Assembly (NCBI GenBank): GCA_044225505.1
Contig: JBGAIN010000069.1
Coordinates: 1 to 39,348, forward strand
Source of the DNA: Limisphaerales bacterium
GTDB taxonomy: Bacteria > Verrucomicrobiota > Verrucomicrobiia > Limisphaerales > SIBE01
DNA: 39,348 nt
Reading direction: 5' to 3'
Below, one piece after another: positions 1 through 39,348 of this stretch; the first letter of the stretch is position 1, and the number at the start of each line of letters is the position of its first letter. Made by a program: the position numbers and the translations under genes. The notes beneath the pieces were generated by a model. The model worked only from the letters and a program-made list of their open reading frames with translations, searched no databases and was not told the DNA's origin.

Positions 1-1
1 T

Positions 2-1423
2 CTGCGCCGACCGGGAAACTTTCATCGGCCGTCCCGTAACATCGGCATAAATCTGCATCACCAGCGGATTCTTTTCCGCGATGCCTCCGCAGTTGACGAT
101 TTGCTCGACTTTTACCCCGAACTCTTCGAACCGGTTAATAATGGTCAGAGCACCAAAGGCGGTTGCTTCGATGAGCGCCCGGTAAATTTCTGCCGGGGTC
201 GTGTAGAGCGTTTGGCCGAGGAGCAGTCCGGTCAAACGTTGGTCCACAAGAATAGTCCGATTGCCATTGTTCCAATCCAACGCTAACAGTCCGGATTCCC
301 CAGGAGCGAGCTTGGCGGCGCTCACGCTCAAGGCTTCGTGCGATCCAAGCTTAGGGCCTCCCGGTTGGATGTAATTGACGAACCAATTGAAAATATCGCC
401 CACGGCTGATTGTCCGGCCTCGAGCCCGTAAAACCCTGGGAGAATACTGCCGGGAACAATTCCGCAGAGTCCGGGCACATCCGCCAGCTTAGCTTTCGAG
501 GGGACGACCATCATGTCGCAAGTGCTCGTTCCGATGATCTTGACGAGCGTTCCGGCGGCGATACCACTGCCCACACCGCCGAGATGGGCGTCGAACGCGC
601 CGACAGCAACGGGAATCCCCGCGCGGAGGCCTGTCCTTTTCGCCCATTCGGCCGTTAGGCCACCGACGGCTTTGTCGATACTCTCCGCTTTTGGACGTAA
701 CCGGGTCCGGAGGTCGCCGAGCTTCGGGTCTAACTTGGCCAGGAATTCCGCATCGGGATAACCTCCCCAAGCATCGTTGTACATCGCTTTGTGGCCCGCG
801 GCGCAAATCCCGACTGTTAATTGATCCGGCGCCTCGGTGCCCGTGAGAGCGGCTGGAATCCAATCGGCGCACTCAACCCACGTAAAGGCTGCGTCAAAGA
901 CCTCTGGCGACGTTCGGAGGCAATGCAAAATCTTGCTGAAAAACCATTCGCTCGAATAGGTTCCGCCGCACTTGGCGAGATACTCGGGTCGAAGCTGCCG
1001 TGCGCGTTCCGTGATTTCCGCCGCTTCCGCCACGCCGGTGTGGTCTTTCCAGAGCCACGCCATGGCGGCAGGGTGATTGGCAAACTTCTTTTGGAAGGCC
1101 AGAGGGCGGCCTTGGCGATCGACCGGTAACGGCGTGCTTCCGGTGGTATCGACACCGATCCCGACGATTTGATCGGGGCTGAATCCTCGGACCGAGCGCT
1201 TGGCTTCGGCGATGGCTTTCTTAATCGTTACCTCCGCACCTTTGACATAATCGGCCGGGTGTTGCCGCGCCAAGTTCGGATCGCGAGCCAATATCACGCC
1301 GGCGTCGCCGTGTTCATATCCCCAAACCGCCGTGGCGATTTCCTTGCCGTTGGCGGTGTTGACAACGAGGGTTCGCACCGAATTAGTGCCATAGTCAAGT
1401 CCGATGGAGTACTGAGCGCTCAT
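2..1423 (-). CDS. araB: L-ribulokinase (FGGY family carbohydrate kinase), 3' end runs off the window
   Basis: Not in the ORF track because it has no stop codon in the window. Manual minus-strand translation from ATG 1423 gives MSAQYSIGLDYGTNSVRTLVV...DPNLARQHPADY and, near position 1, EIYRALIEATAFGALTIINRFEEFGVKVEQIVNCGGIAEKNPLVMQIYADVTGRP. These are ribulokinase signature motifs. Confidence 0.92.
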   Translation of the reverse strand, partial: MSAQYSIGLDYGTNSVRTLVVNTANGKEIATAVWGYEHGDAGVILARDPNLARQHPADYVKGAEVTIKKAIAEAKRSVRGFSPDQIVGIGVDTTGSTPLPVDRQGRPLAFQKKFANHPAAMAWLWKDHTGVAEAAEITERARQLRPEYLAKCGGTYSSEWFFSKILHCLRTSPEVFDAAFTWVECADWIPAALTGTEAPDQLTVGICAAGHKAMYNDAWGGYPDAEFLAKLDPKLGDLRTRLRPKAESIDKAVGGLTAEWAKRTGLRAGIPVAVGAFDAHLGGVGSGIAAGTLVKIIGTSTCDMMVVPSKAKLADVPGLCGIVPGSILPGFYGLEAGQSAVGDIFNWFVNYIQPGGPKLGSHEALSVSAAKLAPGESGLLALDWNNGNRTILVDQRLTGLLLGQTLYTTPAEIYRALIEATAFGALTIINRFEEFGVKVEQIVNCGGIAEKNPLVMQIYADVTGRPMKVSRSAQ

Positions 1424-1653
1424 AGTGTTTCCCCAGCATGGCAAAAAGCGCTTCTCTCGCAAAGCTAGGATTCACGGCACCGCAAAATTCCGGACGGCGC
1501 GCGCGATCGGCTCTTCATCCTTGGCAGCATCTGTGCACATCTGGACTTTCAAGGCCATTTCGAAACGCCGAGGCGGATACCTACTCGGACGGCCAAGCGT
1601 TGGCAGAAATTCCCCAAGGGCTTGCTGAGCAACTGTCTTGCAGCTAGTTGCGG

Positions 1654-1677
1654 TCCGATCAGCAATTGCTGATCGGA
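1654..1677. repeat. Perfect 24-bp palindrome TCCGATCAGCAATTGCTGATCGGA
   Basis: Identical to its own reverse complement; intergenic between the CotH gene end and the araB start. Confidence 0.85.
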
Positions 1678-1719
1678 AGGCTTGGCCTCGCTCCGCGCCA
1701 AAGACCAACGCCAACGTTA

Positions 1720-1738
1720 ACGCCCGCAGCGCGGGCGT
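1720..1738 (-). terminator. Possible terminator hairpin of the CotH-like gene
   Basis: 8-bp GC stem ACGCCCGC/GCGGGCGT with a 3-nt loop, ~22 nt past the stop at 1761; the U-tract is weak. Confidence 0.4.
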
Positions 1739-1760
1739 GGTGCAACGAGCTCCATGCCCT

Positions 1761-4700
1761 CTACTCAACGAGGAGCCGGTAATACCGTCGGGTGGACTGC
1801 CCGATGTTCGGGTCGGTAATATTGATCGTGCGCGACGCGGCCTCCGGGGGCACAACGCTGAGGGAATTCCACCCTCCTTCACTCAATGAATCCCGAAACT
1901 GAACGGTGTAGCGTGTGCCGGGCGCAGAGGTGAAGCTGAAGCGAAAGCCCGAGGACGAACTGCTTAGGGCCAGTCCGGAAAGATCGATCTGTGGAGACTT
2001 CGCCTTGTCCAGGACCGTTATTGTCACCTCGCTCGAGGCTTGGAGCATCCCGTCTGTCGCGGAAAAGCGCAGAATATAAATGCCTGCCGCTGAGAACGTC
2101 GCGGTCGTAGCTGAAACCGAGTCGTTGAGGAACGTGACGAGCCCAGAGCCGCTCACGGTCGACCAGCCCACCGTCACCTGTCCAGGCGATGCGGGCAAGC
2201 CATCGTCGGTCGCTGTTCCTTGCAATGAAGCCGATGCAGGAAGCGTGATGGTCTGATTTGGTCCGGCACTCACGACGGGCGCCGTGTTCTGTAAGACCTG
2301 CACGGTAACATCAGCGCTGCTCTGGAGAGACCCATCCGTCGCCGTCAAGCGCAGGACGTAAGTCCCGCCAAGGGAGAATGTCGCGGTCGTATTGGTCGAT
2401 CCAGGGGTCGAGAAGGTCACGACGCCTGGCCCGTTTGCCATAGACCAGCCAACAAAGATTTGTCCAGGCGTTGTTGGGAGCCCGTCGTCCGTGACTGTTC
2501 CTTGGAGTGACACCGACGCTGGAAAGAGGATGGTCTGGTTGGCACCAGCGTTCACGACGGGCGCGGCGTTTTCGCCGACGCGCACGGCTATGTCGTCCGC
2601 CGCCGACAAGGCCCCGTCATTCGCGGTGAGACGCAAGATGAAAGTGCCATTGGTGGAAAAAGCGACGGTTGTATTCAAGGCAGACGCGTCGGAGAACGTG
2701 ACGGTGCCCGGCCCACTGACCGACGACCAGCTCGTTGTGACTTTTCCTGGCGGAATGGGAAGGCCATCATCTGTCACCGAGCCTTGCAAGGTGAGCGTTG
2801 CGGGCAACGTGACCGTCTGAGCTGCCCCAGCATTGACGATCGGCGCGGCATTTTGCAGCACACGAATCGTGACTTCGCTCGCGGACTGGAGCGCACCGTC
2901 GTCCGCCGCCAAGCGAAGGAGATACGTTCCCGCCGCGGAAAAGCTCGCTGTCGTCACCGGAGTGGAGGGATTCGCAAAGGTGACGGTGCCAGGGCCCGTA
3001 ACCATCGACCACGCCGCGAGGACCTGAGCGGGTGGGTTAGGCAATCCATCGTCCGTGATGACGCCGTTTAACGCAACCGCTGCGGGCAGGATCACAAGCT
3101 GGTCAGCGAGGGCCGTCACGACCGGCGCCTTGTTCTGTACCACTTGGACGGTAACGTCGCCGCTGGTTTCTCGCGCGCTATCCGTGGCGGTCAAGCGAAG
3201 CACATAGATGCCACCGGTCGAGAATGTGGCGCTGGTGGAGGGCGTCGCTGGGCTGGAGAAAGTCACATTGCCAGGGCCGCTCACGACGCTCCAGGTTGCT
3301 GTCACTTTGGCAGGCGGGTTAGGCAACCCATCGTCGGTTACTGTCCCGCTCAGGATGGCTGTCCCGCCTAAGGGCACGGTCTGGTTCGCGCCGGGGTTGA
3401 CGACGGGGGGGGCATTGTCAAGCACACCGATCGTGACGTCGCTCGTTGTGGAAAGAGCCCCATCGGTCGCGGTCAACCGTAATACATAGGTCCCAGCGAT
3501 GGAAAAGCTGGCGCTGGAAATAGCCGAGCTAGGAGCCGTGAATGTCACAGTGCCTGGCCCGCTCGCTTTCGTCCAAGCCAACGTCAGGCGACCAGGCGCA
3601 CTAGGCAACCCGTCATCACTGGCCGTTCCGCTCAACGCGACGTTGCCTGGCAACGTGATCGTCTGATTGGGACCGGCATTGACGATGGGGGCCTGATTTA
3701 CCGGAGAGGGACTGCCTGGGATGCCTTCGCCTGCCAACTCCAGATCAAAACTCAAGTCACTGCTTGGCCGATTTGCCTGATGCACTTCCACCGCAAGCAC
3801 GTTTGCCCCTTCGACCAGGAGGGCGGGATTGGCCGGTTGGGTATAGAACGTCGCTTCGTCTTGCCCTCCAACGACGCTCAGGGCCAAGGTGAGCGAATCG
3901 ACGGTGTCCGAAGGCATGTTGTCGCGGAACACTTCCGTGCCGTTCAGATAGACGATCGCTCCGTCGTCCCGCATGAGACTAACCGTCAGGTTCTTCACGG
4001 ACGCAGCGCCAGTGACCTGGAATCGATGCCGAAAATAGGTCGTCACATACTTGCTGTTGGCGTCGGGACCAAAGCCGACGGTGGTCACCTCGGGACGGCC
4101 GTCGCTCGAATCTCCATAGCCGAGTTCCGCGGCACCGGACTTCCACGCTCCATCGTTGAAGGCAGGAGGCCGCCAACCGGTCCCTTGGTCAGAGCCATCG
4201 TCTAGGTATTTCCAAACAGAGCCTTTGGGAATAAAGGTCACGGGCACGGTGGCTTGGGCCAGCGTGATCGTGATGCTCGCCGTCGTTTCGAGGGCGCCGT
4301 CCGTCGCACGCAGCCGTAACACATAGGTTCCCAACGCCGGGAACGTGGCCGTGGTAGCGGGCAGACTGGCATTGCCAAAGACTACATTGGCGGGGCCGTT
4401 CAATTGCGTCCAACTGGCGCTCAGGGCACCGGGCGGGACGGGAAATCCGTCGTCGGTCGCAGAGCCCGAGAGATTCAGGGTGATCGGCACGTTGGTTACC
4501 AGGAGCGATTGGTCCGCGCCGGCGCTGACCAGCGGCGGGCGATTCCCGACATTGTCGACGCCCGGCGACGGGGCACCCGGACTGGCTCGCCAGTTAATGG
4601 GGTCATTGCCGTAGGCGGAGGCATTGAGACGTTCCAAGGCCGCGCCTGTGCCGCTGGCACCAGTTGGCCAGGGAGCTTGGCTGCTGTAATCCACCACGTC

Positions 4701-7700
4701 GACATCAATGTAAGGAATAAAATAGGTGCCAGTATTGGTATCGAGATCCGGCGGTCCAGGGCGTTGTAGCGACAACGTTTCGCCGTTGTCCTGAAGCACG
4801 CCTGGAACAGGTCCGTAAATCGCCACGCTCGCTGGCACCGAGTAGCGTGTACGGAAGGCACTCGGATTGCCCGCGGTGAGCAGGACGAACCCGTTGGCGG
4901 GGATCTCGGTGTTCATCGGGAAACTGAATCCCAGACCGTTCAGCCGCCACGTGTTGGTGGGAGCGGCGGGATCATACAGTTGCACAACCGCTCCGGTGAT
5001 GTTTTTCAGCTCGACGTATTCCGCGTCGCCCGCGGCAGGTTGATATTGGATCTCGTTCACGACGATCGGGCCGACGCGAGGTCCTGCGTTGGCTCCACCG
5101 AGCGAGACCGCGGTTTGCGCGGGATATTGGGCCGCGCCAGTGCTGGTGAGGTAACGGCCAAAGCTTACGCCGTTGTCCGCCGGTCCAAAAGCGAAGCCAT
5201 CGCTAAACCCGGTCAGAGAGCCGTTGGCGTCCGCGGAATAGAGGTAGATCTCCTCTCCGTGCGAGTTCAGGCGAAAGCTGTTGGGCGCGCTGGCGTTGGC
5301 ATTCCAATCATTCTCCGAGAAAACGACGTAGCCGCCGGCCGGGATCGTCGCGCGCGAATCCGATGCGGGGATGCGGAATTTGAAGGGTTCAGCCCGGGTA
5401 TCCGTGAGATACCAGTGAGCAATACTCACGGCCACTTGGTTTGGATTGTAGAGTTCGATGGAATCGAGTTGAGGTAAATCCGTATGGGTGAGCGCTTCGC
5501 TAATCCAGACGGGTAGAACGTTGGGCGCCGAATCGTCCGCACCAGGCGACCCACCCACCGTGCTGCTGGCGCGCCAATTCGAAGCGTTATTCGGATCGGG
5601 GTTCAGGTTCGGATTCAAGGAAACGAGCGAGAAACCAGTGCCATCCGCCGCCACTGGCCAAGGGGCTTGCGTATCGTAGTGCACCGAGAACAAGGGCGTT
5701 CCGGCTGCGTGCCAAAGTGTCACCGTCTCGCCGCTGTTGGCGAGTTTCCCCTGGTAAACCCCGTCCACGTGAACGCCGGGATACTTGCTGGCAAAGGCGG
5801 TCCGATCGGAAACCAGCACCACGAATTGTCCGGGCCCCACAAAACTGCCGATAGGGAAGGTAAAATCAATCCCTTCGAAATGCACACCGCTCAGCTCCCG
5901 GGCGCCGGAACCGACATTCTTTAACTCAATGAACTCAAACGCGTCGCCATCCTGGAGCACCGTGTCGGGCGGATGATACATGATCTCCGTGACGAGCACA
6001 TCCGTGTAAGTTTGCGTGACGTAAAAGGTCGCGTCGATCAGTGCGCTCCAGACGCCTGCACTCAGCGCCCGCGCCTTGATCTGGGCGCTTTGCGCAAGCG
6101 TAATTGAGCTGCTGTAAGTCAGAGCGCTGGCCGCAACCGCCCCGCCCCGGACACGTGGATCCGAGCCGTCACGCGTGTAATAAATCGTTCCCGTCGGAGC
6201 GGTCAGCGTGAGGGCAAAGCCGCTCGGCACGTTGCCGCCAAACTGGTTAAACGATGGAGCAGCAATGGAAGGAAACAAGCCTTTCGTTTTCAGCTGATTG
6301 AGCACAATCCCCGTGCGTTGCGGAATGTAGTTATTGGCGATGCGATTGATCTCCGCGAGCCATTCGCTGTTGCGGGTTAACGCGGGTTCGCGTTTGGAAT
6401 CACCCCAACGGGCGGATTCGCCCACGACCGCGCGGTCAATCTCGGTCTTGCGCGCCATAAACCGGGCCAAAGCTGAACTCGGCGAAAGGACTCCACCGTT
6501 AAAGAAATGTTTCTGCACGCGATCGGCCAGGTGCATTTTGAACTCAGTGTTTTGCCAGAGTTGTTGGAAGACATACTGTGGATTGCTCTTGAGCAGTCCG
6601 CCGCCCGAAGTGGGATCGCCTGCGGAGAACGGCCCCACGCGATTCTGATTCACGTCCAACAAGGTGTGCTCGGAATCGTGGGCCACGAATCGAAAACCGC
6701 TCAGGCCATTCGTATGACGGAACCCGAACCAATTGTTCGGCGATGAGTTGCCCAGGAAATTGGAGATGGGCGCGTCCAGGTTGCCGCCGTAGAGGATCAC
6801 GAGCATGTAGTCGATCAGGTTGTCGACATCTAACAGTACTTCGTAGGCGGGGTTGCGGGTTCCGTTCGGGTTATTCCCTTGCACCTTTTGATACGCGGCG
6901 TCGGAGGCGAACCCGTTGACGGCCGCCTGCCAAAGCCGCGTCCAGGCGTCTAACGTGCCGTCCGTCGCATAGATGTTGTAGCCGCGACCCGGATCCACTT
7001 TGACGACGTCGTAATCCTCCGGCTCGCCACCGAAGTAAGAGGCGGCGAATGAAGCCTCCGGACGCTCGTCTGAGTTGAACAGGCCCCAATACTGGCCATC
7101 GATATAAAGATGGTAGTAGTCCCCGCGCTCGCCCGGTTGGCCCATGGCGATTTGCGTGTCGCGCGAGAATTGGTCGCGAACGAAGACCCCGCGCGAATCA
7201 CCCTCAAAGCTCCACGAGTAATTCTGAAATGTCCGCAGGTCGAACCCGTTGAACTCTTCCGCGCCATTCTGCTTGGCGAACATGGGGTATTTCAGCTTCG
7301 AAGCTCCATACTCCTCGCGGAAGAAGAAACGAAAGGCGTGCTTCGGATTCCCCCCACTCCGACTATAGCCGCCGCGCACGCGCACGCCCGCGTCGATCTG
7401 GAACCCGCCCGCGCCAGTTGGGAATAGCAGTTCCACAGAGGCAGGGCGTTCCCAGGAGATGCCATCGCCTCCCGGATTCGCATAAATCCCGTTGGCCGCG
7501 TCGAACAGATTAGGCAGATCGGTCACGATGGAGAATGACGGAATGGTTTGCAGATCGCTGAGGATTGTTCCGCTATAGGCCGCGTTGTTGACCACGTTCG
7601 GGTCCATGCCGTAGTCGACCACATTGCCGCCCCAGGTCGCAGGCCAGCCAGCTGGGACCTCACCATTCGGCGATTGCCGAATGACGTCACTTAGAAAGAT

Positions 7701-9608
7701 ATAGGTTTGCGTGTCGACATCCGAGGGCTGGAAGCCAGTGGCAAATGCAGCCGCACGAAGCACCGTCGTCTTGCTGATCGCGATCGGTCCAGCATAGACA
7801 TTGCCATGGGTCGCGGTCGGGGTCGAACTGTCGGTCGTGTAGCGGATCGTCGCGCCTGGAGTTGCGGTCGTAATCGCGACCGTGAACGCATTCGTGAAGA
7901 AGCCGCGGTCGACGCTGAACTTCGTATCGGCCACAAAGGCGATGAAGCCGCTGCCGTTGGGAGCGCCAGGCGTTGCGGTCGCGAAATAGTTCGTACTCGA
8001 ATTTGTTACTTTGTACTCCACCAATTGTGGCACGATCAGGAAGTCGCTGTCGGACGCCGATTGATTCAATCCTTGAATGGCCAACACGTTGTTCCCGGTT
8101 TGAAGCGTGTTGAGGAAATCCGAAATGTTGATGTCTTCGAAGCTGAAGGCCGCCGAGTTCGGATGGGCCGCCGTCGCCGTCGAGTTCCACTGCAGCGCTG
8201 CTGGGGCGTTGCGGCGGGCGACTTCCACACCGTTCAGATAGGCGACGAACCCGTCATCATACATTAGGCGCAACGTGAGCGATTGCAGCGACGCTGGGGT
8301 CGCCACGGCAAACGGAACCCGGATGTAGGCGGTGGGGCTCACGCCGCTCATTTGGGATTGAACGCTGGTTTTGATGAACGACTGATAGCTCGTCGATCCC
8401 ACTCCTCCGCTGACCACGGGCGCTCGCACCGCCAAGCCACCGCCCGCCGTATCGCCGACCAGTCGGAAATTCGTCGGGTTCCATCCGGTGAAACTCCCTT
8501 TGGCCGCATACAATTCGACTTCCGATCCGCCCCCTCGTTCGTAAAAGACCAACCGCAACGCGTAATCTCCGGCTGCGGGAAAGTTGAAGGTCTGCAACGT
8601 ATCCCCTGGGCCACGCGGATCCGGGTAGGACATATTGAAATTACCGACCGAGAGAGTAAATCCGTCGTCACTATTGACTCCGAACGTCCAGTTACCCGCG
8701 GATGGAATGGTCACGGTTGCGGTCGCTTCCACCACGAAGTCTTCGATGTCGGATTCGATGGTGAAGCCCGGAAACGTGCGATCGTTGCCATAGTTGGCGC
8801 CGGTGCCAGTATTGTAATAATTGATGAACGGCGCGTTCTCCGTATACAGAGCGCTCTGCTGTGAGGGATTGGTGATCACCCCTTGCGCCGCGGCCAAACT
8901 GCTCACGCTGATGTTCGCCTTGAAATTGCGAACCGCAAACCCAGGCACGGCCGTCTCGTAGCCGACGCCTGCCGTTCCAGCCAGCCAACTGCTGTCGTCA
9001 AACGAAGTCTGCGTCCAGGATGTCCCGAGAGAACTGCCGTTGGGAACCAGGACTCGGACCGGAGCGTTCGCACCCACCAATGTGTTGGTCACGACATTCT
9101 GCGCGATGCCGTAAGAAATGTCCGTGTATTGCTGAGGAAAAGCCGGCGCAAATTCAGATGCCACACGGCCGTTGGGCTGCAACAACGCTAGGTATTCGCC
9201 ATCCGCACTAAGCTTCAACTTGGCTTGCAGTGGTTCTCCCAGCACTGTCCGATTAGTGCCGGTGGCAAACACGACAAGATAACCTTTGGCAGCGAGATTA
9301 GTGCTCGGAAACGACCATTTCGATTGGTGCGTCGCGTCGTCCGTCAAGGCCCAACCCGCCAGATTGACGCTGGCTCCGCTTGGATTGTAGATCTCAACCC
9401 AATCCGAGAAATTCCCGTTTGCGTCCACCAGCGCGGTCTTATTGTCCGCCATGAACTCGCTGATTATCACCTGACCGTGGGTGAAAGTGCTCAGCGACAG
9501 CGCCACGAGCGCGGCGAGCAATAAGCAATTGAATCGTGACCCAGGCTGGTTTCCTCCCTTGATCAGCCGCTCAGGCCAGGAGCCCGCAAGCGTGGTTGGT
9601 CGTGTCAT
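1761..9608 (-). CDS. Large secreted multidomain protein: lamin-tail domains, PA14-like and galactose-binding-like domains, FN3-associated/chitobiase-C domains, CotH kinase domain, 7 PKD/Ig-like repeats, C-terminal PVC-type ~75-aa domain
   Basis: The ORF is 1761..9962, but the first 118 aa look non-coding; ATG 9608 precedes a signal peptide (LLLAALVALSLSTFTHG|QV). Four LTD starts (VIISEFMADN, VLVTEIMYHP, VWISEALTH, IVVNEIQY), CotH motifs (RGGYSR, YHLYIDGQYWGLF..ER, NNW, HDSE), IRYTTDSSTP/IYYTRDGSDP, and repeated DDGLP...W..VSGPG.VTF units. Start codon uncertain. Confidence 0.88.
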   Translation of the reverse strand: MTRPTTLAGSWPERLIKGGNQPGSRFNCLLLAALVALSLSTFTHGQVIISEFMADNKTALVDANGNFSDWVEIYNPSGASVNLAGWALTDDATHQSKWSFPSTNLAAKGYLVVFATGTNRTVLGEPLQAKLKLSADGEYLALLQPNGRVASEFAPAFPQQYTDISYGIAQNVVTNTLVGANAPVRVLVPNGSSLGTSWTQTSFDDSSWLAGTAGVGYETAVPGFAVRNFKANISVSSLAAAQGVITNPSQQSALYTENAPFINYYNTGTGANYGNDRTFPGFTIESDIEDFVVEATATVTIPSAGNWTFGVNSDDGFTLSVGNFNMSYPDPRGPGDTLQTFNFPAAGDYALRLVFYERGGGSEVELYAAKGSFTGWNPTNFRLVGDTAGGGLAVRAPVVSGGVGSTSYQSFIKTSVQSQMSGVSPTAYIRVPFAVATPASLQSLTLRLMYDDGFVAYLNGVEVARRNAPAALQWNSTATAAHPNSAAFSFEDINISDFLNTLQTGNNVLAIQGLNQSASDSDFLIVPQLVEYKVTNSSTNYFATATPGAPNGSGFIAFVADTKFSVDRGFFTNAFTVAITTATPGATIRYTTDSSTPTATHGNVYAGPIAISKTTVLRAAAFATGFQPSDVDTQTYIFLSDVIRQSPNGEVPAGWPATWGGNVVDYGMDPNVVNNAAYSGTILSDLQTIPSFSIVTDLPNLFDAANGIYANPGGDGISWERPASVELLFPTGAGGFQIDAGVRVRGGYSRSGGNPKHAFRFFFREEYGASKLKYPMFAKQNGAEEFNGFDLRTFQNYSWSFEGDSRGVFVRDQFSRDTQIAMGQPGERGDYYHLYIDGQYWGLFNSDERPEASFAASYFGGEPEDYDVVKVDPGRGYNIYATDGTLDAWTRLWQAAVNGFASDAAYQKVQGNNPNGTRNPAYEVLLDVDNLIDYMLVILYGGNLDAPISNFLGNSSPNNWFGFRHTNGLSGFRFVAHDSEHTLLDVNQNRVGPFSAGDPTSGGGLLKSNPQYVFQQLWQNTEFKMHLADRVQKHFFNGGVLSPSSALARFMARKTEIDRAVVGESARWGDSKREPALTRNSEWLAEINRIANNYIPQRTGIVLNQLKTKGLFPSIAAPSFNQFGGNVPSGFALTLTAPTGTIYYTRDGSDPRVRGGAVAASALTYSSSITLAQSAQIKARALSAGVWSALIDATFYVTQTYTDVLVTEIMYHPPDTVLQDGDAFEFIELKNVGSGARELSGVHFEGIDFTFPIGSFVGPGQFVVLVSDRTAFASKYPGVHVDGVYQGKLANSGETVTLWHAAGTPLFSVHYDTQAPWPVAADGTGFSLVSLNPNLNPDPNNASNWRASSTVGGSPGADDSAPNVLPVWISEALTHTDLPQLDSIELYNPNQVAVSIAHWYLTDTRAEPFKFRIPASDSRATIPAGGYVVFSENDWNANASAPNSFRLNSHGEEIYLYSADANGSLTGFSDGFAFGPADNGVSFGRYLTSTGAAQYPAQTAVSLGGANAGPRVGPIVVNEIQYQPAAGDAEYVELKNITGAVVQLYDPAAPTNTWRLNGLGFSFPMNTEIPANGFVLLTAGNPSAFRTRYSVPASVAIYGPVPGVLQDNGETLSLQRPGPPDLDTNTGTYFIPYIDVDVVDYSSQAPWPTGASGTGAALERLNASAYGNDPINWRASPGAPSPGVDNVGNRPPLVSAGADQSLLVTNVPITLNLSGSATDDGFPVPPGALSASWTQLNGPANVVFGNASLPATTATFPALGTYVLRLRATDGALETTASITITLAQATVPVTFIPKGSVWKYLDDGSDQGTGWRPPAFNDGAWKSGAAELGYGDSSDGRPEVTTVGFGPDANSKYVTTYFRHRFQVTGAASVKNLTVSLMRDDGAIVYLNGTEVFRDNMPSDTVDSLTLALSVVGGQDEATFYTQPANPALLVEGANVLAVEVHQANRPSSDLSFDLELAGEGIPGSPSPVNQAPIVNAGPNQTITLPGNVALSGTASDDGLPSAPGRLTLAWTKASGPGTVTFTAPSSAISSASFSIAGTYVLRLTATDGALSTTSDVTIGVLDNAPPVVNPGANQTVPLGGTAILSGTVTDDGLPNPPAKVTATWSVVSGPGNVTFSSPATPSTSATFSTGGIYVLRLTATDSARETSGDVTVQVVQNKAPVVTALADQLVILPAAVALNGVITDDGLPNPPAQVLAAWSMVTGPGTVTFANPSTPVTTASFSAAGTYLLRLAADDGALQSASEVTIRVLQNAAPIVNAGAAQTVTLPATLTLQGSVTDDGLPIPPGKVTTSWSSVSGPGTVTFSDASALNTTVAFSTNGTFILRLTANDGALSAADDIAVRVGENAAPVVNAGANQTILFPASVSLQGTVTDDGLPTTPGQIFVGWSMANGPGVVTFSTPGSTNTTATFSLGGTYVLRLTATDGSLQSSADVTVQVLQNTAPVVSAGPNQTITLPASASLQGTATDDGLPASPGQVTVGWSTVSGSGLVTFLNDSVSATTATFSAAGIYILRFSATDGMLQASSEVTITVLDKAKSPQIDLSGLALSSSSSGFRFSFTSAPGTRYTVQFRDSLSEGGWNSLSVVPPEAASRTINITDPNIGQSTRRYYRLLVE
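2010..3700 (-). repeat. Six tandem ~94-aa (282-bp) PKD/Ig-like repeats within the CotH-like gene
   Basis: Units NxxPVVNAGxNQT...DDGLPxxP...WxxxSGPGxVTF...FSxxGxYxLRLxAxDG begin near 3698, 3416, 3134, 2852, 2570 and 2288; a seventh copy lies at ~4260-4545. Confidence 0.9.
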
Positions 9609-9991
9609 CGCAAATGAGTGTAAAACAATCGTGCGCAGGTCGCCCTTCCCGCCCAGAATTTGGGCCGTAATTCCACAGCGACTACTTGAAAAACGGAATG
9701 GGAGCAAAAACCGGGCCGTTCTAGCGCAAGTGAAAGCCAACGCGATCAATCCGACCTTGAGATGCGCTGCAGACCAACTTAATGTCTGCGACACCTGGGG
9801 CGGGGGGACCGGGCCATTGCAGGTCGGCCTGGTACGCGACCCACTCGTGCACGGGTGGACTGACTTCATGCGCAACGAGAGGTTCAACTCAGGCCAACTC
9901 AGACTGATGTAAACTCTTGCGGAAGGTGTGTTTTCTCTTGACTGGCGCACTCGGACTTGCATGCTCCCGATAGGCGAAACACCAGTTCCCT

Positions 9992-12900
9992 ATGAGTCTG
10001 ACTTGCTTCCTCAGAGGTCGGCCAAATCGGTGCGAAGTAGTTCATCCTCGATGGGGAATTCATCACCCAATTCCGTGCATCGCCAGAACACCTTGCCTTC
10101 GGCTGCTCGGTGGTCCTGCGAGCGGGGCATTTTGGTTGGCTGTAGCGTTCTGGATCTCTTGGTCCTGGCATCACGCGGATGCTCAGTCCGGTGAACCCAC
10201 GCTCTTTGTATCTGACGTGCAGAGCGGACAGATCGAACTCTCGTGGACCGCAACAGCCACTGACTTTGTGCTCGAATCATCGGCGAGCCTCTCTTCGCCA
10301 CAGCGATGGCAGCTCGCGCCTGAGCCGGTCCGACGGGTGGCCGATTATTTCTCCGTCACCGTTACGGCAGGAGATACGACGCAGTTCTTCCGGTTGCACT
10401 ATGCGCCTGCACCATTGCCGGTGGACCCAGTGACGGTCGCCTCCGCGCTTCCTCAGGCCAGTGCGAGCGATGTCGGAAGTGCCACGACATTCCTTTACAC
10501 CGGGGCGAACCCGATCCAAAGCGGCGTGAGCAACGGGACGATCCAACCGGTCCGAGCCGCAGTGTTGCGTGGACGGGTGAAACGACGTGACGGCTCCGCG
10601 TTGTCCGGAGTTAGGGTCTCGGTGCTCAACCATTCGGAGTTCGGCCAAACGCTCACCCGCGCGGACGGCTGGTTCGATCTGGCGGTTAACGGCGGTACGA
10701 CGCTCACGGCGAAGTACGACAAACCAGGGTTTTGTTCTGTGCATCGACATATCCACGCCGAACAGCAGAACTACACAACGTTGCCTGAAATTGTGATGGT
10801 GCCGGCCGATCCCTTGGTAACTCCGATCGCGTTTGGAACGAATTCACCCTCGCAGATCGCGCGCGGCAGCGCGCAGAGTGATGCCAGCGGGGCGCGACAG
10901 GCCACGCTGCTTTTCCCTTCCGGCACGTGCGCGGACTTGGTGATCAATGGCGCAAGGCAGGCGTGCGGCACGCTCAACTTCCGCATCACCGAATTCACCG
11001 TCGGTGCGACCGGTCCGTCGGCCATGCCCGCGCCGCTTCCTCCGACCAGCGCGTATACGTATTGCATGGAGATCACCGCGGACGAAGCAACGGCTGCCGG
11101 AGCGGATATTGTCGTCAACCAACCTCTCTGTTTCTACGTGGATAACTTTCAGAAGGATCCGGTCGGCATGGAGATACCTGTTGGCGACTACGACAGGCAA
11201 CGCAGTGTGTGGGTCGCCCAACGTAACGCTCGGGTGATCAAGATCCTCGGCGTCACCGCAGACAAAGCAGACTTGGATACGGATGGCGACGGTCAGACCG
11301 ACCCGGCGGCAACTTTAGCCGCACTCGCCATTAACGACGAAGAACGCCGGCAATTAGCCAAACTCTACAAGCCCGGCCAGAGTCTGTGGCGGAGCTGTAT
11401 TGGCGGCAGTTCGGCTGGGGCCGCACGATCCATCGGCCTGCAGGCGGCCAGGCCGCATCAAGTCGATCCAGCGATCGTCCCCGTTGTCGTAGGCGGAGTT
11501 GTGAATGTTGTCCGTGACATCAACAAGCCTGTAAGACAGGGATTCACGAATCTGCTTTCGCTGAGTCAAAAGCAATTCGATGCGCTCTTTGCTCGTGGGG
11601 CCATGATCTGCGAGAGGTCGGTGATTTCCCCGGTGAACCAAATTTTCGGAGAGAACATTCGATTGGTCGGGGTCCCCTTCTATTTACATTATCGCAGTGA
11701 CCGCGTTCTCGGGCGCCGCGCAGCGGCGACCATGGAAATTCCGCTCACTGGCAACGCGCTTCTTCCCGCAAATCTCAAGCGCATCGAATTGACCGTGAAC
11801 ATCGCTGGGCAGTCGGTGGATCTCGTTTTCCCACCTCTCCCTCCGAATCGGAGCTACACCTTCACTTGGGATGGGCGCGATGTGTATGGCAGGTTCTTGA
11901 ACGGTGCCCACACCGCGAACATTCGTGTATCCCACGTTTATCCTGGCGCCTATGGCATGACCGCGGAATCGGCTTACGCGTTCGCGTTGGTTGGTGACGC
12001 CACGGTCGCCGTGGGCGAGCATACCTACGGCGAGAATGCCGTCATTCAGCAATTCACGGCACCGGTGGCCGCTTACGATGCTCGCAGGTGGGGGGTAGGT
12101 GGGTGGACACCAAGTGCGCATCATTACTACGATCCCAATGGCCGCGTGCTCCTCTACGGCTACGGCGAACGCCGAAGTCTGGAAGGAGGCAATGCGCAGG
12201 TGATTGAAACGTTCGCTGGGAACGGACTGCGTTGCGCGGGCAACAACGATTTGGTCTGCAACGAAGGCCGGCCCGCACCTCACGTCCCAATGACGCCAAC
12301 GGATTTTGCCTTTGGCCCTGATGGCAGCCTCTTCTTTGTGGATAGCTTAGGTTGGCGCGTCCGACGGGTTGACCCGAATGGGGTCGTCACCACGGTTGCA
12401 GGCACGGGCTTGGACTGCGCCAATCCCGCTTTCCCTTGTGCGAGTAACGAAGGCCCGGCCCGGCAGGTAGATATTCGTCCGACCGCCATCGCGGTTGGGA
12501 CCGATGGTGTCCTTTACATTTCGGAGGCTGGGAACGGTCAAATTCGCCAGGTTGGACCAGACGGCATGATGAGAACCATCGCGGGGAACCGCGGGACCTG
12601 CTTGCCCTTTACGGCTATCTGCGGCGAAGGACAAGTGGCGACAGAGATCTCAATCCGGCCTGGTGCTCTGGCTGTGGGACCCGATGGCTGCCTGTATTTC
12701 ATTGATCGTCACGTCGTCAGACGAATCGGTCTGGACGGCACGGTGCACACCGTCGCCGGCGGTGGGTCGGTTTTCATGGAGGAAGTCCCAGCGACCCAAG
12801 TGCAGTTGGTCGAGCCGTGGAACATCGCGTTCGGTCCGGACGGCAGCCTCTACATCGCGAGCGATTGGCGGGTGAGCCGGATGACGGTGGACGGAATCAT

Positions 12901-15900
12901 CCGCACCATCGCGGGAACGGGTCAAGCCTACCAATTGACGGACCCAACGGGCGATGGCGGGCCGGCCACACAAGCCAGATTAACGGCCTTCTGCCGGGTC
13001 GCGGTGAGCTCAGACGGGACTGTCTTCATCATCGAGAACAATAATAACGGCCCAAAACGCGTCCGGCGCGTGGGGACGGATGGCATCATCACGACGCTCG
13101 CTGGCGGTTCCGCGGGTTGCACGACGGCCTCGCCGTGCGGTGAAGGCGGCCCCGCCGCGCAAGCACGGCTCTACGGTCCGGGCGATGTCGAGGTTGGACC
13201 GGACGGCGCGCTCTACTTTTCCGACGGCAACGCGCCTCCTCCAGGCAATGGTGGCTACATACGCCGCATCCAGGGCGGTCTGGAAGGCTTCACCGGGGCT
13301 AGTTTCCTCATCCCTTCCGAAGACGCAAGTGAAGTGTATGAGTTCGATCGGAACGGGCGTCACTTGCGAACGATTCACCCGCTGACCGGCACAACCTTGC
13401 TGACCTTCCAATACGATTCTGCAGGCCGGTTGGTCCGAATGGTCGATGCGGACAATGACACCACGACCATCGAACGCGACGCCGTAGGAAACCCTACGGG
13501 TATTATCGGCCCATACGGTCAACGAACGACCCTGGTCCTGGACGGCAATGGCTACTTGAGCCGCGTATCGAATCCCGCAAACGAGAGTTGGCAGTTTGAA
13601 TACGCCAACGGCGGATTGCTGACGAAGATCACCGACCCCAATAACCACACCACATCCGCGAGCTACGACGCGTTGGGCCGCTTTGCCGCGGAAACCGATG
13701 CGGCCGGCGCGACCCTCACCGTCACACGCACCAACACCGGGCAGGGACGCGTCACCGCCAGCACGACCGCTCAGGGGCGTGCGACGAAGTATCAAGTGGA
13801 ACAGGACGCCGCCGGAACACGCCGCTCGGTCAACTCGTTCCCGGACGGGACCCAGGCAACAGAAGCGGAGGCTGCCGACGGCACGACCACCAACCTGTTC
13901 GGCGACGGCATGTCCCTCCTGCGCGTGGAAGGGCCGGACGCACGCTTCGGCATGTTGACGCCGGTGCCCGCGCAATCTGTTTTGCGGACCCCAGGAGGAT
14001 TAGCGGCCACGAACACATTCGATTCGCGAGTCACTCTCACCAACGCGGACAATGTGCTGAGCCTGTCGAATTTGATCGAGACACTAAGTGTGAACGGTCG
14101 CGTGTTCACCAGTTCGTATTCCGCAGCGGCACGCACATTCACGAACATCAGCGCGATGGGGCGGCGCAGCACACTGAGCATCGACACCCTGAGCCGACTA
14201 GTCGGGACCGGTGTGGATGGAGTATTACCGGTTGCTTACAGGTATGATCATCGCGGACGATTAACAAACGTCCTGCAAGGTGCCCCTGGGGTTTTGAGAA
14301 CTGAGTCGTTTGCCTACGATTCGAGCAGCTACTTGAATCGGATCGCGGATCCTCTCGGGCGTGTCGCAAAGTTCGCTTATGAACCAGCAGGTCGGATATC
14401 CGCGCAGACACTCACCGATGGCCAAACCGTTCAGTACGGCTACGACGACAAAGGAAATCTTACATCCCTCAGTCCACCGGGGCAACCCGCGCACGTCTTT
14501 TCTTACACGTCGGTCGATCTCTTATCCGAATATCTCCCGCCGGACATCGGTGCTGGCGACACGCCTACCCGCTACGCCTACGGTCCCGACCGCGAACTCA
14601 CAAGGGTAACGCGACCGGATGGACTCACGCTGGAGTTGAATTACGATAACGGCGGAAGCTGCAGGTGCGGCAAGCTCACGTCCATTGTCCAGCCGCGCGG
14701 GACGAATGACTTCCAATACGATTCCGTGACCGGCAATCTGACGAACGTCACAGCTCCTGACGGCATCCGCCTGGGCTACGCTTACGACGGCGAATTTCTC
14801 ACCAACGTAATGTACACCGGTTTGGTTTCGGGCAGTATCAATTATCGCTACGATTCCGACTTCCGTCTCAGGTCCGTCGGCGTCAATGGCGCCAACTTTA
14901 TTGACTACCAGTACGACGCGGACAATCTGCTCACAAACGTCGGCAGGTTGAAACTCATTCGCGATCGCGCGAACGGCCTCCTCACGCACACCGAACTGGG
15001 CGTCGTCACCACAAGCTACGAATATAACAGTTTCGGCGAAGTGACGACCTACGCCGCCGCTGCCAACGGCGTGCCTCTCCTGTCCGTCCACTATGTCCGT
15101 AACGCGGTTGGGCGGATCTTAGAAAGGACCGAGACAATTCAAGGTGCCACGGATTCATATGCCTACGCCTACGATCAGACTGGGCAGTTGACCGCCGTCA
15201 CTAAGAACGGTGTAATCACTGCCAGCTACTCTTACGGCCCCAACGGAAATCGGCAGAGCGGTCCTGGATTGTCCACGCCACCCAGTTACGATGCGCAAGA
15301 CCGAATGCTCCGATACGGTGTCGCCAGCTACACCTACACGCCCGCGGGGGAACTCAAATCCAAGACGACTGCTGGACAGACGACGAGCTACGATTACGAC
15401 CTTCTTGGAAATCTAATTCATGCCTCGCTGCCGGATGGAGCGCGCGTCGAATATCTGGTCGATGGACAAGACCGGCGCGTGGTTCGGAAAGTCAACGGGT
15501 CGTTTACTAGCCGTTTCCTTTGGCACGATGAACTCAAACTTGCAGCGGATTTGGACGCCGACGGAAATGTAACCACGCTCTTTGTGTATGCTGGAAGACC
15601 GAATCTTCCCAGTTACCTGGTGCGAGAGCGGCAAACCTTTCGCTTGATTACTGATCATCTCGGAAGCCCGCGCCTAATCGTGAATGCCGACAGTGGAGAA
15701 GTCCGGCAGCGGATCGACTATGATGAATGGGGTAACATGACGCGTGATACCAGCCCTGGGTTCCAGCCGTTTGGTTTCGCGGGCGGTCTTTACGATGCGA
15801 GCACCGGACTAGTCCGCTTCGGCGCGCGCGACTACGACTCGCTGACGGGACGATGGACCTCCAAGGATCCGCGCCTGTTCGCCGGAGGCAGTGCAAATCT

Positions 15901-16435
15901 TTACACTTATGTCTCAAATGACAGCGTCAATTCCGTGGACTATGCTGGTGCGGATCAAAGTTTTGGAAAAAGCGGTGAAGCGGATATTGCGCCAATCGAC
16001 CTGACGCCTGTTTACAGCCGCGGCCCGTTTGGACTGAATATCGGCACAGGATATTCCTTGACCGATCTCAAGGAAAGATTTCACGGACGGATCGATAACG
16101 ACCACAAGGTCGAAATTAAAGACGACGATGGTCGATGGCACCGCGCTACACTTCTTAGATTTCGATGCGGCGGTAGCCAAGGAGGAATCTTTATAAAGCA
16201 CCGAGGGAAATATTTTCTGTTCTACGGCTATTCCATCGACAAGGAGGGCAAGTTTAGCACAAGCCAGCGGCTTAGAAGAGGGGGCATCAATAATTCAGAA
16301 CTGATTGCTGAACTTCAATCCAAGGCCTCCGGAGCGAAAGAACGGCAAATCCTCGGCGACATGAGCAAGATGGCGGCGGTTTTGAACTACAAGAATTTCC
16401 ACCCTAGTCCAGGATTAAGATCTGAGTGGTGGTGA
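9992..16435 (+). CDS. Teneurin-like YD/RHS-repeat protein (signal peptide, carboxypeptidase-regulatory-like Ig domain, FN-plug-like region, NHL propeller, YD shell, RHS core, variable C-terminal cargo)
   Basis: Signal peptide (FWLAVAFWISWSWHHADA|Q); AVLRGRV...TRADGWFDLAVNGG; LHYRSDR and YTFTWDGRDVYGR; six [IVL]AGxG...GxxA NHL blades; many YD repeats; RHS core TDHLGSPR...YDEWG...QPFGFAGGLYD...RFGARDYD...RWTSKDP...NLYTY...DYAG, followed by ~160 aa of unique sequence. Confidence 0.9.
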   Translation: MSLTCFLRGRPNRCEVVHPRWGIHHPIPCIARTPCLRLLGGPASGAFWLAVAFWISWSWHHADAQSGEPTLFVSDVQSGQIELSWTATATDFVLESSASLSSPQRWQLAPEPVRRVADYFSVTVTAGDTTQFFRLHYAPAPLPVDPVTVASALPQASASDVGSATTFLYTGANPIQSGVSNGTIQPVRAAVLRGRVKRRDGSALSGVRVSVLNHSEFGQTLTRADGWFDLAVNGGTTLTAKYDKPGFCSVHRHIHAEQQNYTTLPEIVMVPADPLVTPIAFGTNSPSQIARGSAQSDASGARQATLLFPSGTCADLVINGARQACGTLNFRITEFTVGATGPSAMPAPLPPTSAYTYCMEITADEATAAGADIVVNQPLCFYVDNFQKDPVGMEIPVGDYDRQRSVWVAQRNARVIKILGVTADKADLDTDGDGQTDPAATLAALAINDEERRQLAKLYKPGQSLWRSCIGGSSAGAARSIGLQAARPHQVDPAIVPVVVGGVVNVVRDINKPVRQGFTNLLSLSQKQFDALFARGAMICERSVISPVNQIFGENIRLVGVPFYLHYRSDRVLGRRAAATMEIPLTGNALLPANLKRIELTVNIAGQSVDLVFPPLPPNRSYTFTWDGRDVYGRFLNGAHTANIRVSHVYPGAYGMTAESAYAFALVGDATVAVGEHTYGENAVIQQFTAPVAAYDARRWGVGGWTPSAHHYYDPNGRVLLYGYGERRSLEGGNAQVIETFAGNGLRCAGNNDLVCNEGRPAPHVPMTPTDFAFGPDGSLFFVDSLGWRVRRVDPNGVVTTVAGTGLDCANPAFPCASNEGPARQVDIRPTAIAVGTDGVLYISEAGNGQIRQVGPDGMMRTIAGNRGTCLPFTAICGEGQVATEISIRPGALAVGPDGCLYFIDRHVVRRIGLDGTVHTVAGGGSVFMEEVPATQVQLVEPWNIAFGPDGSLYIASDWRVSRMTVDGIIRTIAGTGQAYQLTDPTGDGGPATQARLTAFCRVAVSSDGTVFIIENNNNGPKRVRRVGTDGIITTLAGGSAGCTTASPCGEGGPAAQARLYGPGDVEVGPDGALYFSDGNAPPPGNGGYIRRIQGGLEGFTGASFLIPSEDASEVYEFDRNGRHLRTIHPLTGTTLLTFQYDSAGRLVRMVDADNDTTTIERDAVGNPTGIIGPYGQRTTLVLDGNGYLSRVSNPANESWQFEYANGGLLTKITDPNNHTTSASYDALGRFAAETDAAGATLTVTRTNTGQGRVTASTTAQGRATKYQVEQDAAGTRRSVNSFPDGTQATEAEAADGTTTNLFGDGMSLLRVEGPDARFGMLTPVPAQSVLRTPGGLAATNTFDSRVTLTNADNVLSLSNLIETLSVNGRVFTSSYSAAARTFTNISAMGRRSTLSIDTLSRLVGTGVDGVLPVAYRYDHRGRLTNVLQGAPGVLRTESFAYDSSSYLNRIADPLGRVAKFAYEPAGRISAQTLTDGQTVQYGYDDKGNLTSLSPPGQPAHVFSYTSVDLLSEYLPPDIGAGDTPTRYAYGPDRELTRVTRPDGLTLELNYDNGGSCRCGKLTSIVQPRGTNDFQYDSVTGNLTNVTAPDGIRLGYAYDGEFLTNVMYTGLVSGSINYRYDSDFRLRSVGVNGANFIDYQYDADNLLTNVGRLKLIRDRANGLLTHTELGVVTTSYEYNSFGEVTTYAAAANGVPLLSVHYVRNAVGRILERTETIQGATDSYAYAYDQTGQLTAVTKNGVITASYSYGPNGNRQSGPGLSTPPSYDAQDRMLRYGVASYTYTPAGELKSKTTAGQTTSYDYDLLGNLIHASLPDGARVEYLVDGQDRRVVRKVNGSFTSRFLWHDELKLAADLDADGNVTTLFVYAGRPNLPSYLVRERQTFRLITDHLGSPRLIVNADSGEVRQRIDYDEWGNMTRDTSPGFQPFGFAGGLYDASTGLVRFGARDYDSLTGRWTSKDPRLFAGGSANLYTYVSNDSVNSVDYAGADQSFGKSGEADIAPIDLTPVYSRGPFGLNIGTGYSLTDLKERFHGRIDNDHKVEIKDDDGRWHRATLLRFRCGGSQGGIFIKHRGKYFLFYGYSIDKEGKFSTSQRLRRGGINNSELIAELQSKASGAKERQILGDMSKMAAVLNYKNFHPSPGLRSEWW
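13876..13968 (+). repeat. 93-bp near-identical block shared by the two RHS genes (partner 16901..16993)
   Basis: Direct comparison shows one mismatch at offset 3025. A second 73-bp block, 14099..14171 vs 17124..17196, also has one mismatch. Confidence 0.9.
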
Positions 16436-16469
16436 AAACTGAACCCGCCTTCAGAATAGGACAGATCCA

Positions 16470-19445
16470 ATGCTGGCGTCTTCAAGAAACATCGTTGCTC
16501 GAGCTGCAATGCATGTGCGAGTTCCTCTGAATACTCGCGAAGACCGACAACAGAGTGCGGGCTTCCGTCCGCTTGGCCGTTCAGGGCGGAGGCACGTTGG
16601 CGACGTCAAATGCTATTCGTTTTTCTTGCCGGAGCCGGGTGCATCTTGCGCGACCGGATCCTTTGCTGCGCTGATTTTGCTGCTCGTACTCTGCCGACAC
16701 TTCGTGGCTCAGGCCGTGTCTCCCAATGTGGCGGATGCACCGGGCGTCTCTCTTGAAAACGCCGCCTCTGGCCGTATGACGACCAGCACAACGGCTCTCG
16801 GACGCGTGACCAAATATCAAGTGGAGCAGGACGCCACAGGAGCTCGCCACTTAGTGAACACCTTTCCGGATGGGACGCAGTCCCAAGAAACTAAAACGCT
16901 CGACGGCACGACCACCAACCTGTTCGGCGACGGCATGTCCCTCCTGCGCGTGGAAGGGCCGGACGGACGCTTCGGCATGTTGACGCCGGTGCCGACGAGG
17001 TTTATTCTGCGAACTCCGGCAGGATTGACCGCGACGAAATCTGTCGAGCAAACTATCACGCTCGCCAACCCGGGCGTTCCGTTGAGCGTGTCGAACTTGA
17101 CCGTAATACTGACCGTAAACGGACGCGTGTTCACCAGTTCGTATTCCGCAACGGCACGCACATTCACGAACATCAGCGCGATGGGGCGGCGCAGCAGGTT
17201 GACGATGGATACGAGAGGCCGACCCGTCACCGCCGCTGTGGACGGACTGCTGCCAGTCACGTTCGCCTACAACGCGCGCGGCCGACTGACCAACATCACG
17301 CAAGGAGCGGGACCCGACGCCAGAACCGCCAGCTTCGTTTACGACGGGAATGGTTGCTTGAGCCAGGTCACCGATCCGCTAGGACGGTTCGCCCGGTTCG
17401 CTTACGACGCGACGGCGCGATTGACCAACCAAACACTGCCCGATGGGCGCACCATACGATATGCCTACGACCTGAAGGGAAACTTCATGTCGGTCACGCC
17501 GCCCGGACGTCTTGCGCATAAGTTCTCGTACACCCCGGTCGATCTGATCTCGGAATACATTCCGCCGGCCATCAATATCCGCGACGCGGGGACCCGCTAC
17601 GCTTACAACCAGGATCGCGACCTCACGCGCGTGATCCGTTCCGACGGACTGACGATTGATTTGGTTTATGACAACGGCGGAAGCTGCAACTGCGGCAAAC
17701 TCACGTCCATCGTTCAGCCGCGCGGGACCCATTCGTTCTACTACGATCCCGTGACTGGCAATCTCGCGAACCTTGCTTCAGGCGACGGCGTCTCTTTGAG
17801 CTACGCCTACGACGGGGCGCTTCTGACCAACATCACTTACAGCGGTGCGGTCTCCGGCACGGTGAACTACACCTACGACTCCGATTTCCGTGTTGCATCC
17901 GTCGGCGTCAATGGCTCGGATTTCATGCAATACCGTTACGATGGCGACGGCTTCCTGACAAACGCGGGATCTCTTGTGTTTACTCGATCCTCGGAAAACG
18001 GATTCATTACGGCCGGCGAGTTTGGTAACTCTACGGAGACACGCGCGTTCAACGGCTTTGGACAGCTGGAGACCTATCGGGTTGACTCTGGAGGGAAAGC
18101 GCTATTCTCCGCACAATACTCGTACGACAAACTTGGACGCGTCAAGCTGGTGATCGAAACCATCGTGTCCAGCGCTCCAATCACTTTTGACTACAGTTAC
18201 GATTTGGGGGGGCGCCTGATGGAGGCGAAAGAGAATGGTGCCATCCAAGGTGCGTTTACCTACGACGCCAATGGGAACCATCTTACAAGCGATCTCGGTC
18301 CTGCGACTTATGACGCCCAAGATCGCCTCGTCCGACTGGGGCTTGCCAATTTTGAATACGGCCCGGATGGAGAGCGGCTCACCAGAACCATCGACGGCCA
18401 GGTGACGAGTTATTCCTACGACGCGTTGGGGAATCTCGTCGCCGTGAAGCTGCCGGACGGACGGAGAGTGGATTACTTCCTTGATGCTCTAAATCGGCGC
18501 GTTGGTCAAAAGGTGGACGGAGTTTTATCGCATTTTTACCTTTACGACGACGAGTCGCGGATCCTCGCCGAACTCGATGGCCACGGTAAATTAGTGAGCC
18601 GCTTTGTTTATGGGGATGATGAAACAGTGCCGAGTTTCCTAATCAAGTCTGGCCAAGCTTACCGGTTGGTGACGGACCTCAACGGGAGCGTGAGGCTCGT
18701 CATTCACGCAGCTTCCGGAACGATTGCGCAGCGGCTGGATTACGACGCGTTCGGAAAGGTTCTGTCGGACACGAATCCGGGCTTTCAGCCATTGGGTTTT
18801 GCCAGTGGCCATTACGATCCGCTCACCGGACTGACTCATTTCGGAGCGCGAGATTATGACGCGGAAGCGCGCCGATGGATCACGACGGATCCTCTGTTGT
18901 TTGGCGGACTGGACGCGAATCTGTACGCCTACGCATTTAATGATCCGGTCAACTTCGCCGATCGAACGGGCGGAAAAGCGCGGCCACTCTCCGGCAAATC
19001 GGGAGTCGGGCATTCCTCGGGCACTAAGGCTAATCCGTCCGGCATCGATATCAAAATCAAAGGCAAGAAAGTCACGATCAAGGCCGGCGATTCCCATTGC
19101 TCAGGCTCGGTCAGCTCCAGCGATTGGGCGAAGTTCCTGAACACACTTGCGAACGGGCAGAAGCCAGACTTGAAATTCAGCTTCAAATTGTTTGGCGGCA
19201 GTGGATCGCTCGACGCGAAGGGCTTCAACTTTGGGTTAGGAACCGGAGGCGATCTGCTCGGCACCACACCGGACGTTTGGAAACAATTCATTCAGCATGT
19301 CCAAGCGGGTGGGATGGACACACCGGAGGGATATCGGATCTGGCAAGGGTTGCACGACCAGATCATGCAGCACATCACGGATCAAACCGCGCTCAAGGCG
19401 GCACAGCGCGTTGCCGACTTCCTGGGCAGCATTGCCAATCCGTAA
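16470..19445 (+). CDS. Second YD/RHS-repeat protein: paralogous C-terminal part of the shell with a different C-terminal cargo and a signal-peptide-like leader
   Basis: Colinear with the upstream gene from 16770 (vs 13745) to the RHS core (VTDLNGSVR...QPLGFASGHYD...HFGARDYD...RWITTDP...DPVNFADRTG). Hydrophobic FAALILLLVLCRHFVAQA precedes the homologous part. Start uncertain (16470, or TTG 16626). Confidence 0.85.
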   Translation: MLASSRNIVARAAMHVRVPLNTREDRQQSAGFRPLGRSGRRHVGDVKCYSFFLPEPGASCATGSFAALILLLVLCRHFVAQAVSPNVADAPGVSLENAASGRMTTSTTALGRVTKYQVEQDATGARHLVNTFPDGTQSQETKTLDGTTTNLFGDGMSLLRVEGPDGRFGMLTPVPTRFILRTPAGLTATKSVEQTITLANPGVPLSVSNLTVILTVNGRVFTSSYSATARTFTNISAMGRRSRLTMDTRGRPVTAAVDGLLPVTFAYNARGRLTNITQGAGPDARTASFVYDGNGCLSQVTDPLGRFARFAYDATARLTNQTLPDGRTIRYAYDLKGNFMSVTPPGRLAHKFSYTPVDLISEYIPPAINIRDAGTRYAYNQDRDLTRVIRSDGLTIDLVYDNGGSCNCGKLTSIVQPRGTHSFYYDPVTGNLANLASGDGVSLSYAYDGALLTNITYSGAVSGTVNYTYDSDFRVASVGVNGSDFMQYRYDGDGFLTNAGSLVFTRSSENGFITAGEFGNSTETRAFNGFGQLETYRVDSGGKALFSAQYSYDKLGRVKLVIETIVSSAPITFDYSYDLGGRLMEAKENGAIQGAFTYDANGNHLTSDLGPATYDAQDRLVRLGLANFEYGPDGERLTRTIDGQVTSYSYDALGNLVAVKLPDGRRVDYFLDALNRRVGQKVDGVLSHFYLYDDESRILAELDGHGKLVSRFVYGDDETVPSFLIKSGQAYRLVTDLNGSVRLVIHAASGTIAQRLDYDAFGKVLSDTNPGFQPLGFASGHYDPLTGLTHFGARDYDAEARRWITTDPLLFGGLDANLYAYAFNDPVNFADRTGGKARPLSGKSGVGHSSGTKANPSGIDIKIKGKKVTIKAGDSHCSGSVSSSDWAKFLNTLANGQKPDLKFSFKLFGGSGSLDAKGFNFGLGTGGDLLGTTPDVWKQFIQHVQAGGMDTPEGYRIWQGLHDQIMQHITDQTALKAAQRVADFLGSIANP

Positions 19446-19460
19446 CGGCCACGGCCAGCC

Positions 19461-21851
19461 ATGAAGCATCACCAACTTTCAAATGCTCGGTGCATCTCTT
19501 CGGTCTTGCTCTGGACGATTTTTATGCTCTGCCCGAGTTTGGGGCATTCCGCCATTGCACCGCGCATTGTTAGCACCGTGTCCGACGGTGCGATGCTGCG
19601 TCTCATTTGGACTGGGGATTCTCCAGCCTATCGCGTGGAGCGGACCTTTGACTTGACTCCGGTCCTCTGGGTCCCTGCTTTATCAACGACGCTCACGAAC
19701 GCTAATTTCCCTCTCTCAGGCACCGCGGTCTTTTATCGTGTGGTGGCAATTCCGTCCGTCGACGCGTCAGAGGTGTCCGATGCGCGACGGTCTCAGATAT
19801 TGGATGCGATTAGCGAAAAAATCGCTTTACTTTCCGGTGACGAGATTGACGCGGATAATCGCGAACTTTTGAGGTTCATGGCGCAATTCCCCGAGTTTGA
19901 TGGCATGGGCATCGCCATCGACGGCGTTTCGATCGCGGCGCGGTTCCGAGACGGGCGGCTGTATACGATTATCAACAACCGCGAAGATCCGGGACCGCAG
20001 GCCTACCAGCCGGGTGGGAATGAGCTGGCGGGTATTCGGCTTCCACTTTTGGAAGCGATGGCAGTTCCGACGGATGCAATCAAGGATCGAAGGCAACCCT
20101 CCCGCGCGCTTGCTGTCACCTCGCCCGTGACAGCCGCGCCGGGCATCCCAGTCTCTCGGCGAGTGGTCTTGTTCAAGGCCACATTGCCGGGCATCAAATC
20201 TCCCGTGCTGGACTATCTAGTTCCTGCATTTGCCAACCGGGGTTATGACGTTCGGAGCGGAGAAGCCACTCTCCCTGCTCTTTTGAACGTTCAGAATTAT
20301 GGCAATGACATTGGTGTGTTCTACATCGATTCCCATGGTGGCCATATGCCAGCCCGGTGGGAGTACGAAGATCCCGTCAATAAGGTCACCGTCGTCGAGG
20401 AGTTTGAAGTGTTTTACGTGATGACTTCCACGATCAAAACGCCGGAGAACGAGACTCTCTACTCATCATCCCTGGAAGCGCAAGAACTGGGTTACGCATC
20501 GTTTGGATCCCTGGTTCTGAAAGGACTCCGCCGAGAAAATGAACCCGGACCGATCGAACCTCCGAAGCCGGTCGAACCCAAGCCGAAAGAGCCTGTTTAT
20601 TATTGTGTCAGCGCCGCCTTTGTGAAACGGCATTGGAGTTTCTCCAAGAATAGCTTGGTTTACATTGACACTTGCCTCAGCGCGAACCCCCTTTCCGATC
20701 CCATGTGGAATCGTTCTTTCGACAAAGGAGCCGCCACTTACCTTGGATGGACCAAGAGTGTCCACGACACCACTGCGTTCCGAACAACTCTTGCGCTGTT
20801 TGATGATCTGTTGGGCGGAAGCCAAATCTTTCCGGCTTCACCCCGCCAACGTCCCTTCAACTTTAGCGACATCAGGACCTTCCTTCACCGAGCGGGCCTA
20901 GACTATGACCACAACCCAAAGCTGGCGGCAGTGCTGACGAGTAAGACGGGCCCAACAGCGAATGGCCAGTTCGCGTTGCTGGCGCCGAGCATTCAATCCA
21001 TGCGAACGGACGAGAGCAAGGGAGAGTTGCTCATTACGGGTCTGTTTGACACCAATGCACCGACCTTAGTCACTCTGTCTCTAGATGGCTCGATTAAAGA
21101 ACTGCCGGTGATGGGTGTGAATGCCAACGGAGTCCTGGTGTGTTCTCTGCCTGCTGCCGATTCGCTGGCATTTGGGAATGTCACCGTCGTTCAACATGGC
21201 CACCGCAGCAACACGGTCCCACTGTCCGCCTGGCGCGTGCGCGGACTCCTCGCCCGGCATTTTGGCCCTGGTGCCCCCCAACCGGCCGCGACTTACGAAT
21301 TCAAGCTCTTCCTTCGCGCTGATGTGCACAGCTTCCGTCGCGCGCCGCACGAGATACCGGTTTTCATTGGAAGCGGCGGCCAGGCAGGCGTGGGTTCAAC
21401 GTGCCGTTTTGTGGAAGCATCGGGGGTGGCTTTCCCAGACGTGGAATCGCCTCTGAACTCGGTGAAATGGATTTCCACGAAGGAACAGCCGATCAACTTA
21501 CCATTGGTTTACACTATTCCAAAGCCATCCGATAGTGATTGGTTTCGTGGTTCCGTCGGATTCAACCCATTGAACTCAGTTTACGTCAGTGTCGAAGCCA
21601 ATGCTCAAGACGCGGTGACCGTCACCGAAACCGTAGTGGATCCTGTGCAAGGTCCGATCGAAATTAGATACCTGTTCAGTCCCGACACCCGCGTTTACAG
21701 CCCGACCTTCAGCAACGGTTCCTGGGACCGCGCTTCGTTTATGATTCAGGCAGGGCAAGGGCCCACCCGTGGAGAAAATGGAATCGTTCGTTGGGAGAAT
21801 TCGCCGGCCCTGAATCCGCCCAGTCAGGACATTCCGGGCTACGCGGAATAA
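19461..21851 (+). CDS. Secreted protein with N-terminal PVC-type ~65-aa domain, putative clan CD (caspase/gingipain/CHAT-like) cysteine peptidase domain and IPT/TIG-like Ig domain
   Basis: Signal peptide (VLLWTIFMLCPSLGHSA); VFYIDSHGG (H292) and LVYIDTCLS (C405), each after a hydrophobic strand, then GAATYLGW; PSI...LLITG.F...GNVTVVQHGHRSN resembles IPT/TIG. The peptidase call is an inference. Confidence 0.65.
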   Translation: MKHHQLSNARCISSVLLWTIFMLCPSLGHSAIAPRIVSTVSDGAMLRLIWTGDSPAYRVERTFDLTPVLWVPALSTTLTNANFPLSGTAVFYRVVAIPSVDASEVSDARRSQILDAISEKIALLSGDEIDADNRELLRFMAQFPEFDGMGIAIDGVSIAARFRDGRLYTIINNREDPGPQAYQPGGNELAGIRLPLLEAMAVPTDAIKDRRQPSRALAVTSPVTAAPGIPVSRRVVLFKATLPGIKSPVLDYLVPAFANRGYDVRSGEATLPALLNVQNYGNDIGVFYIDSHGGHMPARWEYEDPVNKVTVVEEFEVFYVMTSTIKTPENETLYSSSLEAQELGYASFGSLVLKGLRRENEPGPIEPPKPVEPKPKEPVYYCVSAAFVKRHWSFSKNSLVYIDTCLSANPLSDPMWNRSFDKGAATYLGWTKSVHDTTAFRTTLALFDDLLGGSQIFPASPRQRPFNFSDIRTFLHRAGLDYDHNPKLAAVLTSKTGPTANGQFALLAPSIQSMRTDESKGELLITGLFDTNAPTLVTLSLDGSIKELPVMGVNANGVLVCSLPAADSLAFGNVTVVQHGHRSNTVPLSAWRVRGLLARHFGPGAPQPAATYEFKLFLRADVHSFRRAPHEIPVFIGSGGQAGVGSTCRFVEASGVAFPDVESPLNSVKWISTKEQPINLPLVYTIPKPSDSDWFRGSVGFNPLNSVYVSVEANAQDAVTVTETVVDPVQGPIEIRYLFSPDTRVYSPTFSNGSWDRASFMIQAGQGPTRGENGIVRWENSPALNPPSQDIPGYAE

Positions 21852-21964
21852 ACGGTGAACGGAACCACGATTCGTCGCGGATAATCTCGCCTTAACACCA
21901 AAGACCAGAGGCGTTGCCGAGCCCCGGATGATCAAGCGTCCTGGCTTCTTTAAGCACCAATCGT

Positions 21965-21991
21965 CGAAGCGGCTGTAGGCCTGCCGCTTCG
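21965..21991. repeat. Intergenic 9-bp-stem hairpin (REP-like or terminator)
   Basis: CGAAGCGGC-tgtaggcct-GCCGCTTCG, located between the peptidase-like gene and flagellin. Confidence 0.45.
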
Positions 21992-22179
21992 GAGTTCGCG
22001 CGTGAAATGATCCAACGGCCGGTGGAAGGGAATGATCCAAGGATCATTTTCCTACTCAAGTCCCCACTACGGCTGCCGATAGGAGGGAGGAAACAGTTGC
22101 TTGCAAGCGGCTGTTCACAGTCACCGGGTAAGTCACCAGTAGTCTCCGAAAACAGACCGTTGTTGCCTCGAAGACGGCG

Positions 22180-22195
22180 CGGCACACCGTCAGCA
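22180..22195 (+). promoter_or_regulatory. Putative sigma-54 (-24/-12) promoter of the flagellin gene
   Basis: CGGCACACCGTCAGCA has the GG-N10-GC geometry with GGCAC, ~40 nt upstream of ATG 22234; the -12 part departs from TTGC. Confidence 0.5.
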
Positions 22196-22212
22196 ATGTG
22201 GACTTGCAGGCG

Positions 22213-22230
22213 TAGGATTCACGGACGAAT
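22213..22230 (+). promoter_or_regulatory. Putative CsrA/RsmA binding site overlapping the flagellin ribosome-binding region
   Basis: ATTC-ACGGAC-GAAT forms a 4-bp stem with ANGGA in the loop 3 nt before the ATG; a second GGA lies just upstream (TAGGA). Confidence 0.5.
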
Positions 22231-22233
22231 TGC

Positions 22234-23520
22234 ATGGTCATTCAAACGAATACGGCGGCGCAAACGAGCAATCGACTCTTGCAGCAATCTTCCGGATTGC
22301 TCGCCAGGTCTTTGGCTAGGCTCTCTTCCGGATCCAAGATCCTTTCGCCCGTGGATGATGCGGCGGGCCTCGCTGTCTCGATGCGGTTTGACGCGCAGAT
22401 CACCCGGACCCAGGCCACCGTCAATAACTTGGGAAATGCTATCTCCTATTCTCAGACCAGGGACGGTTACTTGCAAAAGATCGGGAAAGCGTTGGATCGG
22501 ATGAGCGAGTTGGCCGTGTTGGCCCAGGATGCCACCAAAACCGATACGGATCGCGCCCTTTACAACAAAGAGTTCGGCGCTTTGAACACTTACATTAACA
22601 ATGCCGTAACGAAAGATTTCAATGGGGTCAGCCTGTTCAGCAGCACGGCGCTCGACGTCACGGCCGATGCTGACGGCGGCACGCTCCAGCTCGCCGGAAT
22701 TACTACGAATTATTTTGTCGCGCCGCCGCCCCCTCCCGCTCCCCAATTCAATGGCGACATCAACTCGAATGTAAGCAGTGTTATCAACGGGGATATTAAC
22801 GGGAACATCAATGGGAACGTTAATGCCGCCATCAACGGCAAGGTCAACGGGAACATCAACGGCAACGTCAATGCTCCGATTACGGGCAACGTTACCGGCA
22901 ATATCAACGGTAATGTTTCGAGCGATATCACCGGCGATATCACCGGGAACATCAATGGGAATGTTTCGGGCAATATTACGGGGAACATCACCGGGAATGT
23001 TAATGGCAACGTCCACGGCACCATCACGGGAAACGTGAGCGGGACCATCTTCGGCAACGTTGCTGGCACCATCAATGGCAACATTAGTGGAAGCATCAAT
23101 GGCAATGTTTCCGGCAATATCGATGGCACCGTGGGCGGCGGCGTCAATGGGGTTACCTCTGGCACCGTCACCGGCGTGAGCCACGTGAGCAATGCCTCAG
23201 GCAATAGCCAGAGTTCGGCCGGGGACATCAGCACCGTGAGCGGTGCCGCCTCGGCCTTGACGATGGTGAAGTCCGCGATCGACAAGCTGGCCACAGACCG
23301 CGCTACCGTGGGCGCCAGCGTGGCGCGTCTGAACGCGACCACCGAGCATCTGGGAACTCTTAAGGACAACCTTTCCGCCGCCAACAGCCGGATTAAAGAC
23401 CTCGATGTGGCGGAGGAAAGCACGCATTTCGCCCAGGGAACGATCCTGGTTCAGGCTGGCACGGCCATGCTGGCGCAAGCCAATACAGCGCCGAACGCGG
23501 TTCTGCGACTGCTCAGTTAG
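22234..23520 (+). CDS. fliC: Flagellin with a Gly/Asn-rich tetrapeptide-repeat variable domain
   Basis: N-terminus MVIQTN...LARLSSGSKI...DDAAGLAVS...LDRMSELAVLA; C-terminus RATVGASVARL...NLSAANSRIKDLDVAEE...ILVQAGTAMLAQAN...VLRLLS. Confidence 0.93.
   Translation: MVIQTNTAAQTSNRLLQQSSGLLARSLARLSSGSKILSPVDDAAGLAVSMRFDAQITRTQATVNNLGNAISYSQTRDGYLQKIGKALDRMSELAVLAQDATKTDTDRALYNKEFGALNTYINNAVTKDFNGVSLFSSTALDVTADADGGTLQLAGITTNYFVAPPPPPAPQFNGDINSNVSSVINGDINGNINGNVNAAINGKVNGNINGNVNAPITGNVTGNINGNVSSDITGDITGNINGNVSGNITGNITGNVNGNVHGTITGNVSGTIFGNVAGTINGNISGSINGNVSGNIDGTVGGGVNGVTSGTVTGVSHVSNASGNSQSSAGDISTVSGAASALTMVKSAIDKLATDRATVGASVARLNATTEHLGTLKDNLSAANSRIKDLDVAEESTHFAQGTILVQAGTAMLAQANTAPNAVLRLLS
22750..23178 (+). 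repeat. About 35 imperfect 12-bp/4-aa repeats (G-[NDT]-[IV]-[NTS]) within flagellin
   Basis: NGDINSNVSSVINGDINGNINGNVNAAINGKVNGNINGNVNAPITGNVTGNINGNVSSDITGDITGNIN...; preceded by the linker APPPPPAPQ. Confidence 0.92.
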
Positions 23521-23600
23521 AGCGAGTATCCGCCGTGCGCGAGGTTGATCCGTGCACAAATTCATTTCTTTAGTCCTTGGCCTTGGGCAGGCTTCGAGCG

Positions 23601-24149
23601 ATGTGTAAACTGCGTTTCCGATTTGCTCTGGGCTTGTTGATCGGCGGTCTTTTGACCGGATGTGTCGGAATTCCCGATGGCGTCAAACCGATTGAGAATT
23701 TCGCCTTGGACCGGTATTTGGGGCGATGGTACGAGATCGCTCGACTGGACCATTCGTTTGAACGAGGAATGAGCCATGTGACCGCCGAGTATAGCAAGCG
23801 CGACGATGGCAGTGTTCGGGTGCTCAACCGCGGCTATGCCATGGACAAGAAACAATGGAAGACAGCCGAGGGTAAGGCCGTTTTTGTCCGAACACCCCAA
23901 GAGGGTTTTTTGAAAGTCTCGTTCTTCGGGCCGTTTTATGGCTCATACGTGATCTTTGAACTGGATCAGAAGGACTACCAATACGCCGTCATCTCCGGGC
24001 CGAAGAAATCGTATCTTTGGATCCTAGCGCGGACCCCGCAGATCGCGCCCGAGCTTAAGGAACAACTGATCGCCAAAGCCGCTGCCTTGGGCTTTGACAC
24101 CACGAAACTGATCTTCCCCCAGCAAACCCAGCCGCCCGCCGCAGACTGA
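23601..24149 (+). CDS. blc: Outer-membrane lipoprotein lipocalin Blc
   Basis: Lipobox LLTGC; lipocalin motifs DRYLGRWYEIARLDHSFERG, LKVSFFGPFYGSY and YLWILARTP. ATG 23601 is preferred over TTG 23577. Confidence 0.93.
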   Translation: MCKLRFRFALGLLIGGLLTGCVGIPDGVKPIENFALDRYLGRWYEIARLDHSFERGMSHVTAEYSKRDDGSVRVLNRGYAMDKKQWKTAEGKAVFVRTPQEGFLKVSFFGPFYGSYVIFELDQKDYQYAVISGPKKSYLWILARTPQIAPELKEQLIAKAAALGFDTTKLIFPQQTQPPAAD

Positions 24150-24438
24150 TCGATGCGGTCGCGCAACGATTAAGCTACGGATCTCCGTCAGTTTTGGAAT
24201 GCGGTGGCCCTCCAGTGCTGTTCCGGAGACGCTCAAGATCCGGAGCGGTGGCGGATTTGTTGGCCACTTTAAGGATGACGTCGCGTTCGCCGTTTCTCTC
24301 ACAGCTCAGCACGAAAACAGCATCGTTGAGCGCGTCGCCGAAATTGCCGCACCCAGGCGCGTGCGCCAACCCTTTTCCGGGCCGGCCGCGGAGTCTACCC
24401 TTCAAGATCGGTTCCCTGGGGATGTCTTGAGAAGCTCC

Positions 24439-24465
24439 TGTAACCAGGGTGACGAGCTTCCGTTA
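24439..24465 (+). promoter_or_regulatory. Possible ECF-type promoter TGTAAC-N16-CGTTA
   Basis: AAC/CGT geometry typical of ECF promoters, ~170 nt upstream of the 24633 gene. Confidence 0.3.
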
Positions 24466-24632
24466 CGTCGCACGTTTCCTTAATGGAATCCACCTCGTGG
24501 GAAGCAGCCGTGCACCTGATTGTGATCTCAACGGAGTTCGAGTTTATTGCACCTGTCTCCGGAGAGAGCTGCGCGTCGTCGCTCATGCACGAACCACGCC
24601 CGCCCTGACCCGAGGGACAAGACACAAGGACT

Positions 24633-25145
24633 ATGGAAAACCCAATTAAAACACGCAGAGTCGATGGCCAAGGAACTGATTCTAACCCCGATCCAATCAC
24701 CGGCGCACCGGGAGCACATCCCGTAGGAACCGGATTGGGAGCCGCCGCGGGTGGTGCTGCTGCCGGAGCGGCTGTGGGAGCAGTAGGCGGACCCGTGGGA
24801 GCAGCGATAGGAATCGTCGCTGGGGCGATCGCAGGCGGCCTGGCGGGCAAAGGCGTTGCCGAGAAGATCGATCCCACGGTGGAAGATACCTATTGGAAAT
24901 CCAACTACTCCCAGCGGCCTTACGTCGAGAAAAGTTCAACATATGAAACGTATCAGCCCGCATACCGCACCGGTTACGAAGGCTACGGTCGCTATGCCGG
25001 AAAGCGCTTTGAAGACGTGGAATCCGATCTGCAACGGGACTACGAAAAGAATCGTGGTTCCGCTAGCACTTTAGCCTGGGAAAAAGCGAAGCTGGCGACC
25101 CGCGATGCTTGGCAACGGTTGGAGAAGAACTCCCCGTCTCGCTGA
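24633..25145 (+). CDS. Conserved hypothetical protein with glycine-zipper transmembrane segment and a C-terminal DPTVEDxYW...AxRDAW domain (probably stress-related)
   Basis: RBS AAGGA before ATG; NPDPITGAPGAHPVGTGLGAAAGGAAAGAAVGAVGGPVGAAIG...; YQPAYRTG, FEDVESDL, WEKAKLATRDAW. Confidence 0.8.
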   Translation: MENPIKTRRVDGQGTDSNPDPITGAPGAHPVGTGLGAAAGGAAAGAAVGAVGGPVGAAIGIVAGAIAGGLAGKGVAEKIDPTVEDTYWKSNYSQRPYVEKSSTYETYQPAYRTGYEGYGRYAGKRFEDVESDLQRDYEKNRGSASTLAWEKAKLATRDAWQRLEKNSPSR

Positions 25146-25171
25146 GCGGATCGAAATCAATCACCTGCTTG

Positions 25172-25201
25172 GGGGCCGAATCTCAGTTCGGCCTCTTTCT
25201 T
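25172..25201 (+). terminator. Rho-independent terminator
   Basis: GGGGCCGAA-tctcag-TTCGGCCTC followed by TTTCTT, ~27 nt after stop 25145. Confidence 0.7.
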
Positions 25202-25221
25202 AACAACCATTGTATTGATTT

Positions 25222-25344
25222 ATGATTGCCACTGTCATTCCAATGTTTGGTGCCGTCGGCTACTCGATTCTCTATATGCTCCTGGGTGGTGGATTACTCG
25301 GGGCAGCCGTGATTTTTGTCGTCGCAAAAATGTTCGGCAAGTGA
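25222..25344 (+). CDS. 40-aa small membrane protein MIATVIPMFGAVGYSILYMLLGGGLLGAAVIFVVAKMFGK
   Basis: Manual translation, below the ORF-track cutoff; hydrophobic hairpin with a GGG turn and a positively charged C-terminus; AT-rich leader. Confidence 0.7.
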   Translation: MIATVIPMFGAVGYSILYMLLGGGLLGAAVIFVVAKMFGK

Positions 25345-25402
25345 GGTCGAACCTCGGAGCGCGACTCCGGTCGCGCTTCATCCTCTTTCAGCCCTGTTCC
25401 AA

Positions 25403-25589
25403 GTCCCGAAGGGACGGCCGACGAGCCGCGTTGAACGGAAGAACCGGAAATTAAGCGGATCGCAAGGTCGTAGAACCCCAACCGCCCTTTCGCGCCGCGC
25501 TCAGCCGCCCCGCCGGGGCTTGGCCCCTCTCACTGAGCGCACCTGGCGCTAAAGCGACCGGGCTTTTCTCACTTTGTCCCTTTGGGACA
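25403..25589. repeat. REP-like palindrome cluster between convergent genes
   Basis: GTCCC-gaa-GGGAC (25403-25415), GCCCC-gcc-GGGGC (~25507-25519) and TGTCCC-ttt-GGGACA (25575-25589). Confidence 0.6.
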
Positions 25590-25665
25590 GACCAGAATTA
25601 CCGAAATGGCAGTAGGTTGAAACCCGCGCGCCCACGAAGTCGCAGCATTGCCATGCCTGACGCCT

Positions 25666-27147
25666 CTACTCTCTCCGGCGAACTGGCTCTGCCAGCGGTC
25701 GATAAAATTTGGCCAAGATGATAATCAGCGCCGCGTAGACGACAGTGACCAGGATGTTGAATAAGATCCCCAAGTCTGGAGACACTGGCATACGCCCTCG
25801 CGCCCAGGAGAGGTTAAAGATGAGCAAGGTGCCTACCCCGAAGGCGGCCACGAATTTTGCCAGGGTTCCAATTCGCGCGTCGAACACCAGTGGCGTTTTT
25901 CTTGACTGACGGATCCAACGATAAGAGCCACGGATTCCAAATCCCACCACGAGCAAGGCGAGGATCCAATGATTACTGGTCAGTAGTCGGTGCGCCAGCC
26001 AGGGGACTGCGATCAGCGAACCCGCCAACCCGAATACGGCTGCCCGCGCGGAAGCCGCATGTGCGTTCGATGACCTCCCTTTCAAGTCGTTCAAAAACTC
26101 GCTCGATGGGATCGGCACAGGGGCCGGTGTTTCTGCCCAAGTCCCTTCTTCGATCTGGATCTGACGGCGGCGGCGATGGAAGTAAGTCATTCGGACGGCG
26201 GTTTCTAATGCTCCGCAAAAGAAGTAGCCCGCGAGGCCGAACTCCAGCACCCCCGGACGCTGGATGATCTCGGGGCGGCTGACCAGGATGACAATCGGGA
26301 CGATCGCAGCGAATGCCGCGGTGGCGAACCGGAGCCAAATCATGCGCACGATGAACTGCCGCTCGCGTCGTGATGGCGCAGATTCAACTTCTGCTTTCAA
26401 AGTGAAAAAGACGCTGCCTAGGAATGGCATCGCCAGCGCGGCGGAAGGTGTGAAGAGCGGCTTTAACAACCCTTTGGCAAAGGCAAGGATCGGGCCGCTC
26501 GACGTCGCGCCTTGGGCAAATGCGAGCATCGAAACGGCTTTGATCAACCCAACGGGCGCCGCTTGCACGGAGTTGGTGGAGAGAATGATCGTGAGGCTGC
26601 TTGCTCCAATGGCGATGCCCCTCGAGGCGAATACCGTTCTCAATCGGTCAATGGCCCGGCTAATTCGCTTTTGGGCGGCGTCGTCGGTGACTCCGAGCGC
26701 TAGACCCACTTCACGCAACGGTTTGTTTTGGAAATAACGAAGTAATAGAGCAGTCCGATCCGTTTCGTGGAGAGCCTCCATGGCGTCGTCAAGATGAGGC
26801 GCAATCGGCATCCAATCAACTTCGGGGGTGTGCATCGCTTGCAGTTCCTGGGCAGTTTGTTCGCGAACACGGCGTGCGACCTCGTGGCGGACCACATCGA
26901 TTGCTCGACGACGGGTAACCTGATACAACCAGGCGGCCAGCACGGTCTCGGGCGGGAGTCGATCGGCCTGTTTCGCTAACTGTAGGAAGACCGCTTGGAC
27001 AACCTCCTCCGCGAGCTCCGGCGAACGCACCTGACGCATGGCGGCGGAATGCACGAGATCCAGGTGCCGCCGGACCACCTCAGCAAACGCATCTTCAGAC
27101 CGGTGTTGAACGTAACGTGCGAGCAGTTGTAGATCGGTTTCGCTCAT
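25666..27147 (-). CDS. ECF RNA polymerase sigma factor with a long C-terminal multi-pass membrane extension
   Basis: Region 2 (DLQLLARY...EDAFAEVVRRHLDLVHSAA...AEEVVQAVFLQLA...LAAWLY), region 4 (LDDAMEALHETDRTALLLRYF...EVGLALGVTDDAAQKRISRAIDRLR), then several hydrophobic helices. Start ATG 27147 or GTG 27153. Confidence 0.9.
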   Translation of the reverse strand: MSETDLQLLARYVQHRSEDAFAEVVRRHLDLVHSAAMRQVRSPELAEEVVQAVFLQLAKQADRLPPETVLAAWLYQVTRRRAIDVVRHEVARRVREQTAQELQAMHTPEVDWMPIAPHLDDAMEALHETDRTALLLRYFQNKPLREVGLALGVTDDAAQKRISRAIDRLRTVFASRGIAIGASSLTIILSTNSVQAAPVGLIKAVSMLAFAQGATSSGPILAFAKGLLKPLFTPSAALAMPFLGSVFFTLKAEVESAPSRRERQFIVRMIWLRFATAAFAAIVPIVILVSRPEIIQRPGVLEFGLAGYFFCGALETAVRMTYFHRRRRQIQIEEGTWAETPAPVPIPSSEFLNDLKGRSSNAHAASARAAVFGLAGSLIAVPWLAHRLLTSNHWILALLVVGFGIRGSYRWIRQSRKTPLVFDARIGTLAKFVAAFGVGTLLIFNLSWARGRMPVSPDLGILFNILVTVVYAALIIILAKFYRPLAEPVRRRE

Positions 27148-27158
27148 GTTCACACAGT

Positions 27159-27185
27159 TGTCGGAGCCGATCCTGAAATCCGACA
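27159..27185 (-). promoter_or_regulatory. Putative autoregulated ECF promoter TGTCGG-N16-CGACA (also a 7-bp inverted repeat)
   Basis: TGTCGGA (27159-27165) and TCCGACA (27179-27185) lie directly upstream of the ECF start codon. Confidence 0.5.
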
Positions 27186-27398
27186 GCGTTTCGCAGAATG
27201 CCGCAACGCTGAGATTCTGAAACTCGGGTGCGCTAAGGCGCCTGAGCTATTCCCAGTCAGGCCGTCGGCCTGTCAGTCCTGGTGAAGGCATTCAGACGAA
27301 AAACTTCAAGAGTTGCCTCATGCCGATCCGGTTCGACTCTGAAGCGAGCGGCTGTGCCTTCCCCTCGGGTGGCCGTGAATGAAGCACATTACAATGGT

Positions 27399-28913
27399 TT
27401 AGCGCCCAAAAGCCCACAGATGCTTGCTACTCCGGACGTAGAGCCCTTCGCCAACGGGGGCGGGAGTCGCCGTGATCGGTTCTCCCAATTCAGACTGTCC
27501 CAACACTTTGAATTCGTCGCCAGCTTGGACCACCGTGACGGTCCCGCGGTCCGAGGCGAGGTAAATCTGGCCGTCAGCTGTGATGGGCGAGGCATAGTAA
27601 CCGCCGGGCGCCCCGATCCGTTCGTCGTAGATCTGTTTGCCAGTCGCCAGATCTCGGCAACAAAGCAGCCCTCCGCTGCGCACCAGGTAGATGCGATCTC
27701 GATAAACCAGGGGCGATGAGATTTCCGGGATGCCGCGCCGCTCCTCCCATTGCACGTGGGTTTTGGTCACATCGCCTTTTCCACCCAGCCGCACGAGGGT
27801 GAGATTGGGGCGATTGATATCACCGTCGCGAAAACCGCGCAGCATCTCTCGCATTTCCTCCCACTGTTTCTCGTTGAAGCCCTTGTCGCTTTGCTCGCGC
27901 ACGAACCACCCCATCATCTGTTTAAGGCCCATGTTGCCCTTTCCGTCGGAGGCGTGCCGATCCGTCAACAGGACGTCGTCGGGGATTTCAGACCGGACGA
28001 TGAGGCCATCGGCATTCTTGTCCCATAGCTTGCGGGCCTCATCGAACACCGGAGGGATCTGCATATTGGCTGGTTCTCCTTGGCGTCCCGCCATGCTCAG
28101 CAACACCCGGTCTCCCACGATCACAGGCGTGGCGCACGCTTCCTGTCCTAAGCCCCCCACCCACCAGAGCTGCTTTCCGTCCGCCAGATTGAACGCTAAG
28201 AAGCGGTTTTCGACCGCCAGACCGACGCAGGGACCGTTGGCATCCGTCCAAACCACCGGGGTTGACCATCCCATTTGCGGCGGGAGAACGGCCTTCCACG
28301 CCTCGGTCCCATCCGCGGCGCGCAACGCCAGCAGTTGCACCTCTTTCTCGAGCGTTACTTCGACAATGACCAAACCACCGGCGAAGATGGGCGACGCGTC
28401 CGAACCCTGGTCCCTGTAAGTATTTGGCAGGGGCATTGGCTTGCGCCACAATTCACGACCCTCAAGATCGTGCGCCACCAAGCCAAACGAGGGCAAATAG
28501 GAGACAACCCGTGTTCCATCGCTCGCGGGGGTGCATGGCACCGCGGAGTTGGCGCCGTGTCGCTTCTCCAAATGTTCCACTTTGATTTCCGCTTGCCACA
28601 GTTTGGCGCCCGTCTTGCGATCGAACGCACAGGTCATGAGGAGGTGATCCTCCGCCGCGTTGCAGAAGATCCGATCGCCCACCACGATGGGCGACGAGTG
28701 GCCCGCGGGCGCACCGACTCGCCAGAGCAGATTCGTGTTGGGGCCGAACTGGATTGGCGGCTTGGCCGACTCAGCGATACCTCCGCCCCCGGGACCGCGG
28801 AATTGCGGCCAATCGAGGCGTTCTCGAGGTGGATTGGCACCCAGAGTGAACCGAGGCTCAATCGCTAGAAGGCAAACGATCGCGACTGCCGCATAGACAT
28901 GGCGTAAATGCAT
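27399..28913 (-). CDS. Secreted PQQ-binding-like (BamB-type) beta-propeller repeat protein with an EF-hand-like insert
   Basis: Signal peptide; DWPQFRGPGG, GHSSPIVVGDRIF, repeated DxxTGKxxW blade motifs, YYASPI..DGQIY, ATPA...LYVRS..HLWAFG; DKNADGLIVRSE loop. Confidence 0.88.
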   Translation of the reverse strand: MHLRHVYAAVAIVCLLAIEPRFTLGANPPRERLDWPQFRGPGGGGIAESAKPPIQFGPNTNLLWRVGAPAGHSSPIVVGDRIFCNAAEDHLLMTCAFDRKTGAKLWQAEIKVEHLEKRHGANSAVPCTPASDGTRVVSYLPSFGLVAHDLEGRELWRKPMPLPNTYRDQGSDASPIFAGGLVIVEVTLEKEVQLLALRAADGTEAWKAVLPPQMGWSTPVVWTDANGPCVGLAVENRFLAFNLADGKQLWWVGGLGQEACATPVIVGDRVLLSMAGRQGEPANMQIPPVFDEARKLWDKNADGLIVRSEIPDDVLLTDRHASDGKGNMGLKQMMGWFVREQSDKGFNEKQWEEMREMLRGFRDGDINRPNLTLVRLGGKGDVTKTHVQWEERRGIPEISSPLVYRDRIYLVRSGGLLCCRDLATGKQIYDERIGAPGGYYASPITADGQIYLASDRGTVTVVQAGDEFKVLGQSELGEPITATPAPVGEGLYVRSSKHLWAFGR

Positions 28914-29078
28914 CGATCAATCCTTTCGGAATAGTGCTTTGGAACAACCCTGCCGCCTAAGGAACGGGCTAGGGTTACCATTCTTGGGAGCATCCGTCAA
29001 ATCGACGGGCTCGGAAGAGGGAAAGGGGTCGCGGTGCGGCCGAAATGTCTCACACTATGTCCTCAAATTGTTCTCAAA

Positions 29079-29419
29079 GTGTGCGACATTTCCGTGATTC
29101 GCCGGGTTGGGCGTTTCTGGCGGCTGGAACTGGGTTACCTGGCTTGAGCGCTGATTGGAAGGGTGTGGATGAGGTCAGAAGATGTTCGCGACCAAGAGGA
29201 AAGGTGCGGCCGGCGGGACCGTGTGAAGTCCGAGTAGGGATGGACCGGACCAACGCGGGTGGGATGCCGCATCAACCCCGGTGAAAAGCCGCTCTGCGAC
29301 CGGCCTTGCACCGGCCTTGGAGCGGCCTTGCACCGGCCTTGCCTCGAATGGTCCCGCTCCGAAAGTCGTCGTGCGTCCTTTTGCGCCGTCTGAACGGCTC
29401 GTAACGAAATGTCGCACAC
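29079..29419. mobile_element. MITE-like 341-bp element bounded by perfect 14-bp inverted repeats (GTGTGCGACATTTC ... GAAATGTCGCACAC)
   Basis: Inverted repeats at 29079-29092 and 29406-29419; a third copy with one mismatch at 29042-29055. No transposase and no obvious target-site duplication. Confidence 0.45.
29301..29344 (+). repeat. Four tandem 11-bp repeats CGGCCTTG(CAC/GAG/CAC/CCT)
   Basis: cggccttgcac cggccttggag cggccttgcac cggccttgcct, read directly. Confidence 0.85.
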
Positions 29420-29480
29420 CGTGGGAACGATCCGTTCCCAGCCAGGGCCGAGGTCTTCACAGCTTTACCAGAGCTTGGAC

Positions 29481-30182
29481 TCAGGACTCCGCAATCAATC
29501 GGTAGCCCACCCCCGGTTCCGTGATCAAGAGCCGGGGCTTGGACGGATCAACCTCCAGCTTCTCGCGCAAGTGTGCCACGTATACTCGCAGATAGTGGGT
29601 TTGTTCCCCGTAGGCAGGTCCCCAAACTTCCTTCAGAATCTGCCGATGAGTCAATACCTTGCCTGAGTGCTGCACGAGAAGGCGCAACAGGGAATACTCC
29701 GTGGCTGTTAATTTGACCTCTTTACCCTGGGCTTTCACGAGGCGAGAGGTCAAATCCACTTCCAACCCGCCCGATCGAAAGATGGGAGTTTCTGCGGCCG
29801 GGCTGGAATGACGTTGGGCCACGCGCAAACGGGCGAGCAGTTCGCCCGTGCTAAACGGTTTTGTGACGTAGTCGTCTGCGCCGTTGTCCAGGGCCGTGAT
29901 TTTGTCCTCCTCGCGGTCGCGCACGGAGAGAACGACGACGGGAACTCGGCTCCATTCCCGGAGACGTTTGAGGACCGTAACGCCATCCATATCGGGAAGT
30001 CCGAGGTCCAGCAGGACGACCTCGAGTGGGTGTTGGGCGGCCAGGGCGATCGCTTCCTGACCGGTGGCTGCTTCCAGGACGCGATACCCATTGCTTTCAA
30101 GGCAGACTCTGAGGAGTCGACGGATCTGGATTTCGTCGTCGACGACCAGCGCATTGGGTTTTGGGGCAGGGGATTCGCTCAT
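29481..30182 (-). CDS. kdpE: Two-component response regulator KdpE (OmpR family)
   Basis: LVVDDE, LLDLGLPDMDG, GADDYVTKPF, THYLRVYVAHLREKLE...TEPGVGYRL; overlaps the kdpD stop codon. Confidence 0.96.
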   Translation of the reverse strand: MSESPAPKPNALVVDDEIQIRRLLRVCLESNGYRVLEAATGQEAIALAAQHPLEVVLLDLGLPDMDGVTVLKRLREWSRVPVVVLSVRDREEDKITALDNGADDYVTKPFSTGELLARLRVAQRHSSPAAETPIFRSGGLEVDLTSRLVKAQGKEVKLTATEYSLLRLLVQHSGKVLTHRQILKEVWGPAYGEQTHYLRVYVAHLREKLEVDPSKPRLLITEPGVGYRLIAES

Positions 30183-32860
30183 GCGGTTGGCTCTACGGGC
30201 AGAGGGGGCGGCTTGGTCACGGGCAGAGAGACCACGAACGCCGTTCCACCGGATGGTTGAATTTGGGCTTTCACCCTACCGCCTTGAGCTTCGACGAAGC
30301 CTTTGACGATAGCCAGCCCCAAGCCCGTGCCACCGGTCGGGGCGGTGGGAGCACGATAGAATTTGTCGAAAACGAACGGAAGTGACTCGGGCGGTAGGCC
30401 AGGGCCATTGTCAGCGACCGTCACCTGCAGCGTTTCCTGCTTGGCGAGGGCACTCACTTTCACTCGCGTGCCCGGCGGTGTATGGATCGCGGCGTTCAAT
30501 AGTAAGTTCGTGAGCACTTGCTGCATCAAGACAAAGTCCACACGCACCAAAGGCAAGTCTTTGGCAATTTCAACGCTGACCTGATGCTGCCCGAGGTCCT
30601 TTTCGATTTCTTGCAGCGTCACTTGAACGAGATCGGCGATGTCGCACCACTCGAGCTTGGGCGTGACGTGCCCCGACTCCAATCGGGTCATGTTGAGCAG
30701 ATTGCTGACCAGCCGATTGAGCCGACGAGTAGCTTCTTGTATTTCATCGACCATGGTCCACGGCACGTCGGACAAGCCCGAGGGTCGTGCCGCGCTCAGG
30801 GTGCCGGCGGCACTGTTGATCACCGCCAGCGGTGTCCGAATCTCGTGGGAAATGGAATTCAGCAGAGTCTTGCTGAGTCTCTCGGATTCTTCGACAAGCC
30901 TGGCCCGCTGCTCGGCGTCCCGCAACCGCTGCCGGTCAATTACCAGCGCGATTTGGCGAATGAAAGCTTCGATCAGGTCGCGTTCATTTCCCGTCAATGG
31001 TGTTCCCGATGAAAAACGCAGGCTGAGAACGCCCACGGTGCGCTCGCCGGCTTGCAGCGGAAAGTGCGTGCCTTCAGCGGACGGAAGGGTATCAGTTCTC
31101 CGGCCCGCAGGCTGGCCATGCTGAAAGGCCCACAACGCCACGCTCAGTTCCTTGTCGCTCAGGCTCCAGGTGCTGGCGAAATACGGGGTGAGGGCAGCGC
31201 CTTCTCCATCGGGCATGGACAATGCGACTTCCGCTTCGGCAACTTTTCCCACCTCGCGAATGACCACGGCCAAAAGATCGGCGAAATCGGTTGCCTGGGC
31301 CAATTCCCGCGTCAGCAGATACATGGCTGTGGCGTGCTGTTCCCGCCGCCGTTCCGCGGCCTGCTGAGCGCGCAGGCGCGCGGTGAGGTGGCCCATGGCG
31401 ATGGCGACGGCGAAGTAGGTGAACAACAGCATCACGTCCGTCGAGCCACTGATTCGGAAAGTGAAGACGGGCGGAACGAAGAGAAAATCCCAAAGCAGCG
31501 CTGTGATGGTCGCACCGAAGAGCGTGGCGCCTCGAGAAACAAACAACGCCAGCACGACGACACTCAGAAGATAAACGAGCGCGAGCGACTGATACCCCAG
31601 CCACTTTTGGAGGAGCGCATTCAGGGCGGTGACCACTCCCACCGCTCCCAAAGTCAGGAGATACGCGCGGGCTGAAGCGGAACTGAACTGGGGAGCGGCT
31701 GGTCGGCGGAGGATCGGCGTATCGCCCTCAGCTCGCACAACGTGGATATCAATAGGGCCGCTTTCGCCAATGAGGCGGTTGAGGCGAGAGCTGCCGCGAA
31801 GAAAGCCGAAGCTATTTCCACCTGCAGGTTTGCCAACGACGACTTGAGTCGCGTTCTGCTCCCGCGCGACCCGCAGAATGCCTTGAACAACATCGGCATC
31901 GGTCGTGTGGATGACATCGGCTCCCAATTCGCGAGCCAGAGCGAGATGCTGGGTCAGGCGGGTCCGTTCATCCTCGTTCAACGGTTGAGGGAGCTCGACG
32001 TAAACGGCGAGCCACGGCGCTTGCAGCTCACCGGCCAGCCGCCTTGTCCAACGCACGAGAGCAGCGGAGGTCGGACTCGAGCTGACAGCCACCAGCAAAC
32101 GTTGGCCGGACTTCCACGGATCGCCAATCCCTTGCGCTTGCCGATACGCGAGCACATCCTGGCCCACGTGATCCGCCGCGAACCGAAGCGCGAGCTCTCG
32201 CAAGGCCGACAGGTTTCCCGGTCGAAAGAAATGTTCCTGGGCGGCGTGGGCAGACTCTGGGATATAAACTTTACCGGCCGCGAGCCGGGCGCGCAGTTCC
32301 TCCGGCGGCAAGTCCACCAACTCGAATTGCGCATCGTCCAGGACGGTATCAGGGACTGTCTCCCGAATCGTGACTCCGGTTATTTGACGGACCGCCTCGG
32401 CGCGGCTGTCGACATGCTGGACATTGAGTGTAGTGAAGACGTCAATGCCAGCATTCAGCAACTCGAGCACGTCCTGGTAGCGTTTGGGGTGACGAGACCC
32501 TGGCGCATTCGTATGGGCCAGTTCGTCAACCAAGGCCAGCGACGGATGCCTCGCCAAAACGCCGTCGAGGTCGAGCTCGCTTAAAGTGACTCCTCGATAC
32601 TGGACAGTGAGCCGCGGGACAGTGGGCAGGCCTTCAGCCAGGGCTCCCGTTTCCTTTCTCCCATGAGTTTCGATGTAACCGACGACGAGATGGCGGCCAG
32701 CCGCCTTCTCCCGGCGAGCGGCCTCAAGCATCGCATAGGTCTTCCCGACTCCAGGCGCCATGCCAAAGAAGACCTTCAAGACTCCGCGCTTCAGCTTGGC
32801 GTCTGCTCTCTGCATCGCCGCCAAGAGCGCATCTGGATTAGGTCGCGACTCGTCCGTCAC
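30179..32860 (-). CDS. kdpD: Sensor histidine kinase KdpD
   Basis: RPNPDALL, LKVFFGMAPGVGKTYAML, LVDELAHTN...KRYQDV, Usp domain, 4 TM helices, GAF, H-box SISHEIRTPL, GTGLGLAI. Confidence 0.97.
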   Translation of the reverse strand: MTDESRPNPDALLAAMQRADAKLKRGVLKVFFGMAPGVGKTYAMLEAARREKAAGRHLVVGYIETHGRKETGALAEGLPTVPRLTVQYRGVTLSELDLDGVLARHPSLALVDELAHTNAPGSRHPKRYQDVLELLNAGIDVFTTLNVQHVDSRAEAVRQITGVTIRETVPDTVLDDAQFELVDLPPEELRARLAAGKVYIPESAHAAQEHFFRPGNLSALRELALRFAADHVGQDVLAYRQAQGIGDPWKSGQRLLVAVSSSPTSAALVRWTRRLAGELQAPWLAVYVELPQPLNEDERTRLTQHLALARELGADVIHTTDADVVQGILRVAREQNATQVVVGKPAGGNSFGFLRGSSRLNRLIGESGPIDIHVVRAEGDTPILRRPAAPQFSSASARAYLLTLGAVGVVTALNALLQKWLGYQSLALVYLLSVVVLALFVSRGATLFGATITALLWDFLFVPPVFTFRISGSTDVMLLFTYFAVAIAMGHLTARLRAQQAAERRREQHATAMYLLTRELAQATDFADLLAVVIREVGKVAEAEVALSMPDGEGAALTPYFASTWSLSDKELSVALWAFQHGQPAGRRTDTLPSAEGTHFPLQAGERTVGVLSLRFSSGTPLTGNERDLIEAFIRQIALVIDRQRLRDAEQRARLVEESERLSKTLLNSISHEIRTPLAVINSAAGTLSAARPSGLSDVPWTMVDEIQEATRRLNRLVSNLLNMTRLESGHVTPKLEWCDIADLVQVTLQEIEKDLGQHQVSVEIAKDLPLVRVDFVLMQQVLTNLLLNAAIHTPPGTRVKVSALAKQETLQVTVADNGPGLPPESLPFVFDKFYRAPTAPTGGTGLGLAIVKGFVEAQGGRVKAQIQPSGGTAFVVSLPVTKPPPLPVEPTA

Positions 32861-32987
32861 AAGAAAACAGTAAGCCTTTTCCGCTCAAAAGACCCGCGTT
32901 TTTGCAGCCACGGCTCACGCCTGGCGTCGTTCCATTCCCGTCCCGAGATGGGTCCGGGAGGTTCCGAGCATCGGTGACGCGATTCCG

Positions 32988-33596
32988 TTAGCGGGGTTGG
33001 TTGGGAGAAAGCGCGGGGATCGCGTCCAGCGCGAGGTTCAATTCCAGAACGTTCACGGCAGGATTGCCAAAGACACCGAGATCCGGGTGGACCGTGTGCG
33101 TGGCGACGAGCCGCTGCACCTCTTGGATGGACAGCCCCCGTGCTTTGGCAACGCGCTCCACTTGCCCGTCCGCATTGGCCGGGCTGATGTGCGGATCCAA
33201 TCCGCTGCCTGACGACGTCACGGCATCGGCCGGGACGGGCGCGTTCGCCGCTAAGCCGTTTTGAGCGCGGTACTCAGCGATATTTTGAGCCAGGATGTCC
33301 CGGAGTTTCTGGGAGGTGGGACCGAGGTTGCTCCCGCTGGAGTTCGCCGCGTCGTATCCGGTTCCAGCGGCCGATGGACGAGAATGAAAATACTTCTCTG
33401 CGGTAAAGCGCTGTCCGAGCAACTGGGATCCGCGCACTTGACCGCTGGCATCGACGATCAGGCTGCCGTTGGCTTGGCCTCGGAACAAGGCCTGCCCGAC
33501 ACCGAAAACCACCAGCGGATACAGACCACAGCAAACCGCCGCCAACATGAGCGTGGCCAAAATGGCGCTGCGAACTTCGGAGAACATCGCGTTCAT
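32988..33596 (-). CDS. kdpC: K+-transporting ATPase subunit C
   Basis: GLYPLVV..GQALF..QANGSLI, YFHSRPSA, SSGSNLGPTS, VTSSGSGLDPHIS, VNVLELNLALD. ATG 33596 preferred. Confidence 0.96.
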   Translation of the reverse strand: MNAMFSEVRSAILATLMLAAVCCGLYPLVVFGVGQALFRGQANGSLIVDASGQVRGSQLLGQRFTAEKYFHSRPSAAGTGYDAANSSGSNLGPTSQKLRDILAQNIAEYRAQNGLAANAPVPADAVTSSGSGLDPHISPANADGQVERVAKARGLSIQEVQRLVATHTVHPDLGVFGNPAVNVLELNLALDAIPALSPNQPR

Positions 33597-33609
33597 ACAG
33601 AGAAGCTGG

Positions 33610-35718
33610 TTAAACAAGGTTGAGCGTTGTGATCAGGACATCGATTGCTTTGATGCCGAGAAAGGGGATAACGATCCCCCCGACGCCGTAGATGAGCAGA
33701 TTGCGTTGGAGAATCGCCAGGGCGCCCATGGGCTTGTAGGCCACGCCGCGCAACGCGAGCGGGATGAGCGCGACAAGGATCACGGCGTTAAAGATGATGG
33801 CACTGAGAATGGCGCTGGCCGGGCTCTGCAATTGCATCACATTGAGGGGCGCGATCGCTGGAAACTTTGCCATTAACATCGCTGGCACGATGGCGAAATA
33901 CTTGGCGATGTCATTGGCCATGCTAAAGGTCGTGAGAGAGCCGCGCGTGATCAGCATCTGTTTGCCGATCTCGACGATATCAATCAGTTTGGTCGGATTG
34001 CTGTCCAGATCGACCATATTGCCCGCTTCTCGCGCCGCTTGCGTGCCTGTGTTCATGGCCACGCCCACGTCCGCTTGGGCCAACGCGGGTGCGTCGTTGG
34101 TTCCATCCCCAGTCATGGCGACCAGGTGTCCGGCTGCCTGCTCATCACGAATGCGTTGGAGTTTGGCCTCGGGAGTCGCCTGCGCGATGAAGTCGTCGAC
34201 GCCAGCTTCAGCGGCAATGGCCGCAGCCGTTTGTGGGTTGTCCCCCGTGATCATCACCGTCCGGATACCCATCTTCCGAAGGTGCGCAAAGCGTTCCTTG
34301 ATTCCCCCTTTGACAACGTCTTTGAGTTGAATGACTCCCAGAACGTCGCGGCCGTCGGCGACCACGAGCGGAGTGCCGCCGGAACGGGATATGTCCTCCA
34401 CCACTTGGGTGACCGCGGGAGGGAACCAGCCCCCCTGACGTTCCACGTAGGAACGCATCGCCTCGGCCGCTCCTTTGCGAATGCTGCGTGTGATCCGGAC
34501 GGCCTGTACCGGCGCTACGGCGACGCCGCTGCTGGACCCGCTTGCCTGGAGTTCCCGGTTGGGAATCGAGCTGTGTTCTTGAAAATCCACGCCACTCATG
34601 CGCGTTTGGGCGGAAAACGGAATAAACTTCGCCTCGGGTGCAGTGATTTCGCGTGCCCTGAGATTGAACTGCTGTTTCGCCAGGACCACGATCGAGCGGC
34701 CCTCGGGAGTCTCATCCGCCAAAGACGCCAATTGCGCCGCGTCCCCCAAGCGTTCTTCCGTCACGCCTGGCGCTGCGACGAAAGCCGTGGCCATTCGGTT
34801 TCCTAAGGTTATCGTGCCGGTCTTGTCGAGCAAGAGCACGTCGACGTCGCCTGCCGCTTCGACCGCCCGGCCGCTGGTGGCCATGACGTTCCGGCGGATC
34901 AACCGATCGATGCCACTGATGCCAATGGCGCTCAGCAGACCGCCGATCGTGGTGGGGATCAGACATACCAAAAGCGCAATCAAAACGGGAACTGAGAAGA
35001 CTGCTCCGGAGTAGACGCCAAAGGGTTTTAAGGTCACGCAGACCAGGAGAAAGATGAACGTCAGCGCGGCCAGGAGGATCGTCAGGGCAATTTCATTGGG
35101 TGTCTTCTGCCGTCGTGCGCCCTCCACCATGGCGATCATCCGGTCGAGAAATGCCTGACCTTTCTCTTGGGTGACGCGAATGAGGATGCGGTCGCTGATC
35201 ACTCGGGTGCCGCCCGTGACCGCACTGCGATCACCACCGCTCTCACGAATGACTGGCGCTGATTCGCCTGTAATGGCCGATTCGTCGACACTGGCAATAC
35301 CCTCGATCACGTCGCCATCCGCCGGGATGATGTCTCCAGCTTCGCACACCACTTGATCACCTTTCCCCAATTGCGAAGCGGGGACCTTCTCTTCGCGCCC
35401 GTGGTGCAGGCGGCGAGCCAGGGTATCCTGCCGCGCCTTGCGCAGGCTTTCCGCCTGGGCCTTCCCGCGACCTTCGGCCACGGCTTCAGCGAAGTTGGCA
35501 AACAGGACAGTGAACCAGAGCCATACCGCCAGTTGCGTAACGAAGCCGCGGTCGGTCGGCGAGGTGACGATACTCGCGGTGGTCAGAAGGGCGCCGACCA
35601 TCGTCACGAACATCACCGGGTTCTTGATCATCAGTCGCGGGTCGAGCTTGCGAATGGCTCCGCGGATCGCGGGACCGAGGATCGCCCAATCAAACGTGGA
35701 AGAAGCTTTCTGCGTCAT
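33610..35718 (-). CDS. kdpB: K+-transporting ATPase subunit B (P-type ATPase)
   Basis: [68 protein letters not shown]. Confidence 0.98.
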
Positions 35719-35732
35719 AAACAATCGTTTGC

Positions 35733-37649
35733 TCAGTAAAGTTTGCCCTGCGCGGTGAGGAAGTGTTCCACAATCGGGCCCAGCGTCAGTCCCGGCAGGA
35801 AGTTTAAAGCTCCAACCAGGAGGACGGTCCCGACGAGCAGCACTACAAACGTGCCGCCGGCCACGGGAAAAGTCCCGGCACTGGGTGGGGCGATTCTTTT
35901 GTTGGCGAGGGATCCCGCCATGGCAAGGATCGGAACGATCATCAAAAAACGTCCGATGAGCATGGCCAGCCCCAGCGTTGTGTTGTACCAGGGTGTGTTG
36001 GCGGTTAGTCCGGCAAAAGCGCTACCGTTGTTGCCGTTCGCAGAACTGAAGGCGTAGAGGATTTCGCTGAGTCCGTGGGGCCCGTTATTCGACAAACCAG
36101 CCAGTCCCCAGGGGCTGACCGAGGCCCAGGCCGCAAAGCCCAAGGTGGACACGGCCAACACCAACAGCGCGAGCATGGCCATCTTCACTTCGTAAGCCTG
36201 GATCTTCTTTCCCAGGTACTCTGGAGTGCGTCCGACCATAAGCCCGGCAATGAATACAGCCAGAACCACGAAGACCAGCATGCCATAGAGACCCGCGCCC
36301 ACGCCGCCAATGATGATTTCGCCAAGCTGAATATTGAATAGGGGAACAAATCCACCCAGCGCCGTAAATGAGTCGTGCATCGAGTTGACCGCACCGCAAG
36401 AGGCCGCCGTCGTGACCGTGGCGAAAAGCGCCGAATTGAAAATGCCAAACCGCACCTCTTTGCCTTCCATGTTGCCATCGGCTGCCGCCACGCCCAGGTG
36501 CTGATGAATAGGATTGCCCGCCGCTTCTGAGCACCAACACACCAAAACGCCAGCAACAAACAGAAGCATCATGGCCGCCCAGATCGACCAACCGTGCGCC
36601 TGATTCTTCACCATGCGGCCCAGGTAATAAGTGAGCCCGCTTCCAATGGCGAAGATGGAGAGCATCTGGATGAAGTTGGACAGAGGCGTCGGATTCTCAA
36701 ACGGGTGCGCCGCGTTCGCGTTCATGTAACCTCCGCCATTGGTCCCAAGCATCTTGATCGCGGCTTGCGATGCGACCGGTCCTTGCGCGATGAGTTGTTC
36801 ATCCACAACCTGGTCCACCATGACCGGCGTGTTGGTCATGATCGGCTGTCCTTTTTCGTCAAGCTTTGGCACATCCATCATCATCGCCACCCCTTGCGCC
36901 ATGACCGGTTGCCCTTCGGCGTCCAGCTTCGGGACCTGGACCATCACCGCCACGTTCGTCATGATCAGCTCTCCTTTGGCATCCTTCTGCGACACCTGAA
37001 TCGTGTACGGTTCGGTTAGCTTCGCCTTGGTGTAGGGTTTGAAGTTTTGAATCATTCCCTGGGAAACCAGGAACACGGCGTAAACGATGCAGACCGGGAG
37101 GAGCAAGTAGTAGGTCGTTCGGACCAGGTCCACCCAAAAGTTGCCCAGCGTCCGGGTCGATGGGCGGGCAATCCCCCGCACTAACGCAGCGGCAATCGCT
37201 ATCCCGGTCGCGGCGGAAGCGAAATTGTGGAGGACCAGCGCGACCATTTGCGACAGATACGACATCGTGGATTCGCCGCCATAGCTTTGCCAATTCGTGT
37301 TGGTGGTGAAGCTGACTGCCGTGTTGAACGCTAGGTGTGGGCTAAGCGCACCGAAGCCCTGCGGGTTGAGCGGAAGGAGGTGTTGCAGCCGCAGGATCGT
37401 GTAGGTGAAGAGACAGCTGACAACGCTGAACAGGAGCATGGCAAACGTGTATTGCCTCCAGTCATGTTCCCGCTCCACCCGGACTCCCATGAGTCGGTAA
37501 GTCCATCTTTCGAGCGGCCGGACAAGCGGATCAAGCCAGGTCTGGCCGTTGACATCGAGGACGCGGAGGAGGTACAGCCCCATTGGCTTGGTGACGAGCG
37601 TCACCGCTGCGACGAACAACCCCAGCTGAAACCAGTCTGTAGATCGCAT
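35733..37649 (-). CDS. kdpA: K+-transporting ATPase subunit A
   Basis: Filter motifs TNTNWQ, GTNGGG, SCGAVN and [20 protein letters not shown]. The start is ATG 37649 or 37655; the ORF-track extension to 37724 overlaps kdpF. Confidence 0.97.
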
Positions 37650-37656
37650 AAACATC

Positions 37657-37740
37657 CTAGAATTTCTCGGGCCGAATGATGGCCGCGAGCAGGTAAACGA
37701 AGAGCAAGAGCGCAATGATCCCAACCATGAGGGTCTCCAT
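37657..37740 (-). CDS. kdpF: K+-transporting ATPase subunit F (METLMVGIIALLLFVYLLAAIIRPEKF)
   Basis: Manual translation; single TM helix ending YL..A..RPEKF; GAGG RBS; directly upstream of kdpA. Confidence 0.93.
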   Translation of the reverse strand: METLMVGIIALLLFVYLLAAIIRPEKF

Positions 37741-37751
37741 ATACATACCTC

Positions 37752-37832
37752 TTACATCCTCCCGCAGGCCTGCACGTAGGCGGCGCCAACGACAAAGAAG
37801 AGCAGGATCAAGCTGACATAAACCAGGTCCAT
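37752..37832 (-). CDS. 26-aa hydrophobic peptide upstream of kdpF (MDLVYVSLILLFFVVGAAYVQACGRM)
   Basis: Manual translation; single TM helix; 11-nt gap to kdpF; alternative in-frame ATGs at 37835 and 37844. Confidence 0.75.
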   Translation of the reverse strand: MDLVYVSLILLFFVVGAAYVQACGRM

Positions 37833-37916
37833 CATAATAATCATCTCAGTTCAAATCCGACGCGAGCACTCTCCCATCGATTTCGCGCCGCCGGTAATCA
37901 AAATGAATTTCTTTCC

Positions 37917-37933
37917 CGTTAAAAATTCGTTAA
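37917..37933 (-). promoter_or_regulatory. Putative KdpE box (TTAACG direct repeat, 11-bp period)
   Basis: The minus strand reads TTAACG-aattt-TTAACG in an AT-rich patch ~85 nt upstream of the kdp operon, matching OmpR-family tandem repeat geometry. Confidence 0.6.
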
Positions 37934-37973
37934 GGAGAAGTTCGTCGAGGAAGCGCGCATCCGAGGCGGCTAG

Positions 37974-38594
37974 CTAGGCACCGTTGGCCGATAGGAGCCC
38001 GCCACTCTCCTTTAGGCAGTCGCCGAGACGGAGTTCAGCAGATTGCGGCTGATATTTCCGCGGTGTCGAGCGGCCCCAGACGGAATCACCGTCGAGACAT
38101 GACTTGGCTGGCAAGATCACCACACTGCAATCCGTCTCTGCGGCCAGATTCAAGCCGAGGTTATGCCGCCTTCGGACCGGCTGCGATCTCCAGACAGCCA
38201 CTCGCCGAGCCGCTCGTCCGGACCGGCGCGATGTTAAAACAACAAACTGTGACTCCCCCCCTTTGGCCTCAGCGATGATTTCTTCGGCCACGTCTCCCAT
38301 GCGGACTCGCAGCTCTCTCGAGATGGTAGGGTGCAAATACTCCGACAATTTCTGCATGCGCCACCACGCGTCCTGACCTAGTTCGTCGTAGATCCGATTG
38401 TCGAGCGGGGCGATCTTCAAAGTGACGACGTGGAGCAGCACAACGCGCACCGACGCATGGCGGGCGAGTCGATTGGCCCAGTGGAAACCGTCAAGCGCGC
38501 AATGCTCCAGAGCGAGAGGCAATAGAATGCGAATCGCTCCCAACTCGGAATTGGTTAGCCAAGGTTGCACAGTCCCACGATCTCTCCTTCCCAC
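37974..38594 (-). CDS. Universal stress protein (Usp) family, divergent
   Basis: IRILLPL...WANRLAR...VVLLHVV...VRMGDVAEEIIAEAK...FVVLTS...CSVVILP follows the Usp fold pattern. Start uncertain. Confidence 0.75.
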   Translation of the reverse strand: MGRRDRGTVQPWLTNSELGAIRILLPLALEHCALDGFHWANRLARHASVRVVLLHVVTLKIAPLDNRIYDELGQDAWWRMQKLSEYLHPTISRELRVRMGDVAEEIIAEAKGGESQFVVLTSRRSGRAARRVAVWRSQPVRRRHNLGLNLAAETDCSVVILPAKSCLDGDSVWGRSTPRKYQPQSAELRLGDCLKESGGLLSANGA

Positions 38595-38626
38595 AACCCG
38601 CTAAAAATAAACACGACCGTGAAAGG

Positions 38627-38645
38627 CGTTAAAAGGTTATCAAAA
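38627..38645 (-). promoter_or_regulatory. Second putative KdpE-type box upstream of the usp gene
   Basis: The minus strand reads TTTTGATA-acc-TTTTAACG (11-bp period), sharing the TTTTAACG half-site with the kdp promoter. Confidence 0.45.
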
Positions 38646-39318
38646 CGGAAAGCCCCAAGCGTGACCGATCCTCTCGGATTGTGGGCGACCGGCCTCGGAC
38701 GATATTCAATGGGGGTGAACCAGATCGTGATCCGGCTGGCATTCCGAATGCGCCGCCACGAAGGCGGGCGGCTTCAGACTCTGTTCGATGCTGCGCTCGA
38801 TCAAAGTCGCAGTGCGATGGGCATCCTGCTAAGACAATTCCCAGTAGAACACTGTGGCACTGTAAAGCCTGCCTTGCGGCCAGAGCGCGTAGCCCGGGAT
38901 TTCCCCGCAGCGCAACCAACCCAGGCGGCTGTAGAGCCGAGCCGCGTCGGCGCCCGCGATTGCGCAGCTTCTCGCTGAGCGTAGCGCCAGGCTCCCGCTG
39001 AATTCCTGTCTGTCGGACAATCAGGCGTGTTAGCCAGGAGCGGCGGGTCGACTCGGAAAGGTAGCCTTGCTCTGGGTTTTCGCCCCAGCAAAAGATGTGG
39101 ATATGTGCCTCCACGGCTGGCGACCCACTCGAGGAAAACGCTACCTTTGCCGTCAACGAACCGGGGTCGCGCGATCCAAGATGCACCCGTCGAACTTAGA
39201 ACAACCCAACGCTCGCTGCAATTCACACCCCGTGGCGCAACTTGTCCTCCCGTCTTTTCTCACCTCAGAGAATGCGGTCGAAAGGTTGGAGCTCAGTGGA
39301 GATTCCGAACAGGACACA

Positions 39319-39348
39319 ATGAACCGACGCACGAGTGCGTTCGTGCAC
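39319..39348 (+). CDS. Possible start of a gene running off the window (MNRRTSAFVH...)
   Basis: AGGA shortly before an ATG and a basic N-terminus; only 10 codons are visible. Confidence 0.3.
   Translation, partial: MNRRTSAFVH

Follow-up and report, generated by a model that had tools for sequence, protein, structure and literature searches.

Within the 39,348-nucleotide stretch of DNA analysed here (the window), three co-oriented open reading frames (ORFs), genes 1 to 3, were separated by 34 and 15 nt, as the initial annotation had described, and no terminator-like site was found in either gap (Table 1). An RNA-library contig spanning 16358-16548 bridged genes 1 and 2 and also covered the gene 2 start region, which faintly suggests that transcription runs on from gene 1 into gene 2. 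Each protein had also been credited with a signal-peptide-like leader. Hydropathy analysis located a hydrophobic segment in all three (aa 14-24 in gene 3), but only that of gene 3 occupied the canonical N-terminal position, whereas Arg-rich stretches of 44 and 64 residues preceded it in genes 1 and 2, respectively.

Table 1. Features of the three-gene locus, in window coordinates
Feature	Position	Strand	Basis
Gene 1, full-length bacterial teneurin-like protein (TLP), 2147 aa	9992..16435	+	Pfam, phmmer
Gene 1 leader, aa 1-66: Arg-rich, hydrophobic aa 45-55, ADA/Q	9992..10189	+	sequence, hydropathy
Gene 1 TTR and TIP-like region, aa 153-472	10448..11407	+	alignment to 9ifo 364-684, 330 bits
Gene 1 FN-plug, aa 541-665	11612..11986	+	alignment to 9ifo 722-843
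Gene 1 NHL beta-propeller, aa ~728-1080	12173..13231	+	TEN_NHL, E 8.4e-34
Gene 1 YD shell, aa 1109-1987, Rhs-associated core at end	13316..15952	+	TEN_YD-shell 1109-1963, TIGR03696 1910-1986
65-nt exact repeat, gene 1 copy, codon phase 2, aa 1295	13876..13940	+	
Tip 1, 160 aa, 18.1 kDa, pI 9.5, one Cys	15953..16432	+	diverged Obscuribacterales-family homologue
Gene 2, 5'-truncated shell and tip cassette, 991 aa	16470..19445	+	TEN_YD-shell, RHS_repeat, TIGR03696 matches
Gene 2 leader, 88 aa: hydrophobic aa 65-75, then AQA/V	16470..16733	+	sequence, hydropathy
Gene 2 shell fragment, aa 89-835, with R794, D807, D831	16734..18974	+	alignment to gene 1, numbering
65-nt exact repeat, gene 2 copy, codon phase 2, aa 144	16901..16965	+	
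Tip 2, 156 aa, 16.4 kDa, pI 9.6, one Cys	18975..19442	+	no homologue found
Gene 3, predicted secreted clan CD (gingipain/CHAT/caspase-fold) protein, 796 aa	19461..21851	+	AF2, Foldseek, VIA
Gene 3 predicted caspase-hemoglobinase-fold domain, aa ~225-510, H292 and C405	20133..20990	+	VIA model ranges 224-510

Gene 1 matched the Pfam models TTR_TEN1-4 (aa 187-269), FN-plug_TEN1-4, TEN_NHL, TEN_YD-shell, and RHS_repeat, and phmmer aligned its aa 541-1986 to the "Teneurin-like protein" of PDB entries 9pt5 and 9ifo with 1158 bits, bearing out the earlier proposal of a teneurin-type shell with a cargo. Bacterial TLPs are polymorphic toxins encapsulated in a shell, and their structure and function were described in 2026 (Raoelijaona et al. 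2026, PMC13018210). With BiTLP of Bacillus inaquosorum (9pt5, 9ifo), as described in the text of that article, gene 1 shares the TTR, TIP-like region, FN-plug, and NHL, followed by the YD shell, the Rhs-associated core, and a polymorphic tip. Aligned to 9pt5, the core of gene 1 holds R1946, D1959, and D1983, whose spacing of 13 and 24 residues is identical to that of the autoprotease residues R2103/D2116/D2140 given there for BiTLP. Similarly, E541-R542-S543 of gene 1 aligned with the BiTLP FN-plug cut site described in the same text, E722-G723/S724, with the cut-site Ser conserved. C540 adjoins this site, and together with the single Cys of each tip it recalls the C719-C2216 disulfide of BiTLP (PMC13018210). 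In size, the tips (~16-18 kDa) are in keeping with the TLP average of ~15 kDa stated in the article's text. Differences were also found. At the second DPxG motif, gene 1 has DYAG and gene 2 has DRTG, unlike BiTLP, and a lipobox is absent, in contrast to the SPII signals predicted there for Gram-negative TLPs. The host phylum, Verrucomicrobiota, is not among the six phyla named in the article's text, and the stem Verrucomicrobi- occurs nowhere in its main text and five supplement files.

No alternative in-frame start was found upstream of the gene 1 hydrophobic core, and in no frame did the leader score as coding-like by codon usage. Like BiTLP as described in that text, gene 1 carries a Sec-type leader and not T6SS parts, and it is presumably exported through Sec. 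After such export, the FN-plug/NHL/YD-shell superfold would enclose the 18-kDa C-terminal tip, and the shell's aspartyl protease (R1946/D1959/D1983), judging from its conserved residues, would cut off tip 1. An RHS/YD shell that encloses an autoproteolytically cleaved C-terminal toxin would likewise be shared with the Tc TcB-TcC cocoon and T6SS Rhs effectors (6suq, 7q97, 8h8a), as sequence matches suggest, whereas the plug here is FN-plug/NHL as in teneurins, in place of the TcB propeller or the Rhs N-terminal plug. As had been noted earlier, no PAAR, VgrG, or Tc family was detected among the 20 window ORFs by Pfam scan. Throughout the 95%-complete genome, the PAAR_motif, VipB, and Phage_GPD profiles had no match, and neither PAAR, VgrG, and TssC nor other T6SS parts were found, in contrast to T6SS Rhs effectors. 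Unlike in Tc toxins, no match to the VRP1 (TcA) profile was obtained in the genome, but its control also matched nowhere.

The two YD/RHS proteins diverged totally past a common GKSG, confirming that their C-termini are unrelated. Homologue searches with tip 2 returned nothing, whereas tip 1 proved to be homologous, though diverged, to the C-terminal half of a ~320-aa protein family of Obscuribacterales, to which this domain is elsewhere almost confined. In the C-terminal helix, 35 of 40 residues match the Obscuribacterales copy, with synonymous sites diverged. Judged by this homology, tip 1 derives from an Obscuribacterales domain; the producer itself lies outside that lineage. Furthermore, GC3 fell to 0.53 in tip 1 from 0.66-0.76 upstream, whereas tip 2 has 0.70, which fits a later arrival of tip 1.

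Gene 2 corresponds to the second cargo cassette of the initial annotation, namely a truncated gene 1-like shell with an unrelated tip. Its product (P0002) aligned over residues 89-845 with residues 1236-1995 of gene 1 (P0001) at 54% identity, and it lacks the first ~127 shell residues and all parts upstream, including the FN-plug and NHL. The longest exact match between the two genes is 65 nt, in the same codon phase, and a computed crossover at this repeat yields an in-frame 2142-aa TLP with tip 2. Identity at third codon positions was 0.81-0.88 over P0001 1280-1400 and only 0.14-0.67 further 3'; this gradient and the in-phase repeat are the trace expected of gene conversion or of cassette exchange. 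Contigs of runs X5 and X6 end at copies of the repeat; no recombinant joint was found in the contigs examined, which lose rare variants.

In classical orphan rhs cassettes, an immunity gene comes next, and the tips are swapped onto the full-length gene by recombination at a repeat tract. Orphan rhs-CT/rhsI modules of this kind, lying behind full-length rhs genes, have been described in Salmonella, E. coli, and Dickeya (PMC3967940, PMC3150448). As in such modules, gene 2 is a 5'-truncated core fragment lying directly downstream in the same orientation with a different tip, and the repeat tract would permit a tip swap onto the full-length gene. RecA-type recombination at the 65-nt repeat, which lies within a ~84%-identical tract, would delete 3,025 bp and put tip 2 onto the full-length gene 1 carrier. 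In this mechanism, gene 2 would be a displaced, 5'-truncated shell-plus-tip cassette, possibly also translated on its own. Relative to such modules, the carrier here is a TLP and not a T6SS Rhs protein, and, at 747 aa of shell, the fragment is a long one. An intact 991-codon frame at just 54% identity to gene 1, together with an own ATG, an AGGA, and a strongly hydrophobic leader, counts against a silent orphan, and the lack of a following immunity gene counts against a cassette.

The leader and start of gene 2 also bear on whether it acts independently, as a Sec-exported truncated shell that forms a TcC-like half-cocoon with an open N-terminal end and frees tip 2 after autocleavage. The ATG has its AGGA 8 nt upstream, the leader is the most hydrophobic of the three and is followed by AQA/V, the frame is intact with R794/D807/D831 kept, the public gene call begins at M14 (978 aa), and the start region lies within the RNA-library contig. 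However, the leader has a weak coding score and is unique in the genome, a closed container is impossible without the missing shell residues and plug, no partner for the missing half is encoded nearby, and the synonymous gradient with the in-phase repeat reads as a trace of gene conversion or cassette exchange. We therefore regard independent action of gene 2 as rather unlikely. The absence of a small ORF after either tip held up, with none of at least 20 aa showing a credible coding signal. This is atypical, because a downstream gene is reported after "almost all" TLPs in the article's text (PMC13018210); here, what lies downstream is instead a truncated copy made up of shell and tip, and "orphan" is a word absent from the article's main text. 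Ordinary immunity could be hidden elsewhere in the genome, in a very small or overlapping ORF, or in the 88-aa gene 2 leader as the tip 1 immunity protein or its remnant. The 298 nt from tip 1 to the shell homology do occupy the immunity-gene position and encode a hydrophobic helix, and small ORFs lie between the tips at another RHS locus (C245) of the same genome. The leader, however, is in frame with the gene 2 shell without an intervening stop, and tip 2 is followed only by gene 3, which has its homologues at loci lacking RHS genes; hidden immunity is thus very unlikely.

Assignment of gene 3 to clan CD gained support from Foldseek and VIA structure matches to its AF2 model (pLDDT 89.5) and from a His/Cys pair, H292 and C405, conserved in at least 90% of 47 sequences. 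The model would share the caspase-hemoglobinase fold with the gingipains RgpB and Kgp (MEROPS C25; 4ief, 1cvr, 4rbm), CHAT, separase, and caspases (Z 12.1 for RgpB, 13.7 for SAVED-CHAT, and ~10 for caspases), and the His and Cys lie just past strands E284-290 and E394-403. As in gingipains, an Ig-like domain follows the catalytic domain and a putative signal peptide is present, whereas the His-Cys distance is 113 residues, including a Pro-rich loop, and N-terminal and C-terminal beta-sandwich domains are added. Identity to solved clan CD chains is 10-16%, neither Pfam nor NCBIfam gave a match, and peptidase activity is a prediction; the family, which has no Pfam model, comprises 950 clusters.

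The initial annotation had joined the three genes into an export-and-release module in which the gene 3 protease opens the shells or activates the cargo extracellularly. This was not supported. By reciprocal tblastn, none of the 9 loci holding gene 3 homologues contained an RHS shell and none of the 4 TLP loci of the phylum contained a gene 3 homologue, in a small sample with several loci cut by contig ends. The homologues' neighbours were beta-propeller, DUF7453, lectin/FGE, flagellar, and cadherin-like genes, and the large gene 3 family contrasts with the rarity of TLPs in the phylum (5 of 401 sampled genomes). Moreover, both shells retain their own aspartyl autoprotease residues, so an outside protease would be unneeded for tip cutting. 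The close spacing without terminator-like sites, the three hydrophobic leaders, the intact His/Cys dyad on a clan CD fold, and a cargo-release route described as not established in the text of PMC13018210 all favour joint action. Also, the three closest genomes lack the TLP as well as gene 3, making a shared accessory island, and hence a functional tie, possible. Weighed together, a joint module is highly improbable. Most probably, gene 3 encodes a secreted cysteine peptidase, predicted to be gingipain-like and belonging to a large uncharacterised family, that acts on its own; it would be co-transcribed through proximity at most and have no dedicated-partner role.

Genes 1 and 2 thus probably constitute a TLP-type polymorphic-toxin locus, with gene 3 a mere neighbour. 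The TLP family itself is already known; unusual at this locus are the missing immunity genes and the origin of tip 1. The immunity gene is most likely missing because the cargoes would not harm the producer, an option already raised in the initial annotation, as is indirectly suggested by the homology of tip 1 to a protein family absent from the producer.

Three co-oriented genes, separated by only 34 and 15 nt, lie in the window, and neither gap holds a terminator-like site; at these three ORFs the observation made in the initial annotation was confirmed as a whole. To place gene 1 (protein P0001), its sequence was searched against domain and structure databases. Pfam matched TTR_TEN1-4, FN-plug_TEN1-4, TEN_NHL, TEN_YD-shell and RHS repeats, and NCBIfam placed an Rhs-associated core at residues 1910-1986. 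The best PDB-sequence matches were two entries named 'Teneurin-like protein', 9pt5 and 9ifo (1158 bits, residues 541-1986), which represent the Bacillus inaquosorum teneurin-like protein (BiTLP); animal teneurins reached at most approximately 345 bits, and the entries for T6SS Rhs and Tc proteins ranked far below 9pt5 and 9ifo.

Bacterial teneurin-like proteins (TLPs) are, according to PMC13018210 (2026), rare (139 genomes, six phyla); this work was the first to show that they are polymorphic toxins encapsulated in a shell, with immunity genes as partners. There, the shell encloses a C-terminal domain of ~15 kDa that is cut off by an Arg/Asp/Asp aspartyl protease (R2103, D2116 and D2140 in BiTLP) with a bipartite DPxG motif; a second BiTLP cut falls within the FN-plug (G723|S724), a TIP is present in 96% of TLPs, and 'almost all' have an immunity gene downstream. 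Gene 1 combines FN-plug, NHL and YD-shell superfold in one polypeptide, preceded by TTR and TIP: P0001 153-472 aligned with 9ifo 364-684 (330 bits), the TIP boundaries being those of a figure legend of PMC13018210 and not of a model. Residues 541-665 aligned with 9ifo 722-843, and E541-R542-S543 stood opposite BiTLP E722-G723-S724. R1946, D1959 and D1983 were opposite the three BiTLP protease residues, with spacings of 13 and 24 in both proteins and a second motif reading DYAG, not DPxG. The aspartyl autoprotease residues are therefore conserved, and cleavage of the tip is predicted. Tip 1, the C-terminal polymorphic domain, is likewise short (160 aa, 18.1 kDa). Because the architecture, the PDB match, the R/D/D residues and the FN-plug alignment agree, gene 1 is a TLP by each sequence criterion tested, except that no immunity gene adjoins it downstream. 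A query with FN-plug plus NHL matched 13 of 401 genomes of the phylum, including the own genome; four of the others carry ORFs of 2021-2506 aa that Pfam confirmed as TLPs. In the three closest genomes this query matched in the NHL region only. The main text and five of the supplement files of PMC13018210 make no mention of Verrucomicrobia or Planctomycetes.

Coordinates of the features discussed (window positions unless another contig or locus is named)
Feature	Position	Strand	Remarks
Giant gene	1761-9962	-	2733 aa, secreted
Gene 1 (P0001)	9992-16435	+	ORF, 2147 aa
Gene 2 (P0002)	16470-19445	+	ORF, 991 aa
Gene 3 (P0003)	19461-21851	+	ORF, 796 aa
Longest exact gene 1/gene 2 match	at 13876 and 16901		65 nt
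Gene 1/gene 2 repeat, contig breaks	13905-14156, 16901-17215		runs X5, X6
RNA-library contig	16358-16548		across gene 1/gene 2 gap
Beta-sandwich of gene 3	19563-19751		P0003 aa 35-97
ECF sigma factor	25666-27153		495 aa, long C-terminal extension
RHS array, own-genome contig C245	17006-22763	-	order: RHS 3' end + tip; 153-aa ORF (membrane-like N-terminus); 651-aa RHS fragment; 310-aa ORF; 317-aa RHS core end
Gene 3 paralogue region, L005 (own-genome contig C22)	10303-14317; 14569-15975	-; +	paralogue 22 nt after secreted SBBP beta-propeller gene
ORF 3' of G382 TLP, L049	11282-11626		114 aa
Obscuribacterales pair, L052	6001-9558		~320-aa gene + next gene
Obscuribacterales pair, L063	5932-9175		~320-aa gene + next gene
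Obscuribacterales pair, L080	5902-9288		~320-aa gene + next gene
Obscuribacterales pair, L099	5803-10396		~320-aa gene + next gene

Orphan rhs-CT cassettes consist of a 5'-truncated core with a distinct tip and an immunity gene of their own, and have no start or export signal of their own; recombination with the upstream full-length gene exchanges the tip. Gene 2 was compared with gene 1 in this light. P0002 89-845 aligned with P0001 1236-1995 at 54% identity, ending at a common GKSG past which the sequences diverge, so that the tips (156 aa in gene 2) are unrelated, as had been annotated. Because the alignment begins at P0001 1236, gene 2 lacks TTR, TIP, FN-plug, NHL and the first ~127 shell residues; it retains R794, D807 and D831. 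With a 5'-truncated core homologous to the full-length upstream gene and a distinct tip, its anatomy is, by analogy, that of an orphan rhs cassette. No immunity gene of its own comes next, as gene 3 begins right past its stop. As to a start or export signal of its own, the picture is mixed: an AGGA stands 8 nt before the ATG of gene 2, and the 88-aa leader, unique in the genome, is strongly hydrophobic, but its coding score is weak. The ATG with AGGA, the leader and the intact frame count against a purely silent cassette. Readthrough of the gene 1 TGA into gene 2 was ruled out by a TAG 8 codons on in that frame.

Nucleotide identity between the two genes is ~84% at P0001 1280-1400 (third positions 81-88% identical) and goes down to 44-57% in several windows 3' of residue 1400. 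Both copies of the longest exact match are in codon phase 2, and a crossover there would therefore give an in-frame 2142-aa TLP with tip 2. GC3 declines toward the 3' end of gene 1, to 0.59 and then, within tip 1, to 0.53, versus 0.70 in tip 2, which fits tip 1 being a later arrival that displaced an old tip. There is one Cys in each of the tips, and C540 of gene 1 adjoins the FN-plug site; by inference only, these recall the C719-C2216 link of BiTLP.

The segment from 13.5 to 19.7 kb was almost completely present in runs of several studies labelled activated sludge or bioreactor metagenome, some of which may be its source. Contigs of two such runs, X5 and X6, had 0-1 differences and broke at the gene 1/gene 2 repeat, and draft assemblies of such loci may thus mis-join or split genes 1 and 2; a 2804-nt X5 contig bridges the junction of the two. 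Five short contigs, identical between two RNA-library runs of a single study, fall in the 3' half of gene 1, and one of the five crosses the gene 1/gene 2 gap. Because DNA can occur in such libraries, read-through from gene 1 into gene 2 is only weakly suggested. Among assembled contigs, neither RNA-library contigs on the gene 2 body or gene 3 nor DNA contigs joining 13.9 kb to 16.9 kb were found, which is uninformative in both cases.

The absence of a small ORF after either tip held up: no ORF of at least 20 aa with coding signal was found 3' of tip 1 or tip 2, and the nearest gene 3' of gene 1 is the truncated shell copy. ORFs of at least 100 aa were then listed in the four other TLP loci of the phylum. 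Co-oriented ORFs directly follow the TLP in genomes G265 (140 aa) and G382 (163 and 114 aa), whereas no such small ORF comes next in G373 and G229, where a 436-aa fn3/FG-GAP protein and a convergent gene, respectively, stand instead. The 114-aa ORF has a weak RHS_repeat match (E 7.3e-5) and may be the remnant of a displaced cassette. Contig C245 of the own genome carries a classical-looking RHS array with tips interleaved with small ORFs, showing that the classical layout of tip plus small ORF occurs in this organism. RHS-shell matches were found on at least eight further own-genome contigs, although T6SS parts were not.

PAAR, VgrG and Tc components were indeed absent from the 20 window ORFs scanned with Pfam, and PAAR_motif, Phage_GPD and VipB were without match in the own genome (95% complete), with positive controls. 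The PAAR/VgrG loading and genomic T6SS of a T6SS Rhs effector were thus not found for this locus. VRP1 (TcA) was also unmatched in the own genome, in a search whose control gave no signal anywhere either. A Tc (ABC) toxin comprises a TcA translocator and a split TcB/TcC cocoon, whereas gene 1 is a complete shell by itself. Upstream of gene 1, a divergent giant LTD/CotH/PKD gene starts 29 nt from the gene 1 start; its product bears four LTD, PA14, CotH kinase-like, Fn3_assoc/CHB_HEX_C and seven K319L-like PKD domains (Pfam). It had 27-39 matches in each of the three closest genomes and is therefore part of a large paralogous family. Downstream of gene 3 are a flagellin gene, a lipocalin, ECF sigma factors and a kdp operon (Pfam). 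Orthologues of the flanks in the three closest genomes were just ~60% identical and on short contigs, and synteny was of no use.

Gene 3 (P0003) had no Pfam, NCBIfam or PDB sequence match, and falls into none of the curated families Peptidase_C25, CHAT and Peptidase_C14. Its relatives comprised 950 cluster representatives (clusters at 50% identity) at E up to 1e-3 and 668 at 1e-10, and among 47 aligned members H292 and C405 were conserved to at least 90%. Foldseek ranked the gingipains Kgp and RgpB at the top for its AF2 model (pLDDT 89.5, pTM 0.87) with probability 1.00. VIA-align superposed residues ~224-510 on several clan CD structures: SAVED-CHAT (8tl0_A; Z 13.7, 183 aligned, rmsd 3.0), separase (Z 13.6), RgpB (4ief_D; Z 12.1, 184 aligned, rmsd 3.5), Craspase CHAT (Z ~11) and caspases (Z ~10). 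The model thus has the caspase-hemoglobinase fold. In it, H292-G293 comes after strand 284-290 and C405 after strand 394-403, as do the catalytic His (then Gly) and Cys past consecutive core strands of clan CD. Given the structural matches and this placement, the original call of a clan CD-like protease was right for fold and dyad, and gene 3 encodes a predicted peptidase. Eight of the 47 members have a TIG domain and one a weak CHAT match (E 0.0055), and a PDB profile search with the family returned weak Ig-domain matches only. As modeled, gene 3 belongs to a clan CD family that is large and has no name.

Right after the signal peptide of gene 3, the model has a six-stranded beta-sandwich (pLDDT >90), which 17 other genomes of the order also have, at the N-terminus of ORFs that measure 116-2767 aa. 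The N-terminal module of gene 1 (residues ~67-140) matches three other large own-genome ORFs, one of them by an RHS gene on contig C123. The modules of genes 1 and 3 are weakly alike (observed score reached in 19 of 500 shuffles), and they could be a lineage-specific surface or sorting module.

The initial annotation had joined the three genes into one system, in which a Sec-exported shell and a second cargo cassette would form, with the adjacent protease, a module for export and release. To examine linkage, the four TLP loci and nine gene 3 homologue loci, the latter as stretches of 7-20 kb of which several stop at a contig end, were searched by reciprocal tblastn. An RHS shell occurred in none of the nine, and gene 3 in none of the four. 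In these loci gene 3 is thus not syntenic with RHS genes, the very finding that the annotation had named as speaking against its proposal, and the three-gene system is unsupported; gene 3 is probably an independent neighbour of the TLP locus. The homologues instead adjoin beta-propeller, DUF7453, lectin/FGE-sulfatase, flagellar and cadherin-like genes. Nor does gene 3 behave as a polymorphic-toxin immunity protein, which would be expected to accompany the tip that it neutralises and to vary along with it, its homologues spreading over 950 clusters and lying, in the nine loci, without an RHS shell in the fetched flanks. In G265, the 709-aa ORF that comes after the TLP is not homologous to gene 3. 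A first scan of genome contigs with P0003 alone gave no match. In the order, 23 of 201 genomes matched gene 3, including the own genome; five of the other 22 (G125, G141, G146, G005 and G089) extend past the N-terminal module, and the remaining 17 match P0003 residues ~20-124 only. The nearest named homologues are from Verrucomicrobiales and Verrucomicrobiae MAGs, a sign that the own genome belongs to that phylum too. Own-genome paralogues lie on contigs C22, C272 and C195, the last two at contig ends and perhaps one gene; the C22 paralogue has as a neighbour an ECF sigma factor with a fused SecDF_P1_head-like domain.

Neither tip had a usable match in Pfam (E up to 10), in NCBIfam, among PDB sequences or in the ESM Atlas. 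For tip 2, proteins of 274-2000 aa and metagenome contigs contained no homologue. Tip 1, however, matched 12 of the 281-2000-aa proteins at E up to 0.01, mostly of ~320 aa; one alignment had 35% identity over 136 columns, and the best had 37 of 56 C-terminal residues in common. Members of this family begin with a membrane segment, continue through a Pro-rich linker and finish with a ~250-aa domain, at whose end stands the invariant ...SGAKE..L.DMSKMAAVLN... A PDB profile search with the family gave 0 matches, and modeling tip 1 by AF2 from 43 sequences gave a poor result (pLDDT 53), confident in the C-terminal helices only. Species genomes held 77 family loci, of which 67 had Obscuribacterales, Obscuribacter, Melainabacteria or Cyanobacteria titles, eight a 'bacterium' title and two a Flavobacterium MAG title (3-kb contigs); none was verrucomicrobial. 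All 15 metagenome loci had the free-standing form, none with an RHS shell, and the producer genome has no second tip 1 copy. Over 40 codons round the helix, tip 1 agreed with two genes of the 77 family loci at 35 of 40 residues, but at only 82-88 of 120 nucleotides and, for third positions, 17-23 of 40. Because residues match and synonymous sites have diverged, the helix has been under long-standing purifying selection and is not a recent transfer.

At three of four Obscuribacterales loci, the next gene encodes a homologous protein of 770-828 aa with 7-9 membrane-like segments; at the fourth, a paralogue (L099), it encodes a 1155-aa TPR-CHAT protein, which we treated as a coincidence. Neither the ~320-aa nor the 770-828-aa protein had a Pfam or NCBIfam match, and the 828-aa neighbour is a relative of neither gene 3 nor the L099 CHAT protein. 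One speculative reading, to which we give a low probability, is that tip 1 is a cross-phylum mimic weapon, a copy of the C-terminal domain of an Obscuribacterales envelope protein that competes in the neighbour cell. The TLP of an apparently verrucomicrobial sludge bacterium would then carry this Obscuribacterales-specific domain, including a near-invariant 36-residue helix that selection in each of the two lineages would have preserved unchanged. Once inside an Obscuribacterales neighbour, the domain would compete there with the cell's own protein for a partner, perhaps the conserved polytopic membrane protein encoded beside it. No immunity gene would be needed because the producer is without that pathway.

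Taken together, genes 1 and 2 make up a TLP locus that includes an orphan-like tip cassette; the kind of system is known, its phylum is new, and the lack of immunity genes is unusual. The locus widens TLPs to another phylum and appears to show orphan-cassette style tip exchange on a teneurin-type carrier, and a natural TLP without a visible immunity gene bears on the targets of TLP cargoes. Gene 3 also draws attention to a large family of secreted proteins, clan CD peptidase-like and modeled with confidence, for which Pfam and NCBIfam have no model. The origin of tip 1 is the most interesting lead of the locus, as its homology offers a concrete hypothesis on what a toxin of this family acts upon. 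If the mimic reading were true, tip 1 would make this a polymorphic toxin with a cargo derived from the target's own protein.
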